A stretch of DNA of 64,000 nt. It comes from Acidimicrobiia bacterium (GTDB taxonomy: Bacteria > Actinomycetota > Acidimicrobiia > Spongiisociales > ZC4RG35). Below, piece after piece: positions 1 to 64,000 of this stretch. Where the stretch lies: NCBI GenBank assembly GCA_036259475.1, contig DATABS010000094.1:11801-75800 (forward strand), given 5' to 3'. The notes under the pieces were generated by a model, which had not been told where the DNA came from, did no database searches, and was given only the letters and a program-made list of their open reading frames with translations. Within the stretch, counting starts at the first letter, position 1, and each line of letters begins with the position of its first letter. The position numbers and the translations under genes are program-made.

Positions 1-88
1 AGCTCGCGGCCGGCTCCTTGACGGAGCTGGCGTGCCAGGTCGTCGAGCTCCTCAGACACGCTTTTCGCGCTTCCCGTCATCGCGCACA
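1..88 (-). CDS. partial hypothetical CDS (5' end only; MTGSAKSVSEELDDLARQLRQ...) running off window start
   Basis: reverse-complement ATG at 88-86 followed by open frame to window edge; divergent from cpaB; too short to classify. Confidence 0.25.
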
Positions 89-118
89 ACTTCAGCGTAG
101 GTTCATCAGTGCCATGGA

Positions 119-784
119 GTGGGCGTGAGCGTCGGGCTGCGGACGGATGACGGGACGGTGGCTCAGGAGGCGGCTCGGCGGCGGCCGCTTCGCAGGTGGA
201 GCATCGGACACGTGGCCGTGGCGGTCGCGGCCATGCTGGCCTTCGTCGCCAATCTCGGCTTTCTCCGCTCACGGGACGATGCCACCCGGGTCGTTGTCGC
301 CGCCCGGACGATCGAGGCCGGCGAAGTGATCGGGTCGGGAGCGCTCACGACCACGATGCTGCGCGCCGATGCCGGCATCCTGGCAACCCTTCTCACTTCC
401 GTGGATAGTGGCGTCGGCCGGGTAGCCCGACGGCCTCTGGCGAAAGGCGAACTGGTGGGATCCGGCGATCTCCTCTCCACGGCCGCCCCGGACGGCTTGG
501 CATCGATGTCGGTTCCCATCGATCCCTCCCACGCCGCCGGGGGGACAATCCGCGTCGGGGATCTCGTGGATGTCGTGGACGTCGATGACGATGGAACGGG
601 AGAATATGTGGTGCGCGACGCGCCGGTTTTGGCAGTGAGCGATGCACCGACCGGTGCCCTGGCGGGCGCCTCTCGCAGCCACGTCGTCTTGGGTTTGGCG
701 GAGGATCAGGTGCTGGCAGTCGCCGAGGCGATCGCCGACGGAGAGATCGACGTTGTCATCACCACCGGGCTGAGCGATGGCTGA
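119..784 (+). CDS. cpaB: Flp pilus assembly protein CpaB/RcpC (N-terminal TM helix plus SAF-like domain)
   Basis: GTG start at 119; hydrophobic N-terminus VAVAVAAMLAFVANLGF; position directly upstream of tadZ/tadA; 8-nt overlap with next gene. Confidence 0.65.
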   Translation: MGVSVGLRTDDGTVAQEAARRRPLRRWSIGHVAVAVAAMLAFVANLGFLRSRDDATRVVVAARTIEAGEVIGSGALTTTMLRADAGILATLLTSVDSGVGRVARRPLAKGELVGSGDLLSTAAPDGLASMSVPIDPSHAAGGTIRVGDLVDVVDVDDDGTGEYVVRDAPVLAVSDAPTGALAGASRSHVVLGLAEDQVLAVAEAIADGEIDVVITTGLSDG

Positions 785-1895
785 GGTGGAGTTGGCCCTG
801 GCCGCCTCGACTCGTCCCTGGGTCGATTCCCTCCACCGCTTTCTCGCAGACCATGGCGGGGCCCGGGTTCGGACGGTGCTCATGGGTGCCGAAGACGCTC
901 TCAGCGAGTCCTACGACGCCCTCATCATCGACGACGTCTGCTCATTTCTGACTCCTCGTCTGGTCGAACAGGTGCGCCGACGAGGACGGCTGGTTGTGGG
1001 TGTTTTCGACTCGCGAGACGGGGCGGACGCCAAGCGTCGCCTCCTCGAGTGCGGAGTCGACGACGTTGTCGAGGACGGCGCCTCTCCGGACGAGTTCGTC
1101 GCCGTGGTGCGGAGGGTCCTGGAGCTCGCCCCGCCCACCGCCGCGCCAATGCTTCCATCGGTCGGCTCACGAACCGGGGGACGGGTCGTGGTTGTCGGCG
1201 CGCCGCCCGGCGGTTGCGGAGCGACCGAGGTGGCGGTGGGCCTTGCGATCAGCGCCCATGCCATGGCGGTCGACGCGGACGACGTCGCTCCCTCCCTCGC
1301 TCAGAGAGTTGGGGCGCCCCTTCACCCCAACCTGCGCACTGCCATCGACATCGTCCATCACCAGTCCGGTTCGGTTGAGGACGCGGTGATTGAGACTGAT
1401 TCCCTTCGTCTTGTCGCCGGGCTCGTGAACGGTGACGACTGGGCGCAACTCCATCCTGGCGAGGTCGAGGCCGTAATCGATGAGGTGGTGATCGAAAACC
1501 GAGCGGTGGTCGTCAACGTCGGCTCGGGTCTCGAGCGACCCCAGCTCGGGGAAGGACGCTTCGGACTCGCCCGCGGATTGGTAGTGAAGGCAGACGCCAT
1601 CATCGCCGTCGGGCTGCCTCATCCGGTCGGCTTGACCCGATTGGTCCGTTGGGTTCTCGAGGCGGCGGACCTCGCTCCGGAGAGTCCCGTGATCGCGGCC
1701 GTCAACCGAATCGGTCGATCGCCTTATCAACGGACCGAGGTGGCGACCGAGCTGGCCAGGGCGTTGCCCGGCGTTCCGGTGCACTTCCTGCCCGAAGACA
1801 AGCGCGTCACCGAGGCGGCGTGGGCGGGGACGTCCGTTCCCTCTGGGCCGTTCCGGCGTTCCATCCGCAAGCTTGCGGCCGAGGTCGGTCTGTGA
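777..1895 (+). CDS. tadZ: TadZ/CpaE-like pilus assembly ATPase-like protein (receiver-like N-domain plus MinD/ParA-like domain with degenerate Walker A GAPPGGCGATEV)
   Basis: domain order and P-loop-like motif read from translation; operon context between cpaB and tadA; stop overlaps the tadA GTG (GTGA). Confidence 0.65.
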   Translation: MAEVELALAASTRPWVDSLHRFLADHGGARVRTVLMGAEDALSESYDALIIDDVCSFLTPRLVEQVRRRGRLVVGVFDSRDGADAKRRLLECGVDDVVEDGASPDEFVAVVRRVLELAPPTAAPMLPSVGSRTGGRVVVVGAPPGGCGATEVAVGLAISAHAMAVDADDVAPSLAQRVGAPLHPNLRTAIDIVHHQSGSVEDAVIETDSLRLVAGLVNGDDWAQLHPGEVEAVIDEVVIENRAVVVNVGSGLERPQLGEGRFGLARGLVVKADAIIAVGLPHPVGLTRLVRWVLEAADLAPESPVIAAVNRIGRSPYQRTEVATELARALPGVPVHFLPEDKRVTEAAWAGTSVPSGPFRRSIRKLAAEVGL

Positions 1896-3160
1896 GCGAC
1901 GCCTACGAGGAGATCCGCCGCCGGGCCGTCGTCATGGTCGAGGAGAAAGGAATCGACGCCGCCACGGACCGGGCTGGTGTGCGGGCGGTGGTCGGCGGTG
2001 CCGTCGACGACTACCAGCGGAGGGCGCATCTGGGCCGGAGTCGGGCATTGGCCGACCCGTCGGGGATGGTCGAGCGGGTAATGCGCTCGGTCGCCGACTT
2101 CGGGCCATTGACCGACCTTCTGACACGACCAGACCTCGAGGAAGTGTTCATCGAGGGAAGCCGTGTCACGTATATCGACGGCGGCGGGAGGCTGCGGGCG
2201 CTGGATCAGCCGACCTCGGAGCGGGAGAACCGTCAGGTATTAGACCGGTTGCTGGCCGATTCCGACCGCCGTCTCGACGCCTCCTGCCCGCTGGTCCAGG
2301 CGCGTGTACTCGAAGACTCGGCCCGTCTCACCGCCGTTATCCCGCCCGTGGCAGACCGTCTCTCTGCCACCATCCGCCGCTACGCACTTCGCCGCGAGAC
2401 CCTGGACACCATGGTCGAGCGCTCTTCCGTCTCTTCGTCGGCTGCCCGCTTCTTGTGGGCCGTGATGCAGGCCAGCACCTCCCTGGTCGTGTCGGGCCCT
2501 CCCGGCGCGGGCAAGACCTCGCTGCTCTCGGCTCTCATTGCTGCTGTCCCGGCGGCTCACTGTGTTCGTTGTTGCGAGGAAGTGCGGGAGCTGCACGTCC
2601 CTCTGGTGCATGGGTCTTTCTACGAGGCCCGCCCCGCGGCCCTCGACGGCAGCGGAGAGATCAACCTTCGGGAGCTCGTGAAGCTGGTGCTGGCGATGAG
2701 GCCGGATCGGATCATCGTGGGTGAAGTGCGCGGCGCCGAGTCCTTCGAATTGACTCGGGCGGTGAACGCCGGTTGCGGGTTTGCCTGCACCGTCCATGCC
2801 AACTCGGCGGCGGATGCCCTCGACGCGCTCGTCAACGCCGCTCTGATGGCCGGCGAGAACATCACCGAGGCCGTCGTCAAGAAGGTATTCGCCTCGGCCC
2901 TCGACTTCGTGGTGCATCTCGACCGCGATACCGCCGGAGACGGCCCTATCCGGCGCCAAGTGATTGAAATCCTGGCGGTGGTCCCCTCGTTGCGGGAGGA
3001 CTTCTCGACGCAGCCGATCTTCGTCCGGGAAAGGCTGGGCGCGCCGATGGAATGGACGGGTGCCCTTCCTCCCGCTGCCGTGGTCGACCGGATAGATCGA
3101 TCCCTACCGGATGGCAGCCGTCTTCGGTCGATCCTCGGAGCGCGGGAGGGAGTGGCGTGA
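1892..3160 (+). CDS. tadA: Tad/Flp pilus secretion ATPase TadA/CpaF (type II/IV secretion NTPase)
   Basis: Walker A GPPGAGKTS, Walker B/His-box region (RIIVGEVRG, CTVHANSA); GTG start at 1892 overlapping the tadZ stop; the longer ORF-track start at 1649 is rejected as GC-rich read-through. Confidence 0.85.
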   Translation: MSDAYEEIRRRAVVMVEEKGIDAATDRAGVRAVVGGAVDDYQRRAHLGRSRALADPSGMVERVMRSVADFGPLTDLLTRPDLEEVFIEGSRVTYIDGGGRLRALDQPTSERENRQVLDRLLADSDRRLDASCPLVQARVLEDSARLTAVIPPVADRLSATIRRYALRRETLDTMVERSSVSSSAARFLWAVMQASTSLVVSGPPGAGKTSLLSALIAAVPAAHCVRCCEEVRELHVPLVHGSFYEARPAALDGSGEINLRELVKLVLAMRPDRIIVGEVRGAESFELTRAVNAGCGFACTVHANSAADALDALVNAALMAGENITEAVVKKVFASALDFVVHLDRDTAGDGPIRRQVIEILAVVPSLREDFSTQPIFVRERLGAPMEWTGALPPAAVVDRIDRSLPDGSRLRSILGAREGVA

Positions 3161-4014
3161 GATTGGCGGTTGCCCTCATGACGGCCGCAGCCGCCGGCGG
3201 GGTGGTGGCGGCATTTCTCGGCCTGCTGCCGCGCGGCCGCAGCCGGCGTCGGCGGTCTGGCCGGGCGACCGAGTGGCTGGTGCAGGCGGGCGTGTCTACG
3301 ACTCCATTCCAGTTCTGGGCCACGTCGACCACGGCAGCGGCTCTGACGTTCGTCACGGTGTCGTTCCTGACGGGCAGCTGGGCCGTGGCTGCCGTGCCCT
3401 CCGTCCTCGTGGGCATGCTGCCCCGCGTCTACTTCGGTGCTCAGCGGCGCAAGCGACTCGGTGAGGTCCGCCAGGCGTGGCCAGACGGCCTGCGAGACCT
3501 GGTGGCGTCCATTTCCGCCGGGCGTTCGCTGGCCCGTGCCATCGAGGAGTTGGCCGAGTCGGGGCCGGCGCCGTTGAGGCGAGCCTTCGCCCGGTTCCCG
3601 TTCCTCTCCCGCAGCCTGGGAGTCGTGGCCGCGCTGGAGACGATACGTGACGAGACGGCCGATCCGACCACCGACCGGGTGATCGAGGTGCTGATCGTGG
3701 CGCAGGAGCGTGGGGGTGCAATCGTCCCTCAAATCCTGGGCGACCTGTCGGAGGCAACGGCTCGAGATGTGTGGGCAGCCGAGGAGATCGAAGGAGCCGC
3801 CCTCGAGCACAAGATCAACGCCCGGGCAGTGTTCATCCTCCCCTGGTTGGTGCTCATCGCCATGACGATCAGGGACGGTCCGTTCCGCGAGTTCTACACC
3901 ACTCCGCTGGGAGTCGGCGTGATAGTCGTCGGTGGGATGCTGTCGCTCAGCGGGTCCTTCCTCGTGAGTCGGTTCGGTCGCACGCCCGATGAGCCGCGGG
4001 TGCTGGGGCCGTGA
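3157..4014 (+). CDS. tadB: TadB (type II secretion system F-domain inner membrane protein)
   Basis: GTG start at 3157 overlapping the tadA TGA; multiple TM segments; T2SS-F-like context. Confidence 0.7.
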   Translation: MRLAVALMTAAAAGGVVAAFLGLLPRGRSRRRRSGRATEWLVQAGVSTTPFQFWATSTTAAALTFVTVSFLTGSWAVAAVPSVLVGMLPRVYFGAQRRKRLGEVRQAWPDGLRDLVASISAGRSLARAIEELAESGPAPLRRAFARFPFLSRSLGVVAALETIRDETADPTTDRVIEVLIVAQERGGAIVPQILGDLSEATARDVWAAEEIEGAALEHKINARAVFILPWLVLIAMTIRDGPFREFYTTPLGVGVIVVGGMLSLSGSFLVSRFGRTPDEPRVLGP

Positions 4015-4928
4015 CTCCGCTGATGGTCTTGGCGGCGACCGCATCGGCGGTGGTGATAGGTGCTCTGATGTGGCTCCTCGTCCCGCCGACTCCCCGGCTG
4101 GCGGGTCGCGTCCGTCCCTACGTGTCGCCTTCGGAGGCGTCTCGCTCCAACCATCCGAGATCCGCCGTGGCTCGGATCTTCGGGCCGATAGTCATCCGGC
4201 TCGCCACGGCTTTGGGCCGGCGTCTCGACCCCTCGGGAGATGAGGCCCTGGCGGTGCGTCTGCGTCAGGCCGGTGTCTACCCGGACCTGAGCGACGCCGA
4301 CCGCGTTGGCGCCTTCCGCCTTCGTCAACTCCGCTCGCTGCTGATCGGAGGAGTTGGAGGCGGGCTCGTTGCGACCGCCCTGGGGTTCTCGACCCAGGGA
4401 GTCGTGGGCTTGGTGATGGTCGGCGGCGTTGCCACTTTGGGTCGCACGCGGGGAAGGGTGGAGCGGCTGCTGGAGGATCGTCGCCTGCGGATGAGGATCG
4501 AGATCTACACCATCGATCAGCTCCTCGCCCTGCGGGTGAGGGCCGGAGGGGCGGTCATGCAAGCGGTCGCCCAGGTGGTCAACCGGGGCCGAGGGGAGGT
4601 GGTGACGGAACTTGCCGAGGCGGCGCGGCTTCATCGTGCCGGAATGACGGTGGCTGAGGCGTTCGGGCGAATCGCCGATCTCAGCGCAGAACCGGCCTGC
4701 GCCCGGACCTACCGCCTCCTGGCGATCGCCGACGAGCGCGGTGTCGACCTGGCGGCGGGTCTCCTGGCGCTGGCGGAGGATGTACGCGAAACGCGCCGGG
4801 AAGCGATGAAGCGAGCGGCCACGCGCCGTCGGGCGGCGATGCTCGTGCCGACGATTGCACTCCTAGCCCCCACCCTCATGCTGTTCGTCGCCGCTCCCCT
4901 TCCCTATCTCCTGACCGGCTGGCGATGA
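4011..4928 (+). CDS. tadC: TadC (second T2SS-F domain inner membrane protein)
   Basis: GTG at 4011 overlapping the tadB stop (GTGA); N- and C-terminal TM helices; paralogous position after tadB. Confidence 0.7.
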   Translation: MTPLMVLAATASAVVIGALMWLLVPPTPRLAGRVRPYVSPSEASRSNHPRSAVARIFGPIVIRLATALGRRLDPSGDEALAVRLRQAGVYPDLSDADRVGAFRLRQLRSLLIGGVGGGLVATALGFSTQGVVGLVMVGGVATLGRTRGRVERLLEDRRLRMRIEIYTIDQLLALRVRAGGAVMQAVAQVVNRGRGEVVTELAEAARLHRAGMTVAEAFGRIADLSAEPACARTYRLLAIADERGVDLAAGLLALAEDVRETRREAMKRAATRRRAAMLVPTIALLAPTLMLFVAAPLPYLLTGWR

Positions 4929-4942
4929 AGAAAGGAGCAGCC

Positions 4943-5134
4943 ATGCAGGATGTGATCCAGTCGTTCGTTCGGCTGATCGAAAAGGCCCACCGTGACGAGC
5001 GAGGTCTCAACACGGCCGAGTTGATGGGCAATGCCGCCCTCGCCATCGGCGCCCTGGTCGTTATCTGGGCCGCCCTCGAGGTGCTCGGCGTTGACGTGGT
5101 GAATTGGATCCGCGGCCAGCTTCTAGGCGGCTGA
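4943..5134 (+). CDS. flp: Flp-family pilin (prepilin with ...DERG|LNTAEL... processing-site-like motif and hydrophobic helix)
   Basis: 63-69 aa; aaaggagcagcc SD directly before the ATG at 4943 (an alternative ATG at 4925 overlaps the tadC stop); motif RDERG-LNTAEL-MGNAALAIGALVV resembles the Flp G/xxxxEY cleavage region. Confidence 0.6.
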   Translation: MQDVIQSFVRLIEKAHRDERGLNTAELMGNAALAIGALVVIWAALEVLGVDVVNWIRGQLLGG

Positions 5135-5502
5135 GCGGCGAAGGTGGCCTCGCCACCCTCGAGTTCGTGCTCGCCGCTGCCCTGGCGATGTTGATGGTGG
5201 TGGGACTGGTCCAACTGATCGCCTACCAATACGCCCGCGGGGCGGTGATGGCCGCGCTCGAGCGAGGTGTGCGAGCCGGAAGCATTGCCGGGACCGGCGC
5301 GGAGGAGTGTGACGCGGCAGTCGCCGATTCCCTGAACGACGTCCTGGGCGGTCAGGTGGGCGAGTCGCTGTCTTACGGCTGCCATGCCGACAGAGAAGCG
5401 ATCGCCGCCTGGGCGACGGGCACCGTGCCGGCGTGGACAGTCGGCGGACCTCACATGATGTTCGACCTGGAAGCCACCGCTCAGAGGGAACTCGAGCCGT
5501 GA
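5104..5502 (+). CDS. TadE-like pseudopilin (LATLEFVLAAALAMLMVV N-terminal motif)
   Basis: TadE/TadG N-terminal hydrophobic motif; TTG start assumed at 5104 (uncertain; overlaps the flp 3' end). Confidence 0.55.
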   Translation: MDPRPASRRLSGEGGLATLEFVLAAALAMLMVVGLVQLIAYQYARGAVMAALERGVRAGSIAGTGAEECDAAVADSLNDVLGGQVGESLSYGCHADREAIAAWATGTVPAWTVGGPHMMFDLEATAQRELEP

Positions 5503-5900
5503 AAGATCGAGGGTGGGCCTCGTTGGAACTGGCGCTGGGTATTGCGCTGATGGTGATTCCGGCCCTGATCGCGGTGCTGTCCTTTGCGCCGTGGCTGGAA
5601 GCGAGGGCTTTCGTCCGGGCGGCGGCGGCGGAAGGTGCTCGGGCAGCAGTCCTCGCGTCGGCGGATCCGTCAGCCGCCGGGGCGGAGGTGATCGCCGACA
5701 TGGCGGCGGTCCGGGGATATGAAGCCGTCGTGATCGAGATGTGTGGCGGTTCCCAATGTGTCCTCGTACGGGGTGCCTATGTGACGGCGGCCGTCTCGGT
5801 CGAGGTGCCGCTCGTGGCGACGCCGTGGGGAGACGTCGGAGGTCTGACGGTGGAAGGGGCCCACGCCGAGCCGGTGGATGCCTACCGGAGCCTGCCGTGA
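5499..5900 (+). CDS. TadE-like pseudopilin (WASLELALGIALMVIPALIAV)
   Basis: GTG at 5499 overlapping the upstream TGA (GTGA); TadE-type N-terminus. Confidence 0.55.
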   Translation: MKDRGWASLELALGIALMVIPALIAVLSFAPWLEARAFVRAAAAEGARAAVLASADPSAAGAEVIADMAAVRGYEAVVIEMCGGSQCVLVRGAYVTAAVSVEVPLVATPWGDVGGLTVEGAHAEPVDAYRSLP

Positions 5901-6310
5901 AGCGGGACGAGGGCTCCATAACTCTGTGGATGGTCGGTCTGGTGATGGTGGTGTTCGCCGTTGGGGGTATCTCCATCGACCTCTGGAGGGGTCTGGCCGC
6001 CCATCGCCATGTGGCGTCCGTGGCTGATGCCGCCGCGGTGGCGGCCGGATCAGGGATCGACGAGACGACATGGCGGCTCGAGGGTCGTCTGATTCTTGAG
6101 CCGGCTCACGTCGCCGAGAGAGTGGCGGCGGCCGTCGCGGCGCAATCCGGCGAAGGGATCGTCGACTACCGAGTGACCACGGTTCCCGATGGCTCGCGGG
6201 CGACGGTGACAGCATCGACCCAAGTGGAACTGACGCTGTTGGCGCTGCTCGCCGACGGTCCGATCGAAGTCTCAGCGCATGCGAGCGCTTCACCCACCTT
6301 GTCCCCGTGA
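5897..6310 (+). CDS. TadE/TadG-like pseudopilin (SITLWMVGLVMVVFAVGGISIDL)
   Basis: GTG at 5897 overlapping the upstream stop; TadG-like N-terminal TM and motif. Confidence 0.5.
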   Translation: MKRDEGSITLWMVGLVMVVFAVGGISIDLWRGLAAHRHVASVADAAAVAAGSGIDETTWRLEGRLILEPAHVAERVAAAVAAQSGEGIVDYRVTTVPDGSRATVTASTQVELTLLALLADGPIEVSAHASASPTLSP

Positions 6311-6873
6311 TGCGCGCCTCTCGCCTGGCGGCCGTGGCCGTGGTTGCGGCTCTGGGTGGAGCTGTGGCGATGATGGCGGAGAATCCGGCCGTCGAATCGG
6401 TGCCCGATGAGCCCTCTCGCTCCGCCACCACGGCGACTGCGCTCCGACTCTCCGCTTCGTCGACCCGCCCGATCGCCACCACGACGATCACTGCCGTCGC
6501 CACGCCGTCGACGGACGATCCAGTGCAGACGGTGGTCGAGGGGTTGGCCGCCTGGGGCCGCTTCGCCGTCACCGGAGACCTCGATCAGGTAGAGCCCTGG
6601 TTTTGGGTGGACGGACCGCAGTACGCTCGCTTCGTCCAGGAGGCGAAGGACTTGGCGGCGCAACCGGTCGGGGGGCAGGCATACACGGTGACGGTCGAGC
6701 CGGCCGACGTGTCAGCTGCCGAGGAGGACGCCCACGTCTCGGGACGAATCGTGTTCGCCCGCACCGGTGAGCCCTCCCAGTCCTTCTCCTGGGTTGTAGT
6801 TCTACGGCGGGGCAGTGGTATGTGGAAGATCTGGACCGTGGACGATCAAGAGACGCCCGACGGTCGAGGGTGA
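6307..6873 (+). CDS. secreted hypothetical protein (signal peptide, Thr/Ser-rich linker, about 110-aa C-terminal domain), last gene of the tad operon
   Basis: GTG at 6307 overlapping the previous stop; signal peptide MMRASRLAAVAVVAALGGAVAMMA; low-complexity ATTATA...TTTITAVATP linker. Confidence 0.45.
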   Translation: MMRASRLAAVAVVAALGGAVAMMAENPAVESVPDEPSRSATTATALRLSASSTRPIATTTITAVATPSTDDPVQTVVEGLAAWGRFAVTGDLDQVEPWFWVDGPQYARFVQEAKDLAAQPVGGQAYTVTVEPADVSAAEEDAHVSGRIVFARTGEPSQSFSWVVVLRRGSGMWKIWTVDDQETPDGRG

Positions 6874-6880
6874 AGGCCGG

Positions 6881-7258
6881 TCAGGCCGAATCGAACGGTG
6901 AGGTAGGGGTCGTCGGGAGTTGGGTTCCGCAGAACTGGCAGGCGGCGAGCCCGGCGGCCACCTTGGAGCCGCAGCTCCGGCAGGTTGCGGGCGGCGGGGT
7001 GCGTCGGCCGTCGAAGGTCCCGTCGGACTGGTCGAGTTCGGCGAGGCGGGTGGCGAATTCCTCGTCGGAGAAGCCCTGTTCGCGGAGTAGGGACCACATC
7101 GCCTCGACGAGCAGTACCAGACGGTCGATGCGTTCGTCGACGTCGATCATGCGCATTTGAGACGTCATGGCGTCGGCGGTGCCCGCCGAGCGGGCCAACG
7201 ACGCCGCTTGGGCGGCGGATTTGTGGCCCATCACGTATCCCCACATGAAATCGAGCAT
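6881..7258 (-). CDS. hypothetical protein with C-terminal zinc-ribbon (CRSCGSK...CQFCG)
   Basis: convergent with the tad operon; CxxC...CxxC motif at the C-terminus; no recognisable family. Confidence 0.35.
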   Translation of the reverse strand: MLDFMWGYVMGHKSAAQAASLARSAGTADAMTSQMRMIDVDERIDRLVLLVEAMWSLLREQGFSDEEFATRLAELDQSDGTFDGRRTPPPATCRSCGSKVAAGLAACQFCGTQLPTTPTSPFDSA

Positions 7259-7299
7259 GCCGACACGCTACCCGGAGTGGGCCGTCGCCGTCGGTAGGC

Positions 7300-7330
7300 G
7301 GCTATGACGACGTCGCTTCGATCGGTTACA
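7300..7330 (+). promoter_or_regulatory. candidate sigma70-type promoter for the tRNA-Gln/tRNA-Glu pair (TGACGA-16/17-TACAAT)
   Basis: hexamers read directly from sequence about 40 nt upstream of tRNA-Gln; spacing appropriate. Confidence 0.3.
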
Positions 7331-7371
7331 ATATGGGTCTCCCGCTGCTCGACCATTCGGTCGGGTCGCGT

Positions 7372-7446
7372 TCGGGGGTGGTGTAATAGGCAACACGGCA
7401 GGTTCTGGCCCTGTTATTGAGGGTTCGAGTCCTTCCCCCCGAGCCA
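7372..7446 (+). tRNA. tRNA-Gln (anticodon CUG)
   Basis: hand-folded cloverleaf: acceptor TCGGGGG/CCCCCGA, D-stem GTGT/ACAC, anticodon loop TTCTGGC, T-loop TTCGAGT, encoded CCA. Confidence 0.8.
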
Positions 7447-7471
7447 TCGGCCCTCCTCGGAGGGCCGTCCT

Positions 7472-7547
7472 GGCCCCGTCGTCTAGCGGCCTAGGACGCT
7501 GGCCTCTCAAGCCAGTAACGGGGGTTCGAATCCCCTCGGGGCTACCA
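7472..7547 (+). tRNA. tRNA-Glu (anticodon CUC)
   Basis: acceptor GGCCCCG/CGGGGCT, anticodon stem CTGGC/GCCAG with loop CTCTCAA, T-loop TTCGAAT, encoded CCA. Confidence 0.8.
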
Positions 7548-7554
7548 GGCACAC

Positions 7555-7582
7555 GAACCCCCGCTGCGGCGGGGGTTCGGTC
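7555..7582 (+). terminator. GC-rich stem-loop after the tRNA pair (gaacccccgc-tgcg-gcgggggttc)
   Basis: perfect 10-bp inverted repeat with 4-nt loop; no U-tract. Confidence 0.4.
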
Positions 7583-7614
7583 AATTCTGGCTGGCTCCTC
7601 GGTTGCGCTCTCTG

Positions 7615-7963
7615 TCAGATGGCACGCATCCGGTTGTTGCGCGGGTTGTGTTCCACCTCGGCCAGACCGAGCGCTTCGAGGACCGGCGGAATGTAGTTGC
7701 CGACCCGGCCCCGGAGGCCCTTCTTCAAGCCGTTACCATCCGCCGATCGGATTGTCGGGGGACCGGGCCCACGCTTCGACGGTGCCCTCGGTGGCCGGCT
7801 TCTGTTCATCGGCGTTCCCGAGGGGCACCCAATCGCCCTGCTCCTTCAGCATCTGGTGGAGATCGTCGCTTACGGTGACCGGGCAGCCGGACGCCGCGAT
7901 CGTCTTCGAGCCGTTTTCCGGGGGCAGGATCTGCGAGCAGGCCGCCGACGGTGCCCAACACAC
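7615..7963 (-). pseudogene. frameshifted gene remnant (two overlapping minus-strand ORFs in different frames, 7733-7963 and 7615-7809)
   Basis: two partial ORFs overlap across 7733-7809 in different frames (...GTVEAWARSPDNPIGGW then ...GNYIPPVLEALGLAEVEHNPRNNRMRAI); no intact reading frame; sits beside tRNA genes. Confidence 0.4.
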
Positions 7964-8069
7964 CTGGGGCGAAGTACTGCTCTGGCAGCTGAGTCTGTCA
8001 GCTCTAAAGTTGACGTACGTATGCTTTAGAAATAGAGTGCCTCTCTAGCCATACAGCGAGAGGTGAACT

Positions 8070-9626
8070 GTGGCAGGAGCGAACGGTCCGACCGGACCGG
8101 ATCTGGGAACCGAGGGTCTGTCGGCCGACGAGTTGGCCGGTGGCGTGTGCCGGGTGGGACATTTCGACGGCAAGCCCGTCGTCGTCGTCCGGACCGCAGA
8201 CGGTCTTCGCGCCGTTGGCGGGAGCTGCACTCACTATGGCGGCCCGCTCGGCGAGGGCCTGTGTGCCGAGGGACAGATCCATTGCCCGTGGCATCACGCC
8301 GCCTTCGATCTGACCACCGGCGAGGCGGTAGGTGCACCCGCGCTCAATTCCATCCCCGTATACGAACTCGACGAGCGGGACGGGCGTGTCTTCGTCGCCG
8401 GCCTCAGAGAGCGGCCGGATGTCGAACGCGTCCCGCCGGCGGTACCGGAGTCGGTGGTGATCGCCGGTTCGGGAGCGGCCGGGGCGGCGGCCGCCGAGGC
8501 GTTGCGTCGCTACGGCTACGAGGGGCCAATCTCACTGATCGGTCGGGAGGCGCCGGTCGACCGGCCCAATCTCTCGAAGGACTATCTCGCCGGGACGGCG
8601 CCGGAAGAATGGTTGCCGCTCCGATCCGAAGCCTTCTACTCCGACGCGGGGATCGATCTGATGACGGGCGTGGAAGTGGTTTCGATCCACCGCGCCGAGC
8701 GAGTCGTGCAACTCGACAACGGTGAGCGGGTGGGATACGGAGCCCTGTTGCTGGCCCTCGGGGCGGAGCCCCGCCCTCTCCCCGTCGCCGGTGCAGACCA
8801 GCCCCATGTCCACATGCTGCGCACACTCGAGGATAGCCGTCGGATCATCGCCGCCCTCGGCCGGGCGGAGCGGGTAGTGGTGATTGGAGCGGGCTTCATC
8901 GGCCTGGAGGTGGCGGCGTCGATGCGTCACCGCGAGATCGACGTGACCGTCGTCGCCCCAGAGGAGATCCCTCTGGCGGGCGTGATCGGCGAGTCGTTGG
9001 GCCGTTTCGTCCTCGATCTCCATCGTTCCAAGGGCGTCGAGTTCCGCCTCGGGCGGGGAGTGACCGAGATCGGCGAGAGGGCGGTGGTTCTCGACGACGG
9101 GTCCACCGTGCCGGCGGATCTGGTGGTGGTAGGCATCGGCGTCACGCCCCGGACCCAGATCGCCGAAGCCGCCGGACTGGAAGTCGACAACGGTGTGGTC
9201 GTCGATGCACTCCTGCGAACCAGCGATCCAAGGATCTGGGCGGCAGGAGACATCGCCCGATTTCCCAGCAATGACGGGCGACATGTGCGCGTAGAGCACT
9301 GGGTCCTGGCGGAGCGGCACGGTCAAGCCGCGGCGCGCAACATCCTGGGCCACGACCTTCCCTTCACGGATCCACCGTTCTTCTGGAGCCAGCATTACGA
9401 CGTTCCGATCAACGTCACCGGCCACCTGGCGGGATGGGACGCCGAGACGGTGGTGGGAGATCCCGCCAACCGTGATGTGATCGTCGGGTTCCGGCACGGT
9501 GGCAAGATCGCCGCCGTGGCGTCCATCTATCGGGACAAGGACAGCCTGGTCGCCGAGCAAGCACTCGCGCGAGGCGACCAGGAGACCCTCGAGGGCCTCC
9601 TGAAACAGGATCGGGTCGCCCGATGA
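8070..9626 (+). CDS. Rieske [2Fe-2S] domain fused to FAD/NAD(P)-dependent pyridine nucleotide-disulfide oxidoreductase (ferredoxin-reductase-like)
   Basis: Rieske motifs CTHYGGPL...CPWHHAAF at the N-terminus; GSGAAGAAAAE and VVIGAGFIGLEVAA dinucleotide-binding motifs; GTG start. Confidence 0.8.
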   Translation: MAGANGPTGPDLGTEGLSADELAGGVCRVGHFDGKPVVVVRTADGLRAVGGSCTHYGGPLGEGLCAEGQIHCPWHHAAFDLTTGEAVGAPALNSIPVYELDERDGRVFVAGLRERPDVERVPPAVPESVVIAGSGAAGAAAAEALRRYGYEGPISLIGREAPVDRPNLSKDYLAGTAPEEWLPLRSEAFYSDAGIDLMTGVEVVSIHRAERVVQLDNGERVGYGALLLALGAEPRPLPVAGADQPHVHMLRTLEDSRRIIAALGRAERVVVIGAGFIGLEVAASMRHREIDVTVVAPEEIPLAGVIGESLGRFVLDLHRSKGVEFRLGRGVTEIGERAVVLDDGSTVPADLVVVGIGVTPRTQIAEAAGLEVDNGVVVDALLRTSDPRIWAAGDIARFPSNDGRHVRVEHWVLAERHGQAAARNILGHDLPFTDPPFFWSQHYDVPINVTGHLAGWDAETVVGDPANRDVIVGFRHGGKIAAVASIYRDKDSLVAEQALARGDQETLEGLLKQDRVAR

Positions 9627-10240
9627 CGACTGCAAAGAAGCTAGATGCGTCGATCCCCGACCTGCGGGTCGTCGCGGGCGGGACGACGATGGATTTGGAG
9701 GCGGCGGAAGGGGCCGTTGCCGGACTGCTCGAGGCCCTCGGCCAGGATCTCGGTGATGAGCACACTCGTGACACCCCGCGGAGAGTGGCGGCCGCCTTCG
9801 CCGAGATGCTCACCCCGCGTCCATTCAACGTGACCACCTTTCCCAACGACGAGGGCTATGACGAGCTGGTGCTCGCCCGCGATATTCCATTCCACTCCCT
9901 GTGTCAGCACCATCTGCTGCCGTTCCATGGGATCGCCCACGTCGGCTACCTGCCCGGGCAGCGGATCCTGGGTTTGTCCAAGCTCGCCCGGGTCGTCGAG
10001 CTGTTTTCCCGCCGTTTGCAGGTCCAGGAGCGACTCACCCAACAGGTGGCTGACTGGCTCCAGGACGAGTTGCAGCCCAAAGGCGTGGGCGTGGTGCTGA
10101 GTGCCGAGCACCTCTGTATGTCGCTTCGGGGGGTGAAAGCGGACGGCTCTACCACCGTGACCTCGGCTCTCCACGGCTTGGTGCGCAGCGACCCGCGCTC
10201 GCGAGCCGAGTTCTTCTCACTTACCGGTCTGAGAAGCTGA
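9623..10240 (+). CDS. folE: GTP cyclohydrolase I
   Basis: conserved motifs TPRRVAAAFAEM, SLCQHHLLPF, VLSAEHLCMSLRGV; ATGA overlap with the upstream stop. Confidence 0.85.
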   Translation: MTTAKKLDASIPDLRVVAGGTTMDLEAAEGAVAGLLEALGQDLGDEHTRDTPRRVAAAFAEMLTPRPFNVTTFPNDEGYDELVLARDIPFHSLCQHHLLPFHGIAHVGYLPGQRILGLSKLARVVELFSRRLQVQERLTQQVADWLQDELQPKGVGVVLSAEHLCMSLRGVKADGSTTVTSALHGLVRSDPRSRAEFFSLTGLRS

Positions 10241-10335
10241 CGCGGGACAGGTCCGAGCCCGTCCGGGCGGGCACCACGGTTTCTCCCCGCGCCAGCGTGT
10301 CGCTCAGCTCTACGCCCGCCTGATAAGAAGCCGGA

Positions 10336-11046
10336 TCATGCCCGGCCGTAGACTCGGATCGTGGCGCCGTTCATCACCGAGGACTCGTCGGTGAGGACGA
10401 ATGAGGCCACGGCGGCGATCTCGTCGGGGGTGGGCCAGTGCACGTAGTCGGCATAGGGGAGGGCGGCGCGAGTCGCCGGAGTGTCGATCACCGAAGGCAT
10501 GAGCGCGTTGGCCGTCACCCCCGAGCCCTCCAGCTCCTGGGCGACGGTCTTAGCCAGGGCGACCACCCCGGCCTTGGCGACGTTGAACGCCGCCTGACCG
10601 GGAGGCGTGTCTTCCACCGCCCGGCTTCCGATCAGGAGAACTCTGCCCCAGCCGGCCTGGCGGAGATAGGGGACGGCCGCCCGTACGGCGTAGAAGGCAG
10701 AGCGGAGGTTGAGATCGATCATTCGCTCGAAGCGGACGTCGTCGGTCTCCTCGACGTCGCGGCCCCCGGCCCAACCGCCGACCAACGACACGAGATGATG
10801 TACGCCGCCCCAGGTGTCGGAAACCTCCTTGACGAACGAGTTGATCGACTCCGGATTGGTGGCGTCGACCCGCCGCAGGATGAGCCGATCGTCGTCGAGA
10901 TCGAAGGTGTCTTCGAAGGCGGCCGCCTCGTCGGGGAGGAGGTAGGTGACGGCGAACTTCAGATCCCGGTCGACCAGTCGCTTGACGAGCGCCGTGCCCA
11001 GACCCCCGGTTCCCCCGGTTATCACCGCCACTCGCTCGGCCACCAT
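10336..11046 (-). CDS. short-chain dehydrogenase/reductase (SDR) family oxidoreductase
   Basis: N-terminal TGGTGGLG Rossmann motif; length 236 aa. Confidence 0.8.
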   Translation of the reverse strand: MVAERVAVITGGTGGLGTALVKRLVDRDLKFAVTYLLPDEAAAFEDTFDLDDDRLILRRVDATNPESINSFVKEVSDTWGGVHHLVSLVGGWAGGRDVEETDDVRFERMIDLNLRSAFYAVRAAVPYLRQAGWGRVLLIGSRAVEDTPPGQAAFNVAKAGVVALAKTVAQELEGSGVTANALMPSVIDTPATRAALPYADYVHWPTPDEIAAVASFVLTDESSVMNGATIRVYGRA

Positions 11047-11131
11047 TCCTCCAGTTCTTGGGCGCTTACCCGGCCAACCTCGAGCCAGTCATGCTAGGTT
11101 GAGACGTGCCCTCGCGGAAGGAGACCCACGT

Positions 11132-12328
11132 ATGGCTTCGATCACCTTTGACAACGTAGGCAAGGTCTACCCAGGGGGGACACGGGCCATCTTTGGCGTC
11201 GACATCCACGTCGAAGACGGTGAGTTCGTCGTGCTGGTCGGCCCGTCGGGCTGCGGCAAGTCGACTCTGCTGCGGATGGTGGCCGGCCTGGAAGAGGTGA
11301 CGGAGGGCAAGCTGAGCATCGGCGATCGGGTGGTGAATGACGTGCCTCCCAAGGATCGGGACATCGCGATGGTGTTCCAGAACTACGCCCTCTACCCGCA
11401 CATGACCGTCTACGACAACATGGCGTTCGGGCTGAAGCTGCGCAAGATGGCCGACGACGAGATCGACCGGCGGGTGAACGACGCCGCCCGGGTTCTGGAA
11501 ATCTCCGACTACCTCGACCGCCGTCCGAAGGCTCTGTCGGGCGGCCAGCGTCAGCGGGTGGCGATGGGCCGGGCCATCGTGCGTGAGCCGGCCGCCTTCC
11601 TCATGGACGAGCCGCTGTCCAACCTCGATGCCAAGCTCCGTGTGCAGATGCGCTCCGAGATCGGACTGCTGCAGGAGCGCCTCGGCACCACCACTCTCTA
11701 CGTGACCCACGACCAGGTAGAGGCGATGACGATGGGCGATCGGGTGGCGGTGTTGCGCAAGATCTCCGCCGAGCAGGGCAACCTCCAGCAGATCGACAGT
11801 CCCCGGAACCTGTACGACAACCCCAACAACCTCTTCGTGGCCGGCTTCATCGGCAGTCCGTCGATGAACTTCGTCTACGGGACGCTGCAGGAGGAGAACG
11901 GTTCGCTGGGTGTGAAGTTCGCCGGCAACACCCTCAAGGTGAGCCGCGAGGCGGTGAGCAACCGTCCCAACCTGGCCTCGTATGCCGGCAAGGAGCTCGT
12001 CATCGGCCTCCGGCCCGAGGCATTCGAGATCGAGAGTGCCGCGCCCCAGGCAGAGAACAAGATCCCGATCAAGGTGAACCTGACCGAGCAGCTCGGTTCC
12101 GAGGCGTTCGTCCACTTCGACCTCGACTCGCCGCCTGTCATAACCCCGGACATCCAGGAGCTGTTGGAGGATCAGGGAGCCGATGCCGAGTCGCTCGGCT
12201 CGAGCACCAAGTTCACCGCCCGGGTCAACCCGGATCTGGCCCCTCGCGCCGGTGAGGAGGCCCGTCTCGCCGTCGAGACCTCTAAGCTGCACTACTTCGA
12301 CCGGGACACCGGATCTGCTATCCGATAG
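11132..12328 (+). CDS. msiK: sugar ABC transporter ATP-binding protein (MsiK/UgpC/MalK type) with C-terminal TOBE-like domain
   Basis: Walker A GPSGCGKST, signature LSGGQRQRV, Walker B FLMDEPLSNLD; ATG at 11132 preceded by ggaaggaga SD (the longer ORF-track start is rejected). Confidence 0.85.
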   Translation: MASITFDNVGKVYPGGTRAIFGVDIHVEDGEFVVLVGPSGCGKSTLLRMVAGLEEVTEGKLSIGDRVVNDVPPKDRDIAMVFQNYALYPHMTVYDNMAFGLKLRKMADDEIDRRVNDAARVLEISDYLDRRPKALSGGQRQRVAMGRAIVREPAAFLMDEPLSNLDAKLRVQMRSEIGLLQERLGTTTLYVTHDQVEAMTMGDRVAVLRKISAEQGNLQQIDSPRNLYDNPNNLFVAGFIGSPSMNFVYGTLQEENGSLGVKFAGNTLKVSREAVSNRPNLASYAGKELVIGLRPEAFEIESAAPQAENKIPIKVNLTEQLGSEAFVHFDLDSPPVITPDIQELLEDQGADAESLGSSTKFTARVNPDLAPRAGEEARLAVETSKLHYFDRDTGSAIR

Positions 12329-12344
12329 GAGAGCGGGCTAACGT

Positions 12345-12375
12345 GATCGAGGGCGGCAGCGGCCGCCCTCGATCG
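12345..12375. terminator. perfect 13-bp GC-rich hairpin (gatcgagggcggc...gccgccctcgatc) between convergent msiK and the MBL gene
   Basis: inverted repeat read from sequence, followed by gattttc. Confidence 0.5.
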
Positions 12376-12390
12376 CGTCCAGTCTGATTT

Positions 12391-13083
12391 TCAGCCGGTG
12401 TCGACCAGGTCGCCGACGCGGGCGGAGGCGTTGCCTTCGACCGGTTTCCCGTGTCCGAACACCACCGTGTCGAAGGAGAGCTCGGCCAGTTTGGCGACCG
12501 AGCCGACGGCGACGGCCATGTCGTCGGAGAACCGGGGATCGGGACCGGCCACCCCCCCATCGGCGCCGACCAGGGCGTCACCCGCCAAGAGTAGATCGAG
12601 CTCGGAATCGAGAAACGAAAGGTGGCCGGGGGTGTGGCCGGGCGTCTCGATGACCTGGAGGCCCATCACTTGGTCCCCGTCTCCCACGGTCGACAGCGGT
12701 CGCGGGGACGTCACGGCATCGGCATCGCCGGCACCGACGTAGCCGGTAGCTTCGGGGGCGGCTTCGAGCACCTCGGCCAGTGAGCCGACATGGTCGGGAT
12801 GAGCATGGGTGAGGGCGACGTATCCCACGTCGCTCCAGGTGAGACCCAAGCCGCCGACGGCCGTCTCGATCGAGCCGGCGCTGCCTGCCACACCGGTGTC
12901 GACAACCACCGCTTCTCCATTGCGGGCGATCACGTACGCCGATACCGAGCCGAGATCCACCCGCCGCCACGGGTCTCCTCCTTCGGCGGCCGGTTCGGAG
13001 CACGCGACGCCGAGCACGGCCACCGCCAAACCGGTCTTGCCCAGATCGGTCAAGAAGACCCGGCGAGTGAGCCTGAGGGACAT
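12391..13083 (-). CDS. MBL-fold metallo-hydrolase, Tat/Sec-exported (TRRVFL twin-arginine-like signal)
   Basis: THAHPDHVGS (HxHxDH) motif; N-terminal MSLRLTRRVFLTDLGKTGLAVAVLGVACS. Confidence 0.75.
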   Translation of the reverse strand: MSLRLTRRVFLTDLGKTGLAVAVLGVACSEPAAEGGDPWRRVDLGSVSAYVIARNGEAVVVDTGVAGSAGSIETAVGGLGLTWSDVGYVALTHAHPDHVGSLAEVLEAAPEATGYVGAGDADAVTSPRPLSTVGDGDQVMGLQVIETPGHTPGHLSFLDSELDLLLAGDALVGADGGVAGPDPRFSDDMAVAVGSVAKLAELSFDTVVFGHGKPVEGNASARVGDLVDTG

Positions 13084-13102
13084 GAATCCGAGGGTACCCG
13101 GG

Positions 13103-13852
13103 TCAGGGACGGATCAGCTTGAACGCTTCAGCGGATGCCAGCTCGACTGGTTCGCCGTGACGGCGGGCGAGATCACGCAACCGTTCGGCGAAGGCGGCCC
13201 GGGCCTCCGGTGAGCGGGCGGCGTCGCCCATCGTCGTCGCCGTCTGGCTGGAGTGGCACAACAACGCCTGGATCTTCGTTTCGAAGGTTGCCGCGATGTC
13301 CTCGAAGTGGTCTGGTTCGTCGGCCTGCCACAGGAGAACGGCGTCGGGACGATGCTTGTCGAGCCCCTGCTCGGGGAAGAACAGGTGGTCTCGGGCCGCC
13401 ACCACGCCGTCGATCAGCGCCCAGCCGGCCGCCCGATGGTCGGGATGGAGCATGTATCGGCGCCAGGGATCGTGGCCCAGCACCACGCCGGGACGGACGG
13501 TTCGGATCCATCGGCACACCTCCTCACGGAGGGCGAGGGAGCTCTCCAGTTCGCCATCGACGTGATCCAGTTGGACGACTCGCTCCGCTCCGATGACCGA
13601 AGCGGCTTGCTCCTGTTCCCGACGGCGGGACTCGATGAGCTCGCCGACTGGGCGGTCCTCCTCCCAGGTTCCCTTTGAGCCGTCGGTGAGGACGAGCATC
13701 GTCACCCGGCAGCCGGCGGCCGCCCACCGGGCCAGCGTACCGCCCGCTCCGAACTCGGCGTCGTCGGGGTGGGCGCCCACGCTGAGGGCCGACGCCGGGA
13801 CCTCGAGGCCGCCGGAAAGCGGGGGCCGAGCGTCGTCGTAGAGGTTGGTCAC
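13103..13852 (-). CDS. PIG-L/LmbE-family N-acetylglucosaminyl deacetylase
   Basis: AHPDDAEFGAGG motif; GTG start at 13852 overlapping the cofC stop (GTGA); the Arg/Pro-rich ORF extension upstream is rejected as GC artefact. Confidence 0.65.
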   Translation of the reverse strand: MTNLYDDARPPLSGGLEVPASALSVGAHPDDAEFGAGGTLARWAAAGCRVTMLVLTDGSKGTWEEDRPVGELIESRRREQEQAASVIGAERVVQLDHVDGELESSLALREEVCRWIRTVRPGVVLGHDPWRRYMLHPDHRAAGWALIDGVVAARDHLFFPEQGLDKHRPDAVLLWQADEPDHFEDIAATFETKIQALLCHSSQTATTMGDAARSPEARAAFAERLRDLARRHGEPVELASAEAFKLIRP

Positions 13853-14445
13853 ACCTTGGGAGGGTATCGCCGGAGCCAGGCGCCTCGGGGCGCGGCACTG
13901 GCGGCTCGCCAGTCGGAAGGACTGTCGAGATCCAGCGCCAGTCCGAGGCGCACGAGGACACGGGGCGATGCCATTCGACCCAGATGGCGCTGGAAGCTGC
14001 CCGCCCCGTAAGAGAACTGGAAGGATCCGATCCCTCCGATCAGCGACGTCCCCCCATCGTCGCTGGGAGCGATGGGGTGATCTCCTCCGTCGATGGCCTC
14101 GAGAGCGAGGATGATGTCTTCGGGGCGAAGGAGTGGCAGATCGGCATGGACGATGAGCCACGGCATTCCTCGCGAGGTCGCCCGGTCGACGGCGGCGAGG
14201 GCGGCTCCGTCGAGGCCGCCTCCGGCGTCGACCCACGCTTCCCATCCCTGCCGGCGGGCCCACGTCGCCACCTCCTCGTCAGATGCCAGGGCCACTACGT
14301 CGGCTCCTGCCTTCGCCACCGTTTCCAGCGTGTGAGCTGCCAGATCGCGACCGAGCCGGGAACGGGCACCGGCGTCGAGGACGGGTGACAGCCGCTGTTT
14401 GGCGACATAGAAGCGCTTGACGGGTACGGCAGCGAGGACCGGCAT
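13849..14445 (-). CDS. cofC: 2-phospho-L-lactate guanylyltransferase (coenzyme F420 biosynthesis, CofC/FbiD)
   Basis: N-terminus MPVLAAVPVKRFYVAKQRL and HADLPLL / DGGTSLIG motifs typical of CofC; only the last 198 codons of the 493-aa track ORF are coding. Confidence 0.6.
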   Translation of the reverse strand: MPVLAAVPVKRFYVAKQRLSPVLDAGARSRLGRDLAAHTLETVAKAGADVVALASDEEVATWARRQGWEAWVDAGGGLDGAALAAVDRATSRGMPWLIVHADLPLLRPEDIILALEAIDGGDHPIAPSDDGGTSLIGGIGSFQFSYGAGSFQRHLGRMASPRVLVRLGLALDLDSPSDWRAASAAPRGAWLRRYPPKV

Positions 14446-14477
14446 TTGGTGCAGCGTATCGGTGGAGGATTGCTTGG

Positions 14478-15266
14478 TCAGCGGCCCGGGTCGAGGATCC
14501 GCGCCATCTGGCGGCTGCGTGCGACCAGTTTTCCTTGGGAGTCCCACAGGTCTGCGGATTCGTCGTGGTAACCCCCTTCGACCACATCGGTTCGTAGCCA
14601 CGCCGTCACCGGTCCGGCGGCGGGGTGATTCCAGAAGTGGATCGTCAACTCGAGCGTTGGAGTCCAGGCCATGTAGCCCAGGTTGAAGGCGACCGGGGCG
14701 AACCCGTCGGCGAACACCGGCAGGGCGAGCAGGTCCGGTGGGCGTCCGTCGGCGAAGGCGATAGTCCCGCCGATTTCGGGCTCGCCGGTGGGCCGGCCCA
14801 GGGCGCCGCCGGCCACCGCAGTCGGAATCTGATACTCGAAGTTCTCGGGAAACTCCTGGATGAGAAGGCTCCGTTCCGTCTCGAAAGGACCTGTCAGGTC
14901 CGGCGGAGCCAGGAAGCTCTGCGAGGGCCCGTCGCGGTCCAGCTGGCCGAGTGTCGCAAGCATCCGTACCCGTTCCCGGTCGCCCTGGGCGAGCGCCAGC
15001 ATGAGAATGGTCGTCGATCGACCGTCCTTGACCACCTGAGCGCTGATCTCGACCGGTCCGGGGACCGTGGGGGATAGGAAGTGGGCCGTGACCGTCAGAG
15101 GGTCGGGATGGTCGGATACCGCCTGGGCGGCCCGAAGCATCATGGCCATCACATAGCCCCCGTTGGGCACCTTCTCGATCGTCCACCGCTCGTGCACCAC
15201 AGCCGAGAACCTGCCGTCGGCAACTGCCTCGACCGCAGTGTCGACGTCGAACCGAAAGCCCTCCAT
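14478..15266 (-). CDS. acyl-CoA thioesterase family protein (double hotdog fold)
   Basis: about 260 aa with two hotdog-like halves; weak family assignment from sequence. Confidence 0.5.
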   Translation of the reverse strand: MEGFRFDVDTAVEAVADGRFSAVVHERWTIEKVPNGGYVMAMMLRAAQAVSDHPDPLTVTAHFLSPTVPGPVEISAQVVKDGRSTTILMLALAQGDRERVRMLATLGQLDRDGPSQSFLAPPDLTGPFETERSLLIQEFPENFEYQIPTAVAGGALGRPTGEPEIGGTIAFADGRPPDLLALPVFADGFAPVAFNLGYMAWTPTLELTIHFWNHPAAGPVTAWLRTDVVEGGYHDESADLWDSQGKLVARSRQMARILDPGR

Positions 15267-15332
15267 GGCCGCAGGCTAACCGGCCCACCCACCGGTTTTC
15301 GCTCGCCGTCCCGGCATGACGACAATCCACTC

Positions 15333-16913
15333 ATGCAACCCAAGGTCGTCGTCGCCGAGAAGATCGCCGATTCGGGCATCGAGACCCTCCAGGCCTCATG
15401 CCGCGTGGAAATGGCGGTCGGGGTGGAGCGGACCGAGCTCCTTTCCCGGATGGGCGATGCCGAGGGGCTGGTGGTCCGCTCCGCTACCCAGGTCGACGCC
15501 GAACTGATCGCCGCCGCGCCTCGACTTCGGGTGATCGGGCGAGCGGGCATCGGAGTCGACAACATCGACGTCGGCGCAGCCACCGAGGCGGGCATCGTGG
15601 TGGTCAACGCGCCTCAGGCCAACATCATCTCGGCTGCCGAGCACGCTCTCGCCCTGATGCTCGCCCAGGCGCGCAACGTGCCGAGGGCCGACGCCACGCT
15701 CCGCTCGGGCGTGTGGGATCGGTCCCGGTTCGAGGGCGTCGAATTGCACGGCAAGACGCTGGGGGTGATCGGCCTCGGCCGGATCGGAACTTTGGTCGCC
15801 CAGCGGGCGCTGGCCTTCGGCATGCGGCTCACCGCCTATGACCCCTACGTGTCGGAGGAGAGAGGGCGACGACTCGGGGTGGAGATGGTCGACCTCGACT
15901 CGCTTCTCGCCGAATCGGACTTCATCACCATCCACCTGCCGATGACGTCCGACACCGAGGGGCTCATCGGCAAGGAGGCGTTGAGCAAGGTCAAGCCAGG
16001 CGTCCGGATCGTCAACGCCGCCCGAGGCGGGATCCTCGACGAGGATGCGCTGGCCGAAGCCATACGAGAAGGAAGGGTGGCGGGCGCCGCCCTCGACGTC
16101 TACTCCGCTGAGCCGCTGACCGAGTCGCCCTTGTTCCATGAGGACCGTGTGGTAGTGACGCCTCATCTCGGCGCTTCGACCGCCGAGGCCCAGGACAAGG
16201 CGGGAACTGACGTCGCCGAAGCGGTGGCCGCAGCGCTGCGCGGCGAGCTCGTTCTCTCCGCAGTCAACGTCGACATGGGGTCGTCCGTCCCAGACGAAGT
16301 CGCCGCCTATCTCCCCGTCGCCGAACAGCTAGGCCGGGTATTCACGGCTCTCGCCGGGGGGCTGCCCGAGCGGCTCACCGTCCGGGTCGCGGGCCGAGTG
16401 GGGTCCGGAGAAGTCCGGCCGCTGACGCTCGCAGTCATGAAAGGAGCCCTCTCCTCGGTGTCGTCGCGAGCCGTCACCTACGTCAACGTCCCGTCTCTCG
16501 CCGACCAGCACGGCATCTCGGTCGACCAGGAGACATCGGCCGAAGCCCAGCATTACCAGTCGGTGGTCAGCGTGCGGGGCAGCGTGGGAGGGAGAGAGGC
16601 CTCCGTGTCCGCGACCCGCACCCGCAAGGGTCCCACTCTGGTTGAGATCCTCGGCCATGATGTCGAGCTGCCCGTGTCGTCCCGGATGCTCATCGTCCGG
16701 AATGCCGACGTGCCCGGTGTGATCGGCCGGCTCGGGTCATTCCTCGGCGATCAAGGAGTCAACATCGCCAACATGGTGGTCGGCCGTGCGCCGGGCACCG
16801 GCGACGCCGCCATGATGGGTCTGAACCTCGATGACTCTCTGACCGACGACCAGTTGGCCCAACTCCGCCGGCTGCAAGGTATAGAAGAAGCCCGCTACGT
16901 GTCGCTCGGCTAG
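15333..16913 (+). CDS. serA: D-3-phosphoglycerate dehydrogenase with C-terminal ACT domain
   Basis: NAD-binding GVIGLGRIGTLVAQR, catalytic region, 526 aa; ATG at 15333 (the upstream ORF-track extension is rejected). Confidence 0.9.
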   Translation: MQPKVVVAEKIADSGIETLQASCRVEMAVGVERTELLSRMGDAEGLVVRSATQVDAELIAAAPRLRVIGRAGIGVDNIDVGAATEAGIVVVNAPQANIISAAEHALALMLAQARNVPRADATLRSGVWDRSRFEGVELHGKTLGVIGLGRIGTLVAQRALAFGMRLTAYDPYVSEERGRRLGVEMVDLDSLLAESDFITIHLPMTSDTEGLIGKEALSKVKPGVRIVNAARGGILDEDALAEAIREGRVAGAALDVYSAEPLTESPLFHEDRVVVTPHLGASTAEAQDKAGTDVAEAVAAALRGELVLSAVNVDMGSSVPDEVAAYLPVAEQLGRVFTALAGGLPERLTVRVAGRVGSGEVRPLTLAVMKGALSSVSSRAVTYVNVPSLADQHGISVDQETSAEAQHYQSVVSVRGSVGGREASVSATRTRKGPTLVEILGHDVELPVSSRMLIVRNADVPGVIGRLGSFLGDQGVNIANMVVGRAPGTGDAAMMGLNLDDSLTDDQLAQLRRLQGIEEARYVSLG

Positions 16914-17728
16914 GCGGCTCGGTCGGCGAAGGTCACGTCGGCCTCGAAGCCGGCCCTCCCGCCGACCCGGCGGACGCTCCTCAGCACCACGCCGCCCACC
17001 AGCGCGATCATGCCCGCGGTGGTGACCGCCCGACCGAGATCCCAGCCGAGCGACGTCGCCAGGCTGAAGCCGAGGAATCGGCCCAAATTGTCGGTGACCG
17101 GAGCGCCGGGAACGAACGACAGGGAGGTGCCTGGACCGAGGGTGAAAGGCCAGAACGAGAGGTTCATCAACAGGCCGAAGACCAGAGAGGACAACGCTCC
17201 GTAGGCGGCCAGAAGGGCGAGTTCCTTACGGCCGCCGAGGGCCGGCAGCAGCCCCGCTCCCATTCCGACCCACGAGGCGGCCAGCATCTGATACGGCAGC
17301 CACGGACCCACCCCGCCGGTGATGAAGGCCGAGACCACCAGCGTGGTGGAACCCAGAACGAATCCGAAGCCCGGCCCGAAGGCTCTCCCCCCCAGCACGA
17401 TCATGAAGAAGACGAGCTCGACCCCACCGGCACCGGCCCCCAGAGGTCGGAGGGCGGCGCCGAGAGCGGAGAGCACTCCCAGCATGGCCACCGTCTTGGC
17501 GTCGAGGCCGCCACCGGCGATTTCCCCGATGACGACCGCCCCGACCAGTGGCAAGACGAGCGCGAACAGGAGCGGGGCGACGTCCGTCTGGGCCAGGGAG
17601 CTGTCCGAGGAGATGAACAACGGCCAGGCGAAGGCGAGGATGCTGGCGACCGCGGCCAGGCCGAGTGTGATTCCCGACCGAGATCGAACCGGGATCACAC
17701 TTCGGCGGGCCGGCATCGATGCGGTCAT
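16910..17728 (-). CDS. ECF transporter S (substrate-capture) component, candidate corrinoid-specific
   Basis: multi-pass membrane protein; ATGA overlap with the ecfA stop; last gene of the riboswitch-controlled operon. Confidence 0.6.
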   Translation of the reverse strand: MTASMPARRSVIPVRSRSGITLGLAAVASILAFAWPLFISSDSSLAQTDVAPLLFALVLPLVGAVVIGEIAGGGLDAKTVAMLGVLSALGAALRPLGAGAGGVELVFFMIVLGGRAFGPGFGFVLGSTTLVVSAFITGGVGPWLPYQMLAASWVGMGAGLLPALGGRKELALLAAYGALSSLVFGLLMNLSFWPFTLGPGTSLSFVPGAPVTDNLGRFLGFSLATSLGWDLGRAVTTAGMIALVGGVVLRSVRRVGGRAGFEADVTFADRAA

Positions 17729-19323
17729 GCCGGCTCCAGGGCAACGGCCACCTGATTCACCGTGAGCCATGCCCCCGGTGCGAAGATCTTGGCCACCTGG
17801 GGGGCGAAGATGGGCGATGACACCACCACCTCGCCGGTGGGGCCGTCGGCCACGATCTCGCCGTCCGCCAGGACGATGACTCGATCGGCCGCCTCGGCGA
17901 CGAACTCGACGTCGTGGGTGGCGATCATCACCCCGGCGCCTTGTGCCGCAACCCGGCCAATGATCGATGCGAGCCGCTCCTTGGCCGCGTAGTCCAGGCC
18001 ACGGGTGGGTTCGTCGAGGAGGAGCAGGCTCGGGCCGGCGGAGAGCTGGATGGCGAGCACCAACCCCAGCTTTTCGCCTTCCGACAGGTCGGCCGGGTGC
18101 GACCCGAGGTCGACCGCTTCGAGGATCCGTTCCACCAGACGGAGGGTGGTTCCCGGCGCCGCCTCGCTCGTCTGGTCGGACCGGTCGCACTCTTCGGCGA
18201 CTGTCTCCATGAACAGGAGGTCGGATGGCGTGTGGGGAACGAGGCCGACCAGCCGCCGGGCAGCCGCCGGATGCATGTCGGCGGGATCCCTGCCGGATAC
18301 TCTGACGCTGCCCCCGGTGCGAGTTCCGCTCCCCTGGATCGCCCACAGGAGCGACGACTTGCCAACCCCGTTGCGACCCATCACGGCGACGACTTCTCCG
18401 GCGCCGAGCCGGAAGGTGGTGGGCTGAAGCGCTTCCACCGGACCGTAGCCGACCGACAGGTCCCTGACTTCCAGGCACGGCTCCGGCTCGGTGCGTGTGG
18501 GGGGGACGAAGGCGGCGAGCCGGCCGGCGACCTCGGCGGACCGGCGGCGGGCATCACGCACCGACAGCGGTAACGGCTTCCATCCCGCCAGGCGGCCGAG
18601 ATGGACGACGGGCGGAGCCACCAGAGACTGTTCCATCATCGACGATGGGTCGCCGGTTGTCGCCCGGCCGTATGAATCGAGATGAACGATCCGGTCGGCG
18701 TACTGGACGACCCGCTCGAGGCGATGCTCGGCCATCAGCACGGTGGTGCCGAGATCGTGTACCAGTCGGGTGAGGGCGGCGAGCACCTCCTCGGCGGCGG
18801 CTGGATCCAGTGCCGAGGTCGGTTCGTCGAGCAGCATCACCCGGGGATGGGCCGTCAGCACGGCTCCGATCGCTACTCGCTGGGCCTCACCTCCGGAGAG
18901 TTCCGCCAGCCGACGCGAACGCAGCCGGGAGAGTCCCATCAGGTCGAGCGTCTCCTCCACTCTCTTGCGCATCACCTGGGGAGCCAGTCCCAGCTGTTCC
19001 ATCGTGTAGGCCAGCTCCTCCTCCACGGTGTCCGTGACGAAACCGGTGGTCGGATCTTGGGCAACGAGTCCGACGATGTCGGCCAGCTCCCGGACCGCCA
19101 CCCGGCTGGTGTCGTAGCCCGCCACGACGACGCGACCGGTCAGAATTCCACCGCTGAACCTGGGCACCAGACCGTTGACGGTTCGGAGGAGCGTCGTTTT
19201 GCCCGATCCGGTCGGGCCGATGACCAAGGCCAGCTCGCCCTCGGTAATCCCCAGGTCGACCCCATCGAGTGCCGGATGGGAGGCGCCGGGATATCGGAAC
19301 GAGACGCGCTCGAAGCGGATCAT
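17725..19323 (-). CDS. ecfA: ECF transporter fused tandem ATPase (EcfA1-EcfA2, two ABC domains)
   Basis: two Walker A motifs (GPTGSGKTT, GRNGVGKSS) and two signature motifs (LSGGEAQRV, LSEGEKLGL). Confidence 0.85.
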   Translation of the reverse strand: MIRFERVSFRYPGASHPALDGVDLGITEGELALVIGPTGSGKTTLLRTVNGLVPRFSGGILTGRVVVAGYDTSRVAVRELADIVGLVAQDPTTGFVTDTVEEELAYTMEQLGLAPQVMRKRVEETLDLMGLSRLRSRRLAELSGGEAQRVAIGAVLTAHPRVMLLDEPTSALDPAAAEEVLAALTRLVHDLGTTVLMAEHRLERVVQYADRIVHLDSYGRATTGDPSSMMEQSLVAPPVVHLGRLAGWKPLPLSVRDARRRSAEVAGRLAAFVPPTRTEPEPCLEVRDLSVGYGPVEALQPTTFRLGAGEVVAVMGRNGVGKSSLLWAIQGSGTRTGGSVRVSGRDPADMHPAAARRLVGLVPHTPSDLLFMETVAEECDRSDQTSEAAPGTTLRLVERILEAVDLGSHPADLSEGEKLGLVLAIQLSAGPSLLLLDEPTRGLDYAAKERLASIIGRVAAQGAGVMIATHDVEFVAEAADRVIVLADGEIVADGPTGEVVVSSPIFAPQVAKIFAPGAWLTVNQVAVALEPA

Positions 19324-20418
19324 CTAGGCGGCCTTCTCGACGATCGGCCGCGGTGCCCGGGCGGCAACCTGCGGAGCGGAGATGGCCGGCAGAGCCGCGA
19401 GGAGAAGTGAAAGAAGGGCAACAGGGCCGGCGCCCGGCCATTCGAGCGGCTGGAGTGATGGGTTGAGTGTGGTCGGCTGCATGACACCGGCTGCCGCCAA
19501 CCCCACCGCGGCAGCTCCACCTGCCAGAGTCACCAGCCACTCGCGGCCGCCCCACGCATCGGGCCGGTAGCGAGTGCGCGCCACATTGCGGCCGAGCTGG
19601 CTGAGCCCCAGGGCAGCGAGCGCGGCGCCGGCGGTCATCGTCCCTCCCGAGACCGCGACGTCGCCTCCAGAGAGAAGCCCGAAGAGGCCGACGCAGACCG
19701 CTCCGAGTCCCAGCCAGGCCGCGAGCCCGACGATCACAGAGTGTTGCGCCCTCCCGGCGCCGGATCGGCCATAACCCCTCGAGTCCATCGACGCGGCGAG
19801 GGCGATCGACCGATGGAGGGCGTCCTCCAGGACCGGAACGAGAAGCGACCGCACGGATCTCAGGCCTCGGCCGCTCTCTCCCCTCAGACGACGGGCTCTC
19901 CGCACGCGAGCGAGCGACTCGACCAGCTGGGGGGCGAGCGAGAGTGCCACGACGGCCGAGGTGGCCACACCGGCTAGAGAGCGGGGCAGTGAGGGAAGCA
20001 GCCGCCGGGGATCGGCCAGCGAGTTGGCGGCTCCTATGACCACCACGATCGTGGCCAGGCGGAGCCCGTCGTAGAGGCCGGCCAGCAGCTCCTCGACGGT
20101 GACCGTGCCGCCCAACTCGACGCCCGCCGGAAGGCTAACTCGGGGGAGGTCCACGAGAGGCGTGCGGCCGAAGTCACCGCCCAGCAAGAGTCGGAATCCA
20201 ACCCGGATGGCGATCACCACCAACCCCACCACCAGGTACATCCGGTATCCCCCTGCCCACCGAATCTGCGTCCTACGGGATGCCACCACCAGAGAGGTCA
20301 CGGCGACGATCAGCCCGAGCAGCAGCGGATTCCTGGTCTGGGTGGCGGCGGCGACGAGTCCCAGTGCCCACAGCCACCAGGCAGCGGCATGGAGCCGTCT
20401 CGCTCGGCGCCTTCTCAT
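19324..20418 (-). CDS. ecfT: ECF transporter T component (EcfT/CbiQ family)
   Basis: CbiQ-like TM protein with conserved Arg-rich cytoplasmic loop (ARVRRARRLRG); ATG at 20418 forms ATGA with the DUF4430 gene stop. Confidence 0.8.
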   Translation of the reverse strand: MRRRRARRLHAAAWWLWALGLVAAATQTRNPLLLGLIVAVTSLVVASRRTQIRWAGGYRMYLVVGLVVIAIRVGFRLLLGGDFGRTPLVDLPRVSLPAGVELGGTVTVEELLAGLYDGLRLATIVVVIGAANSLADPRRLLPSLPRSLAGVATSAVVALSLAPQLVESLARVRRARRLRGESGRGLRSVRSLLVPVLEDALHRSIALAASMDSRGYGRSGAGRAQHSVIVGLAAWLGLGAVCVGLFGLLSGGDVAVSGGTMTAGAALAALGLSQLGRNVARTRYRPDAWGGREWLVTLAGGAAAVGLAAAGVMQPTTLNPSLQPLEWPGAGPVALLSLLLAALPAISAPQVAARAPRPIVEKAA

Positions 20419-21218
20419 GCGGCGCCTCCGCCCCGGCGCCACGCCACTACCGCGGCGGTGGTGGCCACCGCCGCGATCACCAGAGCGCCGGCGAGGAAGC
20501 CGCCGGCGCCGTTCCCTGGCTCGCCCGCCGCGAGCGGCATGCTGGTCGCCGAGCTGGGCGACGGCTCCGTGGTCGGGGGAACGGTCGTGGTTGGGGCCAC
20601 AGTGGTGGTCGGGATGAGGGTCGTGGTCGGCGCAGAGTCGCTCGACACCGAGGACGAGGGAGGCACCGTGGTGGTCGTGCTCGTCGTGGTCGTGCTCGTG
20701 CTCGTCGTGGTGGTGGAAGTAGTGCTCGTCGTCGTGGAGCTGGTGGTCGTGGTCGTGCTACTCGTCGTGGTGGTGGCTGGCGCCGGGATCGGAAAGTCCG
20801 GAGGGTCGGTGTGTGAAGTGGCGAACGCCCACCCTTCGAAGTCGCCCGGGATGGTGGCGGCGGCTCCACTGGAGTTGAACCGCCAGGTGCCGCCCAGATC
20901 GGCCGTCCAGTACGACCAGAACGCGTCGGCCGGGGGCGTGTCGGCGCAGTCCTCGGTCTCCGGACCGGGCTGGCCGTCGATCCGACAGACGAACGCCGCC
21001 CCGGTCTGGACCCGGTCGACGTCGAAGCCGGCCTGGGCGAGCGCCTCCAATCCGGTACTCGCCGTCGGGGCGCATCCGACGACCACACCTCCACCGAGGT
21101 CGGCGAAGTCGACCACCACCGTCGTCCCCGCGCCCGGATCACAGGCGGCAGCCGCGGCTGGAGTGGCCGCCGCCCCCACCAAGAGGGCCGCCGCCAGGAT
21201 CCGCTCCGACCACCTCAC
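20415..21218 (-). CDS. DUF4430 (transcobalamin beta-domain-like) lipoprotein with Thr/Ser-rich stalk and C-terminal hydrophobic anchor
   Basis: signal plus lipobox-like AAAAC; motif FWSYWTADLGGTWRFNSSGAAATIPGDFEGWAF matching the DUF4430 YWMY..NG....GA....DGD.I.W.Y pattern; long (T/S)n linker; C-terminal GGFLAGALVIAAVATTAAVVAWRRGGG; GTG start at 21218. Confidence 0.6.
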   Translation of the reverse strand: MRWSERILAAALLVGAAATPAAAAACDPGAGTTVVVDFADLGGGVVVGCAPTASTGLEALAQAGFDVDRVQTGAAFVCRIDGQPGPETEDCADTPPADAFWSYWTADLGGTWRFNSSGAAATIPGDFEGWAFATSHTDPPDFPIPAPATTTTSSTTTTTSSTTTSTTSTTTTSTSTTTTSTTTTVPPSSSVSSDSAPTTTLIPTTTVAPTTTVPPTTEPSPSSATSMPLAAGEPGNGAGGFLAGALVIAAVATTAAVVAWRRGGGAA

Positions 21219-21223
21219 CTCTG

Positions 21224-22513
21224 TCAGTCCCCCAACGCCCGGAAGAGGAACGCCGCCATCTCTCCACGGCTGACGGAGTCGCCGGGGCAGAACCGGTCGT
21301 TGGCGGGCGGGTTGCAGCCTCGGGTGATGCCGGTGGCGGCGAGCCATCGGATGTCGGTGTGGAACACCGAGTCTGCGGTGTCGGTGAAGTCGCCGGACTG
21401 GCCGGTGGGCAGGGTGTCGCCGAGCGCCCGGTGGAGGAAGGCGGCCATCTGCCCGCGGGTGACGGAGTCGCCCGGGCAGAACCGGTCGTTGGCGGGCGGA
21501 TCGCATCCTCTCGTCACGTCGGAGTCGCCCAGCCAGTCGGCTTCCCGGGCGAACAGGTGATCCCAGGTGACGTCGGCAAACGGGTCGACATCCAAGAGGT
21601 GATAGGGGCCGCCGCCGAGGGCCAGCACGCCCTGCAGGGTGGCGAACCCGTTGGGCACCGTATCCGCTTCGGTGAAGCGGATACCGCCGTCGGCAGTCTG
21701 GAGCGACATGACGAAGTCCGCCGCCAGGTCGGCGGCGGCGGTCTCGCCGGCGGCGCGCAATGCCTGGCCCGCTACGCCGGCCGTGTTGGCGTTCGGATCA
21801 CCAAAGGGGCTGGCCCACGAGCCGTCGGCGTTCTGCTCACCGATGAGGAAGTCGGCCGCCAGCGCCGCGACCTGGCTGTGGCCAGCCGCAATCGCCGCCT
21901 GCAGGGCGAGGGCGGTCACGTCAACATCCGGGGCGCCGGGATCGAAGGGACTCGACCAAGACCCGTCGGAGTTCTGCTGGGCGGCGAGCCAATCGCCGGC
22001 ATCCGTCGGACTCCCATCGAGGGTGGATGCCAGGGCCAGCATTGCCAGAGAATGGGTGAACATGTCGTCGGCGAAGCTGCCGTCGGCCCGTTGGAGGGCA
22101 CGGAGCTCAGATTCCAGGTGGCGGCCCGGCAGGAAGGAGGCCGGGTCTTCGCGGTTGACGAGCACGGCCAACAGCACCTTGGCCAGGGCGCCGGGGTTGG
22201 GTGCATCGGCCGGTCCGACGTAGTCGGCGGCGCCTTCGACGAGTTCGGCCAGCGCTTGACGGGCGGACCCCTCCCTTACACCGGCTGAGGCGAGGGCGAA
22301 GATGACGTCGGTGCGGGCGGCGGCCTTGCCGAACTGGTCGAAGCCAGGCTGAGAGGAGTCGAGCTCGGCGGCTATCCAATCCGCCGCCGCGGTCGAAGCG
22401 TTCTCTTGCCCCTCATCGGCCTGTGCCAGCGAAGGCATTGCGACGGCTCCGACGAGAAGGATGGTCAGGAATACGCCTGCGAGTCGCCCGGGGAGGCGAG
22501 TGGATGAAGTCAT
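21224..22513 (-). CDS. secreted alpha/alpha-toroid (prenyltransferase/squalene-cyclase-like QW repeat) protein with two C-terminal SLH cell-wall-anchoring domains
   Basis: signal peptide MTSSTRLPGRLAGVFLTILLVGAVAMPSLAQA; four Q..(A/S)DGS(W/F) repeats about 45 aa apart; two about 55-aa C-terminal repeats F.D....F...I.WLA..GITRGC.PPANDRFCPGDSV(T/S)RG(Q/E)MAAFL.RALGD resembling SLH. Confidence 0.65.
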   Translation of the reverse strand: MTSSTRLPGRLAGVFLTILLVGAVAMPSLAQADEGQENASTAAADWIAAELDSSQPGFDQFGKAAARTDVIFALASAGVREGSARQALAELVEGAADYVGPADAPNPGALAKVLLAVLVNREDPASFLPGRHLESELRALQRADGSFADDMFTHSLAMLALASTLDGSPTDAGDWLAAQQNSDGSWSSPFDPGAPDVDVTALALQAAIAAGHSQVAALAADFLIGEQNADGSWASPFGDPNANTAGVAGQALRAAGETAAADLAADFVMSLQTADGGIRFTEADTVPNGFATLQGVLALGGGPYHLLDVDPFADVTWDHLFAREADWLGDSDVTRGCDPPANDRFCPGDSVTRGQMAAFLHRALGDTLPTGQSGDFTDTADSVFHTDIRWLAATGITRGCNPPANDRFCPGDSVSRGEMAAFLFRALGD

Positions 22514-22555
22514 GTCGATACGGTGTCCTTCCTCTCGCGGTCTGGTTAGCGACCC

Positions 22556-22790
22556 AGCGACGAGGTGGTTCCGATCGACGGTCCGCCGAAGGCGGTGCTG
22601 GTCGGGCTTTCGTCCCGGGCCCCGCCCGTAGACCTCGACGGGTTCGATGGAGCCGCAGCCATGTCTGGTATCCCGGCTCGCCGTCCCATTGAGACGGCCT
22701 ACGGTTGCGGGTCAGCGCCGGATTTCGACCGGCTTCCCCAGACAGGGCCCGATTCGGTTGTCACCCGGACCCTACCACCCCCGCGTCCCG
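22556..22790 (-). ncRNA. cobalamin (B12) riboswitch in the 5' leader of the SLH/DUF4430/ECF operon
   Basis: minus-strand core GGGGAAGCCGGTCGAAATCCGGCGCTGACCCGCAACCGTAGG (22738-22699) matches the Cbl riboswitch core AGGGAA..GGUGAAAAUCC...GCUG.CCCGCAACUGUAA; downstream GGGACGGCGAGCCGGGATACC resembles the B12-box; possible anti-SD CCTCGTCGC pairing with GCGAGAGG before the ATG at 22513. Confidence 0.6.
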
Positions 22791-22796
22791 GACGAC

Positions 22797-23249
22797 TCAG
22801 ATGAGCGCCTGGACGATCCACCCCGCAGCCAGGCCGTAGACGCCGGCCACCAGGTCGTCGGCGGTGACCCCCAGGCTCCCGGTCAGATGCTCGGCGGGAG
22901 CGACCCCGGGGAAGGCCCGCTTGAAGATGTCGGCGGCCCGAAACACGGCCCAGGCGACGAGGGCTGCCGGGAGGGCCAGACCGAGCGTGGCGAGGAAGGT
23001 CCCCGCCGCTTCGTCGATGACGACCCAGCCGGGGTCGCCTTCGATGCTGGCGAAGGGACGCACCGAGATGATCGAAGCCGCTGTCAGGGCAACCAGAGCC
23101 AGTGCCTGCGCCCAGGCACCGAAGGCTCCCAGCCATACGGCAAAGGGCAAGGCGAATAGCGAGCCCACCGTTCCCGAACCGATGTCGGCCCCACGAATCT
23201 GTCGGAGGATGAGGCCGGTCCCGAAGAACGAAGCGACGACACGTGACAC
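22797..23249 (-). CDS. pgpA: phosphatidylglycerophosphatase A
   Basis: PgpA-family small membrane protein, 150 aa; family assignment moderate. Confidence 0.6.
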   Translation of the reverse strand: MSRVVASFFGTGLILRQIRGADIGSGTVGSLFALPFAVWLGAFGAWAQALALVALTAASIISVRPFASIEGDPGWVVIDEAAGTFLATLGLALPAALVAWAVFRAADIFKRAFPGVAPAEHLTGSLGVTADDLVAGVYGLAAGWIVQALI

Positions 23250-23293
23250 TGCGGGGGAAGGGTAGGGTCTCCCCGGCCCCGCTCAGGAGAATC

Positions 23294-25174
23294 ATGGACC
23301 AGCGCCTTCACGGCATGAGCTATCCCTCCACGCCGGCCGTTTCGCCCGACGGCTCCCGGGTCGCCTTCGTCGTGACGGCGATCGACAGCGAGGCGGACCG
23401 CTATCGCAACGGGATATGGCTGACGGATGGCCGGGATACGGCCCGATTCACGGCCGGGGAAGGCGACACCTCCCCCGCGTGGTCACCGGATGGGTCGCGT
23501 CTTGCCTTCATGCGCAAGGAAGACGACCGGGCGCAACTGGCCGTCATTCATGTCGACGGGGGGGAAGCGAGCATCCTCACCGACTTTCCTCTCGGTGCGT
23601 TCGGTGAGCCGTCCTGGTCGCCCGACGGCAGCACGATCGCGGTGGTGGGCGGAGTGTGGCGCCCGGCGTGGGCCGACCTCGATGAAGACGCCCGGCAGGC
23701 CAAGCCACGACGCATCACCCGACGGGTCTATCGAGCGGACGGTCGAGGCTGGGTCCACGACCGGAGCCTGCTCATCCACCTGGTCGATCCGACCGGACGA
23801 TCCGGTGTGCGCCGGCTGACAGACGGAGAGGAAGACGAGACAGGACCGGCCTGGTCGCCCGACGGCTCGCGTATCGCCTACTTGTCCGACACGTCCGATC
23901 GCCCCGGCTACCAGCCGGGAACCGACATCCTGGTGGTGCCGGCCGACGGCGGTGAAGGCAAGCCGGTGGTGCCCCGCGGCATGTGGTACACCCTTGCCTA
24001 CCGACCGGACGGCATGCTCCATGCGATCGGGTATCCCGGCGACGACTTCCCGGACCATTCTCTCCTGTGGCGATTGCAGCCGGCTCCGGAGTGTGTCAAT
24101 CCCCAATCCGACCGCTCCCTGTTCTCCCTCACCGGAGGGAGCCGTCTGCGATTCGACGGTCAAAGGGCCGTCACCGAGTTGGTGGACTCGGGAGCAGTCC
24201 GGCTGGTCGCCGTCGCACCAGGCGGCGAAATGACAGACGTCCTGGGCGAACGCTCCGTGGTGACGGGATTCGATGTCGCCGCCGGCACCGTGGCGGCCAC
24301 GGTCTCCACCTTCGACACTCCCGCCGAGCTGGTGATCCACCGGGAGAGTGGAACTCAATCGCACGGCGACTTCGGCGGTCGACGGCGTGACGTCGCCGAA
24401 CCGCACCACATCGTGGTGGAGGGACCGGGAGCCCAGCTGGACCTGTGGGTGTATCTGCCGGCTGGTGACGCCCGGGTTCCCCTGCTGCTCAACATCCACG
24501 GGGGTCCCGCCGCCCAGTACGGATGGGGATTCTTCGACGAGTTCCAGGTCTACGCCGAGGCGGGGTACGGCGTGGTGGCCACCAACCCGCGTGGTTCCGG
24601 GGGCAAAGACCGCGAGTTCCTTCGCGCCGTGCGGGGCGAGGGCTGGGGAACCGTCGACGTCGAGGACATCGACGCCGCGGTGGCCGTTGCCCTCGAGCGG
24701 TTTCCTCGCCTCGACGCCGACCGCATGGGGGTGATGGGAGGCTCGTACGGCGGGTTCCTCACCGCCTGGCTCGTCGGGCACCAAACCAGATGGCGGGCGG
24801 CGGTCGTCGAGCGGGCGCTCCTCTCGTGGCCGAGCTTCGCAGGCACATCCGACATCGGCGGCTGGTTCGCCGGGAGCTACCTCGGCGGCCCGGAATTGGC
24901 CTGGGAGCGAAGTCCCTTGCGAGTGGCAGAAAAGGTGAAGACACCGACGCTGATCATCCACTCCGAAGACGACTTCCGCTGCCCCATCGAGCAGGCGGAG
25001 CAGTATTTCGACGCCTTGCTCCGAGCCGGGGTGGAGACCGAGTTCGTGCGGTTTCCCGGCGAGGGTCACGAGCTGTCGCGCAGCGGCAAGCCGCGCCATC
25101 GCGAGGAGCGTTTCGAGATCATCCTCGAGTGGCTGGGCCGCTGGCTCGGGGATGGCAGCGGTTCGCCGTCGTGA
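23294..25174 (+). CDS. S9 family serine peptidase (N-terminal beta-propeller with TolB-like WSPDGS repeats plus C-terminal alpha/beta hydrolase)
   Basis: repeated PAWSPDGSR(I/L)AF motifs; GGSYGGFL nucleophile elbow; ATG at 23294 with caggaga SD. Confidence 0.8.
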   Translation: MDQRLHGMSYPSTPAVSPDGSRVAFVVTAIDSEADRYRNGIWLTDGRDTARFTAGEGDTSPAWSPDGSRLAFMRKEDDRAQLAVIHVDGGEASILTDFPLGAFGEPSWSPDGSTIAVVGGVWRPAWADLDEDARQAKPRRITRRVYRADGRGWVHDRSLLIHLVDPTGRSGVRRLTDGEEDETGPAWSPDGSRIAYLSDTSDRPGYQPGTDILVVPADGGEGKPVVPRGMWYTLAYRPDGMLHAIGYPGDDFPDHSLLWRLQPAPECVNPQSDRSLFSLTGGSRLRFDGQRAVTELVDSGAVRLVAVAPGGEMTDVLGERSVVTGFDVAAGTVAATVSTFDTPAELVIHRESGTQSHGDFGGRRRDVAEPHHIVVEGPGAQLDLWVYLPAGDARVPLLLNIHGGPAAQYGWGFFDEFQVYAEAGYGVVATNPRGSGGKDREFLRAVRGEGWGTVDVEDIDAAVAVALERFPRLDADRMGVMGGSYGGFLTAWLVGHQTRWRAAVVERALLSWPSFAGTSDIGGWFAGSYLGGPELAWERSPLRVAEKVKTPTLIIHSEDDFRCPIEQAEQYFDALLRAGVETEFVRFPGEGHELSRSGKPRHREERFEIILEWLGRWLGDGSGSPS

Positions 25175-25283
25175 TGAGCCACCGGGCCGACCGGCACGGG
25201 AAAGCCTCGGACGGGCAGCGGCCTCGGGCACTCGGTTCGATCCCCCCGACCTGCCGCACCCTCGACCATGCCACAATGAGGCG

Positions 25284-26198
25284 ATGGACAAAGCCACCAC
25301 CATTTGGATGGACGGTGAGATGGTTCCGTGGGACGACGCCCAGGTCCACTTTCTCACCCATGCGCTCCATTACGGCACCGCCGTGTTCGAGGGCATTCGG
25401 GCATACCAGACTCCCGACGGCACTGCCATCTTCCGTCTTCGCGAGCACATCGAACGGCTCCGCCGTTCCGCCCAGGCCTACGCCATCCCCTGGAACCACG
25501 ACGTAGAAGAGCTGATGGAGGCGTGCCGTCAGGTGATGCGAGCGAATCGCCTGGAAACCGGCTACATCCGGCCGCTCGTCTATTACGGCGTCGGTGCCAT
25601 TGGCCTCAACCCAGCCGCGGCCGAAGTCAAGACCGGCATCGCGGCGTGGGAGTGGGGCGCCTACCTCGGAGAAGAGGGAATCCAGAACGGAATCCGGGTG
25701 CGTATCTCGTCGTGGCGGCGGATAAGCGGCCAGAGCTTCGTCCCCATCGCCAAGGGAAGCGGGCAATACCTGAACAGTGTCCTCGCCAAGCAGGAGGCGG
25801 TGGCTACGGGCTACGACGAAGCGCTGATGCTCAATGTCGACGGCAATGTGGCGGAGGGGTCGGGGGAGAACCTGTTCCTGATCCGTGACGGAATCGTGTA
25901 CACGCCGCCCGTCTCGACCGGAATACTCGATGGCATAACCCGCGCCTCGGTCATCGCCCTGCTGGAGGCGGAGGGAGTCGACGTTCGGGAGGCGGGGCTG
26001 ACACGGGGGGATCTCTATGCGGCGGACGAGCTGTTCCTGACAGGTACCGCCGCCGAAGTCACTCCGATTCGGGAGGTCGACGACCGGCCCATTGGAACCG
26101 GCAAGCCGGGTCCGCTCACCCGCCAGGCTCAATCGCTGTACGCCGACGCCGTCACCGGCAAGGTCGAGGCACGGAGCGGCTGGCTCGACTTCATCTGA
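25284..26198 (+). CDS. ilvE: branched-chain amino acid aminotransferase (class IV)
   Basis: about 304 aa class IV aminotransferase pattern (FEGIRAY..., EALMLNVDGNVAEGSGENLF); ATG at 25284. Confidence 0.85.
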   Translation: MDKATTIWMDGEMVPWDDAQVHFLTHALHYGTAVFEGIRAYQTPDGTAIFRLREHIERLRRSAQAYAIPWNHDVEELMEACRQVMRANRLETGYIRPLVYYGVGAIGLNPAAAEVKTGIAAWEWGAYLGEEGIQNGIRVRISSWRRISGQSFVPIAKGSGQYLNSVLAKQEAVATGYDEALMLNVDGNVAEGSGENLFLIRDGIVYTPPVSTGILDGITRASVIALLEAEGVDVREAGLTRGDLYAADELFLTGTAAEVTPIREVDDRPIGTGKPGPLTRQAQSLYADAVTGKVEARSGWLDFI

Positions 26199-26207
26199 GG
26201 AAACGAC

Positions 26208-26681
26208 ATGGCTCAGCAACCCAACGTCGAGCTCTCCCCGGCCGATCTGCCGGCGCCGGTTCTGGAGCCGGCACCGGCCCGACGCCAGAAGATACCCCGG
26301 CCCGGCGTCATCACCACCCCGGCCGAGAAACCTTCCGGGCCGGGATTCGGCAATCCCGGACCCGACACCGGGTGGGCGCTGCGAGTGATCGCCGAATCGG
26401 AGCTACCCGCCGAAGCCACACCCCGGGTGCGTCGGCTTCTGGCCGCCCTCATGGGGGCCCGGGCGGCTCACTACGGCCGGGCGCCGACCTACGGTGACCT
26501 CCGGGTCGCCCTCGACCTCGTGGGGCTGGGTGACAACCGCTCCGATGAGGACGATGCCCGCCGGCGGCGCTGGCTCGAGGCCATGTCGCATGAGAGGACC
26601 CCGGGTGGTCGGGCGGTGGCCGAAGCGGGGCCCGATCTCTATGCCGGTCCCCGTCGTATCGAGTCCCCGTCGTCGCAGTAG
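26208..26681 (+). CDS. hypothetical protein (Pro-rich N-terminus)
   Basis: ORF with ATG start; no recognisable motif. Confidence 0.35.
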   Translation: MAQQPNVELSPADLPAPVLEPAPARRQKIPRPGVITTPAEKPSGPGFGNPGPDTGWALRVIAESELPAEATPRVRRLLAALMGARAAHYGRAPTYGDLRVALDLVGLGDNRSDEDDARRRRWLEAMSHERTPGGRAVAEAGPDLYAGPRRIESPSSQ

Positions 26682-27205
26682 TGGCTTTCAAGTACCTGAC
26701 CGGCACGGTCGTACCCATAGAGGACCGGGCTTGGGCCGAGATGATGCCACTCGAGCATCTTCCCACCTGTTTCGGCTGCGGCTCGGAGAATCCCGACCGG
26801 CTGGGACTCAAGCCCACGGTCGAAGGCGACAAGATCGTCGCCGAGCTGGAATTCGAGCCGCGGTTCGAGGGCGGTCCCGGTCTCGTCCACGGCGGGGCGA
26901 CGGCGGCGTTCTTCGACGACCTCATCGGGTTCGTGGCGATGGCCCACCAGAAACCAGCCGTGACGGGAAACCTCCATGTCGACTACCTCAAGCCGATCCC
27001 GCTCGGCGTGAGCGTGAGGGGCGAGGCCTGGCTGACCGGTGTCCAGGACCGAAAGCTCTACACCGAGGCCGTCGGCTACCTGCCTGACGGGACCCGATGT
27101 GTCGAGGTGCGCGGCCTGTTCATCCAGGTGGATATCGATCATTTCCAGCAGATCGCCGGCCCCGAGGCTCTGAGCCCGTATCAGTCCGACGAGTACTACC
27201 CGTGA
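26681..27205 (+). CDS. PaaI/4HBT-type hotdog thioesterase
   Basis: LVHGGATAAFFDD motif; GTG start sharing 1 nt with the upstream TAG. Confidence 0.6.
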   Translation: MAFKYLTGTVVPIEDRAWAEMMPLEHLPTCFGCGSENPDRLGLKPTVEGDKIVAELEFEPRFEGGPGLVHGGATAAFFDDLIGFVAMAHQKPAVTGNLHVDYLKPIPLGVSVRGEAWLTGVQDRKLYTEAVGYLPDGTRCVEVRGLFIQVDIDHFQQIAGPEALSPYQSDEYYP

Positions 27206-27239
27206 TCCCTCCGGAGAAGGACTCGACGCGGGAAGATCG

Positions 27240-28463
27240 GTGCGAGAGTCGGGGATGATCGGCACCACGCCGTTCCATCCACGAACCGAAGCCGCCAATC
27301 GGACCGGGCTGTGGGGCCACTGGGCCGGTTACCTGGCGGCCGAGAAGTACCAGCTTTCGGAGAAGGCCGAGTACTTCCTGATCCGCAACTCCGCCGGTCT
27401 CTTCGACACGTCACCCCTGTACAAGTACCGCGTCACCGGCGCCGAGGCGGAGCGGTTCCTGGCCGGTGTGCTCACCCGCGACATCCGCCACTGCCACCCT
27501 GGCCACGCCCAGTACACCGTTTGGTGCGACGACGACGGCCATGTGATCGAGGACGGGATCGTCATGCGTCTCGCCGACGACGAGTTCTTCCTGACGTCGG
27601 CCCGTCCCAACCTGGCCTACTTCCGGGGATTGGTCGGACGGCTAGAAGTCGAGGTAACCGACGTCACCGCCGATCAGGCCGCCCTGGCGGTGCAGGGTCC
27701 GCGCTCCCGTCGCCTGCTGACCAAGCTGGGGGACGGAACCGCCGAGCTGGATTACTTCGGGGTCGCCAAGTCCGAGGCGGCCGGTATCTCGGTGACTGAG
27801 TCACGTACCGGGTTCACCGGCGACCTGGGATACGAGATCTGGGCGCCCGCGGACGAAGCTCTCGCCTTGTGGGACGCCGTCACGGAGGCCGCCGAAGGGG
27901 AAGGAGCGGGCCCGGTCGGACAACAGGCGTTGCTGATGGCCCGGATCGAGGCCGGACTGGTCCTAATCGACGTGGACTACCGGTCAGCCAGGTTTGCCTG
28001 GACCCACAACGAGCGATCCACCCCCTCCGAACTGGGACTGGATTGGATGTTGAGGGATCTGGGCGACGATCGGCCATTCGTGGGACGGCGGGCTCTCCAG
28101 CTCGAAGCGGACCGGAACACCACCCGCAGGCGACTGGCCGGACTGATCGTTGACTGGGAGGACTGGGATGCCCGCCATGTCGAAGCCGGGCTGATTCCCG
28201 CCAAGGACCACCGCCCCGTCCACCAGGAGATGATGGTCTACTCCGGGGGCGATCCGGTCGGGTGGGCCTCCAGCTTCATGTACTCGCCGATCCTCCAACG
28301 CCACATTGCGTTGGCGCGAGTCCGCCCGGACCTGGCGGTTCCGGGTAACCGGGTCGGTCTCGAGGTGACGATCGACCACGCGTATCACACCGTTGGGGCC
28401 GTCGTCACCCGACTTCCGTTCTACGCTCCGGCGCACCGGACGGGCCGAGGTGATGTGCCATGA
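27240..28463 (+). CDS. GcvT-family (aminomethyltransferase-like) tetrahydrofolate-binding protein; candidate THF-dependent demethylase
   Basis: glycine-cleavage T-protein fold pattern (FDTSPLYKYRVTG, folate-binding region, C-terminal barrel); 407 aa. Confidence 0.7.
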   Translation: MRESGMIGTTPFHPRTEAANRTGLWGHWAGYLAAEKYQLSEKAEYFLIRNSAGLFDTSPLYKYRVTGAEAERFLAGVLTRDIRHCHPGHAQYTVWCDDDGHVIEDGIVMRLADDEFFLTSARPNLAYFRGLVGRLEVEVTDVTADQAALAVQGPRSRRLLTKLGDGTAELDYFGVAKSEAAGISVTESRTGFTGDLGYEIWAPADEALALWDAVTEAAEGEGAGPVGQQALLMARIEAGLVLIDVDYRSARFAWTHNERSTPSELGLDWMLRDLGDDRPFVGRRALQLEADRNTTRRRLAGLIVDWEDWDARHVEAGLIPAKDHRPVHQEMMVYSGGDPVGWASSFMYSPILQRHIALARVRPDLAVPGNRVGLEVTIDHAYHTVGAVVTRLPFYAPAHRTGRGDVP

Positions 28464-30055
28464 CCGACACCAATCGATACGACGCCATCGTGGTGGGGGG
28501 CGGCCACAACGGCCTGATCAACGGCGCCTACCTCGCCCGGGCCGGATTGCGCACACTGATTCTCGAGCGGCGGCATCTCGTCGGCGGGGCGGCGATCACC
28601 GAGGAGTTGTATCCCGGGTTCCACTTCACGACCTTCTCCTATGCCCTCAGCCTCCTCCGCCCCCAGATCATCCATGAGCTCGAGCTCACCAAGCACGGCT
28701 TCATGCCACTCCTCATGCCGACCAGTTTCGCTCCGTCCGAGACCGGCGACTACCTGCTGCTGGGCCAGGACGAGGGACACAACATGCGGGAGATCGCCCG
28801 TCACTCGCCAGCCGACGTCGACGCCTACAAGCAGTACAAGCACGACCTGGCCGCGGTGTGCCGGGCAGTTAAGCCGTTGCTCGACGAAATTCCCCCCGAT
28901 CCGTTCTCCGACGACCCCGGGGAACGAGTGAGGATGGCGGAGTTGGCCGGCCGCTTTCGCACCCTCGACAAGCGGACCTTTCACAATGCGGTGCGACTCC
29001 TCACCGGCAGCGCCGCCGACTTCCTCGATCACTACTTCGAGAGTGACCTCATCAAGGGATACCTGGCCAGCTCCGGCACAATCGGCAGCAAAGTCGGTCC
29101 CCGTTCTCAGGGCTCCGGCCTGGTCCTGCTCTATCACGTCATCGGTGAGCACGACGGTTCGTTCGGGTCCTGGGCGTTCCACAAGGGCGGAAATGGCGGC
29201 TTCGCCGAAGTGCTGGCCCGGGCGGCTCGGGCCTACGGGGCTGAGATCCGGCTAGAGTCTCCTGTCTCGACGGTGGTCACCGAGCAGGGTCGGGCGACCG
29301 GGGTCGCCCTGACCGACGGCACGGAGTTCGCCGCCGATCTCGTCGTGTCCGCTCTCGATCCCCGCCGGACCCTCCTCGAGTTGGTGGATCCGCGGCTACT
29401 ACCCGCCGATCTCGTGGAAGACATCCACCGCCTTCGTTTCGAAGGCGTCTCCTCGAAGGTCAACTTCGCACTGGCCGGCCTGCCGTCGTTTCCTGCGCTG
29501 GGACAGGGCGGCGATCACCTGCGCGGTTTCACCAACATCGGGCCATCGATGGATTACCTCGAGCGGGCCTTCGATGAGGGCAAGTACGGCTGGTACTCGT
29601 CACGACCCTACATAGACGCCGCTGTCCAGTCGACCATCGATCCCGACATGGCGCCGCCCGGCAAGCATGTGATGTCATGTTTCGTCCAGTACACGCCCTA
29701 TCACCTGAGAGAAAGCGACTGGGACACCGAGAGCGACAACCTGGGCGACCTCGTGGAGGCGACCCTGGAGCGCTTCTTCCCCGGCTTCGGCGATCTGGTG
29801 CTGCACCGGGAAGTGGTGACGCCGCTCGACATCGAACGCGTGGTGGGTCTCACCGAAGGCAACATCTTCGCCGGGGAGTTGCTTGCTCCGCAGATGTTCT
29901 TCTTCCGGCCGGCTCCGGGATGGAGCCAGTACAGGACGCCGATCGACGGCTACTACCAATGCGGCTCGGGCACCCATCCGGGCGGCTGCGTCATGGGGGC
30001 CCCCGGACGGCTCGCCGCACGCCAGATCCTCGACGACAGGGCGCGGAGCGCCTAA
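28460..30055 (+). CDS. NAD(P)/FAD-dependent oxidoreductase (phytoene desaturase/amine-oxidase-like)
   Basis: N-terminal YDAIVVGGGHNGLINGAYLARAGLRTLILERR dinucleotide-binding motif; ATGA overlap with the GcvT-family gene. Confidence 0.75.
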   Translation: MTDTNRYDAIVVGGGHNGLINGAYLARAGLRTLILERRHLVGGAAITEELYPGFHFTTFSYALSLLRPQIIHELELTKHGFMPLLMPTSFAPSETGDYLLLGQDEGHNMREIARHSPADVDAYKQYKHDLAAVCRAVKPLLDEIPPDPFSDDPGERVRMAELAGRFRTLDKRTFHNAVRLLTGSAADFLDHYFESDLIKGYLASSGTIGSKVGPRSQGSGLVLLYHVIGEHDGSFGSWAFHKGGNGGFAEVLARAARAYGAEIRLESPVSTVVTEQGRATGVALTDGTEFAADLVVSALDPRRTLLELVDPRLLPADLVEDIHRLRFEGVSSKVNFALAGLPSFPALGQGGDHLRGFTNIGPSMDYLERAFDEGKYGWYSSRPYIDAAVQSTIDPDMAPPGKHVMSCFVQYTPYHLRESDWDTESDNLGDLVEATLERFFPGFGDLVLHREVVTPLDIERVVGLTEGNIFAGELLAPQMFFFRPAPGWSQYRTPIDGYYQCGSGTHPGGCVMGAPGRLAARQILDDRARSA

Positions 30056-30058
30056 GCC

Positions 30059-31747
30059 CTACCAGTACTTCTCGGTGTGGACGTTGCCGACGTGGCCGTG
30101 CCGGTCGAGGTCGAAGCCCCTCTCGTGGAGTAGCTGGCAGGCGCCGGTCGGCTCGGGGAAAGTCGGGACGTCGTCGTTCCAGTGGGGGATGCCGATCATG
30201 GCGGGGTTGCCGCATAGGAAGACGTGCGATGTCTCCGGGTCGAGAGCCACGCCGAACTCCTCGCGCATCAGGTCACGGGTGATCACGTCCTGGACGTACA
30301 ACTTCTCCACGTCCGGTTCGCGAGTGACGATCGGGAGATAGTGATAGTTGGTGAAGCGGCTCGCCAGCTCTCGGTGGACGTCGAGGTATGCGAGGTCGGC
30401 CCGATAGCGGACACAGACGACCGAAACAATGGGCCCGTGGTGGCCTCGGCGCAGGAGGTCGGTGACCATGGCGTTGTGGGGAGCCTCGCCGGTGCCCGTG
30501 GCGAAGAAAACGGCCGTGGCGTCGGGCCGCCGGAGTGGAGCCAGCGTGTAGCGGCCGACGATCCTGGGACCCACGTAGATCCGATCACCCGGATTGGTCA
30601 GCGCCAGGCGGGGGGTGAGGCCCGGCACATGGTCTCCGCTGGCCGGGACGAGGACGACATAGAACTCGAGGGTTCCGGCCCGGGTCGGGTCGAACAGGTA
30701 GCCGTCTTCGTCGAAAACCGGGCTCGATATCGAATACGAGCGACGGACTAGATTCTCCCATTTCCGCTCGAGATCAGGATCGCGGGCCCCATCGGCCCTC
30801 GGTTCCCAATAGCCCAGCCCGAGAGAGGCGTACTGACCGGGATGAAAAGAGACGTCTCCCTGGTCCGGTTGGACCCGCACCACCCACAGATCCGAGTGGG
30901 TACGTTCGAAATGGGTGATGGTGGCGTTGTAGTGGCGACGCCGCAGCTCGGCGACCTTCTCGTCGGCGCCGACATGGGGGACAGGTGGCACGCCGTCGGC
31001 GGTCAGATGAGAGAAAGCATCCGATCGAATGCGATCCCAGGCACGGCCGGGCGCCAGGTCGGCGTCACCCACTTGCCACACCGGTCCCTGGACGGCGTCC
31101 CCACCGGCAGGCTCTGAGTCGTCGACGAGGACGACGTCGTCGAACACCAGGTCGGGCGTCCCCACGTCGTCGAAAGCCACGAGCGGCTCACCTTCGATGT
31201 CGGTGATCGTGGTCGGTCGGGAGTGCCACAGGATGGTGAGGCGTCGCTCGGCCTCCCGGAGGAGCAGCGCGCTACGGGTCAATCGGGATAGGTCGGAAGG
31301 GCTGCGGTTGCCGCGGGCGAGAACCACGCCGGCTCCGGCTTGGGACAGCTCGAGAGCGACCTCCGCCGCCTTCTCCGAACCTCCGGCGACCAGGATCTGA
31401 CGACCCCAGGTCTTGGTCGGGGGCTCGCGGTGCACCCGGCTCTGGAGAGAGCGGGGGACGCTGATCGCCGGCCCCTCGAGGGGTGAGCCACCCTCCACGA
31501 GGGCGACGGCTCCCGCCGCGGTCACTGTCCCGTCGACCTCCACCGTGACCCCATCATCCGACGGAGTCATCTCTCCGATCGGACCTCGCCATACCATCAG
31601 ATCGGGATGCGAGTCGGGTGGAACGGTGACAGGACCAGGTCGCGTCTCGACGAGCGCCACCGACTCGAGGCCGGCGTCGCGGGCTTCCATCGCCAGCGAG
31701 ATCGCGGCCCGGGAACTTCCCACTACCACCAGATCGACGCGTTCCAT
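30059..31747 (-). CDS. fusion of an NAD(P)-binding Rossmann oxidoreductase domain with ferredoxin-NADP+ reductase (FNR) domain
   Basis: N-terminal VDLVVVGSSRAAISLAMEARDAG; C-terminal FNR motifs RSYSISS (RxYS) and GTGEAPHNAM. Confidence 0.65.
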   Translation of the reverse strand: MERVDLVVVGSSRAAISLAMEARDAGLESVALVETRPGPVTVPPDSHPDLMVWRGPIGEMTPSDDGVTVEVDGTVTAAGAVALVEGGSPLEGPAISVPRSLQSRVHREPPTKTWGRQILVAGGSEKAAEVALELSQAGAGVVLARGNRSPSDLSRLTRSALLLREAERRLTILWHSRPTTITDIEGEPLVAFDDVGTPDLVFDDVVLVDDSEPAGGDAVQGPVWQVGDADLAPGRAWDRIRSDAFSHLTADGVPPVPHVGADEKVAELRRRHYNATITHFERTHSDLWVVRVQPDQGDVSFHPGQYASLGLGYWEPRADGARDPDLERKWENLVRRSYSISSPVFDEDGYLFDPTRAGTLEFYVVLVPASGDHVPGLTPRLALTNPGDRIYVGPRIVGRYTLAPLRRPDATAVFFATGTGEAPHNAMVTDLLRRGHHGPIVSVVCVRYRADLAYLDVHRELASRFTNYHYLPIVTREPDVEKLYVQDVITRDLMREEFGVALDPETSHVFLCGNPAMIGIPHWNDDVPTFPEPTGACQLLHERGFDLDRHGHVGNVHTEKYW

Positions 31748-31827
31748 CTCCGGAGATTCTGGCAGGGGCGGGGTAGCCGGGCGGCAACGCGCTCGCTAAG
31801 TTCCGAGCCGCATCTACAGGAGGACCA

Positions 31828-33591
31828 ATGGGCTCGCCCATCGCCGCCGACATCGACATCGCCCGCGCCGCCCGATTGCAGCCGCTGGGGGACATCGCCG
31901 AGCGAATCGGCCTTCTCCCTGACGAGCTGATTCCGTACGGCCCCAGCAAGGCCAAGGTCCATCTGGATGCGCTCAAGCGGCTCGCCTCGCGGCCGCGGGG
32001 CAAGTACGTCGACGTGACGGCCATCACCCCCACACCGTTGGGAGAGGGCAAGTCGACCACGACCGTAGGCCTGACCCAGGGCTTCGGCAGGATCGGCAAG
32101 GAAGCCATCGCCTGCATCCGTCAGCCCTCGATGGGCCCTACCTTTGGCATCAAGGGCGGGGCGGCCGGGGGTGGTTACAGCCAGGTCGTGCCGATGGACG
32201 AGTTCAATCTCCACCTCACAGGTGATATCCACGCCATCACCGCCGCCCACAATCTGGTGGCAGCCGCAATCGACGCTCGCTGGTATCACGAGACCCGCCT
32301 GGCGGATGAGCAGCTGACCGAGGTCGGTCTCGAGCGACTCGGGATCGACGTGTTCAATCTCCAGTGGAACCGAGTGGTCGACATCAACGACCGGGCCCTG
32401 CGCAACATCGTGGTGGGGCTGGGTGGCAAGGCAGACGGACGTCCACGGGAAACCGGATTCGACATCGCCGTCGCTTCCGAGCTGATGGCGATCCTCGCCC
32501 TGGTCGACGGTGACTCCTACGCCTCGGCTCTCCGCAACCTCCGGGAAAGGGTCGGGCGGGTCGTCTTCGGTACGTCGAAGGACGGCGACCCCCTGACGCT
32601 CGAAGACCTTGGGGTGGCAGGGGCGGTAGCCGTGCTGATGAAGGACACACTCCACCCCAATCTCATGCAGACGCTGGAAGGACAGGCAGCCTTCGTCCAT
32701 GCCGGGCCCTTCGGCAACATCGCCCACGGCAACTCATCCATCCTCGCCGACCGCATGGCTCTCCACCTGGGGGAGTACGTCGTGACCGAGTCGGGTTTCG
32801 GCGCCGACATGGGGATGGAGAAGTTCATGGACATCAAGTGCCGTACTTCGGGTCTCAAGCCCGACTGTGTGGTGCTCGTAGCCACGGTCCGGGCACTGAA
32901 GACCCACGGCGGAGGGCCGAAGGTGGTTCTGGGGCGACCGCTCGACAAGGCATACACCGAGGAGAACCTGTCGCTGCTGCAAGCCGGCATGCCCAACCTC
33001 GAGGCACACATCCGCAACGCCCAGCGCTTCGGAGTCCCGGTCGTGGTAGCTATCAACTCGTTCCCGACCGACACGTGGGCCGAGATCGATTTGATCAAAC
33101 AGAAGGCGCTCGAGGCCGGCGCCCTCGATGCCGTGATGGCCGACCACTGGGCCAGGGGAGGAGAAGGAGCGTCTGCCCTGGCAGAGGCCGTTGTGAAGGC
33201 ATGCGAGGAACCGAGCAACTTCTCCTACCTCTATCCCCTCAACATGGCCATCAAGGAGAAGATCGAGACCATCTGTCGCGAGGTCTACCGGGCCGACGGA
33301 GTCGAGTACTCACCGGCCGCAGAGCGCCAGATCGCCGGCTTCGAGAAGGCCGGCTTCGGATACCTGCCCATCTGCATGGCCAAGACCCACCTCTCGATCT
33401 CCCACGACCCGGCCCTCAAAGGAGCTCCGAGCGGTTTCACCGTCCCGGTGCGCGAGGTGCGGGCGTCGGTCGGCGCCGGCTTCATCTACCCGATCCTGGG
33501 TGAGATGAGGACGATGCCGGGCCTCGGGACCACCCCCTCATTCATGAAAGTCGATATCGACGAAGACGGAAACGTCGTCGGGCTCTTCTGA
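31828..33591 (+). CDS. fhs: formate--tetrahydrofolate ligase
   Basis: 587 aa; [17 protein letters not shown]-loop region and overall FTHFS pattern. Confidence 0.9.
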
Positions 33592-33650
33592 GTCGGAAGT
33601 CCGAAAGCCCGGGGGCGGGTGCCTGACCCACCCCGCCTACTCTTCGCTCA

Positions 33651-34418
33651 ATGAAGATCGTTCGATTCAAGGCCGGTGACGACATCGCCTACGGGCTGGC
33701 AGAGGCGGACGGGGTCACCCTCTACCAGGGAACGCCCTTTGTAGCCTGGGAGCCGACGGAAACGCTCATCCCCTGGGAGTCGGTACAGCTGCTGGCCCCG
33801 GTCTTGCCCTCCAAGGTGGTGGCGGTGGGCAAGAACTACGCCGACCATGCCGAGGAGATGGAGTCGGATATCCCCGAGGAGCCGATCATCTTCCTCAAGC
33901 CGGCCACCGCCGTCGTGGGCCCCAACGTTCACGTCGTCAAGCCGTCCGAGAGCGACGCGGTCCATCATGAGGCCGAACTGGCCGTAGTCATGGGCCGGGT
34001 GGCACGGCGAGTCCGGGCGGAGGACGCCTCCCAGTACGTCTTCGGGTACACCGCCGCCAACGACGTCACCGCCCGCGATCTCCAGCGGAAGGACGGCCAG
34101 TGGACCAGGGCCAAGGGCTTCGACACCTTCTGCCCGCTCGGGCCGGCCATCGAAACAGAACTCGACCCGCTCGAGCGGCTGGCGGTCATCGCCCGGGTGA
34201 ACGGTGAGGTGCGCCAGGCCGGATTCACCGTAGACATGGTCTTCGGCGTCGCCGAGCTCCTCGAGTTCATCACCCGGGTCATGACGCTCCTCCCGGGCGA
34301 CGTCGTGCTCACCGGTACGCCCTCCGGCGTGGGGCCGGTGGAGGTCGGCGATCTCATGGAGATCGAAGTCGACGGGATCGGTGTGTTGGCCAACCGGCTG
34401 GTGGCAGGCGGACAATGA
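33651..34418 (+). CDS. fumarylacetoacetate hydrolase (FAH) family protein
   Basis: FAH-fold motifs ([38 protein letters not shown]). Confidence 0.8.
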
Positions 34419-35824
34419 CGGTCCGAGTCAGAGTGGCTCCCTCGCCGACCGGCAACCTCCACGTCGGAACTGCTCGGGCCGCCCTGTACAACTGGCTTTA
34501 CGCCCGTCACACCGGCGGCACGTTCATCGTTCGTGTCGATGACACAGACGTCGCCCGCTCGACTCCTGAGTTCGAGTCCAACATCCTCGCCAGCCTCCGC
34601 TGGCTCGGCCTCGACTGGGACGAGGGGGTGGAGATAGGAGGCTCCCACGGCGACTATCGGCAATCGTCGCGCTTCGACCGGTACCGCCAGGTCGCCCACC
34701 AACTGGTTGCGGAAGGCGCTGCCTATTTCGACGACCGTTCATCCGACGAGCTCGACATCTTGCGCACTCGAGCGCAGCAGGAAGGCAAGCATCCGGGCCA
34801 CTACATCCGCCCTCCGGACGAGCCGAGGTCGGAGGGGGTCATCCGATTCGCCGCGAACCAGGCGGTGGAGTTCCAGGATCTCATCCGCGGCGACATGCGC
34901 TTCGACGGCGATTCGATCGACGACTTCGTGATTCTTCGTAGCGACGGCACACCCACCTACCACCTGGCATCCACTGTCGACGACGTCGACTACGGCATCA
35001 CCCACGTGGCCCGGGGCGAGGACCTTCTGTCGTCGACGCCCAAGCACATTCTGATCACGCGGGCAATGAGTGTAGAACCGCCGGTCTACGCCCACCTGCC
35101 ACTCCTGTTCGGCGCCGACGGCAAGAAGCTGTCGAAGCGCCACGGTGCCACCGCGGTGGACGAGTTCCGCCAGATGGGGTTTCTGCCCGACGCCATGGTC
35201 AATTACCTGGCACTCCTGGGATGGTCGCCCGGTGACGACCTGACCGTCTTCGACCGTCAACTGGCAGTCGACCGTTTCGACCTCTCAGATGTTCAGAAGA
35301 ACCCGGCAGTGTTCGATCTCGACAAGCTGACCTGGCTCAACGGCGAGTACATCCGGGCGATGGATCCGGCCGAATTCGCCGCTGAGGTCCGTCCACTGGT
35401 CGAGGACGCCGTCGGTTCGCTCACCGACGAGAAGTGGGCCGCCTTCGAAGCGCTGGCTCCACTCGTCCAGGAGCGGACCAAGCTCCTTCCCGAAGCAGCC
35501 GACCAGGCGCGGTTCCTCTACGTCGATGACCTGGAATACGACGAACAGTCCTGGAACAAGGTGATGGACAGGGAAGGCGTGTCAGAGGTCCTCGACGCAT
35601 CGCTCGCTGCCCTGACCGCGCTGGACGAGTGGGACACCGAATCGATCGAAGCCACGCTACGCCGGCTTCCAGACCGTCTCGAGCGAGGCGCGGGCAAAGT
35701 GTTCCAGCCGATCAGGGTGGCGGTGACCGGCTCGTCGGTCAGCCCGCCGCTGTTCGAGTCGGTCGCCGCCCTGGGACGCAACCCGTCGCTGGAGCGACTC
35801 CGGGAGGCTCGCCGTCGCCTCTAG
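34415..35824 (+). CDS. gltX: glutamate--tRNA ligase
   Basis: class I HIGH-like ([10 protein letters not shown]) and KMSKS (KLSKRHG) motifs; ATGA overlap with the FAH gene. Confidence 0.9.
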
Positions 35825-35830
35825 GCGCCA

Positions 35831-35859
35831 TTGGTGAACCCGACCGGGTGGGATACCAT
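35831..35859 (+). promoter_or_regulatory. candidate promoter for tRNA-Glu(UUC) (TTGGTG-17-TACCAT)
   Basis: hexamers read from sequence about 12 nt upstream of the tRNA 5' end. Confidence 0.3.
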
Positions 35860-35870
35860 TCGCAAGGCAC

Positions 35871-35943
35871 GGCCCCGTCGTCCAGCGGTCTAGGACGCCG
35901 GCCTTTCAAGCCGGTAACGCGGGTTCGAATCCCGTCGGGGCTA
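35871..35943 (+). tRNA. tRNA-Glu (anticodon UUC)
   Basis: acceptor GGCCCCG/CGGGGCT, anticodon stem CCGGC/GCCGG with loop CTTTCAA, T-loop TTCGAAT; CCA not encoded. Confidence 0.8.
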
Positions 35944-36124
35944 CACCAATACAGCGTGTCGGGACGCCGGGCTCCATTCATGGCCGGTAACGCGGGTTTC
36001 GAATCCCGTCGGGGCTACACCAACCCTTCGTGTCGGGACGCCGGGCTCCATTCGTGGCCGGTAACGCGGGTTCGAATCCCGTCGGGGCTACCCCAACCTT
36101 TCGTATCTTGTCGGGGGCTACCCC
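35944..36124 (+). repeat. tandem array of 2.5 degenerate tRNA-Glu-derived copies (about 73-nt period), pseudo-tRNAs lacking the 5' acceptor strand
   Basis: copies at 35944-36017, 36018-36090 and partial 36091-36124 share the 3' half GGCCGGTAACGCGGGTT(T)CGAATCCCGTCGGGGCTAC with the tRNA but have a rearranged 5' half GTGTCGGGACGCCGGGCTCCATTC(A/G)T. Confidence 0.6.
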
Positions 36125-36193
36125 TCCGAATGTCCCAAGGCGGATTCGATATCCGAATCGAGGCAGGCCGGTGATGGCGGGGTCCATCTCGTT

Positions 36194-36448
36194 TTGAGCG
36201 GCGAGCTCGGCCTGTCCTCAGTCGATCGGTTGCAGTCGGTGATTCTCAACCATCTCGACGGTGCGGTCTTGGTGATCGACACGACGGACTTGGCCTTCCT
36301 CGACTCCACCGGCCTCGGAATACTCGTCTCTGTTGGCAAGCAACTCGGACCGGACCGGTTCCAGCTGATCCCCGGCGATGCGACCCTGCGAATCCTCGAG
36401 CTGTCTGGCACCAAGGACTATCTTCTTGACTCTGCCGATCACGAGTAA
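36194..36448 (+). CDS. STAS-domain anti-sigma-factor antagonist (SpoIIAA-like), apparently N-terminally truncated
   Basis: LDSTGLGILV STAS core; the in-frame sequence upstream back to 36065 encodes the expected first beta-strand (GVHLVLSGELGL) but contains no ATG/GTG/TTG; first possible start is TTG at 36194. Confidence 0.45.
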   Translation: MSGELGLSSVDRLQSVILNHLDGAVLVIDTTDLAFLDSTGLGILVSVGKQLGPDRFQLIPGDATLRILELSGTKDYLLDSADHE

Positions 36449-36469
36449 CGGTCGAATGTAGACCTGGGC

Positions 36470-37189
36470 CTAGGAGGCGGCGATCCGCAGCCGTTCCAGG
36501 CCGTCGAGAATCAAGTCCAGCCCGAACTCGAACTCCGACTGGTCGTCGCACCAGCCCAGCGTCGCATCGGGATCGTCGTGGGCTATCTCGGCCAACATGC
36601 CCGTGAGGTTGGGAAATTGGCCTGCCATTTGCTCGAGCATCGCCGCCGTGTCGTCGTCCTCCTCGTCTCCATCCCCGCTGCTGTTGGCAGGAACGAAGAG
36701 CTCCTGGGTGAACCCGAGGGCGCGGCTTCCGAGGGCGTGCATACCGTGATGAGCCAGGTCGTAGGAGAAACCACCCTGGCGGAGCAATCCCAGTACAGAG
36801 TCGATGTACGCCATGATCGCCGGGCTGACACTGGTGCGCGATTCGATCACACCGGGTGCCCATGGGTGCCGCAGCAAAACGGCGCGGGCGGTCAGAATCC
36901 TTTGTCTGACAGCATCCTTCCATCCCCCGCTGGGCTGCCTGGCTTCGACTTTCTCCGCCTCGGCGATGATTTCTTCGACTACGACGTCCACGACGCCATC
37001 GAGAATCTCCTCCTTGTTGGCGATGTGGTAGTAGAGCGACATCGCCTCCACGCCGAGCTCGTGGGCCAGCTTGCGCATCGTGAGTGCCTCGACTCCGTCC
37101 CGATCAGCCAGTCTGACGGCGGCCTGGAGAACTCGCTCCTTGCTGAGCGGAGTCCGGGCGGGGGGGCGGTCTTCGGATCGAGCGGCCAT
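36470..37189 (-). CDS. TetR/AcrR family transcriptional regulator
   Basis: N-terminal HTH (LTMRKLAHELGVEAMSLYYHIANKEEIL), about 240 aa. Confidence 0.8.
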   Translation of the reverse strand: MAARSEDRPPARTPLSKERVLQAAVRLADRDGVEALTMRKLAHELGVEAMSLYYHIANKEEILDGVVDVVVEEIIAEAEKVEARQPSGGWKDAVRQRILTARAVLLRHPWAPGVIESRTSVSPAIMAYIDSVLGLLRQGGFSYDLAHHGMHALGSRALGFTQELFVPANSSGDGDEEDDDTAAMLEQMAGQFPNLTGMLAEIAHDDPDATLGWCDDQSEFEFGLDLILDGLERLRIAAS

Positions 37190-37236
37190 ATCACGTGCTT
37201 CGTCGGCGTCGACGGTCAGTCTACCGGGGCAGGTTG

Positions 37237-37280
37237 ACGACCTTACGTTGTCAGTCTATTCTGTCTTACGACGTAAGTCT
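37237..37280. promoter_or_regulatory. candidate TetR operator: 13-bp palindrome CTTACGACGTAAG plus upstream half-site CCTTACG in the divergent intergenic region
   Basis: perfect 6-1-6 inverted repeat at about 37265-37277 between divergent tetR and the DUF4389 gene. Confidence 0.4.
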
Positions 37281-37301
37281 CTCTTGAGAAAGATATGGAA
37301 C

Positions 37302-37937
37302 ATGGAAAGCCCGCTTTACCCTGCCCGCCTGGACGTCGACTATCCAGCCAGCCTCGATCGAGTGAGCAGCCTCTTCAGAGTCATCTGGGCGGTTCCCATC
37401 CTGGTGATACTCAGCCTCCTGACGGCTACCGGCAACGAGACCGTTGTCACCGAAGCTGGAGAGGAGATCCGCCGTACCGGTGGGGGCGTAACCGGAGGGC
37501 TGTGGGCGGCCACCGTCCTGATGATCGTCTTTCGCCTGCGTTATCCCCGTTGGTGGTTTGACTTCGCCCGGGAGCTCGCCCGCTTCAGTGCTCGTGTCGG
37601 TGCCTACCTGGCTCTTCTCACCGACAGATACCCCTCCACCGTTGACGAGCAGGCGGTGCACCTCGATATCGATTATCCAGACGTCGAAGAGGACCTCGAC
37701 CGGATACTGCCGTTGTTCAAGTGGCTTCTGGCCATACCGCACTACGTCATCCTGGCCTTTCTCTGGTTGGGCGCCATCGGGGCGGTCTTGATCGCCTGGT
37801 TCGCAATCCTGTTCACCGGTCGGTACCCCCGGGGCCTGTTCGACTTCGTCGTCGGCGTGGGCAGATGGACACTGCGAGTGCAGGCGTACGCATTTCTCCT
37901 GGTGACCGACCGGTACCCGCCGTTCAGCCTCCGGTGA
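37302..37937 (+). CDS. DUF4389-family membrane protein
   Basis: conserved RYPRWWFDF and RYPRGLFDF duplicated motifs with TM segments; ATG at 37302. Confidence 0.6.
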   Translation: MESPLYPARLDVDYPASLDRVSSLFRVIWAVPILVILSLLTATGNETVVTEAGEEIRRTGGGVTGGLWAATVLMIVFRLRYPRWWFDFARELARFSARVGAYLALLTDRYPSTVDEQAVHLDIDYPDVEEDLDRILPLFKWLLAIPHYVILAFLWLGAIGAVLIAWFAILFTGRYPRGLFDFVVGVGRWTLRVQAYAFLLVTDRYPPFSLR

Positions 37938-38100
37938 TCTCAGTCGTGTCGTTCCTCGACGACTGAAGAACGCGTCAAGTCGAACGCCGGCGTCGTGGAT
38001 GATTGCTGGAGGCGGTCCGGCCACGGGCTCGACGTCGAGTCAGGCTGGAATGACGGGAGAGCGATATTTTCCTGGGGTCTCTACGATTCCCTCGATTTCC

Positions 38101-38634
38101 ATGGACGAATTCGCTTACTCGACGTTCACCGCCGTTATGGCGTTGGTAGCACTCGGTCTGGCGGTCGTCGCCGTCGCCGTTCGGGCCACCGCGCCACCCG
38201 ATACCCGGATTGCCCTGGCCGAGCCCGCCCGGTGGCTGGCATGGATGGTGGCGGCGGCTGCCATGATCGGTTCGCTCATCTACTCCGAGATCTACCATTT
38301 CGAGCCATGTCGGCTGTGCTGGTTCCAACGCATCGCCATGTACCCGATGGCGGCGGTCCTCTTGGTCGGTGCCATCCGCCGGGACCCTTCCATCCGACTG
38401 TACGGGCTGCCACTGTCGGTCATCGGTCTCGCCATCAGCATCTGGCACTACACGATTCAGAACTTCCCCAGTCTGGAAGGCGGCTCGTGTGACCCAGCCA
38501 ATCCTTGCTCGGCAAAGCTCGTGGACATGTTCGGGTTCGTGTCGATACCCTTCATGGCCGGGGCAGGATTTCTGTTAATCACGGTTCTCTTGGCAAGCTT
38601 CACCCACCCCACCCAACATGTGAGTCGACAATGA
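38101..38634 (+). CDS. dsbB: disulfide bond formation protein B (DsbB/BdbC family)
   Basis: CRLCWFQRIAMYP motif and second Cys pair (GGSCDPANPC); 4 TM segments; ATG at 38101. Confidence 0.7.
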   Translation: MDEFAYSTFTAVMALVALGLAVVAVAVRATAPPDTRIALAEPARWLAWMVAAAAMIGSLIYSEIYHFEPCRLCWFQRIAMYPMAAVLLVGAIRRDPSIRLYGLPLSVIGLAISIWHYTIQNFPSLEGGSCDPANPCSAKLVDMFGFVSIPFMAGAGFLLITVLLASFTHPTQHVSRQ

Positions 38635-39251
38635 ACAACAAGCTGCTTCTCTATATTCTCGGCGGTGTCCTCGGTCTGGGCCTGGTGATCGCCATCGCCA
38701 TCTCCGCCGTCAGCGGCGGCTCAGACCCCTCGGAGGCCTTCGGCGAGGTGACGGTCGAGGGAGAGGACCTTCCCGTCTTTGCCGGTGATGCCGCCTCCGA
38801 TCTCGCCCCTGGGATGACCGCCCCCACAGTGACCGGCGAGGGTTTCGATGGCAGCCCGGTGACGATCGGCCCCGACGGCACTCCCAAGGTCGTTCTGTTC
38901 CTCGCCCACTGGTGTCCGCATTGCCAGGCCGAGGTTCCGAGGGTGGTGGACTGGCTGGAAGAGGGCAATAAGCCGGAGAACGTCGATTTCTACGCCGTGT
39001 CGACCCTTCAGCAGCGGGTGAGGGGCAACTGGCCGCCGGAGGAGTGGCTGGCAACCGAGGGATGGACGGTTCCCACCATCCAGGACAACAGCAGCAGTTC
39101 CGCCAGTCGGGCTTTCGGCATGGCCGGTACGCCTTTCTGGGTCGTGCTCGACGGCAACAACGAAGTGTTGTTCCGAGTCTCGGGCGAGATCACCCAGAGC
39201 GGGATGGACGTCGTGAACGGCATGTTCCAAACCGCAGCCCAGTCGGCCTGA
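38631..39251 (+). CDS. membrane-anchored thioredoxin-like thiol:disulfide oxidoreductase (TlpA/ResA/BdbD-like)
   Basis: WCPHC active site; N-terminal TM anchor; ATGA overlap with the dsbB stop. Confidence 0.75.
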   Translation: MNNKLLLYILGGVLGLGLVIAIAISAVSGGSDPSEAFGEVTVEGEDLPVFAGDAASDLAPGMTAPTVTGEGFDGSPVTIGPDGTPKVVLFLAHWCPHCQAEVPRVVDWLEEGNKPENVDFYAVSTLQQRVRGNWPPEEWLATEGWTVPTIQDNSSSSASRAFGMAGTPFWVVLDGNNEVLFRVSGEITQSGMDVVNGMFQTAAQSA

Positions 39252-39274
39252 CGCCCTGCTGCGTGGGCGGCCTG

Positions 39275-39715
39275 TCAGTTCTCCAATGCCCGAATCTTGT
39301 CGAGGCGCCGGCGGTGGCGTTCCTCGCCCGTGAACTCGGCGGCGATGAACTCCTGAACCACGGCTTCAGCCACCTTCACACCGACGACGCGTGAACCGAG
39401 ACAGAGCACGTTGACATCATCGTGTTCCACCATCTGGCGGGCGGTGTAGGTCTCCTGGGCCACCGCCGCCCGGATCCCGTTGAACTTGTTGGCGGCAACA
39501 CATGCTCCTGCGCCGGATCCGCAAACCACGATCCCGCGGTTGGCGCGACCGTCGAGCACTGCCCGGGCGGCCGAAGCGGCAGAGTCCGGATAGTCCACCG
39601 GCTCGGGAGAGTGCGTCCCGAGGTCATAGACCGCGTGACCGGCGTCGGAGAGGAAGCGGGAGAGGTGTTCCTTGAGGTCGAATCCGGCGTGGTCGGCGGC
39701 CAAGGCAATACGCAT
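39275..39715 (-). CDS. rpiB: ribose-5-phosphate isomerase B
   Basis: RpiB/LacAB pattern (MRIALAADHAGFDLKEHL..., VVCGSGAGACVAANKF). Confidence 0.85.
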   Translation of the reverse strand: MRIALAADHAGFDLKEHLSRFLSDAGHAVYDLGTHSPEPVDYPDSAASAARAVLDGRANRGIVVCGSGAGACVAANKFNGIRAAVAQETYTARQMVEHDDVNVLCLGSRVVGVKVAEAVVQEFIAAEFTGEERHRRRLDKIRALEN

Positions 39716-39791
39716 CGCCTCAGGCTAACGGACGCCGAGAGGCGGACAGGTGAGGCGGGGTTCGAACCCGCCGGGCGTACACTGCCGACCA

Positions 39792-41042
39792 ATGGGTCAG
39801 ATCATCGTCGAGGGCGGGCCCGCCCTCCACGGAACCGTCGGCGTCCTCGGCGCCAAGAACGCCGCCCTCAAGGAGATGGCTTCGACCCTGTTGGCGCCCG
39901 GACGCCACCGTTTGGGCAACGTCCCCGACATCCTCGACGTCCATTTGATGGCCGAGGTGCTGGAGCACGTCGGCTGTCACGTGCAGCGCTCGGGTCATGA
40001 TCTGCACATCGTGGTTCCGGATGAGATACGGCCGGAAGCACCGCTCCACCTCGTTCGCCAGATGCGCGCCTCGATCGTGGTGTTGGGCCCGCTGCTCGCT
40101 CGCTGCGGTACCGCCCGGGTCGCCCAGCCGGGAGGCGACGATCTCGGAGCCCGACCGATCGACTTCCATCTGGAGGGGCTCGAGCGCATGGGAGCGTCGT
40201 TCGAACTCGTCCACGGTGAGCTGATCGGAAACGTCTCCGGGTCGCTGACCGGTGCCGACATCGAGCTGCCCTTCCCCTCGGTGGGAGCGACCGAGAACCT
40301 GCTCTTCGCCGCTGTGCTGGCCAAGGGAGAGACGACGATCGTCAACGCGGCCCGCGAGCCCGAGATCCAGGACCTGGTCGTCCAGCTCCAGGCGATGGGC
40401 GCCGACATCAGTGGAGACGGGGGGGCCATCATGCGCATTTCGGGAGTCGGTGGTCTCGATCCGGCCGAGCACCAGGTGGTGCCGGACCGACTGGAGGCCG
40501 GTACGTACGCCGTGGCCGGCGCCATCACCGGAGGAGACGTCACGGTCACCGCATGCGTCCCCGAGCATCTGCGAATGGAACTTAGAAAGCTGGAGGAAGC
40601 CGGCGTCGAGGTGGATCGGGGAGACGGCTGGCTCAGGGTCCGCGGCCCCGATCGTCCGGAAGCAGTCGATTTCGCCACACTGCCGTTCCCCGGCTTCCAC
40701 ACCGACATGCATCCCCAGATGGTGGCGCTCCTCACCATTGCCCACGGGACCTCCGTCATCACCGAAAACATCTACGACGCCCGCTTTCGCTACATCGGCG
40801 AGCTGACCCGGATGGGCGCCGACATCACCACCGAGTGGCAGCATGCGGTCGTCCGCGGGGTGGACCAGCTCTCCGGGTGTCCCGTGCTCGCCCACGACAT
40901 CCGCGCCGGGGCGGCCGTCGTCCTTGCCGGGCTTCGGGCGGACGGCAGCACGGTCGTCGACGAGATCCATCACATCGACCGCGGCTACGAGGATTTCGTC
41001 GGTCGCCTCACGGGGCTCGGGGCGAAGATCCGTCGAACGTGA
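39792..41042 (+). CDS. murA: UDP-N-acetylglucosamine 1-carboxyvinyltransferase
   Basis: 417 aa; EPT-family pattern (GAKNAALKEMAS..., DIRAGAAVVLAGL...). Confidence 0.9.
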   Translation: MGQIIVEGGPALHGTVGVLGAKNAALKEMASTLLAPGRHRLGNVPDILDVHLMAEVLEHVGCHVQRSGHDLHIVVPDEIRPEAPLHLVRQMRASIVVLGPLLARCGTARVAQPGGDDLGARPIDFHLEGLERMGASFELVHGELIGNVSGSLTGADIELPFPSVGATENLLFAAVLAKGETTIVNAAREPEIQDLVVQLQAMGADISGDGGAIMRISGVGGLDPAEHQVVPDRLEAGTYAVAGAITGGDVTVTACVPEHLRMELRKLEEAGVEVDRGDGWLRVRGPDRPEAVDFATLPFPGFHTDMHPQMVALLTIAHGTSVITENIYDARFRYIGELTRMGADITTEWQHAVVRGVDQLSGCPVLAHDIRAGAAVVLAGLRADGSTVVDEIHHIDRGYEDFVGRLTGLGAKIRRT

Positions 41043-41043
41043 C

Positions 41044-42594
41044 ATGAGCCGGCAGGCGAACGCCCTGCTCGTGATTCTCACATTCCTGGCGACGGCCGTC
41101 CCGGTGTCGGCCCAGGAAGAGACCCCCGCGCCGGAGACGGTCCGGGCGGGGATCGTGGAGGTCACTCCGGTAGAGGAGGGAGCGGCGGTGGTGGTCAACG
41201 GCCGCCGCTACGGAGGGCCGGTGAGGGTCACCGGCCACGGCTCTGGCCTGGCCGTGGTCGAATCCGTGCCGCTGGGCGGATATCTGGCCGGTATCCAGGA
41301 GGTCCCATTTTCATGGGAGCCCGCCGCCCTCGAAGCCCAGGTGATCGCAGCCCGCACCTATCTGGCATGGACACTGGCGCGCGGGCGTACCGAGTCGGGG
41401 CGGGCATACGATTACGACATCTGCGCCACCGACGCGTGCCAGGTCTACGCCGGTCTCGAGCCGGCGGCCGGACCTGGCGGCGAAGATTGGTTGCGGGCCG
41501 TGGCTGCCACCGATTCCCAGATCTTGCTGTACGAGGGTGAGCCGGCCCAGACGTACTACTCCTCTACCAGCGGGGGGAGGACCCGTACCGTGTCGGACGT
41601 GTGGCCTGAAGTCGACTTGCCGTATCTGAAGGCCGTGGAGTCCCCGGGTGAAGAGTCTCCCTTCGCCGAGTGGTCGTGGAGACTTCCGGCCCGGCACATG
41701 GATGAACTCGTGGCCGAGGCCGGACTCTCGACGGGGGATCTCGTCGACATCTCTACGACTGTGCGGGACGACGGCGAAGGTCCCTGGACGGTCACGGTCG
41801 ACTCGACCGGCGGTGCGGAGACAATCGACACATGGCAGTTGCGCGGCATGCTCAACGCAGCCGGACCCTCAGCCCATCCCCAGCACCTCCCGGCGGTGCG
41901 GCCCGACGGGCCTCGCTACCCCCAGACCATCCTGTCGCCGACTTTCACCATCGATGCGATTCACCTTCCGCTCGCCGGTCCACCAGGCCGCCTCACCATC
42001 TACCAGGTCAACGGCCGAGGATGGGGGCACCTGGTGGGAATGAGCCAGTACGGTGCGCAGGCCATGGCGGAACGGGGCGCATCGGCCGCCGAGATCCTGG
42101 AGCACTACTACGCGGGGCTCACGCCGACCGAGGCGCCCGCCTTCGTTCCAGAGACGGTCGAGGTGGCTCTGATGCTGGGGGCGGCGGAGTTCGACCTGGA
42201 GGTGACCGGGGCGGTTTCGGTGGAGATCGATGGTCGTGAGGTGGCGGCCGAGGAACTGGGAAGCTGGTCGATGGTGGCCGATCGGGGATCGATCGAGGTG
42301 ACGTCGCCCGTCGGGCTCGGGCTTCCGCCCACGTTGCGGCCCGGGACCATCGCGTTGGAGCGGGGGCGCCTGGTGTTCCGTCCCGAGCTGACAGCCGCCG
42401 CCGAAGTGCGCTGGCGGTTCAGCGTCGGAGGCGAGGAGAAGGCGTCGTTCGGGCCCGAGCCGCTGGACGCAGGTTTCTTTTCCATCCCGGTCCCCCTCCA
42501 CGACTCCTTCATGCTGGAGATCGAGGCCAGCAACGCCCACGGTTCGGATTCTGTCGAGCTCGCCGGTGCCGGAGCCGCCCCGCATCCCGGTTAG
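41044..42594 (+). CDS. SpoIID/LytB-domain secreted protein (peptidoglycan lytic transglycosylase-like)
   Basis: signal peptide MSRQANALLVILTFLATAVPVSAQ; SpoIID motifs (AQVIAARTY, YDYDICATDACQVY, SSTSGGRT, MSQYGAQAMAERG). Confidence 0.75.
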   Translation: MSRQANALLVILTFLATAVPVSAQEETPAPETVRAGIVEVTPVEEGAAVVVNGRRYGGPVRVTGHGSGLAVVESVPLGGYLAGIQEVPFSWEPAALEAQVIAARTYLAWTLARGRTESGRAYDYDICATDACQVYAGLEPAAGPGGEDWLRAVAATDSQILLYEGEPAQTYYSSTSGGRTRTVSDVWPEVDLPYLKAVESPGEESPFAEWSWRLPARHMDELVAEAGLSTGDLVDISTTVRDDGEGPWTVTVDSTGGAETIDTWQLRGMLNAAGPSAHPQHLPAVRPDGPRYPQTILSPTFTIDAIHLPLAGPPGRLTIYQVNGRGWGHLVGMSQYGAQAMAERGASAAEILEHYYAGLTPTEAPAFVPETVEVALMLGAAEFDLEVTGAVSVEIDGREVAAEELGSWSMVADRGSIEVTSPVGLGLPPTLRPGTIALERGRLVFRPELTAAAEVRWRFSVGGEEKASFGPEPLDAGFFSIPVPLHDSFMLEIEASNAHGSDSVELAGAGAAPHPG

Positions 42595-42630
42595 CCTGGA
42601 TGGAACAGGATCGCTGCCGATGATGTTGAT

Positions 42631-42930
42631 ATGACCGACATGGGAGACACAACCACCGAATCCGTCCCGGTACGGATCAGCTCGGCCCTCGACGCCGACG
42701 CCGAGATCGATCGCGACCTTCTCGAGTCCACGCTCGACTACATCCGGCCCGCCATCCAGATGGACGGGGGCGACATCGTGCTCCAAGAGATCGAGGAGGG
42801 GGTGGTGACGCTTCAGATGGTCGGGGCGTGTGGCGGCTGCCCCCTGTCGATGATGACTCTCAAAGCAGGTATCGAGCGTATCCTCAAAGATCGCGTGCCC
42901 GGAGTTCTCTCCGTCGAAGCCGTGGCCTGA
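42631..42930 (+). CDS. NifU-like (Nfu-type) Fe-S cluster scaffold domain protein
   Basis: CGGCPLS motif in a 99-aa protein. Confidence 0.7.
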   Translation: MTDMGDTTTESVPVRISSALDADAEIDRDLLESTLDYIRPAIQMDGGDIVLQEIEEGVVTLQMVGACGGCPLSMMTLKAGIERILKDRVPGVLSVEAVA

Positions 42931-42969
42931 ACCCGAAGAGGCAACGCCCTTCTCACTAGCCTCCGCTCA

Positions 42970-43890
42970 GTGGAGCCATTGCAACTTCTGGAATCCGCCG
43001 TCGAAGGTGATCGTCGTGCCCTGGCCCGATTGCTCCGTATCGTCGAGGACCGGGGCCCAGGTTCGGCAGAGGTGCTCGCTGAAGCATGGAAGAAGGCGTC
43101 GACGCCTCATCTGGTTGGAATCACCGGTGCGCCGGGCTCTGGCAAATCGACGTTGACCAATGCCCTGATCACCGCGTGGCGGGCGGTCGACCGTCGGGTG
43201 GCGGTGGTGGCGGTCGATCCGTCGAGTCCCTTCACCGGCGGGGCGCTGCTCGGCGACCGGATCCGCATGCAGGACCACGTTGCCGATCGAGACGTCTTTG
43301 TGCGCTCCATGTCGAGCCGGGGCCGCCTGGGGGGGCTGGCAGAAGCGACCGCCGGGCTCGTCACCCTCTTCGAAGCCGCCCGTTTCGATCCGGTAGTGGT
43401 GGAGACGGTCGGCGTGGGTCAGTCGGAGGTCGACGTGGTGTACCACACCGACACCGTGGTGGTCGTCGTGACCCCCGGGTGGGGAGACGGCATCCAGGCC
43501 GATAAGGCGGGGATCCTCGAGGTCGGCGACGTCTTCGTGATCAACAAGGCCGACCGAGCCGGCGTCGCCGAATCGCGCCGTTCGCTCGAAGCCATGCTTC
43601 AGATGGCTTCGCCCGACGGCTGGACGCCTCCCGTGATCGAGACGGTGGCGACCGCCGGGACCGGTATCGAAGAGCTAGCCGATGCCCTGGACCGCCACCG
43701 CCGTCATCTCGTGGTTGGCCAACGGTGGCGAGAGCGTCGCCGTCTGAGGTCCCGGGCTTACATCGAGTGGGCGGTCGGCGCCGAAATCGCGAGCCGTCTC
43801 GATCAGCCCGACCTCGACGGCGCGGTCGAGGCCGTCACGGCCCGCCGTGTCGACCCGTGGACGGCGGCCGCCGAGTTCCTCGACCACTGA
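42970..43890 (+). CDS. meaB: MeaB/ArgK-type G3E-family GTPase (methylmalonyl-CoA mutase-associated chaperone)
   Basis: P-loop GITGAPGSGKST, switch regions, NKADR motif. Confidence 0.8.
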   Translation: MEPLQLLESAVEGDRRALARLLRIVEDRGPGSAEVLAEAWKKASTPHLVGITGAPGSGKSTLTNALITAWRAVDRRVAVVAVDPSSPFTGGALLGDRIRMQDHVADRDVFVRSMSSRGRLGGLAEATAGLVTLFEAARFDPVVVETVGVGQSEVDVVYHTDTVVVVVTPGWGDGIQADKAGILEVGDVFVINKADRAGVAESRRSLEAMLQMASPDGWTPPVIETVATAGTGIEELADALDRHRRHLVVGQRWRERRRLRSRAYIEWAVGAEIASRLDQPDLDGAVEAVTARRVDPWTAAAEFLDH

Positions 43891-43923
43891 CATCCCCGAT
43901 CTCCACTTGCCGAAAACGTGCCC

Positions 43924-46560
43924 TCAGGCGCCGAAGGTCTCACTTTCGCGTTTGAGTGCCGCTTGGGCGGCGGCCAGACGGGCGCCCTCGACCCGCGGCG
44001 TGCTGGCCGACACGTAGTCGAGCCCTATCTCCATGCAGAAGGCGATCGATGCCGGATCGCCGCCATGTTCACCGCACACACCCACGACGAGGTCGGGATT
44101 GCCCTGCCGACCCTCATGGGTCCCCACCCGCACCAGTCTGCCGACACCCTCGGTGTCGAGGGTCTGGAACGGGTTGAACGAGAGGATCCCCTTTTCGAGG
44201 TAATCGCCGAGGAACAGTCCCTCGGCGTCGTCGCGACTCAACCCGTACGTCATCTGGGTGAGGTCGTTGGTGCCGAACGAGAAGAAATCCGCGACCCGGG
44301 CTATTTCGCCGGCGGTGAGCGCGGCCCTGGGAAGCTCGATCATCGTCCCGATCGGGACGTGCAACTCGATTCCGCTGTGGGAGCCAACGGCGGCGATCTC
44401 CTCCTCCACCATCTCTCGCATCCGCTCCAGCTCGGTGGTGGTCGCCACCAGCGGGATCATCACCTCGAGGTGAGGGTCGCCTCCCGCCCGGATCCGGCGA
44501 ACCAGGGCCTGAGCGGCTGCTCCCGCCTGCAGGCGGTACAGCTCCGGGAACATCAGGCCCAGGCGGACGCCGCGGAGGCCCAACATGGGGTTGTCTTCTT
44601 CCCATCGGGCCACCTCGGAGGACATCCTCTGCAAGTCGGCCACCGACCGGTTGGCCCAGACCCGACGCAGGATCTCACGTTCCAGCTCGCGCCGGTCGGG
44701 AAGGAATTCGTGGAGGGGTGGGTCGAGCAGTCTCACGATCACCGGGAGACCGTCCATCGCCTCCAGGAGCCCTTCGAAATCGTCGACCTGCTGGCGCTCG
44801 AGACGCTCCAGCGCCTGCTTGCGCTCGGCGGGATTCTCCGAGAGGATCACGCGCTGGACGATCTCCAGCCGCTCCCCCATGAACATGTGCTCGGTGCGGG
44901 CAAGGCCGATCCCTTCGGCGCCGAGAGAGCGGGCCAGGGCGGCGTCCTCCGGCGTGTCGGCGTTGGCGCGGATCCCCAAGGTCCGTACCTCATCCGCCCA
45001 GCCGAGCAAGGTTGCCAGCTCCGGGGTCTCCTTGGGCTCCACCAACGGGACCTCGCCGACGTAGACCGCACCCGTGGTGCCGTCGATGGTGATCGTGTCC
45101 CCTTCGCGGATGTCGTGGTCGCCGCACAGTGCCGTACGGGTGGACATGTCGATCACGAGGCCGCTCGCCCCGGTGACCGCCGGCTTGCCCATCCCCCGCG
45201 CCACCACGGCGGCATGGGAAGTCTTGCCTCCCTGGGCGGTCAAGATCCCCCGGGCGGCGGCCATCCCGTTTATGTCGTCGGGAGTCGTCTCGGGCCGGAC
45301 CAGGATGACGTCTCCCTCGGAAGCCATCTCAACTGCCCGGACGGCGTCGAACGCCGCCCGGCCCGACGCCGCTCCGGGTGAGGCGGCGATGCCGTTGGCG
45401 ACGGACTCGCCGTCGGCGGTTTCGTCGATTCGCGGCCGGTGGAGCTGCTCGATCGTGTTCGGGTCGACCCGCATGATGGCGTCATCCCGATCGATCAGGC
45501 CGTCCTCCACCATCTTCACGGCCAACCTCACCGCCGCCTGGGCCGTCCGCTTGCCGACCCGTGTCTGGAGGATGAACAGCTCGCCCTTCTCGATCGTGAA
45601 CTCGATGTCGAGCATGTCCCGGTAGTGCTGCTCGAGCCGCTTCATGACATCGATCAGCTCGGCGTGAGGACCGGGATGCAGGTCCGCCAGTTCCTCCAGC
45701 GACAGGGTGTTGCGGATACCGGCGACCACATCTTCGCCCTGCGCATGGGGAAGGTAGTCGCCGTACGGCTCCGAGAGGCCCGTGCCGGGGTCGCGGGTGA
45801 AGCACACACCCGTACCGGACGAAGGGCCCAGGTCCCCGAACGCCATCATCTGCACGTTGCAGGCGGTTCCCAGCTCGTGGGGAATGCCGTGGATCCGGCG
45901 GTAGTCGATCGCCCGCTGGTTGTCCCATGAGTGGAAGACCGCCTCGATGGCCCCCTTCAGCTGCTCACGCGGGTCGGTCGGCACCGGACGATGCGAGTGT
46001 TCGCGGACGATGGCGATGAACCGGTTGGCCGCCTCCTCGAGGTCGTCGGCCGTCAGATCGGCGTCGCTTTCCACTCCTCGCTTCCCGCGAAGCTCCGACA
46101 AGACCGATTGAAAATGGCGGTCGGGCACACCGAGGACCACATCGGCGTACATCTGGATGAAGCGGCGGTAGACATCCCAGGCGAAATGGCGATCTCCCGA
46201 CCAGTCGGCCAGCACGGCCACCTGGCCCTCGTTGCTACCCAGATTGAGGACCGTGTCCATCATGCCGGGCATCGACGCCACTGCTCCCGAGCGGACGGAG
46301 ACGAGGAGCGGCACCGGGCCACCGCCGAAGGAACGGCCGGTCCTTTCTTCCAGGCGGCTCACCGCCTCGTCGACCTCGTCCCACAGCTCATCGGGTAACG
46401 AGTCCTCTGCCATCATTCGACGGCAAGCCTCAGTGGTGATGGTGAAGCCGGGAGGTACGGGCAACCCGAGGTTGGTCATCTCGGCCAGGCCGGCCCCCTT
46501 GCCGCCGAGAAGATGCTTGTCGGCTTCCTCGGTGGCACCGAAATCGAACACATAAGGCAC
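43924..46560 (-). CDS. ppdK: pyruvate, phosphate dikinase
   Basis: 878 aa; PEP-utilizing enzyme pattern including catalytic His region (GGKTSHAAVVARGMGKPAVTG) and N-terminal ATP-grasp. Confidence 0.9.
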   Translation of the reverse strand: MPYVFDFGATEEADKHLLGGKGAGLAEMTNLGLPVPPGFTITTEACRRMMAEDSLPDELWDEVDEAVSRLEERTGRSFGGGPVPLLVSVRSGAVASMPGMMDTVLNLGSNEGQVAVLADWSGDRHFAWDVYRRFIQMYADVVLGVPDRHFQSVLSELRGKRGVESDADLTADDLEEAANRFIAIVREHSHRPVPTDPREQLKGAIEAVFHSWDNQRAIDYRRIHGIPHELGTACNVQMMAFGDLGPSSGTGVCFTRDPGTGLSEPYGDYLPHAQGEDVVAGIRNTLSLEELADLHPGPHAELIDVMKRLEQHYRDMLDIEFTIEKGELFILQTRVGKRTAQAAVRLAVKMVEDGLIDRDDAIMRVDPNTIEQLHRPRIDETADGESVANGIAASPGAASGRAAFDAVRAVEMASEGDVILVRPETTPDDINGMAAARGILTAQGGKTSHAAVVARGMGKPAVTGASGLVIDMSTRTALCGDHDIREGDTITIDGTTGAVYVGEVPLVEPKETPELATLLGWADEVRTLGIRANADTPEDAALARSLGAEGIGLARTEHMFMGERLEIVQRVILSENPAERKQALERLERQQVDDFEGLLEAMDGLPVIVRLLDPPLHEFLPDRRELEREILRRVWANRSVADLQRMSSEVARWEEDNPMLGLRGVRLGLMFPELYRLQAGAAAQALVRRIRAGGDPHLEVMIPLVATTTELERMREMVEEEIAAVGSHSGIELHVPIGTMIELPRAALTAGEIARVADFFSFGTNDLTQMTYGLSRDDAEGLFLGDYLEKGILSFNPFQTLDTEGVGRLVRVGTHEGRQGNPDLVVGVCGEHGGDPASIAFCMEIGLDYVSASTPRVEGARLAAAQAALKRESETFGA

Positions 46561-46689
46561 TCTCGAAAGGTCTCCTGGTCGGCTCCTGCTCGAACGGTAT
46601 CAGAACCAACGGTCGTCTTTCTCCGTCGCCGACCGAGTGGAGCGGATAGCCTACGGAGCGGCGACTCGACGCCGGATGAGGAGTACGAG

Positions 46690-47337
46690 GTGAAGGTCAA
46701 GGTCCGTGACGTCATGACCCGTGACGTCATCACCATCACTCCGGACACCGCCCTCAAGGAGGCGGCGGTGACCATGACGCGTCATCATGTCTCCGGTCTC
46801 CCCGTCGTGGAAGGAGGGCGTCTGGTCGGCATAATCACCGAGGCCGATTTCGTCACCAAGCTCGCCGAGGACGGCGACGGCCTGCTTTCGCTGGTGTTCG
46901 GCCGCCGCGATTCGGAGATGACAGGCCGAGTGAGTGAGGCGATGTCCCGGGGCCCCCACACCATCGGCCCCGACGAGCTCGCCACGGTCGCCGCCCGTCG
47001 AATGGCCGAGTTGCACGTGAAGCGGCTTCCCGTCGTGGACGACGCCGGACGGTTGGTCGGCGTCGTTTCCCGGTCCGATCTGATGTCGATATTCGCCCGT
47101 CCCGACGAGAACATCGCCGCCGACGTGGTCAACGACGGGGTCGTGCGCCTGCTGGGCGTCGCCCCCGACGGCGTGACGGTTTCCGTGGATCGCGGTGTGG
47201 TTCACCTGTCGGGAACCGTCGGGTCTTTCACCGAAAAGCGGATGCTGGAGGAGTTCACGCGTCAGGTTGCGGGCGTGGTCTCGGTGGAGAGCCAACTGGA
47301 GGCGTCCTTCGACGATCGGCGCCTCCCTCCCATGTGA
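46690..47337 (+). CDS. CBS-domain protein (two CBS pairs)
   Basis: four CBS-like repeats (DVMTRDVITI..., VSGLPVV, LHVKRLPVVD); GTG at 46690. Confidence 0.65.
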   Translation: MKVKVRDVMTRDVITITPDTALKEAAVTMTRHHVSGLPVVEGGRLVGIITEADFVTKLAEDGDGLLSLVFGRRDSEMTGRVSEAMSRGPHTIGPDELATVAARRMAELHVKRLPVVDDAGRLVGVVSRSDLMSIFARPDENIAADVVNDGVVRLLGVAPDGVTVSVDRGVVHLSGTVGSFTEKRMLEEFTRQVAGVVSVESQLEASFDDRRLPPM

Positions 47338-47383
47338 CGTACCCCGGGCTGTCTGACCAGCCAGTCAGTTAGGCTTCGGGCTC

Positions 47384-47992
47384 ATGACGGATTCGGCGGA
47401 GCAGGAGAGAGGCGATCGCCGGTCGGAGTTGCTACGGACGGTGTACCGGGTGATGGCCCGTGGAGGTGTTCACCGGGTGCCGTTGCAGACCATCGCCGAG
47501 GAGGCGGGCGTCTCCAAGGGCCTACTCCTGTATCACTTCGATACCAAGGACGCCATGGTGGTGGAGGCGATGCAGTGGGTCCTGGAGGCGACGGAGGCGC
47601 GGATCCGTCAGCACATCAAGGAGGCGGAGGGGACCGACCGGATCCTGGAAGCGATTCTCGAGGCCATTTGGATCGACGCCGAGGCCAACCGGGACTTCTT
47701 CCGGTTCTATCTGGATGGCGTCGAGCATCAGGCGCGATCCCCCCAATTCGAAGAGTTCGGAGACCGCGGGAGGAGTGTGATCAATCGTCTCTATGAGGAG
47801 GTGATCTCCGATGGGGCCGCCCGGGGTCTGTTCTCGGTTACCGACGCCGCCTCGGCGGCGACCGAGATGCGGGCGGTGATCGAAGGGATGTTCCTGCAGT
47901 GGCTTCAGCGCCGCGACTGGAGGGAGGCGCATGCCGGCTACAAGCAGATGTGTCTGGAAGCCGTGTCGACCCTGCTAGGACCGCCGGGATGA
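47384..47992 (+). CDS. TetR family transcriptional regulator (likely regulator of the downstream box/pob/pca operon)
   Basis: HTH LQTIAEEAGVSKGLLLYHFDTKDAMV; position heading the aromatic catabolic operon. Confidence 0.8.
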   Translation: MTDSAEQERGDRRSELLRTVYRVMARGGVHRVPLQTIAEEAGVSKGLLLYHFDTKDAMVVEAMQWVLEATEARIRQHIKEAEGTDRILEAILEAIWIDAEANRDFFRFYLDGVEHQARSPQFEEFGDRGRSVINRLYEEVISDGAARGLFSVTDAASAATEMRAVIEGMFLQWLQRRDWREAHAGYKQMCLEAVSTLLGPPG

Positions 47993-48038
47993 GCCTCGGC
48001 CGCTTGTCCTGACTGTCCGGTCAGTCTAATCTCGGCGG

Positions 48039-49688
48039 GTGATCGATTTCCAGACTCACCCGGACGATTATCGACACTGGAGGCTCCAGGTGGTGGGTCG
48101 AGTCGCTTACCTGAACATGGCGGTCGATGCGAACGCCGGGCTCCACCCGGGCTACGAGCTGAAGCTCAATTCCTACGACCTCGGAGTGGACATCGAACTG
48201 GCCGACGCCGTCCAGCGACTGCGCTTCGAGCACCCCGCGGTCGGCGCAGTGGTGATCGGATCGCAACTCGACCGGGTGTTTTGCGCCGGTGCCAACATCG
48301 GGATGCTGGCTGGCGCCGCTCATGCGCTAAAGGTCAATTTCTGCAAGTTCACCAACGAGACCCGAACTGCCATCGAAGACGCCACTGCCAACTCCGCGCA
48401 GCGCTATATCGCCGCCGTCAACGGCAACGCCGCCGGAGGTGGTTACGAACTGGCGTTGGCCACCGACCACATCATGTTGGTGGACGATCGCAGTGCATCG
48501 GTGTCCCTTCCGGAGGTGCCGCTGCTCGGCGTGCTTCCCGGCACCGGTGGCCTCACCCGCCTGACGGACAAGCGCCACGTCCGTCGCGATAGGGCCGACA
48601 TCTTCTGCACGCTCGAAGAGGGCATCAAAGGATCCAAGGCCCTCGAGTGGGGGCTGGTCGACGAGCTGGTGCCGGCGCCCTCCTTCGCCGAGGTGGTGGC
48701 AGACAGGGCCTTCACCTTCGCCGAGGAAAGCCCCCGTCCAGTGGTCGCTGAGGCAGTCAGCTTGACGCCACTCGAACGCGACATCGCCGACGACGCCGTC
48801 ATCTACTCCTCAGTCAGCTGCGAGATCGATCGTTCCCGGCGGACGGCATCGATCGTCCTGCGGGGGCCGACCGAGACGCCGCCCGTCGACGGGGATGAGG
48901 CGGTTGGACGAGGGGCCGAATTCTGGCCACTTCGACTGGCGAGGGAACTCGACGACCTCATCCTGCATCTGCGCGTCAACGAACTCGAGATCGGAACCCT
49001 GCTCCTTCGGTCAGAAGGTGACCTCGACGTCGTGCTCGCCCACGACGCCTTCTCCCTCCAAAATATCGACCACTGGTTCGTCAACGAGGTGACGTTGCAC
49101 TGGGCCAGAGTCCTGCGGCGCCTCGACATGACGTCGCGGACGATCATTGCGTTGGTCGAGCCGGGCAGCTGTTTCGGCGGCATGCTCGCCGATCTCACCC
49201 TGGCGGCCGATCGCTCCTACATGCTGGAGGGCTCGTGGTCGGGTGAAGGCGGCGCCACGGCGAACCTGGCCTTCACCGAGACGAGCCGAGGGCGCCTTCC
49301 CATGGCCAACGGGCTCTCCCGCCTCGCCACCCGCTTCTGGGGCAACGATGAAGGGCTCGACCGGGCCGAGGCGGCGATCGGTGAGAAACTCGACGCCGTC
49401 GCCGCCGCCGAGGCGGGTTTGGTGACCGACATCATGGACGACCTCGATTGGGACGACGAGCTGCGCATGCTGATCGAGGAGCGCGCCGCCTTCTCTCCCG
49501 ACGGCCTCACCGGACTCGAGGCGAACCTGCGTTTCGTAGGCCCCGAGACGATGGACACGAAGATATTCGGCCGCCTCACAGCATGGCAGAACTGGGTGTT
49601 CCAGCGACCCAACGCATCTGGAGAGTCCGGGGCCCTGCGTCGCTACGGAACCGGAATCCGGCCGGAGTTCGACCCGAGGAGAGTCTGA
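48039..49688 (+). CDS. boxC: benzoyl-CoA-dihydrodiol lyase-like (BoxC; double crotonase-fold, 549 aa)
   Basis: crotonase motif AAVNGNAAGGGYELALATDH; N-terminal FQTHPDDYRHWRL...LKLNSYDLGVDIEL; size about 550 aa; immediately followed by a BoxB-like di-iron protein. Confidence 0.7.
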   Translation: MIDFQTHPDDYRHWRLQVVGRVAYLNMAVDANAGLHPGYELKLNSYDLGVDIELADAVQRLRFEHPAVGAVVIGSQLDRVFCAGANIGMLAGAAHALKVNFCKFTNETRTAIEDATANSAQRYIAAVNGNAAGGGYELALATDHIMLVDDRSASVSLPEVPLLGVLPGTGGLTRLTDKRHVRRDRADIFCTLEEGIKGSKALEWGLVDELVPAPSFAEVVADRAFTFAEESPRPVVAEAVSLTPLERDIADDAVIYSSVSCEIDRSRRTASIVLRGPTETPPVDGDEAVGRGAEFWPLRLARELDDLILHLRVNELEIGTLLLRSEGDLDVVLAHDAFSLQNIDHWFVNEVTLHWARVLRRLDMTSRTIIALVEPGSCFGGMLADLTLAADRSYMLEGSWSGEGGATANLAFTETSRGRLPMANGLSRLATRFWGNDEGLDRAEAAIGEKLDAVAAAEAGLVTDIMDDLDWDDELRMLIEERAAFSPDGLTGLEANLRFVGPETMDTKIFGRLTAWQNWVFQRPNASGESGALRRYGTGIRPEFDPRRV

Positions 49689-51130
49689 TGGCGTGGCAAG
49701 ATGTGGACTATGCGGCGTTGATCCCCAACAACGTCGGGCTGGGCGAGGACCCCAAGCTGCAGCGGGCTCTCGAAGCGTGGCATCCCGGCTACATCGACTG
49801 GTGGATGTCGATGGGCCCGGAAGGGTTCCAGATGAACGACGTCTACCTCCGGACCGCCGTCAGCGTCGAGAAGGAAGGGTGGGCGAAGTTCGACTTCGTC
49901 AAGATGCCGGAGTACCGATGGGGGATACTGCTCGCCCCCGAGGTCGAGGACCGGCGCATCCCCTGTGGGGAGCACGTCGGAGAGCCGGTCTGGCAGGAGG
50001 TGCCGGGCGAATACCGTTCGATGCTGCGCCGCTTGATCGTCATCCAGGGTGACACCGAGCCGGCCTCCGTAGAACAGCAACGCCACCTGGGAAGCACTGC
50101 TCCCTCCCTCTACGACATGCGCAACCTGTTCCAGGTGAACGTCGAGGAGGGCCGTCACCTGTGGGCGATGGTCTACCTGCTCCACAAGTACTTCGGCCGC
50201 GACGGGAGGGCCGAAGCCGACGATCTGCTGCGGCGTCAATCCGGTAGCGAAGAACAGCCCCGCATGCTCGGTGCCTTCAACGAGGAGACTCCCGACTGGC
50301 TCTCGTTCTTCATGTTCACCTACTTCACCGACCGGGACGGCAAGATGCAGCTCGAAGCTCTCGCCCAATCGGGCTTCGACCCGTTGTCGCGCACGTGCCG
50401 TTTCATGCTGGCCGAGGAAGCCCACCACATGTTCGTGGGCTACACGGGCGTCAAGCGGATCGTGGAGGCGACTTCCCGGGCCATGGCCGAGGCCGGGATA
50501 GACGATCCATATGACACCGAGCCGATCCGCGCTCTCGGAGTGATCGACCTCCCGACCATCCAACGCAAGACCAACCTGCACTATTCGCTCACCCTCGACC
50601 TCTTCGGCTCCGAGGAGTCGACCAACGCCGCCAACTTCTTCAACGCCGGGGTGAAGGGGCGCTTCCACGAGCACCGAATCGACGACGACCATCAGCTGCG
50701 GGATTCGACCTACCCGGTGGCCAAGCTGGTGGATGGAGAGCTTCGCTCTGTCGAGGTTCCCGCCCTCAACGCCCTCAACGCCCGCTTGCGCGACGACTTC
50801 ATGGACGATTGCCTCGGTGGCATCGCGCGCTGGAACCGCGCCATCGCCGACCTCGGTATCGAATTCGAGATCACGCTGCCCCACGTCGCCTTCAATCGGA
50901 TGATCGGTGAGTTGGCTGATCTGCATGTCTCACCCGACGGCCGGGTGTTGAGCGGCGAAGAGTTCACCGCCTCGCGGGACAACTGGCTGCCGACTGCCGA
51001 TGATCGGGCTTTCATCGAGAGCCTGATGCAGCCTCATTTCGAGCCGGGTAAGTTCGCTCCATGGATCGCCCCGCCGAGCCGTGGGATCAACAACCAGCCG
51101 ACCGATTACGAGTACGTGAAGCTCCCTTGA
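49688..51130 (+). CDS. boxB: benzoyl-CoA 2,3-epoxidase subunit B-like di-iron oxygenase (BoxB)
   Basis: about 480 aa with di-iron carboxylate ligand motifs (EEGRHLWAMVYLL, LAEEAHHMF); ATG shares 1 nt with the boxC TGA. Confidence 0.7.
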   Translation: MAWQDVDYAALIPNNVGLGEDPKLQRALEAWHPGYIDWWMSMGPEGFQMNDVYLRTAVSVEKEGWAKFDFVKMPEYRWGILLAPEVEDRRIPCGEHVGEPVWQEVPGEYRSMLRRLIVIQGDTEPASVEQQRHLGSTAPSLYDMRNLFQVNVEEGRHLWAMVYLLHKYFGRDGRAEADDLLRRQSGSEEQPRMLGAFNEETPDWLSFFMFTYFTDRDGKMQLEALAQSGFDPLSRTCRFMLAEEAHHMFVGYTGVKRIVEATSRAMAEAGIDDPYDTEPIRALGVIDLPTIQRKTNLHYSLTLDLFGSEESTNAANFFNAGVKGRFHEHRIDDDHQLRDSTYPVAKLVDGELRSVEVPALNALNARLRDDFMDDCLGGIARWNRAIADLGIEFEITLPHVAFNRMIGELADLHVSPDGRVLSGEEFTASRDNWLPTADDRAFIESLMQPHFEPGKFAPWIAPPSRGINNQPTDYEYVKLP

Positions 51131-52308
51131 CCACCTCCTCCGCAACGAAGGTCGTCATCGTTGGCGGGGGGCCGGCCGGGACTTTGCTCTCCCACATCCT
51201 CGACAGCCACGGCATCGACAACGTCGTCCTCGAGTTGCGAAGCCGGGATTACGTTCTCGGCAGGATCCGGGCCGGAGTGATCGAGCAGGGCAGCGCCGAC
51301 CTGCTCCGCAAATACGGTGTCGCGAACAGGATGGATCACGAAGGCTTTTCCCACGAGGGGGTGAACCTGGCCTGGGCGGGACGCCTCTTCCGCGTCGACT
51401 TCGTCGGTTTGACCGGGTCCCTGGTCACGATCTACGGGCAGACACAGATCCAAAGGGACCTCTACGAGGCCCGGGACGCCGCCGACGCCACCGTGGTGTT
51501 CGAGGCCGAGAACGTCACCCTCCACGATCTCGACACCAACCGGCCCTCCGTGACATACGAGGTGAGAGGAGAGCGCCAGACCGTCCAATGCGAGTTCGTC
51601 GCCGGTTGTGACGGAACCCACGGCACGTCGAGTTCTTACATCCCCGCCGAGCTGGTCAAGACTTATGAGAACGTCTATCCGTTCGGCTGGCTCGGGATCC
51701 TGTCAGAGACGCCTCCCATCAACGATGAACTGATCTACGCCAACCATCCTCGCGGTTTCGCCCTCTGCTCGATGCGCGACCCTCTCCTGAGCCGCTATTA
51801 CATCCAGTGCCCCCTCGACACGGACCTGGAGGCGTGGCCCGACGACCGTTTCTGGGAAGAGCTGGGGAAGCGTCTCCCGGCGCAGGTGGCCGAGACGCTC
51901 GTGACGGGGCCTTCGATCGACAAGTCCGTCACCCCGCTGGCGAGCGTGGTGAGAGAGCCGATGCAGCACGGGAAGCTGTTCCTGGCGGGTGACGCCGCTC
52001 ATGTGGTGCCACCCACCGGTGCCAAGGGGCTCAACCTGGCGATCTCGGACATCTATCACCTGTCTGCCGCCCTGATCGAGTACTACGAGAGCGGATCCAT
52101 GGCCGCGCTGGACTGCTACACGGAACGTGCACTGACGCGCGTCTGGAAGGCGGTGCGCTTCTCGTGGTGGATGACCAACCTCATGCATCAGTTCCCCGGC
52201 GAAGGCGCCTTTGCCTTGAAGATGCAGGAGGCCGAGCTCGGCTACCTAGCGTCATCGACGGCTGCGCAGACTGCCCTCGCCGAGAACTACGTTGGTCTTC
52301 CCTTCTGA
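51127..52308 (+). CDS. pobA: 4-hydroxybenzoate 3-monooxygenase
   Basis: very close match to the canonical PobA pattern (VVIVGGGPAGTLLSHIL, DYVLGRIRAGV(I/L)EQG, YPFGWLG(I/L)L, ANHPRGFALCS, GDAAH(V/I)VPPTGAKGLNLA, ENYVGLP(F/Y)); TTG start overlapping the boxB stop. Confidence 0.85.
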   Translation: MTTSSATKVVIVGGGPAGTLLSHILDSHGIDNVVLELRSRDYVLGRIRAGVIEQGSADLLRKYGVANRMDHEGFSHEGVNLAWAGRLFRVDFVGLTGSLVTIYGQTQIQRDLYEARDAADATVVFEAENVTLHDLDTNRPSVTYEVRGERQTVQCEFVAGCDGTHGTSSSYIPAELVKTYENVYPFGWLGILSETPPINDELIYANHPRGFALCSMRDPLLSRYYIQCPLDTDLEAWPDDRFWEELGKRLPAQVAETLVTGPSIDKSVTPLASVVREPMQHGKLFLAGDAAHVVPPTGAKGLNLAISDIYHLSAALIEYYESGSMAALDCYTERALTRVWKAVRFSWWMTNLMHQFPGEGAFALKMQEAELGYLASSTAAQTALAENYVGLPF

Positions 52309-52319
52309 GAGAGGCATGG

Positions 52320-52688
52320 ATGGACGCATACGAACGCGGCATGGTGACCCGGCGAGAAGTGTTGGGCGACGCCCATGTCGATCGAGCAGTGGCCGCCACC
52401 GATGATCTGGACGCCGGCTTCCAGCGCTGGATCACGGAGAACGTCTGGAACGGTGTCTGGTCCCGCCCCAACCTCGACCGGCGCACCCGCAGTCTGGTGA
52501 CTATCGCCATCCTCGCTTCCCTGGGGGCAGACGAACTGCGCCTTCACCTGGAGGCGGCCACCAACACCGGTACGACCCCCGAGGAGATCGCCGAGGTGCT
52601 GATGCACGTCGGGGTTTACGCTGGCGTCCCCGCGGCCCACTCGGCGTTCAAGCTGGCCAAGGAGATACACGGAGGCACAGATGACTGA
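52320..52688 (+). CDS. pcaC: 4-carboxymuconolactone decarboxylase
   Basis: CMD-family 122-aa protein (WSRPNLDRRTRSLVTIAILA, HVGVYAGVP). Confidence 0.8.
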   Translation: MDAYERGMVTRREVLGDAHVDRAVAATDDLDAGFQRWITENVWNGVWSRPNLDRRTRSLVTIAILASLGADELRLHLEAATNTGTTPEEIAEVLMHVGVYAGVPAAHSAFKLAKEIHGGTDD

Positions 52689-53400
52689 ACAGGCGCTGAG
52701 GCGCTACCGGAGCCGGGACTACAGCGACCACCCCCCGTTTTCGTATCCGGAGTACAAGTCCACGGTCAAGCGTGCGCCGCAGAAGAGCATGGTTTCGATC
52801 ATCCAGACCCTCACCGAGACGACGGGACCGGGACCGGTCTGGAGCGAGGTCGCCGAAGAAGACTCCGACCTCACGACTAACGCCGGGACCGGCCATCCCG
52901 CCATCGGCGAACGGATGATCCTGACCGGCCGGGTGCTCGACGAGGACGGGCAGGCCGTCCCGTCCACTCTGGTGGAGATCTGGCAGACGAACGCCGCCGG
53001 ACGCTACGTCCACTGGCGCGAATCGGAGTTCCCGGCGCCCCTCGATCCGAACTTCCTCGGTGTCGGGCGGGCCCTCACCGACAGCGACGGCGTCTACCGG
53101 TTCACCACCATCCGCCCCGGGGCGTATCCCTGGGGCAACCACCCCAACGCCTGGAGGCCCTCCCACATCCACTTCTCGCTCATGGGTCCTTCCCTCGGCA
53201 GTCGCCTCATCACCCAGATGTACTTCCCCGGTGACCCGTTGCTGGCACTCGACCCCATTTACAACTCGGTGCCCGCCCACTCCCGGGAACGGATGGTCGC
53301 CACATACGACCACGACATCACCCAAGAGAACTTCGCGCTCGGGTACCGCTGGGACATCGTGCTGCGTGGCTCGGGAACGGCGCCGGCAGGGGAAAGATGA
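52681..53400 (+). CDS. pcaH: protocatechuate 3,4-dioxygenase beta subunit
   Basis: intradiol dioxygenase pattern (GRYVHWRE, WRPSHIHFSL, YFPGDPL). Confidence 0.9.
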   Translation: MTEQALRRYRSRDYSDHPPFSYPEYKSTVKRAPQKSMVSIIQTLTETTGPGPVWSEVAEEDSDLTTNAGTGHPAIGERMILTGRVLDEDGQAVPSTLVEIWQTNAAGRYVHWRESEFPAPLDPNFLGVGRALTDSDGVYRFTTIRPGAYPWGNHPNAWRPSHIHFSLMGPSLGSRLITQMYFPGDPLLALDPIYNSVPAHSRERMVATYDHDITQENFALGYRWDIVLRGSGTAPAGER

Positions 53401-53401
53401 G

Positions 53402-53974
53402 ATGACCGTCGGCCTCACCCCTTCCCAGACCGTCGGGCCATACTTTTCGATGGCCCTGGCACATCCGGGCGAGAATTTGTTGGTCGGCCCCGACGATGAC
53501 AGCCGAATCAGGATCGAAGGATTCGTCTACGACGGCGAGGGAAACCACGTCGAAGATGCCCTGCTCGAGATCTGGCAGGCCGACGCCAAGGGCAACTATC
53601 GGCATCCCGACGACGCCGGCCCGCAGGCGGCCGACGGGTTCCGCGGCTTCGGACGGGCGTTGAGCGACTTCGAGACCGGCCGCTACTTCTTCGAGACGGT
53701 CAAACCGGGGCCCGTGCCAGACCCGGAAGGCGAGATGCAGGCTCCGCACATCGCGCTCGTCGTCCAGGGCAGGGGAATCCTCAATCCTTACTTCACCCGG
53801 ATCTACTTCGCCGACGAGGCGGACGCCAACCAGCACGACCTCGTGCTGGGGATGGTGCCTCGGGATCGCCGCTCCACCCTCATCGCCCGGCCGGTGGAGA
53901 ACACCACCCCACCCTGCTACCGGTTCGATATTCGACTACAGGGCGAGGGCGAGACCGTCTTCTTCGATTTCTGA
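53402..53974 (+). CDS. pcaG: protocatechuate 3,4-dioxygenase alpha subunit
   Basis: TPSQTVGPYF N-terminus and intradiol alpha-subunit pattern; ATG at 53402 just after the pcaH stop. Confidence 0.85.
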   Translation: MTVGLTPSQTVGPYFSMALAHPGENLLVGPDDDSRIRIEGFVYDGEGNHVEDALLEIWQADAKGNYRHPDDAGPQAADGFRGFGRALSDFETGRYFFETVKPGPVPDPEGEMQAPHIALVVQGRGILNPYFTRIYFADEADANQHDLVLGMVPRDRRSTLIARPVENTTPPCYRFDIRLQGEGETVFFDF

Positions 53975-54783
53975 TGGCGGAGTTCGTCTCACTCCAGGAG
54001 GCAATAGCCTCTTGGGTTACGGACGGGGACGTCGTCGCCCTCGAGGGATTCACCCACCTGATCCCATTCGCGGCGGGCCACGAGATCATCCGGCAGGGCA
54101 GAAGAGATCTCACCCTGATCCGGATGACACCCGACCTCGTCTACGACCAGATGATCGGGATGGGATGCGCCCGCAAACTCGTCTTCTCATGGGGCGGAAA
54201 CCCGGGGGTCGGCTCACTGCATCGCTTTCGGGACGCGGTGGAGAACGGCCATCCGGTACCGCTGGAGATCGAGGAACACAGTCACGCCGCCATGGCCGAC
54301 GCCTGGGCGGCGGGAGCGTCCGGCCTCCCGTTCGCCTTGCTTCGGGGATACCGAGGGACCAGCCTGACCGAGTTAGGCTCCACGGTCCGCTCGGTGACCT
54401 GCCCTTTCACCGGCGAAGAGCTGGCGGCAGTGGCTGCCCACCGTCCGGATGTCGGCATCATCCACGCCCAGCGAGCCGACCGACGGGGCAACGTCCTGGT
54501 GGAGGGCATAGTCGGAATCCAGAAGGAAACCGTGTTGGCTTCGGCTGCCTCGGTCGTCACGGTCGAGGAGGTGGTGGACGAACTGGCCGCTCCGAGCCTC
54601 AACAGCGTCGTGATCCCCGGATGGACGATCGACGCCATTGCCGTGGTGCCAGGTGGCGCCCGCCCCTCCTATGCCCACGGCTACTACCCGCGGGACAACT
54701 CCTTCTATCAGGAGTGGGACGCCATTTCGCGGGACCGGAATCGATTCGACCGGTGGATGCAACAGAACGTGATCGGGACATGA
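53974..54783 (+). CDS. pcaI: 3-oxoadipate CoA-transferase subunit A (GctA-type CoA-transferase alpha)
   Basis: CoA-transferase family I alpha subunit pattern; operon position. Confidence 0.75.
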   Translation: MAEFVSLQEAIASWVTDGDVVALEGFTHLIPFAAGHEIIRQGRRDLTLIRMTPDLVYDQMIGMGCARKLVFSWGGNPGVGSLHRFRDAVENGHPVPLEIEEHSHAAMADAWAAGASGLPFALLRGYRGTSLTELGSTVRSVTCPFTGEELAAVAAHRPDVGIIHAQRADRRGNVLVEGIVGIQKETVLASAASVVTVEEVVDELAAPSLNSVVIPGWTIDAIAVVPGGARPSYAHGYYPRDNSFYQEWDAISRDRNRFDRWMQQNVIGT

Positions 54784-55553
54784 GCGAATGGACCGCCCCC
54801 GAGATGATGGTGGTCGCCGCCGCCCGGGCACTCACCAACGACGATGTGTGTTTCGTCGGCATCGGGACCCCGTCGGAAGCATGCAACCTGGCCCGCTTGA
54901 CCCATGCCCCCCACCTGACGCTCATCTACGAGTCGGGGACGATCGGGGCGCGACCCGACGTGCTGCCTCTTTCCATCGGCGACGGCGATCTGTCGGAGAC
55001 GGCGGTCACGACCGTGTCGGTGCCGGAAATGTTCCGATATTGGCTTCAGGGCGGCCGCATCACGATCGGTTTCCTGGGAGCAGCCCAGATGGACCGATTC
55101 GGCAACATCAACACCACCGTGATCGGCGACTACGACCGGCCGTCGGTCCGGCTTCCCGGCGGAGGCGGTGCGCCGGAGATCGCCACGTCGTGCGGCGAGG
55201 TCTTTATCACGGCGAGCCACTCGCCTCGCGCCCTCGTCGAGAAGGTCGACTTCATCACGTCACTCGGCTTCGGGCGCGACGGCCGGGAGCGGGAGCGGCT
55301 CGGGATCACCACCAAGGGGCCGACCCTGGTCGTGACGGACCTGTGCACCATGCGGCCCGAGCAGGGGACCAATGAGCTGATCGTCGAGAATCTCCATCCC
55401 GGAGTCAGCCGCTCGGATGTCATCGACGCCACCGGGTGGAAGGTGCGCTTCGCCGACCAAGTGGGGGAAACACCGCCCCCGACTGTCGAAGAGCTGGAGG
55501 TCTTGCGTGATCTCAAGGCGAGGACCGAAGCGGCCCACGGGGGCGCATCATGA
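54780..55553 (+). CDS. pcaJ: 3-oxoadipate CoA-transferase subunit B
   Basis: beta-subunit pattern (GIGTPSEACNLA..., ESG..G); ATGA overlap with pcaI. Confidence 0.75.
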   Translation: MSEWTAPEMMVVAAARALTNDDVCFVGIGTPSEACNLARLTHAPHLTLIYESGTIGARPDVLPLSIGDGDLSETAVTTVSVPEMFRYWLQGGRITIGFLGAAQMDRFGNINTTVIGDYDRPSVRLPGGGGAPEIATSCGEVFITASHSPRALVEKVDFITSLGFGRDGRERERLGITTKGPTLVVTDLCTMRPEQGTNELIVENLHPGVSRSDVIDATGWKVRFADQVGETPPPTVEELEVLRDLKARTEAAHGGAS

Positions 55554-56656
55554 CGATCGACCCCGGATTCACGACTCAAGAAATGAGGCGTGTCTTCTCC
55601 GCCGAGTCGCGGATCTCACTGATGTGCCGGTTCGAGTCGGCGCTAGCCGAGGCGCAGGCGGAACTGGGCATCGTCCCGGCGCAAGCAGCCCGGGCGATCG
55701 CCAATGCCTGCTCCAACCCGCGGGGAGATGCCGACGCCATTCTGAGGCGGGGCTGGGAGACGGGGACACCGGTCCTGGCGTTGCTCGACGACCTTCGAAC
55801 TGGACTCTCCGAGGAGGACGGCAGATGGCTCCACCACGGCGCCACCACCCAGGACGTGGCGGACACTGCGCTGATGCTCCAGTGCCAAGCCGCCCTGCAG
55901 AGTCTCGATGGTGACCTCACCGCCGCCGCCGACCGCCTGGCGGAGCTGGCCGACGTCTACCGGGAAACCGCCGCCCTGGCCCGCACGTTCTATCAGCCGG
56001 CGGTGACGACGAGCTTCGGTAGCCGCGTGGCCGGATGGCTCCATCCGCTGGTACTGGTCCGTCGCGACTCTCGTCGACTGTCAGAGCGGCTCCCCATCCA
56101 GCTAGGAGGTCCGGTGGGTGACCTGGTCTCTTACGGCGACGGCGCCTTCACCCTCGGCGACCGGGTTGCCGCCCGTTTGGGGCTGGTTGGGGCGGTGCCC
56201 TGGCACACCGATCGATGGCCGGTCCAGGAAGTGGCTGGGTTGCTGGCGCGGGCCGCATCCGCCTGCTCCAAGATCGCCACCGACGTGGCGGTCCTGGCTG
56301 CCGACGGTGAGGTACGGGTTCGATCGGGAAGGTCGTCCTCCATGTCGGGCAAGGAGAACCCGGTCGACGCGATGCGGTCGGAGGCGGCGGCGCAGGTGTG
56401 CAAGGTGGTCGTGTCGGGGCTCGTGGCTCCACCGTCCCACGTACTCGAGCGGGGGATGGGGCCCTGGCATGCCGAGTGGGCCCTGATTCCCCTCGCCTTC
56501 CAAACCGCCGGGGCATCGGCCGCAGCGATCGCCCTTTGCCTCGATTCCCTCGAGGTCGGTGTGGAAGCCATGAAAGCGGCGGCCGGCGGTGAGGCGCCCG
56601 CCGACGCCGGACTGATCGAGCGGGTCGTTACCGCCCACCGGGAACTCGAAGGATGA
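55550..56656 (+). CDS. pcaB: 3-carboxy-cis,cis-muconate cycloisomerase (fumarate-lyase superfamily)
   Basis: lyase class II signature region GRSSSMSGKENPVDAMRSE; ATGA overlap with pcaJ. Confidence 0.75.
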   Translation: MTIDPGFTTQEMRRVFSAESRISLMCRFESALAEAQAELGIVPAQAARAIANACSNPRGDADAILRRGWETGTPVLALLDDLRTGLSEEDGRWLHHGATTQDVADTALMLQCQAALQSLDGDLTAAADRLAELADVYRETAALARTFYQPAVTTSFGSRVAGWLHPLVLVRRDSRRLSERLPIQLGGPVGDLVSYGDGAFTLGDRVAARLGLVGAVPWHTDRWPVQEVAGLLARAASACSKIATDVAVLAADGEVRVRSGRSSSMSGKENPVDAMRSEAAAQVCKVVVSGLVAPPSHVLERGMGPWHAEWALIPLAFQTAGASAAAIALCLDSLEVGVEAMKAAAGGEAPADAGLIERVVTAHRELEG

Positions 56657-57438
56657 AGCTGACCTCCACGGCAGACGGGACGCGCCTGGCCTGGGTGGAG
56701 GGGGGCAGGGGCCCCGCACTGGTGCTCCTCCACTCGCTGGGAACGGCCTCGGCGATGTGGTCGGCCCAGGCCACAGCCCTCGAAGACCGGTACCGGGTAC
56801 TCCGGGTAGATCTTCGCGGTCACGGCGAGTCGGACGCCCCGCCCGGACCCTACGCCATCGAGATGTTGGGGCGCGATCTGCTGGAGGTGGCCCAAGCTGC
56901 CGGGCTCGACCGGTTCCATCTCGGCGGGATCTCGCTCGGCGGACAGATCGCCCAGTGGGTCGCCATCCACCATGCCGAGCACCTGAAATCGGTGATTCTC
57001 TCGAACACCGCCGCCCGCATCGGCAGCGAACAGGGATGGACCGACCGGATCGCCGCCGTGCGCCAGCGCGGCCTCTCCGGGATCTCCGGGATGGTCGTCA
57101 GCGGCTGGTTCAGTGAAGGTTTTACCGACGACGAAGCCCGATCCCGGGCGACAGCGATGTTCGAGCAAACCGACCCCGAGGGCTACATCGGCTGCTGTCA
57201 CGCGCTGGCCACCGCCGATCTACGGGACGCCGTGGAGGAGATCTCCATGCCGACGTTGATCATCGCCGGAGAGGTCGATAGATCGACTCCACTCTCCGAC
57301 GCCGAGTGGCTCCATCAACGCATCCCCGGCAGTCGCCTCGAGGTGTTGGAGGGCCGCGCCCACCTCCCCAATCTCGAGGAGCCGGAGGAATACAGCGGCC
57401 TGCTCACCGATTGGTTGAGTCACGCGTCGTCTCTGTGA
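56653..57438 (+). CDS. pcaD: 3-oxoadipate enol-lactonase (alpha/beta hydrolase)
   Basis: nucleophile elbow GGISLGG; ATGA overlap with pcaB. Confidence 0.8.
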   Translation: MKLTSTADGTRLAWVEGGRGPALVLLHSLGTASAMWSAQATALEDRYRVLRVDLRGHGESDAPPGPYAIEMLGRDLLEVAQAAGLDRFHLGGISLGGQIAQWVAIHHAEHLKSVILSNTAARIGSEQGWTDRIAAVRQRGLSGISGMVVSGWFSEGFTDDEARSRATAMFEQTDPEGYIGCCHALATADLRDAVEEISMPTLIIAGEVDRSTPLSDAEWLHQRIPGSRLEVLEGRAHLPNLEEPEEYSGLLTDWLSHASSL

Positions 57439-57475
57439 GGATCCCTGCACCGAAGCTGTGCGCAGATCCTCACAG
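57433..57475. repeat. hairpin-forming repeat (CTGTGAGGATCCCTGCAC-cgaagct-GTGCGCAGATCCTCACAG) containing the pcaD stop codon; left copy of a pair flanking the DUF559 element
   Basis: 15/18-bp imperfect stem read from sequence; the 18-nt 3' arm recurs at 58232-58249 with 17/18 identity. Confidence 0.5.
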
Positions 57476-57543
57476 AAGTGTTGTGTCCCCCGGGTTTGGC
57501 GGGATGGCCCTCCATGAAGCGGATAGACCTCTAGGTAGGGCGC

Positions 57544-58212
57544 TTGCCCGCCGACCGCTTCCGGCTACTCCTGGACCGCCTCCAAACAGCGATCCTGGAG
57601 ATCACCGTTCCGTACCACCCACGGTCCGGTGCCGAAAGGTGTGATCGTCTACCGAACGAGGCGCGACCTCGTTGGAGCAGACATCAGAGGTATCAGAGCA
57701 ACGAGTGTGGAGCGCACGCTCCTCGATTCTGCCGGACTACTTCCTCGCCTGTGGTGGCCAAGGGGATCGACAGTGCGGTCCGGCGGGGCTTGACGTCTCC
57801 TCGATCTCTGTGGGAGACGATCCAGAACCAGGGTGGCCGCGGGGTCCGCGCCAGCAAGCCGCTGGCGGCCCTGGTGGCAGCGTTGGACGCCTCACGGGCG
57901 ACGGGGAGCCCGGCCGAAACGGAGTTGCTCCATGAGATGAGAAGTCAGAGCCTGCCCGAGCCGGTTCTACAGTTCGAAGTCGTGTTGGAGGACGGGCGCC
58001 GGTACCGGGTCGACTTCGTCTGGCCGCAACTCGGGAAAGGTGTCGAAGTAGACGGTCTGGATGCTCACGCCGGTGCGGAGGCGCTCGAACGAGACCTGCA
58101 ACGTCAGAACGCTGTTATGAACGCCGGGATCCAGTTGCGCCGTTACACCGCTCGGGAAGTGAGACGGGACCCGAAGTCAGTTGTGGCCGAGATCGCCAGG
58201 TTCCTTCTGTGA
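57544..58212 (+). pseudogene. frameshifted DUF559 / REP13E12-like (AbiEi-N plus endonuclease-like C-domain) gene
   Basis: C-terminal YRVDFVWPQLGKGVEVDGLDAHAG...NAGIQLRRYTAREV is the DUF559 core; the expected N-terminal motif TSVERTLLDSAGLLPRLW is encoded in a different frame (about 57700-57770), implying a frameshift. Confidence 0.55.
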
Positions 58213-58249
58213 GCGTCAGCGCACGGAACCGGTGCACAGATCCTCACAG
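58207..58249. repeat. second copy of the hairpin repeat (CTGTGAG...GTGCACAGATCCTCACAG), containing the DUF559 stop codon; possible bidirectional terminator
   Basis: shares CTGTGAG and 17/18 nt of the 3' arm with the 57433-57475 hairpin. Confidence 0.45.
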
Positions 58250-58257
58250 TTGTTTGC

Positions 58258-59382
58258 TCATCCCGGCTCGTAGCCCCACACGTCGGAGGCCACCTCGACG
58301 GTGCGGCCTAGCTTGCGCCACTGGTCGTCGGGTTCGATCGTGTTGCCGTGAGCGGTGGAAGAGAACCCGCATTGGTGGCTGAGGCACAGCTGCTCGAGGG
58401 GCGCATATTGGGCCGCCTCGTCGATGCGCCGCTTCACCTCGTCGGCGTCCTCGACCCGAGCGTGCTTGGAGCTCATCAGACCCAGTACCACCGTTTTTCC
58501 TTCCGGTAGGAAGCGCAGGGGCGCGAAGTCGCCCGACCGCTCGTCGTCGTACTCGAGGAAGAAGCCGTCGACCTCCATCTCGTTGAAAAGGGTCTCGGCG
58601 ACCGGTTCGTAGCCTCCCTGTGACACCCAGGCGCTCTGGAAGTTTCCCCGGCACAGGTGAACGCAGGCCACCATGTCGTCGGGACGGCCTTTGATGGCGT
58701 CGTTGATGAGGCGGCAGTAGAGGCGCGTGAGATCGTCGGGGTCGTCGCCCCGGGCGGCGGTGCGTTCCCGCACTTCGGGGTCACAGAGGTAGGCGAGGTT
58801 GGTGTCGTCCAACTGGACGTACGTGCAACCCCGGGAGGCCAGATCGGCGATCTCCTCCCGATAAGCGGCCGTGAGGTCGTCGAAGAACTGGTCGAGATCG
58901 GGATAGATGTCCTCGCCTATCGCCTTGCGCCCGCCCCGGAAATGGAGCATCGAGGGTGCCGGGATGCATACCTTGGGGGTGCGCGTGACCTGGGAGGCGA
59001 GAAAGTCGAAATCGTCGCCCTGGATGGGATGGGAGTGGCGGATCGGGGCGTCGACCAGCATCGTTGGGGGCTTGAACTCGATCTCGGTGCCGTTGTCGCG
59101 CTTGAACTTCGCCAGGAAGTCTCCCTCGGTCACGGTCACACCGTCGAGCTGTTGGAGAAAGTCGACGTGGAACATGAAGCGTCGGAACTCGCCGTCGGTG
59201 ATGCCCCGAAGCCCGACGTCTTCCTGTCTCTTGACCACCTCTGCGATCGCCTGATCCTCCACGCCGCGCAATTCCTCCGGTTCGATCACACCTGTCTCGT
59301 GTCTCTCCCGGGCGTCGATGACGGAGGGCGGTCGCAGGAAGCTCCCAACATGGTCGGCTCGGAATGGCGGTCGTTCTGTCAC
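58258..59382 (-). CDS. cobalamin-independent methionine synthase (MetE) C-terminal-domain-like methyltransferase
   Basis: about 374 aa single-domain UROD/MetE-like pattern (RADHVGSFLRPP, conserved Zn-site region HLCRGNF). Confidence 0.7.
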   Translation of the reverse strand: MTERPPFRADHVGSFLRPPSVIDARERHETGVIEPEELRGVEDQAIAEVVKRQEDVGLRGITDGEFRRFMFHVDFLQQLDGVTVTEGDFLAKFKRDNGTEIEFKPPTMLVDAPIRHSHPIQGDDFDFLASQVTRTPKVCIPAPSMLHFRGGRKAIGEDIYPDLDQFFDDLTAAYREEIADLASRGCTYVQLDDTNLAYLCDPEVRERTAARGDDPDDLTRLYCRLINDAIKGRPDDMVACVHLCRGNFQSAWVSQGGYEPVAETLFNEMEVDGFFLEYDDERSGDFAPLRFLPEGKTVVLGLMSSKHARVEDADEVKRRIDEAAQYAPLEQLCLSHQCGFSSTAHGNTIEPDDQWRKLGRTVEVASDVWGYEPG

Positions 59383-59417
59383 CTTGTCAGCACCTCGTCT
59401 CGTGTCTCGTTCCCAGC

Positions 59418-60428
59418 CTAGGCCGGTCGCTGCCCGCCGAATCTGCCAAACAACCGGGTTATCGCCGTGATCACGCCCTGCTTGAAGCCGAGGAACAAGA
59501 CGACGATGAGGCCGCCGTAGATGAGGACCCGCAACTGGCCGAACTCGACGAGCACTTCGTCCAGCACCGTGAACACCACCGCTCCCAGCAGAGGGCCGAG
59601 CAACGTTCCGATACCCCCGAATGCCAGCATGACCAGGACCCGAACGTCCACCTCACCGAACGAATAAGTCGAGGGCCCGATGTATCCCTCGGTATGGGCA
59701 TACAGCGCCCCCGCCAGTCCGAGCATCGCCGAACCGATGATCCCGGCGTAGATGCGGTAGCGGGCGACGTCGACGCCCGCCAACTCGGCCGTCGTCTCGT
59801 CGTCGCGCAGGGCCCGGAAGGCCCAGCCGATGTGAGACATCTGGAGCAGCCGGTAGACGATGAGGTAACCGACGACCAGCGCCAGGAGGCCGTAGTACGG
59901 CGGCACCAGCTCTCGCAAGAGGCTTCCCTCCCCTGCCTGGATCACCAGCCCCGTCTCCCCGCCAGTCAGGTCGCGTTGGCCCAGCAGGAGATTGTGGAAC
60001 GCAAGCGAGAAAGCCAGGGTGATGATGCCGGTGAAGATGACACCGAGTGAGCGACTCACTGCGATCCAGCTGATGACACCGCCCACGGCTGCGGCGACTA
60101 CCGCAGCCACCACCATCGCCAGGGGCATCCCCACCCCGGCCCGGTCTGCCAGGATCCCCGATGTGTAGCCGCCGATGCCCGCCAGGGCGCCGACGCAGAG
60201 GAACAGCTGGTTGGTGCTGCCGAAGATCACGTTGAAGGCGATGGCGTAGGCGGCGAACAGGAGACCCCCTACAGCCAGTCCCATCAGAAGCCGCGACTCT
60301 CCAATCGAGAGCGGCACCAGCGCCAACAGCGCGCCGGCGATGCCGATCGGGGCGTATGCCGCCAGGAGAGAGCGCCGAGCTCTCGATCCGGCGGCCGGGA
60401 CGGTCGGCTCCGACTTAGTGGACGTCAC
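59418..60428 (-). CDS. livM: branched-chain amino acid ABC transporter permease (LivM-type)
   Basis: multi-TM permease; overlaps the livH stop. Confidence 0.8.
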   Translation of the reverse strand: MTSTKSEPTVPAAGSRARRSLLAAYAPIGIAGALLALVPLSIGESRLLMGLAVGGLLFAAYAIAFNVIFGSTNQLFLCVGALAGIGGYTSGILADRAGVGMPLAMVVAAVVAAAVGGVISWIAVSRSLGVIFTGIITLAFSLAFHNLLLGQRDLTGGETGLVIQAGEGSLLRELVPPYYGLLALVVGYLIVYRLLQMSHIGWAFRALRDDETTAELAGVDVARYRIYAGIIGSAMLGLAGALYAHTEGYIGPSTYSFGEVDVRVLVMLAFGGIGTLLGPLLGAVVFTVLDEVLVEFGQLRVLIYGGLIVVLFLGFKQGVITAITRLFGRFGGQRPA

Positions 60429-61282
60429 CTTCGCCTGCCCAACAGGCCGGCAGGTCGGAAGAGGATGGTCAACGCCGCCGCCAACAAGAGCATGATCGTC
60501 GTGATGTAGGTCCCGATGTAGAAGGAGCTGATGGTGTTCACGATCCCGAGGAGGATGCCGGCCAAGAACGCCCCCAAGACGCTGCCCAGGCCCCCCACCA
60601 CCGTGACGATGAGGGCGAGGATGGTGAAGTCGATACCGGCGGTGACCTGGACCGGGGAGGTCATCGACCGGGTGATCGCGACCAATCCAGCCAGCACCGC
60701 GCTGAGCCCGAAGATCAGGCGGCGGGCGGCGACCGGATTGACCCCGACCAGTTGTGCCCCTTCTTCGTCCTGGATCACCGATCTGATAGCCCTACCCATC
60801 CGCGACCACCGGAAGAAGACCACCAGCAGGACTCCCACCAGAATCGAAACCACAGACGCCAGCAGGCTGCCCGAGCGCATCCGAACACCGAGGATCGAGA
60901 TCGCCTCGCCCCCGATATTGAGACTGAGGCCGCGGAGAGGGAATCGCCAAACCAGGAAGCCGTCGATCATGAACGCCACTCCGAGCGTCAGCAGCAGGCC
61001 CAAGAGGACCCGTTCTTCCCCCGTCTGACGGTACACGGGACGCATGAGGGTGGAGTCGATCAGGAGTCCCAAGGCTCCCGCCACGGCCAGCCCGGCAGCA
61101 ACGCCCGCGCCGGCGGGGAGACCGGCATCCATCAGGAGAGCGACCACGGTCGCCGCCACCACGGCGAGAGCGCCGTGGGCGAGGTTGAGCACGCCGCCCA
61201 GTCCGTAAACGAGAGTGAGTCCCACGCCGAGTAGGCCGAACTGGAGGCCCAGGACCAGCCCGTCGAGGACGGCCGCCTTCAC
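60425..61282 (-). CDS. livH: branched-chain amino acid ABC transporter permease (LivH-type)
   Basis: multi-TM permease, 285 aa. Confidence 0.8.
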   Translation of the reverse strand: MKAAVLDGLVLGLQFGLLGVGLTLVYGLGGVLNLAHGALAVVAATVVALLMDAGLPAGAGVAAGLAVAGALGLLIDSTLMRPVYRQTGEERVLLGLLLTLGVAFMIDGFLVWRFPLRGLSLNIGGEAISILGVRMRSGSLLASVVSILVGVLLVVFFRWSRMGRAIRSVIQDEEGAQLVGVNPVAARRLIFGLSAVLAGLVAITRSMTSPVQVTAGIDFTILALIVTVVGGLGSVLGAFLAGILLGIVNTISSFYIGTYITTIMLLLAAALTILFRPAGLLGRRR

Positions 61283-61977
61283 GCTACGCCCAGATAAGCC
61301 CGGCGGACGTCGGGGTCGTTGGCGAGCATCTCGGTCGTTCCCGTTTTGTGGATCCGACCGTTCTCGACCACATATCCCCGATCGGCCAGCTTCAGCGCCA
61401 GGGGGACTTGCTGTTCGGCGATGAGAAGGGTCATTCCCCGCCTGCGGAGGACTTCCAATGCGGCATAGGCCTCCTGCGCCAGTTTCGGGGCCAGACCGGT
61501 GCTGGGTTCGTCCAGCATGAGGAGCCGCGGCCGCGACATCAGGGCCCGGCCGACCGCCAGCATCTGCTGTTCACCGCCGCTCATCGTCCCGGCGTGCTGG
61601 TTCTGACGTTCGGCCAGCCGGGGGAACAGGTCCAGGACGAATTTCAACGTGGCCGGATCTGGTGCCCGGGGAAACGCTCCGAGGCCGAGGTTCTCCCCGA
61701 CCGACATCTGGGGAAAGAGGTGGCGCTCCGCCGGCACGTAGGCCAAGCCGGACCGGGAGATCTTGTGGACGGGCATCGCGGTGATCGACTTTCCTTCGAA
61801 TGTCACCGTGCCGGTCGAGACCGGTCCCAGGCCGCAGATCGCCCGGAACAGGGTGGTCTTGCCCGCCCCGTTCGAGCCGATGATGATCACCGCCTCGCCG
61901 GAAGCGACTGAGAAGTCGATCTCATGCACCACGTCTTCGCCGTGATATCCGGCCGAGAGACCGCTCACTTCAAGCAT
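61279..61977 (-). CDS. livF: branched-chain amino acid ABC transporter ATP-binding protein (LivF-type)
   Basis: Walker A GSNGAGKTT, signature MSGGEQQMLAVGRAL. Confidence 0.85.
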   Translation of the reverse strand: MLEVSGLSAGYHGEDVVHEIDFSVASGEAVIIIGSNGAGKTTLFRAICGLGPVSTGTVTFEGKSITAMPVHKISRSGLAYVPAERHLFPQMSVGENLGLGAFPRAPDPATLKFVLDLFPRLAERQNQHAGTMSGGEQQMLAVGRALMSRPRLLMLDEPSTGLAPKLAQEAYAALEVLRRRGMTLLIAEQQVPLALKLADRGYVVENGRIHKTGTTEMLANDPDVRRAYLGVA

Positions 61978-62707
61978 TGGCCCCGGTCCCGAGATATGCG
62001 TCGATCACGTCGGGATGGCGCATCACGTCCCCGGGCTGGCCTTCGGCGAGCATCGTCCCGAAGTTGAGCACGATGACGCGCTCGGCCAGGGTCATGACCG
62101 CCTTCATCACATGCTCTACCCAGATCACGGTGACGCCCAGCCGGTCGCGAACCGTCCGGACGATATCGATCGACGCCCGCAGCTCGGTGTCATTCAGGCC
62201 GGCCATAACTTCGTCGAGAAGCAGCAGTCGCGGGTGACCGGCGAGCGCCCGGGCTAGATCGAGGAAGCGTTGCTGGTGAAGGTTGAGCGTCCGCACCGCG
62301 TTGTGCTCCCTGGCGCCCAGCCCGACGAAGTCCAGCGCTTCCCGTGCCCTCTCGAGCGCTTGTTCCTCGGCGAAAAGGCCACTCGGGCTGCCGAACATCG
62401 CCCCGAGGGCGGCGTTCTCGAGCACCGTCATCGACGCGAACGCCTGCGGAGTCTGCGTCACCATTGCGATCCCCCGCCGACGGATGCGATGAGGCGCCAC
62501 CCCGTCGACACGACCATCAGCGAACCGGATACCGCCCGAGGTCGGCGCCTCCAGACCGCTGACGGCTTTCAAGAGTGTGCTCTTACCGGCGCCGTTGGGG
62601 CCGACGCCGGCGAGAATCTCGCCGTCGTCGACCTCGAACGTCACCCCGTCCAGGGCGGGTAGCCCGCCGAAGTGCTTCTCCAGGTTGTCGATCTCTAAGA
62701 GCGCCAC
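61970..62707 (-). CDS. livG: branched-chain amino acid ABC transporter ATP-binding protein (LivG-type)
   Basis: Walker A GPNGAGKST; GTG start at 62707 preferred over the longer ORF-track start. Confidence 0.8.
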   Translation of the reverse strand: MALLEIDNLEKHFGGLPALDGVTFEVDDGEILAGVGPNGAGKSTLLKAVSGLEAPTSGGIRFADGRVDGVAPHRIRRRGIAMVTQTPQAFASMTVLENAALGAMFGSPSGLFAEEQALERAREALDFVGLGAREHNAVRTLNLHQQRFLDLARALAGHPRLLLLDEVMAGLNDTELRASIDIVRTVRDRLGVTVIWVEHVMKAVMTLAERVIVLNFGTMLAEGQPGDVMRHPDVIDAYLGTGANA

Positions 62708-62717
62708 CCTGGTGGGG

Positions 62718-64000
62718 CTAGGAACCCGGCACGTACGGTTCGAGCGGCTCGGAGACGAACAAGCGCTCGGGATACCAGTCGCCGGCGCTATTCGTTCCTT
62801 CCGGTGCGGGACCTTCACCGACGATGTCGAATGCGATCGTCGCGTTGGACAGCTCGCCCCACTCGGTCCACGCCATCTCGAACATGTATCCCGGAAGGTC
62901 GAAGGACTGCCCGTGGAGGTACTCGGCGATTGCCACCGGGTCGTCTCCCGCCTCGCCGACGGCCTGGGCCACCATGGTCACGATGCCGTAGCCCGCGACG
63001 GCGTCATCGTCCATGAACGGGTTTTCTGACATCTCGACGTAGCGCCGGGCCAGCTCCTGGTAGTCCTCCGACGTGTGATCGGCGCACTTGAAGTCGGCGT
63101 AGCGGGCGACGGCGGCTTCCGCCACGCCGCCGCCCATGATGAGCGAGAAGGGGGTGTAGGCGCCGGTGACCGGGACGTCGAAGCCTAGGTCGGCGGACTG
63201 GATCGTGATGGCGCCGGAGCCGGGCGGATGCCCCGTGGCGACGATCATCTCAGGGGCGATGCCCTCCAGGCTGCGCAGGTACGTCGTGAAGTCCTGCTCT
63301 GGAACCGGAGCCACCTCGATTTGCAGCTCGATCTCGCTGGCCTCGGCGAAGGTGTCCTCCAACGAGGCACTCATGGCCTGGCCCCAGGCGTAGTCGGCGA
63401 TGATGGCGCCGATCGAGGTCATTCCTTGGTCCTGGGCGTACTGCAGGATGGGATCGCCCACCATCGGGGCGGAGGGGAGGCAGGTACGGAATGTGTAGCG
63501 GCTGTCCTGCGTGAGGATCTGCTCCGAACCGGCCTTGATGAGGAAGAGCGGCATCTCGAGTTCCTCGGCGGCCCGGCTGGTGGCAAGGGCCACGTCGCTC
63601 GAAATGATTCCGCCGACCGCCACCACGCCGTCTTGTTCGACCATCCGCTCCAACGCCTCGACCCCGGCTTCGGGATTGGACTGGTCGTCGGCGAGGACGA
63701 GCTCCAGCATCCGGCCGTCAACACCTCCCTGAGCGTTGATCTCGTCCACCGCCAGTTGCATCCCGTCACGGACATGGACGCCCCATGGGGTGAAGGTTTC
63801 GGTGAGCGAGGTGAGGGCCCCGATACGGATCGGCTCACCGTCGGACGGCGCCGGCGTCGTGTCGGTCCCGGCGGTGGTGTCGGGCGTGGTTGCCGCCGTG
63901 TCGTCGGGTGTCGTGGCGGTGGTCTCAGCCGTTGTGTCGTCGGCGCCGCCCGTCGTGGTGTCCGGCGCGGCGTCGTCACCGCAGGCGGCCACCACCAGGG
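62718..64000 (-). CDS. branched-chain amino acid ABC transporter substrate-binding lipoprotein (LivJ/K-like), partial (5' end beyond window)
   Basis: type I periplasmic binding protein pattern; Thr/Asp-rich low-complexity N-terminal linker; ORF continues past 64000. Confidence 0.75.
   Translation of the reverse strand, partial: LVVAACGDDAAPDTTTGGADDTTAETTATTPDDTAATTPDTTAGTDTTPAPSDGEPIRIGALTSLTETFTPWGVHVRDGMQLAVDEINAQGGVDGRMLELVLADDQSNPEAGVEALERMVEQDGVVAVGGIISSDVALATSRAAEELEMPLFLIKAGSEQILTQDSRYTFRTCLPSAPMVGDPILQYAQDQGMTSIGAIIADYAWGQAMSASLEDTFAEASEIELQIEVAPVPEQDFTTYLRSLEGIAPEMIVATGHPPGSGAITIQSADLGFDVPVTGAYTPFSLIMGGGVAEAAVARYADFKCADHTSEDYQELARRYVEMSENPFMDDDAVAGYGIVTMVAQAVGEAGDDPVAIAEYLHGQSFDLPGYMFEMAWTEWGELSNATIAFDIVGEGPAPEGTNSAGDWYPERLFVSEPLEPYVPGS

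Follow-up and report, generated by a model that had tools for sequence, protein, structure and literature searches.

We propose that two overlapping genes in the window, the 64,000-nucleotide stretch of Acidimicrobiia DNA that was analysed, probably encode a two-subunit, THF-linked and flavin-dependent oxidative N-demethylase of a methylated amine. The PYROXD2-family flavoprotein (28460..30055) would oxidise a methylated amine, secondary or tertiary, at its N-methyl group to give an iminium, and its GcvT-like partner (27255..28463) would bind THF and trap the C1 unit as 5,10-methylene-THF, with no escape of formaldehyde. The demethylated amine would then move on, in many relatives presumably to a class-III aminotransferase. 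The substrate might be an N-methylated omega-amino acid, lysine or diamine. Such a logic would match that of dimethylglycine and sarcosine dehydrogenase, heterotetrameric sarcosine oxidase and TMAO demethylase. The proposal builds on the folds and family placement of the two proteins, their obligate gene pairing, their neighbour sets and the PYROXD2 homology of the flavoprotein, from which we infer the reaction, the complex and the substrate.

The overlapping genes and their pairing across genomes

Both genes lie on the forward strand. The mechanically called ORF of the first starts with a GTG at position 27240, ends at 28463 and carries the domains PF01571 (E = 6e-58) and PF08669. The ATG at 27255 is the better and likely the real start, giving a putative THF-binding protein of 402 aa, since the deposited protein (P0001; 100% identity) has the same length and the homologues begin with MI(R/G)TTPFH, the N-terminus of all family members in the alignment. 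The second gene encodes a 531-aa FAD oxidoreductase with a CrtI/amine-oxidase fold (Amino_oxidase, Pfam ID PF01593, E = 1.9e-18). As described in the initial annotation, a GcvT-fold ORF overlaps the FAD gene by ATGA (28460..28463): the TGA stop codon (28461-28463) shares two bases with the ATG start codon (28460-28462), suggesting translational coupling. A putative Shine-Dalgarno-like site, GAGGTGA (28447..28453, forward strand), lies within the 3' end of the GcvT-like gene, 6 nt ahead of the ATG of the FAD gene.

The FAD gene directly follows the GcvT-like gene in 88 of 88 related loci from about eight phyla, a recurrence that places the adjacency beyond chance. The GcvT-like side contributed 84 of these loci (84/84 adjacent, including frameshifted and contig-end cases) and the FAD side four, and the pairs span Acidimicrobiia, Chloroflexota/Limnocylindria, Nocardioidaceae, Gemmatimonadota, Planctomycetota, Myxococcota, and Acidobacteriota. 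The approximate intergenic gap has a median of 3 nt (62 loci), and the two proteins co-diverge with r = 0.91. Four alphaproteobacterial replicons of the plasmid collection carry a FAD1-FAD2-GcvT-like cluster, with FAD1 being 42 to 46% and the GcvT-like protein 34 to 40% identical to the window proteins, and Shinella sumterensis has the order FAD-gcvT.

Some FAD homologues are found without any GcvT-like gene, in Sphingobium, Rhizobium NZLR1 (with RidA and ETF nearby) and Paracoccus, so the flavoprotein is not strictly dependent on its partner. This would suit two functionally coupled enzymes that act in sequence, the formaldehyde from the flavoprotein's own reaction not being captured; the flavoprotein could, for example, be an amine or C-C dehydrogenase of the carbon skeleton, with the GcvT-like protein independently demethylating or cleaving an intermediate further down the pathway. 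We consider such a sequence of reactions unlikely, because the stop/start overlap, the unbroken adjacency and the co-divergence together suggest a physical complex, and because the HMM scores of the GcvT-like family match no lone methyltransferase type. To our knowledge, GcvT-fold proteins acting alone are methyltransferases with substrate-specific extras.

Neighbouring genes and the PYROXD2 link

About one-third of the loci have informative neighbours (TetR, Rieske oxygenase, aminotransferase, ABC transporter). A BetI-type TetR protein is encoded near the pair in 17 of the 88 loci, followed by a GbcA-like Rieske oxygenase (13/88), a class-III aminotransferase (12/88), an acyl-CoA dehydrogenase (10/88) and a PotD/PotF-like ABC transporter binding protein (8/88). 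The alphaproteobacterial clusters show the same neighbour set, and more distant FAD homologues adjoin a Rieske oxygenase, or GABA transaminase, SSADH, RidA, and ETF. Neighbours of this kind suggest methylated amines rather than aromatics. Counting against an N-demethylase, informative neighbours are absent within about 8 kb in 56 of the 88 loci, the window among them, although many of these loci are short contigs. One homologue (P0385, 44% identical), a single sequence, forms a fusion with a complete GFA glutathione-dependent formaldehyde-activating domain, which would be an alternative route for trapping formaldehyde; as far as we know, not all GFA-domain proteins are formaldehyde activating.

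The pair might also work in the reverse, biosynthetic direction, the GcvT-like protein drawing on 5,10-CH2-THF to deliver a C1 unit, which the flavoprotein would reduce or fix onto an acceptor, in a flavin- and folate-dependent methylation or aminomethylation comparable to MnmE/MnmG, TrmFO, or ThyX. Folate-binding GcvT-fold domains work with FAD enzymes in MnmEG, and both the conservation of the flavoprotein, whose homologues are 77 to 86% identical across phyla, and the housekeeping surroundings in the window (ilvE, gltX, fhs) would suit a core function. The chances of this route appear slim, however, as the informative neighbours belong to catabolism (an uptake transporter, a TetR repressor, a Rieske oxygenase, an aminotransferase and an aldehyde dehydrogenase), formaldehyde release is what the GFA fusion suggests, and the human PYROXD2 allele with the conserved Thr is linked to lower levels of N-methyl metabolites, a direction that we infer (PMC5780481, PMC8109053).

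Orangutan and mouse PYROXD2 align with the window FAD protein over the full length at 40 to 41% identity (E = 1e-121 and 8e-129), and when 1.84 billion representatives were searched exhaustively, PYROXD2 was among the top-ranked families, with oyster PYROXD2 at rank 27. The proteins share an N-terminal GxGxxG motif, a C-terminal GSGTHPGG motif and a QYTPY motif, the last of which holds the site of human Met461Thr; relative to the window protein, PYROXD2 is extended by about 30 aa at its N-terminus. In the NJ tree, PYROXD2 groups with an alphaproteobacterial branch and not with the window's clade (sister-group bootstrap, 71%), and on this placement it is a subfamily relative of the window protein, not a strict orthologue. 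PYROXD2 is described to be mitochondrial (PMC8777681) and to lack carotenoid activity in cell assays (PMC12010460), and the literature searched reports neither an enzyme activity nor a GcvT-like partner for it. The human evidence used here is genetic association only: a missense variant accounts for about 50% of the plasma N6-methyllysine variance and 48% of the N6,N6-dimethyllysine variance, and associations with N-methylpipecolate, TMA, DMA, and crotonobetaine have been found as well (PMC8109053, PMC5780481, PMC13355647). The likely amine demethylation by the gene pair thus offers a testable idea of PYROXD2 function.

Relation to known demethylases and flavoproteins

The GcvT-like family has the invariant motifs SRTGFTGDLGYE and E99-D100-G101 and family-specific insertions, and the window protein stays under every NCBIfam equivalog cut-off (GcvT, DmdA, LigM, DesA, SoxA, Tdm). 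The family profile best matches the THF domain of TMAO demethylase (Tdm; 197 bits; PDB ID 9q59/9q5a), with the match spanning both the TPFH segment at the N-terminus and the tail at the C-terminus, and then GcvT, SoxA, dimethylglycine oxidase (DMGO; 118 bits), and DmdA; dimethylglycine dehydrogenase (DMGDH) gives 102 to 107 bits. In Tdm, one polypeptide of about 790 aa, catalysis is the task of the N-terminal domain, a metalloenzyme that uses no flavin. This catalytic half is missing from the window protein, which therefore reaches 209 bits on the Tdm model (NF053776), with a cut-off of 1100; its match to the SoxA C-terminal domain is 172.8 bits. The AlphaFold2 model (pLDDT 88) adopts the GcvT fold, with the glycine-cleavage T protein superposing best (TM 0.82, rmsd 2.5 A), SoxA at TM 0.81 and LigM worst (TM 0.73, rmsd 7 A), but the structure search does not separate T-protein and demethylase THF domains, all at TM of about 0.8.

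In heterotetrameric sarcosine oxidase (SoxABDG) and N-methylglutamate dehydrogenase, a flavoprotein oxidises the N-methyl group and the C1 unit exits as 5,10-CH2-THF, and here, as in the pair, the flavoprotein and the GcvT-fold THF module are on separate polypeptides. Their catalytic flavoprotein is, however, of the DAO type (SoxB), whereas the window flavoprotein is of the CrtI/PYROXD2 type; their THF domain is the C-terminus of an alpha subunit of about 1000 aa and not a stand-alone protein of 402 aa, and they have extra delta and gamma subunits where the window system consists of two genes only. DMGDH, sarcosine dehydrogenase, DMGO, and 4-methylaminobutyrate oxidase also combine FAD-dependent N-demethylation with C1 capture by a GcvT-fold THF domain. 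In each of these enzymes, a DAO-family flavin domain at the N-terminus and the THF domain are fused in one polypeptide, whereas in the window a GcvT-like gene is followed by an FAD gene from a different flavoprotein family.

The second ORF had been called a phytoene-desaturase-like flavoprotein, and its fold is indeed common with the CrtO ketolase, CrtI, and CrtD. The fold search lists CrtD and CrtI first (4rep, E = 3e-22; 4dgk, E = 8e-21) and amine oxidases next, the sequence identity to CrtI and CrtD of solved structure being about 16 to 18%, and the structure model is of moderate quality (pLDDT 75, disordered stretches). The best NCBIfam matches are CrtO with 253 bits (cut-off, 1000) and crtI_fam with 106 bits (cut-off, 238), both far under the cut-offs. 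That carotenoid enzymes are nevertheless the nearest characterised relatives speaks against an N-demethylase, as does a Deinococcus homologue (32% identity) within a carotenoid cluster. CrtI-type carotenoid enzymes act on C-H/C-C bonds of lipids. No carotenoid genes are found near the window pair.

Surroundings of the pair in the window

The gene for formate-tetrahydrofolate ligase, fhs (31828..33591, forward strand; NF010031, 811.6 bits with a cut-off of 800), starts 1773 nt past the stop codon of the FAD gene, in agreement with the 1.8 kb given in the initial annotation. Between them, on the reverse strand, lies a gene (30059..31747) for a 562-aa protein whose N-terminal half is Rossmann-like and whose C-terminal half is of the FNR type (Pfam ID PF00175). 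This gene converges with the FAD gene and diverges from fhs, so fhs forms a separate transcription unit. We can only speculate that this protein serves as an electron acceptor. It is kept in the syntenic relatives L002 and L003 only, and these are also the only two of the 88 loci where fhs adjoins the pair. Of the earlier idea, a THF-dependent demethylase stands as the best reading and the functional tie to the FAD oxidoreductase is supported, whereas the C1-salvage link to fhs is not; fhs could help to oxidise the C1 unit in this genome, but the link is not conserved.

The initial annotation had considered a LigM/DesA- or DmdA-type methyltransferase acting on vanillate/syringate or DMSP, in which fhs would recycle the C1 unit and a protocatechuate pathway about 20 kb away would be fed. 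The GcvT fold and the nearby fhs would fit, the ligM region of Sphingobium reportedly carries an fhs homologue, and a beta-ketoadipate-type cluster does exist at 51061-57438 (FAD_binding_3, Dioxygenase_C, CoA_trans, Lyase_1, and a hydrolase, assigned at the Pfam level). This cluster lies 23 to 29 kb from the pair, with gltX, PPDK, and other housekeeping genes intervening, and a functional link is unsupported given this distance and the absence of its families from the recurrent neighbours. An aryl-O- or DMSP demethylase is very improbable: the LigM, DesA, and DmdA HMMs give 65.5, 62.3, and 92.6 bits (cut-offs, 580, 800, and 410), LigM superposes worst, fhs is rarely adjacent, the neighbours elsewhere are amine-type, and the FAD partner is obligate, whereas we know of no flavoprotein required by LigM, DesA, or DmdA.

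We give almost no credence to a bona fide glycine-cleavage T protein merely beside an unrelated flavoprotein, the reading that the initial annotation had set against its own: GcvT ranks second among the profile matches (NF001567, 183.6 bits; B. subtilis T protein, 175 bits) and first among the structural ones, and ilvE, which adjoins gcvT in Mycobacterium, lies upstream, but TIGR00528 (132 bits; cut-off, 235.85), NF001567 (cut-off, 300), and NF010093 (122 bits; cut-off, 459) all score too low, gcvH and gcvP are neither among the scanned larger ORFs of the window nor recurrent near the 88 loci, and the invariant FAD adjacency, the co-divergence and the family-specific insertions support a GcvT-fold paralogue instead. 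Upstream on the forward strand, ilvE (25152-26198), a 157-aa ORF (26208-26681), and a 4HBT thioesterase gene (26681-27205) may be co-transcribed with the pair, beside which this block is kept only in L002 and L003.

The GcvT-like and FAD gene pair

The GcvT-like gene (27255 to 28463, plus strand) and the FAD gene (28460 to 30055, plus strand) share the ATGA stop/start overlap described in the initial annotation, which is real in the sequence, and a GAGGTGA motif lies 6 nt ahead of the ATG of the FAD gene. Of the two possible starts of the GcvT-like gene, 27240 and 27255, the ATG at 27255 is the likely one, because the deposited protein has 402 aa and all homologues begin with MI(R/G)TTPFH. The window has a G+C content of about 67%, and its proteins are 100% identical to P0001 (the deposited copy of the GcvT-like protein) and P0121, both entries of an Acidimicrobiia metagenome-assembled genome.

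A genome scan with the family alignment, from which the best 80 of at least 600 matches were used, gave together with four metagenome loci a set of 84 loci, and the FAD gene directly follows the GcvT-like gene in all of them; the loci that seem to deviate come from long-read assemblies with frameshifts or stop at the end of a contig, and the first part of the FAD gene is still visible there. The search from the FAD side yielded four more loci, each with the GcvT-like gene upstream, bringing the total to 88 of 88. The approximate median gap within the pair is 3 nt. Carriers among the best 80 belong to the Acidimicrobiia, Chloroflexota/Limnocylindria, Nocardioidaceae, Gemmatimonadota, Planctomycetota, Myxococcota, and Acidobacteriota, with Nocardioides aquiterrae, N. 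aequoreus, and N. sp. SR21 as cultured Nocardioidaceae, and the at least 600 scan matches spread over about eight phyla. The divergence of the two proteins correlates (r = 0.91), and the FAD protein is always better conserved than its partner, with a mean identity of 71% versus 54% across loci L001 to L084 and of 77 to 86% versus 57 to 71% for the closest database homologues, even between phyla. This higher conservation could reflect either strong constraint or recent horizontal spread. In one locus (L098), a second, apparently split or degraded GcvT-like copy (2387 to 3557, minus strand) lies beside a Rieske oxygenase and upstream of an intact TetR/GcvT-like/FAD unit.

The GcvT-fold module is obligately tied to a putatively oxidising module, as expected of an N-demethylase, by both the 88 of 88 loci and the stop/start overlap, and the two genes probably encode the subunits of an oxidative N-demethylase linked to THF. 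In this reading, the FAD protein would convert a secondary or tertiary amine to the iminium, presumably by oxidation at an N-methyl group, and the GcvT-like subunit would move the C1 unit onto THF, yielding 5,10-CH2-THF. Two less likely rival readings accept the same two proteins: they might be enzymes acting in sequential, uncoupled steps, against which stand the invariant pairing and the overlap, or they might catalyze a flavin- and folate-dependent C1 transfer in the reverse direction.

To our knowledge, all flavoproteins described in THF-linked oxidative N-demethylation are of the DAO type (DMGDH, SARDH, Sox, DMGO, and MABO), the only other known enzyme being the metal-dependent TMAO demethylase Tdm, whereas the flavoprotein of the pair is of the CrtI/PYROXD2 type. 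The full-text literature searched contains no description of a GcvT and phytoene-dehydrogenase-like pair; one “aminomethyltransferase family protein” found in it proved to be Tdm. The type of chemistry is already known, and what appears to be new is the architecture, in which a CrtI/PYROXD2-type flavoprotein is translationally coupled to a GcvT-like subunit that stands alone. If true, this would be a new two-subunit class of THF-linked demethylases, widespread among the Actinomycetota and Chloroflexota genomes found, which are mostly metagenome assembled.

By family assignment, the pair is preceded on the plus strand by genes for an S9 peptidase (23243 to 25174), ilvE (25152 to 26198), and a 4HBT thioesterase (26681 to 27205). 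Between the latter two lies an ORF of 157 aa (26208 to 26681, plus strand) with no Pfam or NCBIfam match, a high GC3 (0.79), and 58% conservation in the two syntenic relatives of the window (L002 and L003). Downstream, 3 nt from the end of the convergent FAD gene, the minus strand encodes a 562-aa protein (30059 to 31747). Its N-terminal half is Rossmann-like and contains two GxGxxA-type motifs, and an NAD_binding_1 domain of the FNR type lies at the C terminus. The gene is divergent from fhs and conserved only in L002 and L003; a role as redox partner is conceivable but unsupported. The fhs gene (31828 to 33591, plus strand) is genuine, scoring 811.6 bits against a cut-off of 800, and starts 1773 nt past the FAD stop; it is followed on the plus strand by genes for an Rv2993c-like FAA hydrolase (33651 to 34418) and gltX (34415 to 35824). 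The initial annotation counted fhs into the module, which we do not uphold: it adjoins the pair in just 2 of the 88 loci and belongs to another transcription unit, since the convergent gene stands between it and the FAD gene. The FNR-like gene, ilvE, the thioesterase gene, and the 157-aa ORF likewise accompany the pair only in L002 and L003. In this genome, fhs could join in C1-unit oxidation, but the data do not support membership in the module. The promoter and terminator scan of 22.5 to 34.5 kb returned nothing above the shuffled background.

Family placement of the GcvT-like protein

The GcvT-like protein contains the GCV_T (PF01571, E value 6e-58) and GCV_T_C (PF08669, E value 1.3e-12) domains in a three-domain cloverleaf fold. 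Its predicted structure (pLDDT 88) superposes on 1woo and 1yx2 with a TM score of 0.82 and an rmsd of 2.5 Å. T proteins, SoxA, DMGDH, DMGO, and DmdA all superpose with TM scores of about 0.8, and LigM with 0.73 (rmsd 7 Å), so that the structure search gave no separation of T proteins from demethylase THF domains.

The protein stays under every curated NCBIfam cut-off. The highest score is found for the Tdm model, C-terminal half only (209 bits against a cut-off of 1100), followed by GcvT NF001567 (183.6 against 300), SoxA (172.8 against 1164), GcvT TIGR00528 (132 against 235.85), and GcvT NF010093 (122 against 459). The profile built from 29 family members and scored against solved structures ranks the Tdm THF domain first (197 bits), before the Bacillus subtilis T protein (175), SoxA (137), DMGO (118), DmdA (3tfh; 115), and LigM (84), and the Tdm match takes in the N-terminal TPFH segment. 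As to whether THF binding may be retained, the motifs SRTGFTGDLGYE and E99-D100-G101 are invariant in the family, and each aligns with the corresponding GcvT and Tdm motif. With profile scores serving as a proxy for a tree with LigM, DesA, DmdA, and DMGDH references, the protein almost certainly does not belong with the canonical GcvT proteins or with enzymes of the LigM, DesA, or DmdA type.

A canonical T protein of the glycine cleavage system would share the fold, but the curated cut-offs and the gene context lead us to reject it. The GcvT cut-offs are not reached, no gcvH or gcvP is present among the larger ORFs of the window that were scanned (they may be elsewhere in the genome), the only ORF of about 900 aa in the window encodes pyruvate phosphate dikinase, and no gcvH/gcvP-type family recurs among the neighbours of the 88 loci.

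The aryl-O-demethylase or DMSP demethylase called plausible in the initial annotation is likewise rejected, with scores of 65.5 bits for LigM, 62.3 for DesA, and 92.6 for DmdA (NF009133) against cut-offs of 580, 800, and 410 and a gene context that argues against it; the LigM and DesA test, defined by the NF047885 or NF047633 score and a length of about 450 to 470 aa, finds these models matching only residues 44 to 241 of the 402 aa. The protocatechuate pathway cited in its favour has a counterpart in a beta-ketoadipate-like cluster (51061 to 57438) with a PobA-like FAD_binding_3 protein, Dioxygenase_C, CoA transferase, Lyase_1, and alpha/beta hydrolase, lying 23 to 29 kb away. At lower coordinates than this set are a BetI-type TetR regulator (47384 to 47992) and a 549-aa enoyl-CoA hydratase-domain protein (48039 to 49688).

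The flavoprotein and human PYROXD2

The fold ranking of the FAD protein places CrtD/CrtI first, followed by amine oxidases, among them NicA2, MAO-N, putrescine oxidase, and Pnao, with identities of about 15 to 18%. Its best NCBIfam match is the CrtO ketolase (NF045689, 253.1 against a cut-off of 1000), and the crtI family (TIGR02734) is matched with 105.6 against 238.1. No carotenoid genes are present in the window or the related loci, and a role as a carotenoid enzyme is rejected on the curated cut-offs and the gene context; a Deinococcus homologue with 32% identity does lie inside a carotenoid cluster.

A human PYROXD2 sequence served as a search query only, and all comparisons were made with retrieved database entries. 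Over the full length, the window FAD protein is 41% identical to mouse PYROXD2 (376 bits, E value 8e-129) and 40% identical to orangutan PYROXD2 (358 bits, E value 1e-121). Among 19,876 hits of an exhaustive phmmer search against 1.84 billion cluster representatives, where the window's own clade amounts to about one representative, oyster PYROXD2 ranks 27 (412 bits), and the top 150 also include PYROXD2 from a flatworm, a mayfly, and a choanoflagellate. Judged by this full-length similarity, which clearly exceeds that to other CrtI-like families, the window FAD protein is a PYROXD2-family enzyme.

In a neighbour-joining tree rooted on the Deinococcus carotenoid-cluster homologue, PYROXD2 falls within a radiation of bacterial homologues, of which several are GcvT linked. 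It is sister (71% bootstrap) to a branch of Sphingobium, Shinella sumterensis, Rhizobium NZLR1, and Paracoccus proteins, which contains one GcvT-linked member; the window clade and FAD1, the first of two tandem flavoproteins in alphaproteobacterial clusters, branch off together next to these, and FAD2 diverges closer to the root. Since PYROXD2 groups with the alphaproteobacterial branch and not with the window clade, it is a subfamily relative and not a strict orthologue.

The top 150 phmmer representatives include no GcvT-FAD fusion, and the only informative fusion among them is P0385, a homologue of 816 aa and 44% identity with a full-length GFA domain (PF04828, 59.7 bits) N-terminal to the flavoprotein. 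The GFA domain is that of glutathione-dependent formaldehyde-activating enzymes, and the fusion may hint at formaldehyde release by the flavoprotein, a hint only because it is a single sequence. P0385 (L100, 1437 to 3887) lies on a contig with the eukaryote-like genes RTC, VMP1, and CDP-alcohol phosphatidyltransferase.

The PYROXD2 missense variant rs2147896 (p.Met461Thr) accounts for about 50% of the plasma N6-methyllysine variance and 48% of the N6,N6-dimethyllysine variance and is also tied to N-methylpipecolate, trimethyllysine, TMA, and DMA (PMC8109053, PMC5780481). The counterpart of residue 461 in the window protein is T412, which lies in a QYTPY motif, and the position is Thr in non-human primates, mouse, and a marsupial and Thr or Ala in the GcvT-linked bacterial proteins. 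A beta of -0.66 is reported beside p.Met461Thr, and the metabolite-raising allele has a frequency of 0.64 (PMC5780481, PMC8109053); the direction deduced from these effects suggests that N-methyl metabolites are lower with the conserved Thr. Biallelic PYROXD2 variants cause an infantile mitochondrial disorder, and the 2022 paper describes the function in generic family terms only (PMC8777681). Synechocystis CrtO is about 35% identical to PYROXD2, which was inactive toward carotenoids when assayed in cells (PMC12010460). The papers found report no enzyme activity of PYROXD2, and the literature searched draws no link from it to THF, GcvT, or demethylase activity.

We tentatively propose that the module is the bacterial counterpart of PYROXD2 and that the family consists of oxidative demethylases that release formaldehyde from N-methylated amines, with the GcvT-like subunit or GFA trapping the C1 unit; bacteria would pair the PYROXD2-family enzyme with a dedicated THF-binding GcvT-like subunit, and one lineage would carry a fused GFA. 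Example substrates would be N6-methyllysine, N6,N6-dimethyllysine, N-methylpipecolate, and the demethylation products of butyrobetaine and valerobetaine. PYROXD2 has for years been a leading metabolite-QTL gene (methyllysines, N-methylpipecolate, TMA, and DMA), and if the proposal is true, a gene that ranks among the strongest and best-replicated human metabolite-QTL genes, and that is also a mitochondrial disease gene, would gain a function. The invariant cross-phylum pairing gives this orphan human enzyme a concrete candidate function and a specific hypothesis testable at the bench, for which cultured carriers exist, among them Nocardioides aquiterrae JCM 11813, N. aequoreus, Shinella zoogloeoides ATCC 19623, and Rhizobium sp. 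SL42.

Neighbouring genes and possible substrates

Beyond the pair, no neighbour family, counted with HMMs built on the neighbour clusters, exceeds 17 of the 88 loci, the frequency of a BetI-type TetR regulator. It is followed by a GbcA-like Rieske oxygenase (13 of 88; 223 bits to glycine betaine monooxygenase, below the cut-off), a class-III aminotransferase (12), an acyl-CoA dehydrogenase (10), a PotD/PotF-like binding protein (8), and an aminobutyraldehyde/betaine-aldehyde-type dehydrogenase (4). None of these six families is found in 56 of the 88 loci, many of which are short contigs.

The same neighbour set occurs independently in alphaproteobacterial replicons of a plasmid collection. 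In Rhizobium sp. SL42, Fuscovulum ytuae, Shinella zoogloeoides, and Parasedimentitalea marina, a TetR gene adjoins FAD1, FAD2, and an “aminomethyltransferase family protein”, with 42 to 46% identity to the window protein for FAD1 and 34 to 40% for the GcvT-like protein. These clusters also hold Rieske alpha subunits (annotated as SRPBCC or ring-hydroxylating), an omega-aminotransferase, and a PotD-like or polyamine-type ABC transporter, and two of the four include a 678-aa OYE/TMADH-type flavoprotein. In Shinella sumterensis, FAD-gcvT stands amid CoA-ligase, hydratase, 3-hydroxyacyl-CoA dehydrogenase, and BKACE genes. More distant FAD homologues have no GcvT-like neighbour, such as the one in Sphingobium, immediately 3' of a Rieske oxygenase; the Rhizobium NZLR1 homologue is found with GABA transaminase, SSADH, RidA, acyl-CoA dehydrogenase, and ETF genes.

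These neighbour sets point to amine catabolism, particularly of methylated or quaternary amines. Where present, the GbcA-like Rieske oxygenase would strip the first methyl group off a quaternary amine, and the aminotransferase would process the demethylated product, which would bear a primary amino group. Candidate substrates are methylated lysine, 4-aminobutyrate, 5-aminovalerate, beta-alanine, or diamines, among which the sequence does not decide.

In Rhizobium (L085, 13397 to 13648; no Pfam match) and Shinella (L087, 13386 to 13631), the GcvT-like gene is immediately followed by a conserved hypothetical ORF of about 82 aa, which might encode a third small subunit. About 5 kb upstream of the FAD1-FAD2-GcvT-like genes of Rhizobium sp. 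SL42 (L085, 1242 to 3916) are genes for a fatty-acid-desaturase family protein, a MocE-family ferredoxin, and an FAD oxidoreductase, a set that we take to resemble rhizopine (moc) catabolism genes.

Elsewhere in the window, the region from 8070 to 10240 (plus strand) holds a 518-aa fusion of Rieske [2Fe-2S], Pyr_redox_2, and Reductase_C domains that overlaps folE (GTP cyclohydrolase I; 9623 to 10240, plus strand) by 4 nt, and such a redox fusion beside a folate/pterin biosynthesis gene is unusual. A short MetE-like protein (Meth_synt_2, 374 aa; 58258 to 59382, minus strand) is encoded beside a branched-chain amino-acid-type ABC transporter with a permease and a Peripla_BP_6 binding protein (59418 to 63998, minus strand).

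Follow-up and report, generated by a model that had tools for sequence, protein, structure and literature searches.

The window, that is the whole 64,000-nucleotide stretch of Acidimicrobiia DNA that was analysed, carries on its forward strand a tRNA gene followed by a short tandem array of tRNA-derived units, with gltX upstream of the tRNA and a STAS (anti-sigma-factor antagonist) gene downstream of the array. The gltX gene (glutamyl-tRNA synthetase, 34415-35824), identified from the open reading frame list and by its NCBI match, is the conserved upstream anchor of the locus, and its product (P0006) is 100% identical to the NCBI entry 'MAG TPA: glutamate--tRNA ligase [Acidimicrobiia bacterium]'. 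The gene order FTHFS, FAA hydrolase, gltX, tRNA-Glu is conserved in L150, a metagenome-assembled genome from NCBI. The tRNA is a functional tRNA-Glu(UUC) (35871-35943), which matches Rfam RF00005 over its full length with 67.9 bits and whose minimum-energy fold is the cloverleaf (-35.1 kcal/mol, z -2.1); a conserved GATACCAT box is found about 12 nt upstream of it. ARAGORN calls a single tRNA on the locus, tRNA-Glu(ttc) at 35871-35944. In the region 35700-36600 no sigma-70-like promoter was detected, and the only terminator-like site is weak. The second tRNA-Glu of the window, tRNA-Glu(CUC) at 7472-7547, is not followed by any unit.

Tandem Repeats Finder describes the array at 35910-36097 with a period of 74, 2.6 copies and 93% matches. 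Unit 1 (35944-36017, 74 nt, 64 bits with nhmmer) is composed, in this order, of the spacer CACCAATACAGCG, the left arm TGTCGGGACGCCGGGCT, an enlarged and altered loop (CCATTCATGG) and a right part identical to the tRNA. Unit 2 (36018-36090, 73 nt, 65 bits) is built in the same way with a second type of spacer (CACCAACCCTTCG). The right part is a direct repeat of 35 nt in the same orientation as the tRNA (tRNA positions 39-73 plus 1), which is identical in unit 2 and in unit 1 differs by one T inserted in the T loop. The last 22 nt of the tRNA are found again at 35996 and 36069 and a unit-specific 30-mer occurs twice, with no chance match to either in 100 shuffles. The intact tRNA followed by tandem units had been part of the original prediction and is confirmed, the units lying within one base of where it had put them. 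That prediction counted three units carrying the tRNA 3' half, which is right for units 1 and 2; the third is a stub of 30 nt (36091-36120), read directly from the sequence, which holds only the spacer and GTCGGGGGCTA, roughly the final 11 tRNA bases, and no tRNA 3' half. The stub is consistent with a unit that may have been stripped of its interior by a deletion between its two GTCGGG motifs, and comparable stubs are present in L150 and in the JGI contig L022.

When aligned to the tRNA, the units show GGACGCCGG (positions 22-30) after TGTCGG, an arrangement resembling a D stem without its loop, and a 13-nt stretch (GCT CCATTC ATGG) where the tRNA has its 7-nt anticodon loop and the pair that closes it, the loop being about 4 nt longer than the anticodon loop. 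Neither the D loop nor the 5' acceptor strand is present in the units. The extra units are not tRNAs and are not stably structured. ARAGORN made no tRNA call for those of the window, the Rfam tRNA model did not match them even when E values up to 10 (window) and 5 (L022) were allowed, and no other Rfam family was matched in either sequence, a mascRNA-like match on one L022 unit being weak (19.3 bits, E 1.1); the earlier view of the extra units as decayed copies that are not tRNAs is therefore upheld. Both complete units fold worse than their shuffles (z +1.13 for unit 1 and +1.57 for unit 2). Using RNAalifold on seven units a D-arm-less shape of three helices can be drawn, with an acceptor-like stem, a 4-bp hairpin and a T arm; its covariation term amounts to +0.08, and the one double change that occurs repeats what is seen in the local tRNA. 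An nhmmer profile of the units scores them at 55-65 bits versus 45 bits or less for tRNA-Glu genes, and finds no further units. A CRISPR-like array, a retroelement primer-binding site and a permuted tRNA were also considered for the units and dropped, since the units are without unique spacers, have no CCA-complement and have no 5' acceptor strand, respectively.

The STAS gene downstream of the array (36130-36448) had been described as start-less. In the frame encoding GVHLVLSGELGL there is, as predicted, no ATG, GTG or TTG between the TAA at 36062-36064 and a TTG at 36194; what had been missed is the ATG at 36130 in the neighbouring frame. The STAS homologs P0002-P0005 open with M-x-x-G-G-F-D-I-x-I-x-A-G (their N-termini include MFQDGFEAKIEAGDSGIRLVLSGELD and MVYGGFDIDIDAGAGKVRLVLSGELD), and the N-terminus encoded from ATG 36130 is MSQGGFDIRIEAG. 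As the homologs share this N-terminus, the native start is present and the gene frameshifted. The frame from this ATG reads MSQGGFDIRIEAGR before a stop; it shifts after codon 13 and ends at a premature TGA (36172-36174), with the remainder of the STAS domain in the +1 frame up to the TAA at 36446-36448. The cause of the shift is a 4-nt tandem duplication (AGGC-AGGC, 36161-36168), seen in the nucleotide alignment as AGGCAGGC in the window versus a single AGGC in L022, L023 and L024, which come from three different samples; it is the sole length difference in the alignment and is known from one metagenome-assembled sequence. The idea that the coding 5' end of the STAS gene had been overwritten is thus not supported, the N-terminus being intact and the frame being broken by the duplication. 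The part that was lost is the region upstream of position -6, comprising the leader, the ribosome-binding site and a hydrolase gene.

The repaired STAS protein matches Pfam STAS_2 (33.8 bits) and STAS (32.1 bits), both over the cut-off, and keeps the DSTG motif; in the alignment the S, G and L of DSTGL are invariant, and T is replaced by S in P0005. Relatives of this gene adjoin HATPase_c_2 (anti-sigma kinase-type) genes. The residual open reading frame of 84 amino acids with a TTG start (36194-36448), taken from the open reading frame list, is publicly annotated as P0001, the NCBI 'STAS domain-containing protein' of 84 aa, and is without the first beta-strand region. Comparison of the window with L022 gave for STAS a dN of 0.100 and a dN/dS of 0.76, and for five neighbouring genes a dN of 0.002-0.013 and a dN/dS of 0.04-0.29, so that the STAS dN is about ten times that of its neighbours. 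The excess substitutions are concentrated in the first 120 nt. Changes polarised with outgroups number 11 on the window lineage versus 6 on that of L022, with 8 ambiguous, and those of the window lineage include an R to H and a GELD to GELG change at otherwise conserved residues. Given the frameshift, the elevated dN and the changes at conserved residues, the STAS gene of the window is, as judged from its sequence, a pseudogene and not a start-less gene.

A close relative for comparison is L022, which is 96-98% identical to the window in the flanks and has the same genes downstream, coding for TetR, DUF4389, DsbB, a redoxin and RpiB. Exact look-ups with the gltX, FAA hydrolase and P0001 proteins of the window led to no contig, and the contig reached via TetR, L148, stops short of STAS. 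In L022 an identical tRNA precedes five units, of which two carry internal deletions; the unit order is not that of the window and a different unit adjoins the tRNA. A check of copy number in related genomes had been suggested along with the prediction, and this is the variation that it brought out. Beyond the array L022 carries an alpha/beta-hydrolase gene, a leader of 310 nt and an intact STAS gene. In the window the corresponding junction is at 36121-36129, as located by blastn against L022 and by alignment to the L022, L023 and L024 sequences: homology to the relatives restarts at 36124 (CTCCGA ATG), 6 nt before the STAS ATG. Missing with respect to L022 is about 1.27 kb, made up of the alpha/beta-hydrolase gene and the 310-nt STAS leader including the GGTGATC ribosome-binding site. 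The last 100 nt or so of this leader, with a TATATTGT box and the GGTGATC Shine-Dalgarno-type site 5 nt before the ATG, are conserved in the more distant STAS loci L025 and L026, so that the state of the window is to be read as a deletion which took the STAS expression signals. The hydrolase segment of L022 shows no sign of foreign composition, its GC and GC3 being those of the genome. A deletion between two GATCTCC repeats of L022 was tried as an explanation for the junction and rejected, because it does not exactly reproduce the junction of the window.

Units of this family adjoin both the UUC and the CUC isoacceptor genes of tRNA-Glu and are present in at least four further lineages of the Acidimicrobiia type. 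L150 has a gltX that is 75% identical and a tRNA-Glu(UUC) followed by a stub, a full unit (GGACGCCGGGCTGTGTCCATGGCCGGTAAC...) and a stub, and the genes downstream of the array are unrelated to those of the window. A search of protein databases with translations of the array returned spurious antisense open reading frames that cross such arrays, and one of these led to L163, where a unit is found 66 nt after the 3' end of tRNA-Glu(CUC). The gap is made up of the trailer and a terminator-like hairpin, and the tRNA-Glu(CUC) follows a tRNA-Gln. A further gltX-linked case, P0127, was deduced from an antisense open reading frame. An exhaustive search of 1.84 billion representatives gave P0142 and, as a cluster mate from another run, P0143; in these two soil runs 2 and 3 identical 93-nt units, respectively, follow tRNA-Glu(CUC). 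The sample of units thus consists of six lineages, two of which are known from antisense open reading frames alone. No units follow tRNA-Glu(UUC) in L001 and L035. When 200 tRNAs from all fetched loci except L163 were tested, nearby copies of the 3' end were detected only in the window, L022, L150, L128 and, weakly, L004, and are thus nearly confined to this clade; in L128 the tRNA 3' end, trailer and terminator are simply duplicated, without the left arm of the family. A metagenome scan with a unit-specific pattern found nothing, and one with the tRNA 3' end yielded 120 loci, most of which were tRNA-Glu(CUC) genes from other actinobacteria and none of which had a close array. Seven Logan contigs of the lineage of the P0016 gltX all break within the tRNA, which is accounted for by a 5' half common to other tRNA-Glu genes, and are uninformative on arrays. 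The comparison of related sequences indicates that the array turns over quickly, with a copy number of 0 to 5 among relatives. The earlier view of recombination scars at a tRNA 3' end, as opposed to a stable conserved architecture, is likewise supported.

The units are hybrids. Their right part, comprising the 3' strand of the anticodon stem, the variable loop, the T arm, the 3' acceptor strand and the first bases of the trailer, follows the resident tRNA. Their left part, TGTCGGGGACGCCGGGCT plus the altered loop, is a family sequence found in distant lineages, which across these reads TGTC(G)GGGACGCCGGGCT, loop, ATG(G). The 13-nt loop is identical at 9-10 of 13 positions between lineages and the spacers are unrelated. 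The units of the window, L022 and L150 have a CGGG/CCCG T stem and each their own discriminator base and trailer; the unit of L163 has the local CCGG/CCGG T stem and the local trailer CACGTATCGA, yet the left arm of the family. For P0142 the comparison is by degenerate back-translation of an antisense peptide, in which two bases per codon are fixed, and not of DNA: the family sequence ACG CCG GGC NCC fits the left arm at 8 of 8 determinable bases and the local tRNA, ACG CAG CCC TCT, at 5 of 8. If this back-translation is right, the two 'stem' strands of the P0142 unit could not pair. Within L022 the unit adjoining the tRNA has the loop CTGCTC, nearer to the loops of L150 and L163 than to the CCATTC of its neighbours. 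A left arm this similar despite 25% divergence in gltX is beyond neutral drift, which argues that the left arm is either mobile or constrained.

We propose, with a probability of roughly 0.55, that the array consists of attR-like scars of a family of integrative elements targeting tRNA-Glu, amplified by unequal recombination. Mobile elements of one family would have integrated site-specifically into tRNA-Glu genes. In the resulting attR-like site the left arm would come from the attP of the element and the right arm from the host tRNA, and the body of the element would then have been lost. The combination of a foreign left arm common to several hosts with a local right arm is what suggests the attR reading. 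Unequal crossing-over or slippage between identical segments of at least 35 nt, 74 nt apart, may afterwards have expanded, contracted, reordered and internally deleted the units; such exchange would account for the constant period, the identical neighbouring units, the copy-number polymorphism, the reordering and the deletions between GTCGGG repeats. In the window about 1.27 kb has been deleted beyond the distal end of the array, at the cost of the hydrolase gene and of the STAS promoter, leader and ribosome-binding site; STAS also carries its 4-nt tandem duplication and has drifted, and is a pseudogene. The data show the anatomy of the locus, that the units are no tRNAs, the variation in their number and order, their hybrid pattern, the deletion, the frameshift and the relaxed constraint; that an integrase or mobile element took part, and in which order the events occurred, is what we infer.

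Use of tRNA-Glu as an integration site is indicated by a decayed element, by att-type fragments and by a break in synteny. In L001 the decayed element lies directly after tRNA-Glu(UUC); it retains the C-terminal remnant of an integrase (LGHSSIQVTMDRYGHL; Pfam Phage_integrase E 0.08, under threshold), a frameshifted AAA_30/UvrD_C_2 helicase, two HTH_17 excisionase-type genes and a toxin-antitoxin pair. In L142 two att-type tRNA-Glu 3' fragments are found 3.6 kb apart. Synteny breaks at the tRNA, the downstream genes being different in the window and in L150. In the window neither an integrase nor element DNA was found between the repeats or beside the tRNA. Four scans of the viral collection brought up no attP or element matching the units, the unit motif giving chance matches inside coding regions and the tRNA half no match, and BLAST against phages and plasmids returned tRNA-Glu genes only. 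Further points count against an origin from elements, among them the native GC and GC3 of the L022 hydrolase segment. With only 14-66 nt between their tRNA-like parts the units lie closer together than integrase chemistry alone would leave them, and an additional deletion step has to be assumed for each lineage. The T-arm type common to tRNA and units within a genome is equally predicted by gene conversion or by simple duplication on the spot. The period, nearly constant in any one genome, speaks for the amplification of one unit and not for serial integrations.

A purely local origin, in which a 74-nt segment consisting of the 3' two-thirds of the tRNA and its trailer was duplicated by slippage or illegitimate recombination, mutated and amplified without any mobile element, appears rather unlikely to us. 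It would agree with a period that equals one offset segment of tRNA plus trailer, with right parts and trailers that match the local tRNA in every lineage, with the plain duplication of L128 and with the absence of an integrase nearby, and the identical units of P0142 and P0143 are clearly local amplifications. It has difficulty with the derived left arm and enlarged loop, which recur at two tRNA-Glu genes, in genomes whose gltX is 75% identical and whose spacers are unrelated. The left arm of P0142, whose fit to the family consensus exceeds that to the local tRNA, and the CTGCTC loop next to the L022 tRNA, nearer to distant lineages than to its own neighbours, would likewise not be expected from local copying. 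The conservation of left arm and loop length across lineages beyond neutral drift could also be taken as a sign of function, the units acting as signals for RNase P or RNase Z processing, as decoys or as small RNAs transcribed together with tRNA-Glu; selection would then preserve the left part, and concerted evolution with the tRNA the right one. The three-helix tRNA-like fold drawable by RNAalifold and the weak mascRNA-like match would be in line with this reading, which we regard as very unlikely all the same: single units fold worse than shuffles, covariation and an Rfam family are lacking, loop sequences vary between lineages, many copies are without the T arm or the left arm, the copy number falls to 0 in some relatives, and the left and right strands of the P0142 unit would not pair. 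On the grounds of folding, covariation and the internal deletion of several copies, the processed small RNA that the original prediction had offered as an alternative finds no support. Unlikely too is the wider proposition that the units are no debris but a conserved D-arm-less tRNA-like element, retained beside tRNA-Glu genes in Acidimicrobiia (an RNA processing or decoy module, or a recombinase docking array), or else the first footprint of an undescribed family of integrative elements targeting tRNA-Glu, in a class for which actinomycete-type integrative elements were once reported to be lacking.

Two remaining alternatives concern the STAS gene and the assembly. Expression of STAS from the TTG at 36194, or through a programmed +1 frameshift at CGG-TGA, might be argued from the annotated 84-aa open reading frame with its STAS Pfam matches and from the location of the shift site at a stop codon. 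We hold it to be highly improbable, given that all four homologs are unshifted, among them that of the near-identical relative (L022, L023 and L024), that the leader with the GGTGATC site is deleted, that dN is about tenfold that of the neighbours with changes at conserved residues, and that the slip from CGG to GGU allows no re-pairing; programmed frameshifting was dropped as a candidate, as the relatives are unshifted. Short-read assemblies are error-prone at tandem repeats, and the breaks of all seven Logan contigs of a related lineage within the tRNA could be taken to illustrate this. That mis-assembly of the metagenome bin produced the array, the number of its copies or the 4-nt duplication is nevertheless scarcely credible, since arrays of the same family are found in independent assemblies derived from JGI, NCBI, ENA and SRA, the units of the window differ from each other and were hence resolved and not collapsed, and the frameshift is joined by independent signs of decay in STAS.

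Among known systems the array is best compared with the tRNA gene fragments left by integration, which are pervasive in prokaryotes (PMC9897764). As in those, a non-functional direct copy extending from the anticodon-arm region to the 3' end is found downstream of an intact tRNA, and in L001, a distant relative, the same tRNA is accompanied by a decayed element bearing an integrase. Such fragments normally occur singly, separated from the tRNA by kilobases at the opposite end of an island, whereas here two to five of them abut the tRNA with a period of 73-120 nt, and no island DNA, integrase or attP was found. Integrative elements of actinomycetes target tRNA 3' ends and form unstable tandem arrays (PMC3218068); three direct repeats at one tRNA-Arg of Frankia and elements in tandem have been reported, and the same survey from 2011 lists no actinomycete-type integrative elements in the subclass Acidimicrobidae (PMC3218068). 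The likeness to such tandem accretion lies in the several direct att-like sites at one tRNA and in their unstable, strain-variable nature; the differences are that the 'elements' between the sites are only 14-66 nt and that growth of the array mostly resembles homologous unequal exchange and not new integrations. The literature on ICESt1 of Streptococcus thermophilus also knows 'cis-mobilizable' remnants flanked by att sites. With repeats of the minisatellite type the array has in common head-to-tail units of 73-93 nt, copy-number polymorphism and internal deletions between short repeats, but its unit comes from a functional tRNA gene and remains anchored to it, and its left part is common to distant lineages. 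The repaired STAS product, for its part, resembles antagonists of the SpoIIAA/RsbV type in its Pfam STAS_2/STAS matches, its DSTG motif and the relatives situated beside HATPase_c_2 genes, and the copy of the window departs from them by its frameshift, by the loss of leader and ribosome-binding site and by its relaxed constraint. The locus differs from known cases in its close packing, in a single hybrid family at two tRNA-Glu isoacceptor genes and in the collateral deletion and pseudogenisation of a neighbouring gene.

For annotation this means that the 84-aa STAS protein of the public record is a frameshifted pseudogene, that tRNA-like units of this kind are liable to be mistaken for tRNAs or genes, and that spurious antisense open reading frames over such arrays are already present in protein databases (P0126, P0127, P0142 and P0143). 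For the biology of the clade, its gltX-linked and Gln-linked tRNA-Glu genes appear as recombination hot spots, where short hybrid repeats would arise and change their order within one species, and from which deletions fatal to adjacent genes would start. If the left arm is indeed the attP arm of an element, it may serve as a probe for integrative elements in the poorly known Acidimicrobiia.

A conserved leader of approximately 100 nt is common to the STAS genes of this group, present at L022:1728-1822 (a JGI contig from a close relative) and, in two more distant STAS loci, at L025:197-298 and L026:~490-602. It contains TATATTGT, a segment CCCGGGTC..GACCC(C/T)GC and the sequence GGTGATC, 5 nt upstream of the ATG. 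This leader, which could combine a promoter with a regulatory RNA or a protein-binding site, is deleted in the window. The first 120 nt of the STAS pseudogene in the window (36130-36250) diverge from L022 by about 22%, the remainder of the gene by about 5% and the neighbouring genes by about 2%. The 5' value is higher than relaxed constraint alone should produce, which suggests a recombination tract or error-prone repair beside the deletion junction. Further downstream, the intergenic DNA between the DUF4389 and DsbB genes is unrelated in the two genomes, with 110 nt in the window (37964-38073) and 309 nt in L022 (3653-3961); here a replacement or indel separates the near-identical genomes at a second site in the region.

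Upstream of the gltX-linked tRNA-Glu(UUC), within the short gltX-tRNA spacer, lies a motif TTGGTGAACC...GATACCAT which is conserved across several lineages (window 35835-35870; L150:6437-6477; L151:3235-3270) and probably provides the tRNA with a promoter of its own. One gltX allele is carried by seven Logan contigs (L151-L157), and every one of them breaks off within the tRNA-Glu gene: in six the break falls at tRNA positions 30-33, in the seventh at GTCGGG close to the 3' end. The breaks are branch points of the assembly graph, since the sequence is shared with other tRNA-Glu copies or with the tRNA-derived units.

Directly 3' of a tRNA-Glu(UUC) in L001 is a decayed mobile element (5530-8300). 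Its parts are a minus-strand remnant of an integrase C-terminus, a RecD/TraA-like helicase (AAA_30, UvrD_C_2) disrupted by a frameshift, a pair resembling DUF4258/MqsA and two HTH_17 genes of excisionase type. Locus L142 carries two tRNA-Glu 3'-half fragments spaced 3.6 kb apart (4248-4320 and 7938-8000), neither of them within an intact tRNA; a mini-duplication, CGTCGGGGCTACCGGACGCCGTCGGGGCTACC, comes after the second, and no clear integrase ORF was found between the two. A duplication of a type different from the unit family is present in L128 (13460-13653), where a partial copy of the tRNA-Glu(CUC) 3' end, 63 nt downstream of the tRNA, comprises its last ~12 nt, the trailer and the terminator with one mismatch. 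Just before the copy lies a piece of the T loop in inverted orientation, GGATTCGAACC, and the contig stops at this locus.

In the window, a clean terminator hairpin rich in GC comes after the tRNA-Gln(CUG)-tRNA-Glu(CUC) pair (7372-7600), and no units are present 3' of the pair, in contrast to the same gene pair in the unit-carrying L163. Identical 93-nt units are located downstream of a tRNA-Glu(CUC) in two soil runs, where antisense "proteins" span two units (P0142, SRR5437588_65423) and three units (P0143, SRR5438270_3522946). Comparison of the two shows copy-number polymorphism of the units in another lineage and, as both examples illustrate, unit arrays give rise to spurious ORFs in protein databases.

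Follow-up and report, generated by a model that had tools for sequence, protein, structure and literature searches.

A predicted TetR-controlled operon combining boxCB with pobA–pca genes in an aromatic island of Acidimicrobiia

Two described systems resemble the locus analysed here. Box clusters, comprising bclA, boxA, boxB, boxC, boxD and boxR, are known from Aromatoleum/Azoarcus evansii, Paraburkholderia xenovorans and many Alphaproteobacteria. The protocatechuate branch of the β-ketoadipate pathway involves pobA, pcaHG, pcaB, pcaC, pcaD, pcaIJ and pcaF, with PcaR/PcaU as regulators, supraoperonic pca–pob clusters among its known forms. In the box route, ring opening by BoxC yields an aliphatic CoA ester; BoxC also co-purifies with BoxB, relieving its product inhibition, while small amounts of BoxA suffice and its interaction with BoxB is transient (reviewed in PMC4498308). 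For UBA5794 Acidimicrobiia, only boxBC were listed, and acquisition of boxBC by horizontal transfer was considered probable (PMC12008989).

We analysed a 64-kb stretch of DNA from an uncultured Acidimicrobiia bacterium (64,000 nt; hereafter, the window), in which positions 47384–57438 carry, in order, tetR, boxC, boxB, pobA, pcaC, pcaH, pcaG, the genes of a two-subunit CoA-transferase, pcaB and pcaD. With a probability of roughly 0.75, the locus represents a rearranged version of an aromatic-acid degradation island widespread among Acidimicrobiia, in which the box and pobA–pca routes share one TetR-controlled operon and regulon. This reading draws on direct observations of gene identities, close packing, operator copies, a ligase gene beyond the window end, synteny across the lineage and selection of the purifying kind. 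The novelty is modest, a new arrangement of known parts.

Gene content and transcription unit

Genes were assigned by comparing NCBIfam bit scores with curated cut-offs, complemented by Pfam. All ten catabolic genes of a preliminary description, as well as its TetR gene, were recovered where it had placed them:

47384..47992, + strand: tetR, TetR-family repressor with a BetI-type C-terminal domain (Pfam TetR_N and TetR_C_6)
48039..49688, + strand: boxC (TIGR03222, 843 bits, cut-off 712, full length)
49688..51130, + strand: boxB, di-iron oxygenase component of benzoyl-CoA 2,3-epoxidase (TIGR03225, 869 bits, cut-off 499)
51127..52308, + strand: pobA, 4-hydroxybenzoate 3-monooxygenase (TIGR02360, 605 bits, cut-off 539)
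52320..52688, + strand: pcaC, stand-alone 4-carboxymuconolactone decarboxylase (TIGR02425, 156.6 bits, cut-off 155.7; Pfam CMD)
52681..53400, + strand: pcaH, protocatechuate 3,4-dioxygenase beta subunit (TIGR02422, 318 bits, cut-off 296)
53397..53974, + strand: pcaG, protocatechuate 3,4-dioxygenase alpha subunit (TIGR02423, 215 bits, cut-off 126)
53974..54783, + strand: CoA-transferase subunit A, glutaconate-CoA-transferase type (Pfam CoA_trans)
54780..55553, + strand: CoA-transferase subunit B (Pfam CoA_trans, 130 bits; 29 bits against the PcaJ cut-off of 243.6)
55550..56656, + strand: pcaB, 3-carboxy-cis,cis-muconate cycloisomerase (TIGR02426, 269.5 bits, below the cut-off of 355.75)
56653..57438, + strand: pcaD, stand-alone 3-oxoadipate enol-lactonase (TIGR02427, 268.5 bits, cut-off 255.85)
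57432..57476, + strand: stem-loop over the pcaD stop codon (−26.8 kcal/mol; z = −5.6 against shuffles)

Judged by scores far above the equivalog cut-offs and by the residues retained, BoxB and BoxC are canonical. BoxC aligned end to end with B. xenovorans BoxC (PDB 2W3P; 647 bits), as did BoxB with A. evansii BoxB (PDB 3PER/3PM5; 683 bits). Residues Q116, E120, E150, H153, D211, E240 and H243, which we take to be the di-iron ligands, are conserved between the two BoxB proteins. The identities proposed earlier stood, and no PaaA/PaaG-like placement was seen.

Two pca assignments were made from context. CoA-transferase subunit A scored 36 bits against a PcaI cut-off of 128.5 and 114 bits to GctA (PDB 1POI), and its homologues (66–82% identical) adjoin pobA–pca genes and a PcaR-type IclR gene in more than 15 loci; subunit B has the same conserved context. 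The enzyme is thus inferred to be the 3-oxoadipate:succinyl-CoA transferase, with subunits A and B in the roles of PcaI and PcaJ. PcaB, assigned despite its score, is the short actinobacterial form (368 aa), and homologues of 359–382 aa occupy the same position in three other pca clusters (L082, L084 and L086). The pcaC and pcaD genes are indeed unfused, and pcaF is indeed absent: no thiolase was detected in the 64 kb by tblastn (E ≤ 1e-2) or motif scan. Neither a BoxD-like aldehyde dehydrogenase nor an IclR regulator was detected in the window by the same searches.

The genes mostly overlap by 1–8 nt, as read from the sequence. The boxC/boxB and pcaG/subunit A junctions are TGATG; the boxB/pobA junction is TTGA, the TTG start of pobA overlapping the boxB stop; and the pcaH/pcaG, subunit A/subunit B, subunit B/pcaB and pcaB/pcaD junctions are each ATGA. 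The pcaC and pcaH genes overlap by 8 nt. Between pobA and pcaC lies an 11-nt gap carrying a GAGAGG ribosome-binding site, pcaC starting at 52320 rather than 52317. A contig of a sister strain (L081; 97.5% nucleotide identity in boxB) repeats the boxB–pobA–pcaC–pcaH junction, providing independent support for the fusion, and the overlapping boxB/pobA gene call was also made on it. The stem-loop, which lacks a U tract, is the probable transcript end; none of 200 shuffles folded equally well. A sequence scan found no promoter-like or terminator-like sites above chance within the operon. The proposal of one transcript is supported, the genes almost certainly forming a single transcription unit. 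A promoter inside boxB may split this transcript. Purifying selection was evident for every gene sampled (dN/dS 0.06–0.12), with boxB at 0.056 against L081 and ∼0.1 against L001 and L082.

Regulation, activation and uptake

The TetR protein is probably the regulator of the box regulon: homologues 47–54% identical adjoin boxCB in six loci (L001, L002, L003, L086, L168 and L169). Two promoters carry a common palindrome:

47348..47375, + strand: tetR promoter/operator, with palindrome CTGACCAGCCAGTCAG at 47353–47368 followed by a −10-like TAGGCT at 47370–47375
48004..48032, + strand: boxC promoter, with −35 TTGTCC at 48004–48009, operator CTGACTGTCCGGTCAG at 48009–48024 and −10 TAATCT at 48027–48032

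The tetR ATG lies downstream of TAGGCT, at 47384. In the boxC promoter, CTGACTGTCCGGTCAG occupies the 17-nt spacer, and the GTG start follows only 6 nt past the −10, so the boxC mRNA is probably leaderless. The same promoter–operator layout precedes boxC in L001, L003 and L086. Exact matches to the 16-bp palindrome, CTGAC-N6-GTCAG, number two in the 64 kb, both at promoters, against 0.09 expected.

Further copies lie beyond the window, in a region that bears on the ligase. Contig L170 is 100% identical to window positions 62715–64000 and extends 1,979 nt further, through the rest of a binding-protein gene, an alpha/beta hydrolase gene and a divergent ligase gene. The last, of the benzoate–CoA ligase family, starts ∼1,014 nt past coordinate 64000 on the + strand; the full-length ligase (HEX2154898.1) shares an 85,672-bp contig with the binding protein (HEX2154896.1). 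It scored 554 bits against TIGR02262, a subfamily model with a cut-off of 375, and 373 bits against the 3-hydroxybenzoate–CoA ligase model, far under that model's cut-off of 1000. A perfect operator copy separates the hydrolase and ligase genes; another, with one mismatch, is found upstream of the binding-protein start, just past the window end. A relative (L171) has this same pair of copies. The reported lack of a CoA ligase is thus correct inside the window (tblastn, E ≤ 1e-2; motif scan) and wrong ∼1 kb beyond its edge, where a ligase gene lies in the same orientation behind the same operator; the absence is a window-edge artefact. Of the boxA–ligase pair sought just outside, only the ligase was found, the adjoining 2 kb containing no BoxA.

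The binding-protein gene is part of a transporter that probably takes up aromatic acids for the island:

59418..64000, − strand: LIV-type ABC transporter (two permeases, two ATPases, binding protein)
59418–60428 and 60425–61282, − strand: permeases of this transporter
61279–61977 and 61970 to about 62710, − strand: ATPases of this transporter
62718 to 64049, past the window end, − strand: binding protein of this transporter
58258..59382, − strand: MetE-like gene, catalytic domain only (NF005085, 453 bits; 347 bits to PDB 1YPX)

The binding protein is 57–62% identical to counterparts beside boxCB and the ligase in L167–L169. The MetE-like gene is the last of the transporter operon; its orthologues lie directly upstream of boxC in L002 (82% identical) and of pobA in L087, L088, L089 and L092 (75%).

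Because the palindrome is shared by tetR, the boxC operon, the transporter and the hydrolase/ligase region, a single TetR regulon appears to cover uptake and activation together with both ring-cleavage routes. The TetR protein most likely binds CTGAC-N6-GTCAG, the predicted operator, and an effector, probably benzoyl–CoA, would release it. Transcription would begin at the probably leaderless promoter directly before boxC. BoxB and BoxC would then epoxidise benzoyl–CoA and open the ring, and PobA, PcaHG, PcaB, PcaC, PcaD and the GctAB-type CoA-transferase would convert 4-hydroxybenzoate via protocatechuate to 3-oxoadipyl–CoA, at which the two routes, otherwise independent and not feeding one another, would meet. 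Counting against this scheme, benzoyl–CoA as the effector would leave self-induction by 4-hydroxybenzoate without explanation.

Electron supply to BoxB and alternative readings

As the preliminary description held, boxA is not linked, so the reductase is either unlinked or non-canonical. No BoxA was found in the window (tblastn, E ≤ 1e-2; motif scan), in the 2 kb beyond its end, in the ±10 kb around boxB at 12 related Actinomycetota loci (tblastn) or in a 13th contig (Pfam only). The FNR-like gene of the window (30059–31795) is not the only candidate reductase, as the product of 8067–9626 joins a Rieske domain to a ferredoxin reductase. In this lineage the island lacks BoxA, and BoxB would draw its electrons from the product of a gene located elsewhere.

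Possible, if somewhat doubtful, is that the Acidimicrobiia box route runs without any BoxA and that BoxB receives its electrons from a different, as yet unrecognised reductase of either general or dedicated function. Besides the 13 Actinomycetota loci, linked boxA is missing from 27 of the 72 boxB loci that had sufficient sequence downstream, mostly proteobacterial and including all Bradyrhizobium loci. The purifying selection on boxB, the boxBC-only listing for UBA5794 (PMC12008989), the merely transient BoxA–BoxB interaction (PMC4498308) and the Rieske fusion and Fpr-like protein of the window fit this alternative. By contrast, each locus was viewed over ±10 kb, such that boxA may sit unlinked elsewhere in the genomes; no redox gene is kept beside boxCB across the Acidimicrobiia loci, and neither candidate reductase of the window has a homologue in any related locus. 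This alternative touches the electron donor alone and is compatible with the shared-regulon reading.

It is very improbable that BoxBC act on another aryl–CoA, such as a hydroxybenzoyl–CoA, and pass their product on to PobA and the protocatechuate enzymes in a linear hybrid pathway. This earlier suggestion is consistent with the translational coupling of boxB and pobA, the lack of ligase and boxA inside the window, the subfamily level of TIGR02262 and the sub-threshold 3-hydroxybenzoate–CoA ligase score. Against it stand the equivalog-level BoxB and BoxC scores, the conserved presumptive di-iron ligands and the 70–75% identity of BoxB to that of alphaproteobacterial ligase–hydrolase–boxC–boxB–boxA clusters, whose partner ligases are of the benzoate–CoA ligase family. 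Moreover, because BoxC opens the ring (PMC4498308), no aromatic acid can arise from what it releases, and in most relatives the modules are separate convergent operons, with an IclR regulator of their own. That boxCB is a decaying remnant carried with a working pobA–pca operon is scarcely credible: the failure to find BoxA and BoxD in the window (tblastn) and probable horizontal acquisition (PMC12008989) would fit, but the frames are intact and full length with the presumptive metal ligands conserved, the boxB dN/dS values are low against both the sister strain and L001 and L082, and the island retains a dedicated set of regulator, operator, ligase and transporter.

Synteny and comparison with described systems

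The rearranged island proposed here is best understood beside its relatives. The box and pobA–pca modules are adjacent in L001, L082, L084, L086 and L088, and in related Acidimicrobiia they are usually convergent neighbours. The MurA–NifU–PPDK flank is common to the window and L001. Inverting the transporter-to-pobA block of L084 gives the gene order of the window, and in L088, boxB, the transporter, the ligase, the MetE-like gene, pobA and pcaCHGBD are all co-directional. From gene order, an inversion of the block convergent to boxCB in sister genomes would best account for pobA–pca directly behind boxB, and would also have cost the pca genes the IclR (PcaR) regulator that usually accompanies them. 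PcaB and PcaD are 41–42% and 44–48% identical to those of relatives, against 85% for BoxB; the pca and box modules may therefore have separate histories instead of reflecting one simple inversion.

With the described box clusters, the locus shares canonical BoxB and BoxC and, within its island, a LIV-type ABC transporter, an alpha/beta hydrolase and a member of the benzoate–CoA ligase family, as well as the boxC–boxB order and translational coupling of alphaproteobacterial loci. By contrast, boxA follows boxB in 41 of 72 compared loci, its usual place being taken by pobA in the window; a BoxD-like dehydrogenase was not seen in the window, and in place of the XRE-type BoxR there is a TetR protein, with CTGAC-N6-GTCAG as its predicted operator. 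With the β-ketoadipate branch, the window shares a complete enzyme set from 4-hydroxybenzoate to 3-oxoadipyl–CoA. It differs in lacking pcaF and the IclR/PcaR gene that sister Acidimicrobiia loci keep beside these genes, in its glutaconate-CoA-transferase type enzyme, which falls under the PcaI and PcaJ cut-offs, in its short, below-cut-off PcaB and separate pcaC and pcaD, and in the apparent transcription of these genes from the box promoter. The closest counterparts are the Acidimicrobiia islands L001, L082, L084, L086, L088, L168 and L169, which share its gene families, TetR and operator, and its chromosomal neighbourhood (MurA–NifU–PPDK in L001), none containing boxA. The usual arrangement in these islands is a pobA–pca operon of its own, convergent with boxCB, and a ligase gene immediately next to boxCB, whereas co-directional modules were seen only in the window, in L081 from the sister strain and, in a looser form, in L088.

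The box-pca operon and its products

NCBIfam and Pfam scans identified 11 genes on one strand at 47384-57438, confirming the gene array of the preliminary description.

Genes at 47384-57438 in order, with bit scores
First gene, + strand, TetR regulator: TetR_N and ligand-binding domain (Pfam)
+ strand, BoxC: TIGR03222, 843 bits against a cut-off of 712; 647 bits to B. xenovorans BoxC (PDB 2W3P)
+ strand, BoxB di-iron oxygenase: TIGR03225, 869 bits against a cut-off of 499
+ strand, PobA, 4-hydroxybenzoate 3-monooxygenase: TIGR02360, full-length equivalog match, 605 bits against a cut-off of 538.7
+ strand, PcaC: 157 bits against an equivalog cut-off of 156
+ strand, PcaH: 318 bits against an equivalog cut-off of 296
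+ strand, PcaG: 215 bits against an equivalog cut-off of 126
+ strand, two CoA-transferase subunits (ctA, ctB): 36 and 29 bits against PcaI and PcaJ cut-offs of 128.5 and 243.6
+ strand, PcaB cycloisomerase: 269.5 bits, under the cut-off of 355.75
+ strand, PcaD: 268.5 bits against an equivalog cut-off of 256

The tight packing described earlier was also borne out, with TGATG, TTGA, one 8-nt and four ATGA overlaps at the junctions. The sole intergenic gap, 11 nt located 5' of pcaC, carries a ribosome-binding site. Scans with sigma-70 and terminator patterns found no promoter-like or terminator-like site within the operon beyond chance, and a stem-loop spans the pcaD stop codon (-26.8 kcal/mol, z = -5.6). 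An independent metagenome contig from a sister strain, L081, repeats the boxB-pobA-pcaC-pcaH junction, its boxB being 97.5% identical at the nucleotide level. The boxB-pobA fusion is not an assembly artefact.

BoxB aligned over its full length with A. evansii BoxB of known structure (PDB 3PER/3PM5; 683 bits) and was 70-75% identical to BoxB of alphaproteobacterial ligase-hydrolase-boxC-boxB-boxA clusters. Its PaaA_PaaC Pfam match was merely 31 bits. A PaaA/PaaG-like placement, an outcome the preliminary description had considered, is therefore not seen; judged by sequence, the two products are canonical BoxB and BoxC. Residues Q116, E120, E150, H153, D211, E240 and H243 of BoxB, which we take to be the di-iron ligands and their neighbours, are all conserved. 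The nearest BoxB relatives (79-87% identity) all come from Acidimicrobiia metagenome-assembled genomes, and a dN/dS of 0.056 relative to the sister strain indicates purifying selection on boxB.

The closest solved relative of the CoA-transferase pair is glutaconate CoA-transferase, and neither subunit reached the ScoAB/PcaIJ subfamily cut-offs; because the pair stays next to pobA-pca and PcaR in >15 loci, we infer a PcaIJ role. The putative PcaB, under its cut-off, keeps its position in the pca clusters of relatives. The window contains no homologue of the PcaF thiolase of the related locus L082, and a metagenome scan with PobA returned nothing closer than 68% identity. Compared with the related loci L001, L082 and L088, BoxB and BoxC were 81-85% and 74-75% identical, respectively, and PobA, PcaD and PcaB were 61-67%, 44-48% and 41-42% identical. 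Since the pca genes are far more diverged than boxB and boxC, the history of the box half may differ from that of the pobA-pca half.

The adjacent ligase and a candidate TetR operator

A motif scan and tblastn found no acyl-CoA ligase inside the window; a 31-residue AMP-binding-like match at 32705-32797 lies within a formate-tetrahydrofolate ligase gene. The Logan contig L170, 100% identical to window positions 62715-64000, reaches 1,979 nt further and extends the gene map as follows.

Genes on L170, in window-equivalent coordinates
Up to 64049, - strand, 5' end of the binding-protein gene
64139-64921, - strand, alpha/beta hydrolase, 41% identical to a Bradyrhizobium box-cluster hydrolase
From 65014, + strand, N-terminal 322 residues of a ligase sharing 64% identity with that of L082

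The binding protein at the right end of the window is 100% identical to HEX2154896.1, encoded on an 85,672-bp Acidimicrobiia MAG contig. The same contig encodes the full-length ligase (P0241, HEX2154898.1; 515 aa), which scored 554 bits against a cut-off of 375 for TIGR02262 (benzoate-CoA ligase), a subfamily-level model. A gene of the benzoate-CoA ligase family, probably acting on benzoate, thus starts ~1 kb past the end of the window on the same contig. The earlier claim that the operon has no CoA ligase holds inside the window but fails just beyond its edge. Of the boxA and ligase pair named there as a refuting outcome, the ligase is present and boxA was not found.

The palindrome CTGAC-N6-GTCAG, a candidate TetR target (as in CTGACTGTCCGGTCAG), has exactly two copies in the 64 kb, where chance predicts 0.09. 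One lies 16 nt upstream of the tetR start codon (ATG). The second occupies the 17-nt spacer that separates a -35 element (TTGTCC) from a -10 element (TAATCT), the latter 6 nt before the boxC GTG. The boxC promoter is probably of the typical repressor-occluded type, with a leaderless start at 48039, and its layout is repeated upstream of boxC in L001, L003 and L086. Beyond the window, the hydrolase/ligase intergenic region contains a perfect copy and the region upstream of the binding-protein gene a copy with one mismatch; a relative with the same layout, L171, has both sites. The palindrome stands at four promoters of the island. TetR domains together with an inverted repeat overlapping the target promoters fit a TetR regulator with a palindromic operator, here a predicted site. 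A scan of the island genes between 47384 and the ligase revealed no second regulator, and the window lacks a homologue of the IclR-type PcaR of L082 (TIGR02431, 333 bits).

Given the predicted operator shared by these promoters, uptake, activation, the box enzymes and pobA-pca look like one TetR regulon, in which the box repressor has apparently replaced PcaR as the regulator of the pca genes. Its effector would be benzoyl-CoA, to judge by other TetR regulators that sense CoA thioesters.

The box island in related loci

The 13 related Actinomycetota box loci show a consistent island.

Recurring parts of the island
boxC-boxB
TetR regulator
Gene of the benzoate-CoA ligase family (537-600 bits; cut-off 375)
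Alpha/beta hydrolase
4HBT thioesterase, frequently present
LIV-type ABC transporter
LigM-like demethylase
pobA-pcaC-pcaH-pcaG-pcaB-pcaD operon, accompanied by a PcaR-type IclR regulator and a CoA-transferase pair in divergent orientation

Unlike in the window, pobA-pca is convergent to boxCB in L082, L084, L086 and L001. The window and L001 share a MurA-NifU-PPDK flank upstream, and the island therefore occupies a conserved chromosomal site. Inverting the transporter-to-pobA block of L084 yields the order of the window (boxCB, pobA-pca, transporter on the minus strand), which suggests that the latter may have arisen by inversion. A DUF559 (endonuclease-like) gene at 57544-58212 (+), flanked by the hairpin of pcaD on one side and the convergent transporter operon on the other, sits at the presumed breakpoint and has no counterpart among the related loci. 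The internal order pcaC-H-G-ctA-ctB-pcaB recurs in L100, and L088 carries boxB, hydrolase, thioesterase, transporter, ligase, a MetE-like gene, pobA and pcaCHGBD on one strand. From these gene orders, co-directional box-pca arrays have had more than one origin. Local inversion may weld modules of catabolic genes whose routes meet at a common intermediate into a single regulon.

A LigM-like tetrahydrofolate-dependent vanillate/3-O-methylgallate O-demethylase gene is a regular member in Acidimicrobiia (L001:14990-16393, 700 bits; L082:5320-6714; also L084, L168 and L169), and the window lacks it. The transporter operon of the window ends with 58258-59382 (-), a gene encoding the catalytic domain only of a MetE-like protein. 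An 82% identical gene lies directly upstream of boxC in L002 (L002:7156-8325), and 75% identical genes are stop/start-coupled to pobA in L087, L088 (8850-9995), L089 and L092. As a guess, the MetE-like protein might act in methyl transfer on methoxybenzoates.

BoxA, the electron donor and the pathway

BoxA is a reductase with two 4Fe-4S clusters and an FNR-like domain. A true alphaproteobacterial BoxA with two 4Fe-4S motifs, from L006, served as the query. It had no tblastn match in the window at E<=1e-2, nor in L170 (2 kb past the window) or L171 at E<=1e-3, and the motif CxxCxxCxxxC is absent from the window. The preliminary description was therefore right that boxA is missing from the window, and the 2 kb beyond lack it as well. 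In L171, the closest relative of the same layout, no BoxA was found 3' of the ligase, and the 13 Actinomycetota loci show none in the 10 kb on either side of boxB (tblastn in 12, Pfam only in the thirteenth). Among 72 boxB loci with at least 3 kb of downstream flank, a few of them Actinomycetota, boxA directly follows boxB in 41, is missing from the locus in 27, and is represented only by partial or FNR-like matches in four; the Bradyrhizobium loci all lack it. Tight boxC-boxB coupling and loose boxA linkage fit a review according to which BoxC is purified along with BoxB and lifts the product inhibition of the latter, and small amounts of BoxA suffice, its contact with BoxB being transient (PMC4498308). 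For UBA5794 Acidimicrobiia, a 2025 paper lists boxBC only and suggests horizontal acquisition (PMC12008989).

A bolder and less likely reading, with a probability of about 0.3, has BoxB working without BoxA, on an unrecognised donor, in the Acidimicrobiia as a lineage and independently in Bradyrhizobium and further Alphaproteobacteria; a benzoyl-CoA-sensing TetR would here have assumed control of 4-hydroxybenzoate/protocatechuate catabolism. Two reductases in the window were considered as dedicated partners. One, at 8067-9626 (+), fuses an N-terminal Rieske [2Fe-2S] domain to an HcaD/AndAa-like ferredoxin-NAD+ reductase (292 bits); 40 kb separate it from the operon, and the preliminary description missed it. 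The other, the FNR-like gene at 30059-31795, scored 31 bits against the BoxA model (cut-off 459). Neither has a homologue among the related loci, so linkage gives these candidates no support. Position would make pobA a stand-in for boxA, which we rejected: in relatives, boxB precedes a ligase, a transporter, tetR or a pcaD convergent to it. In the Bradyrhizobium loci (L025, L014, L034, L040, L042, L060, L061, L066, L067 and L077), the usual place of boxA behind boxB is taken by a conserved ORF of ~388 aa without a Pfam or NCBIfam match. This ORF may encode a partner that replaces BoxA or may be unrelated; its L025 copy (L025:11476-12642) matches no family and was dropped as a BoxA reference. 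The reductant of BoxB in the many genomes without linked boxA also matters in practice: metagenome-based predictions of aerobic benzoate degradation would overlook such organisms if they demanded boxA for a pathway call.

In the proposed pathway, benzoate would be imported by the ABC transporter and probably activated by the ligase. BoxB would epoxidise benzoyl-CoA with electrons from a further donor, and BoxC would open the ring to 3,4-dehydroadipyl-CoA semialdehyde and formate. A BoxD-like dehydrogenase and beta-oxidation enzymes would then be needed, and none were seen here; tblastn found no BoxD-like aldehyde dehydrogenase homologue in the window, and a generic Aldedh gene linked in L082 falls under all equivalog cut-offs. 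By a separate route, PobA, PcaHG, PcaB, PcaC, PcaD and the GctAB-type transferase would convert 4-hydroxybenzoate to 3-oxoadipyl-CoA, where the two routes would meet. Because the BoxC product is aliphatic, the earlier idea of a hydroxybenzoyl-CoA feeding 4-hydroxybenzoate has no chemical support. That interpretation holds in part: the probable single transcript, the separate pcaC and pcaD, the absence of pcaF from the window and the missing linked boxA stand; the missing ligase and the hydroxybenzoyl-CoA route do not.

The window also holds a one-carbon/folate-looking cluster (27174-33591) with a GCV_T aminomethyltransferase, a flavin amine oxidase, an Fpr-like protein (30059-31795; 578 aa, the N-terminal 330 residues without a family) and the formate-tetrahydrofolate ligase, which could in principle use formate released by BoxC. 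Elsewhere, 21224-22711 (-) is an ORF of 495 aa whose GC content by codon position resembles that of a gene; it has no Pfam match.

The question of the BoxB electron donor aside, the enzymes of the operon are ordinary; the operon combines known catabolic genes in a new order, under a different regulator. Proteobacterial box clusters carry the XRE-type regulator BoxR, whereas the regulator adjacent to the box genes here belongs to the TetR family. Paired with its predicted operator, it would make up a TetR-based control system for actinobacterial box genes.
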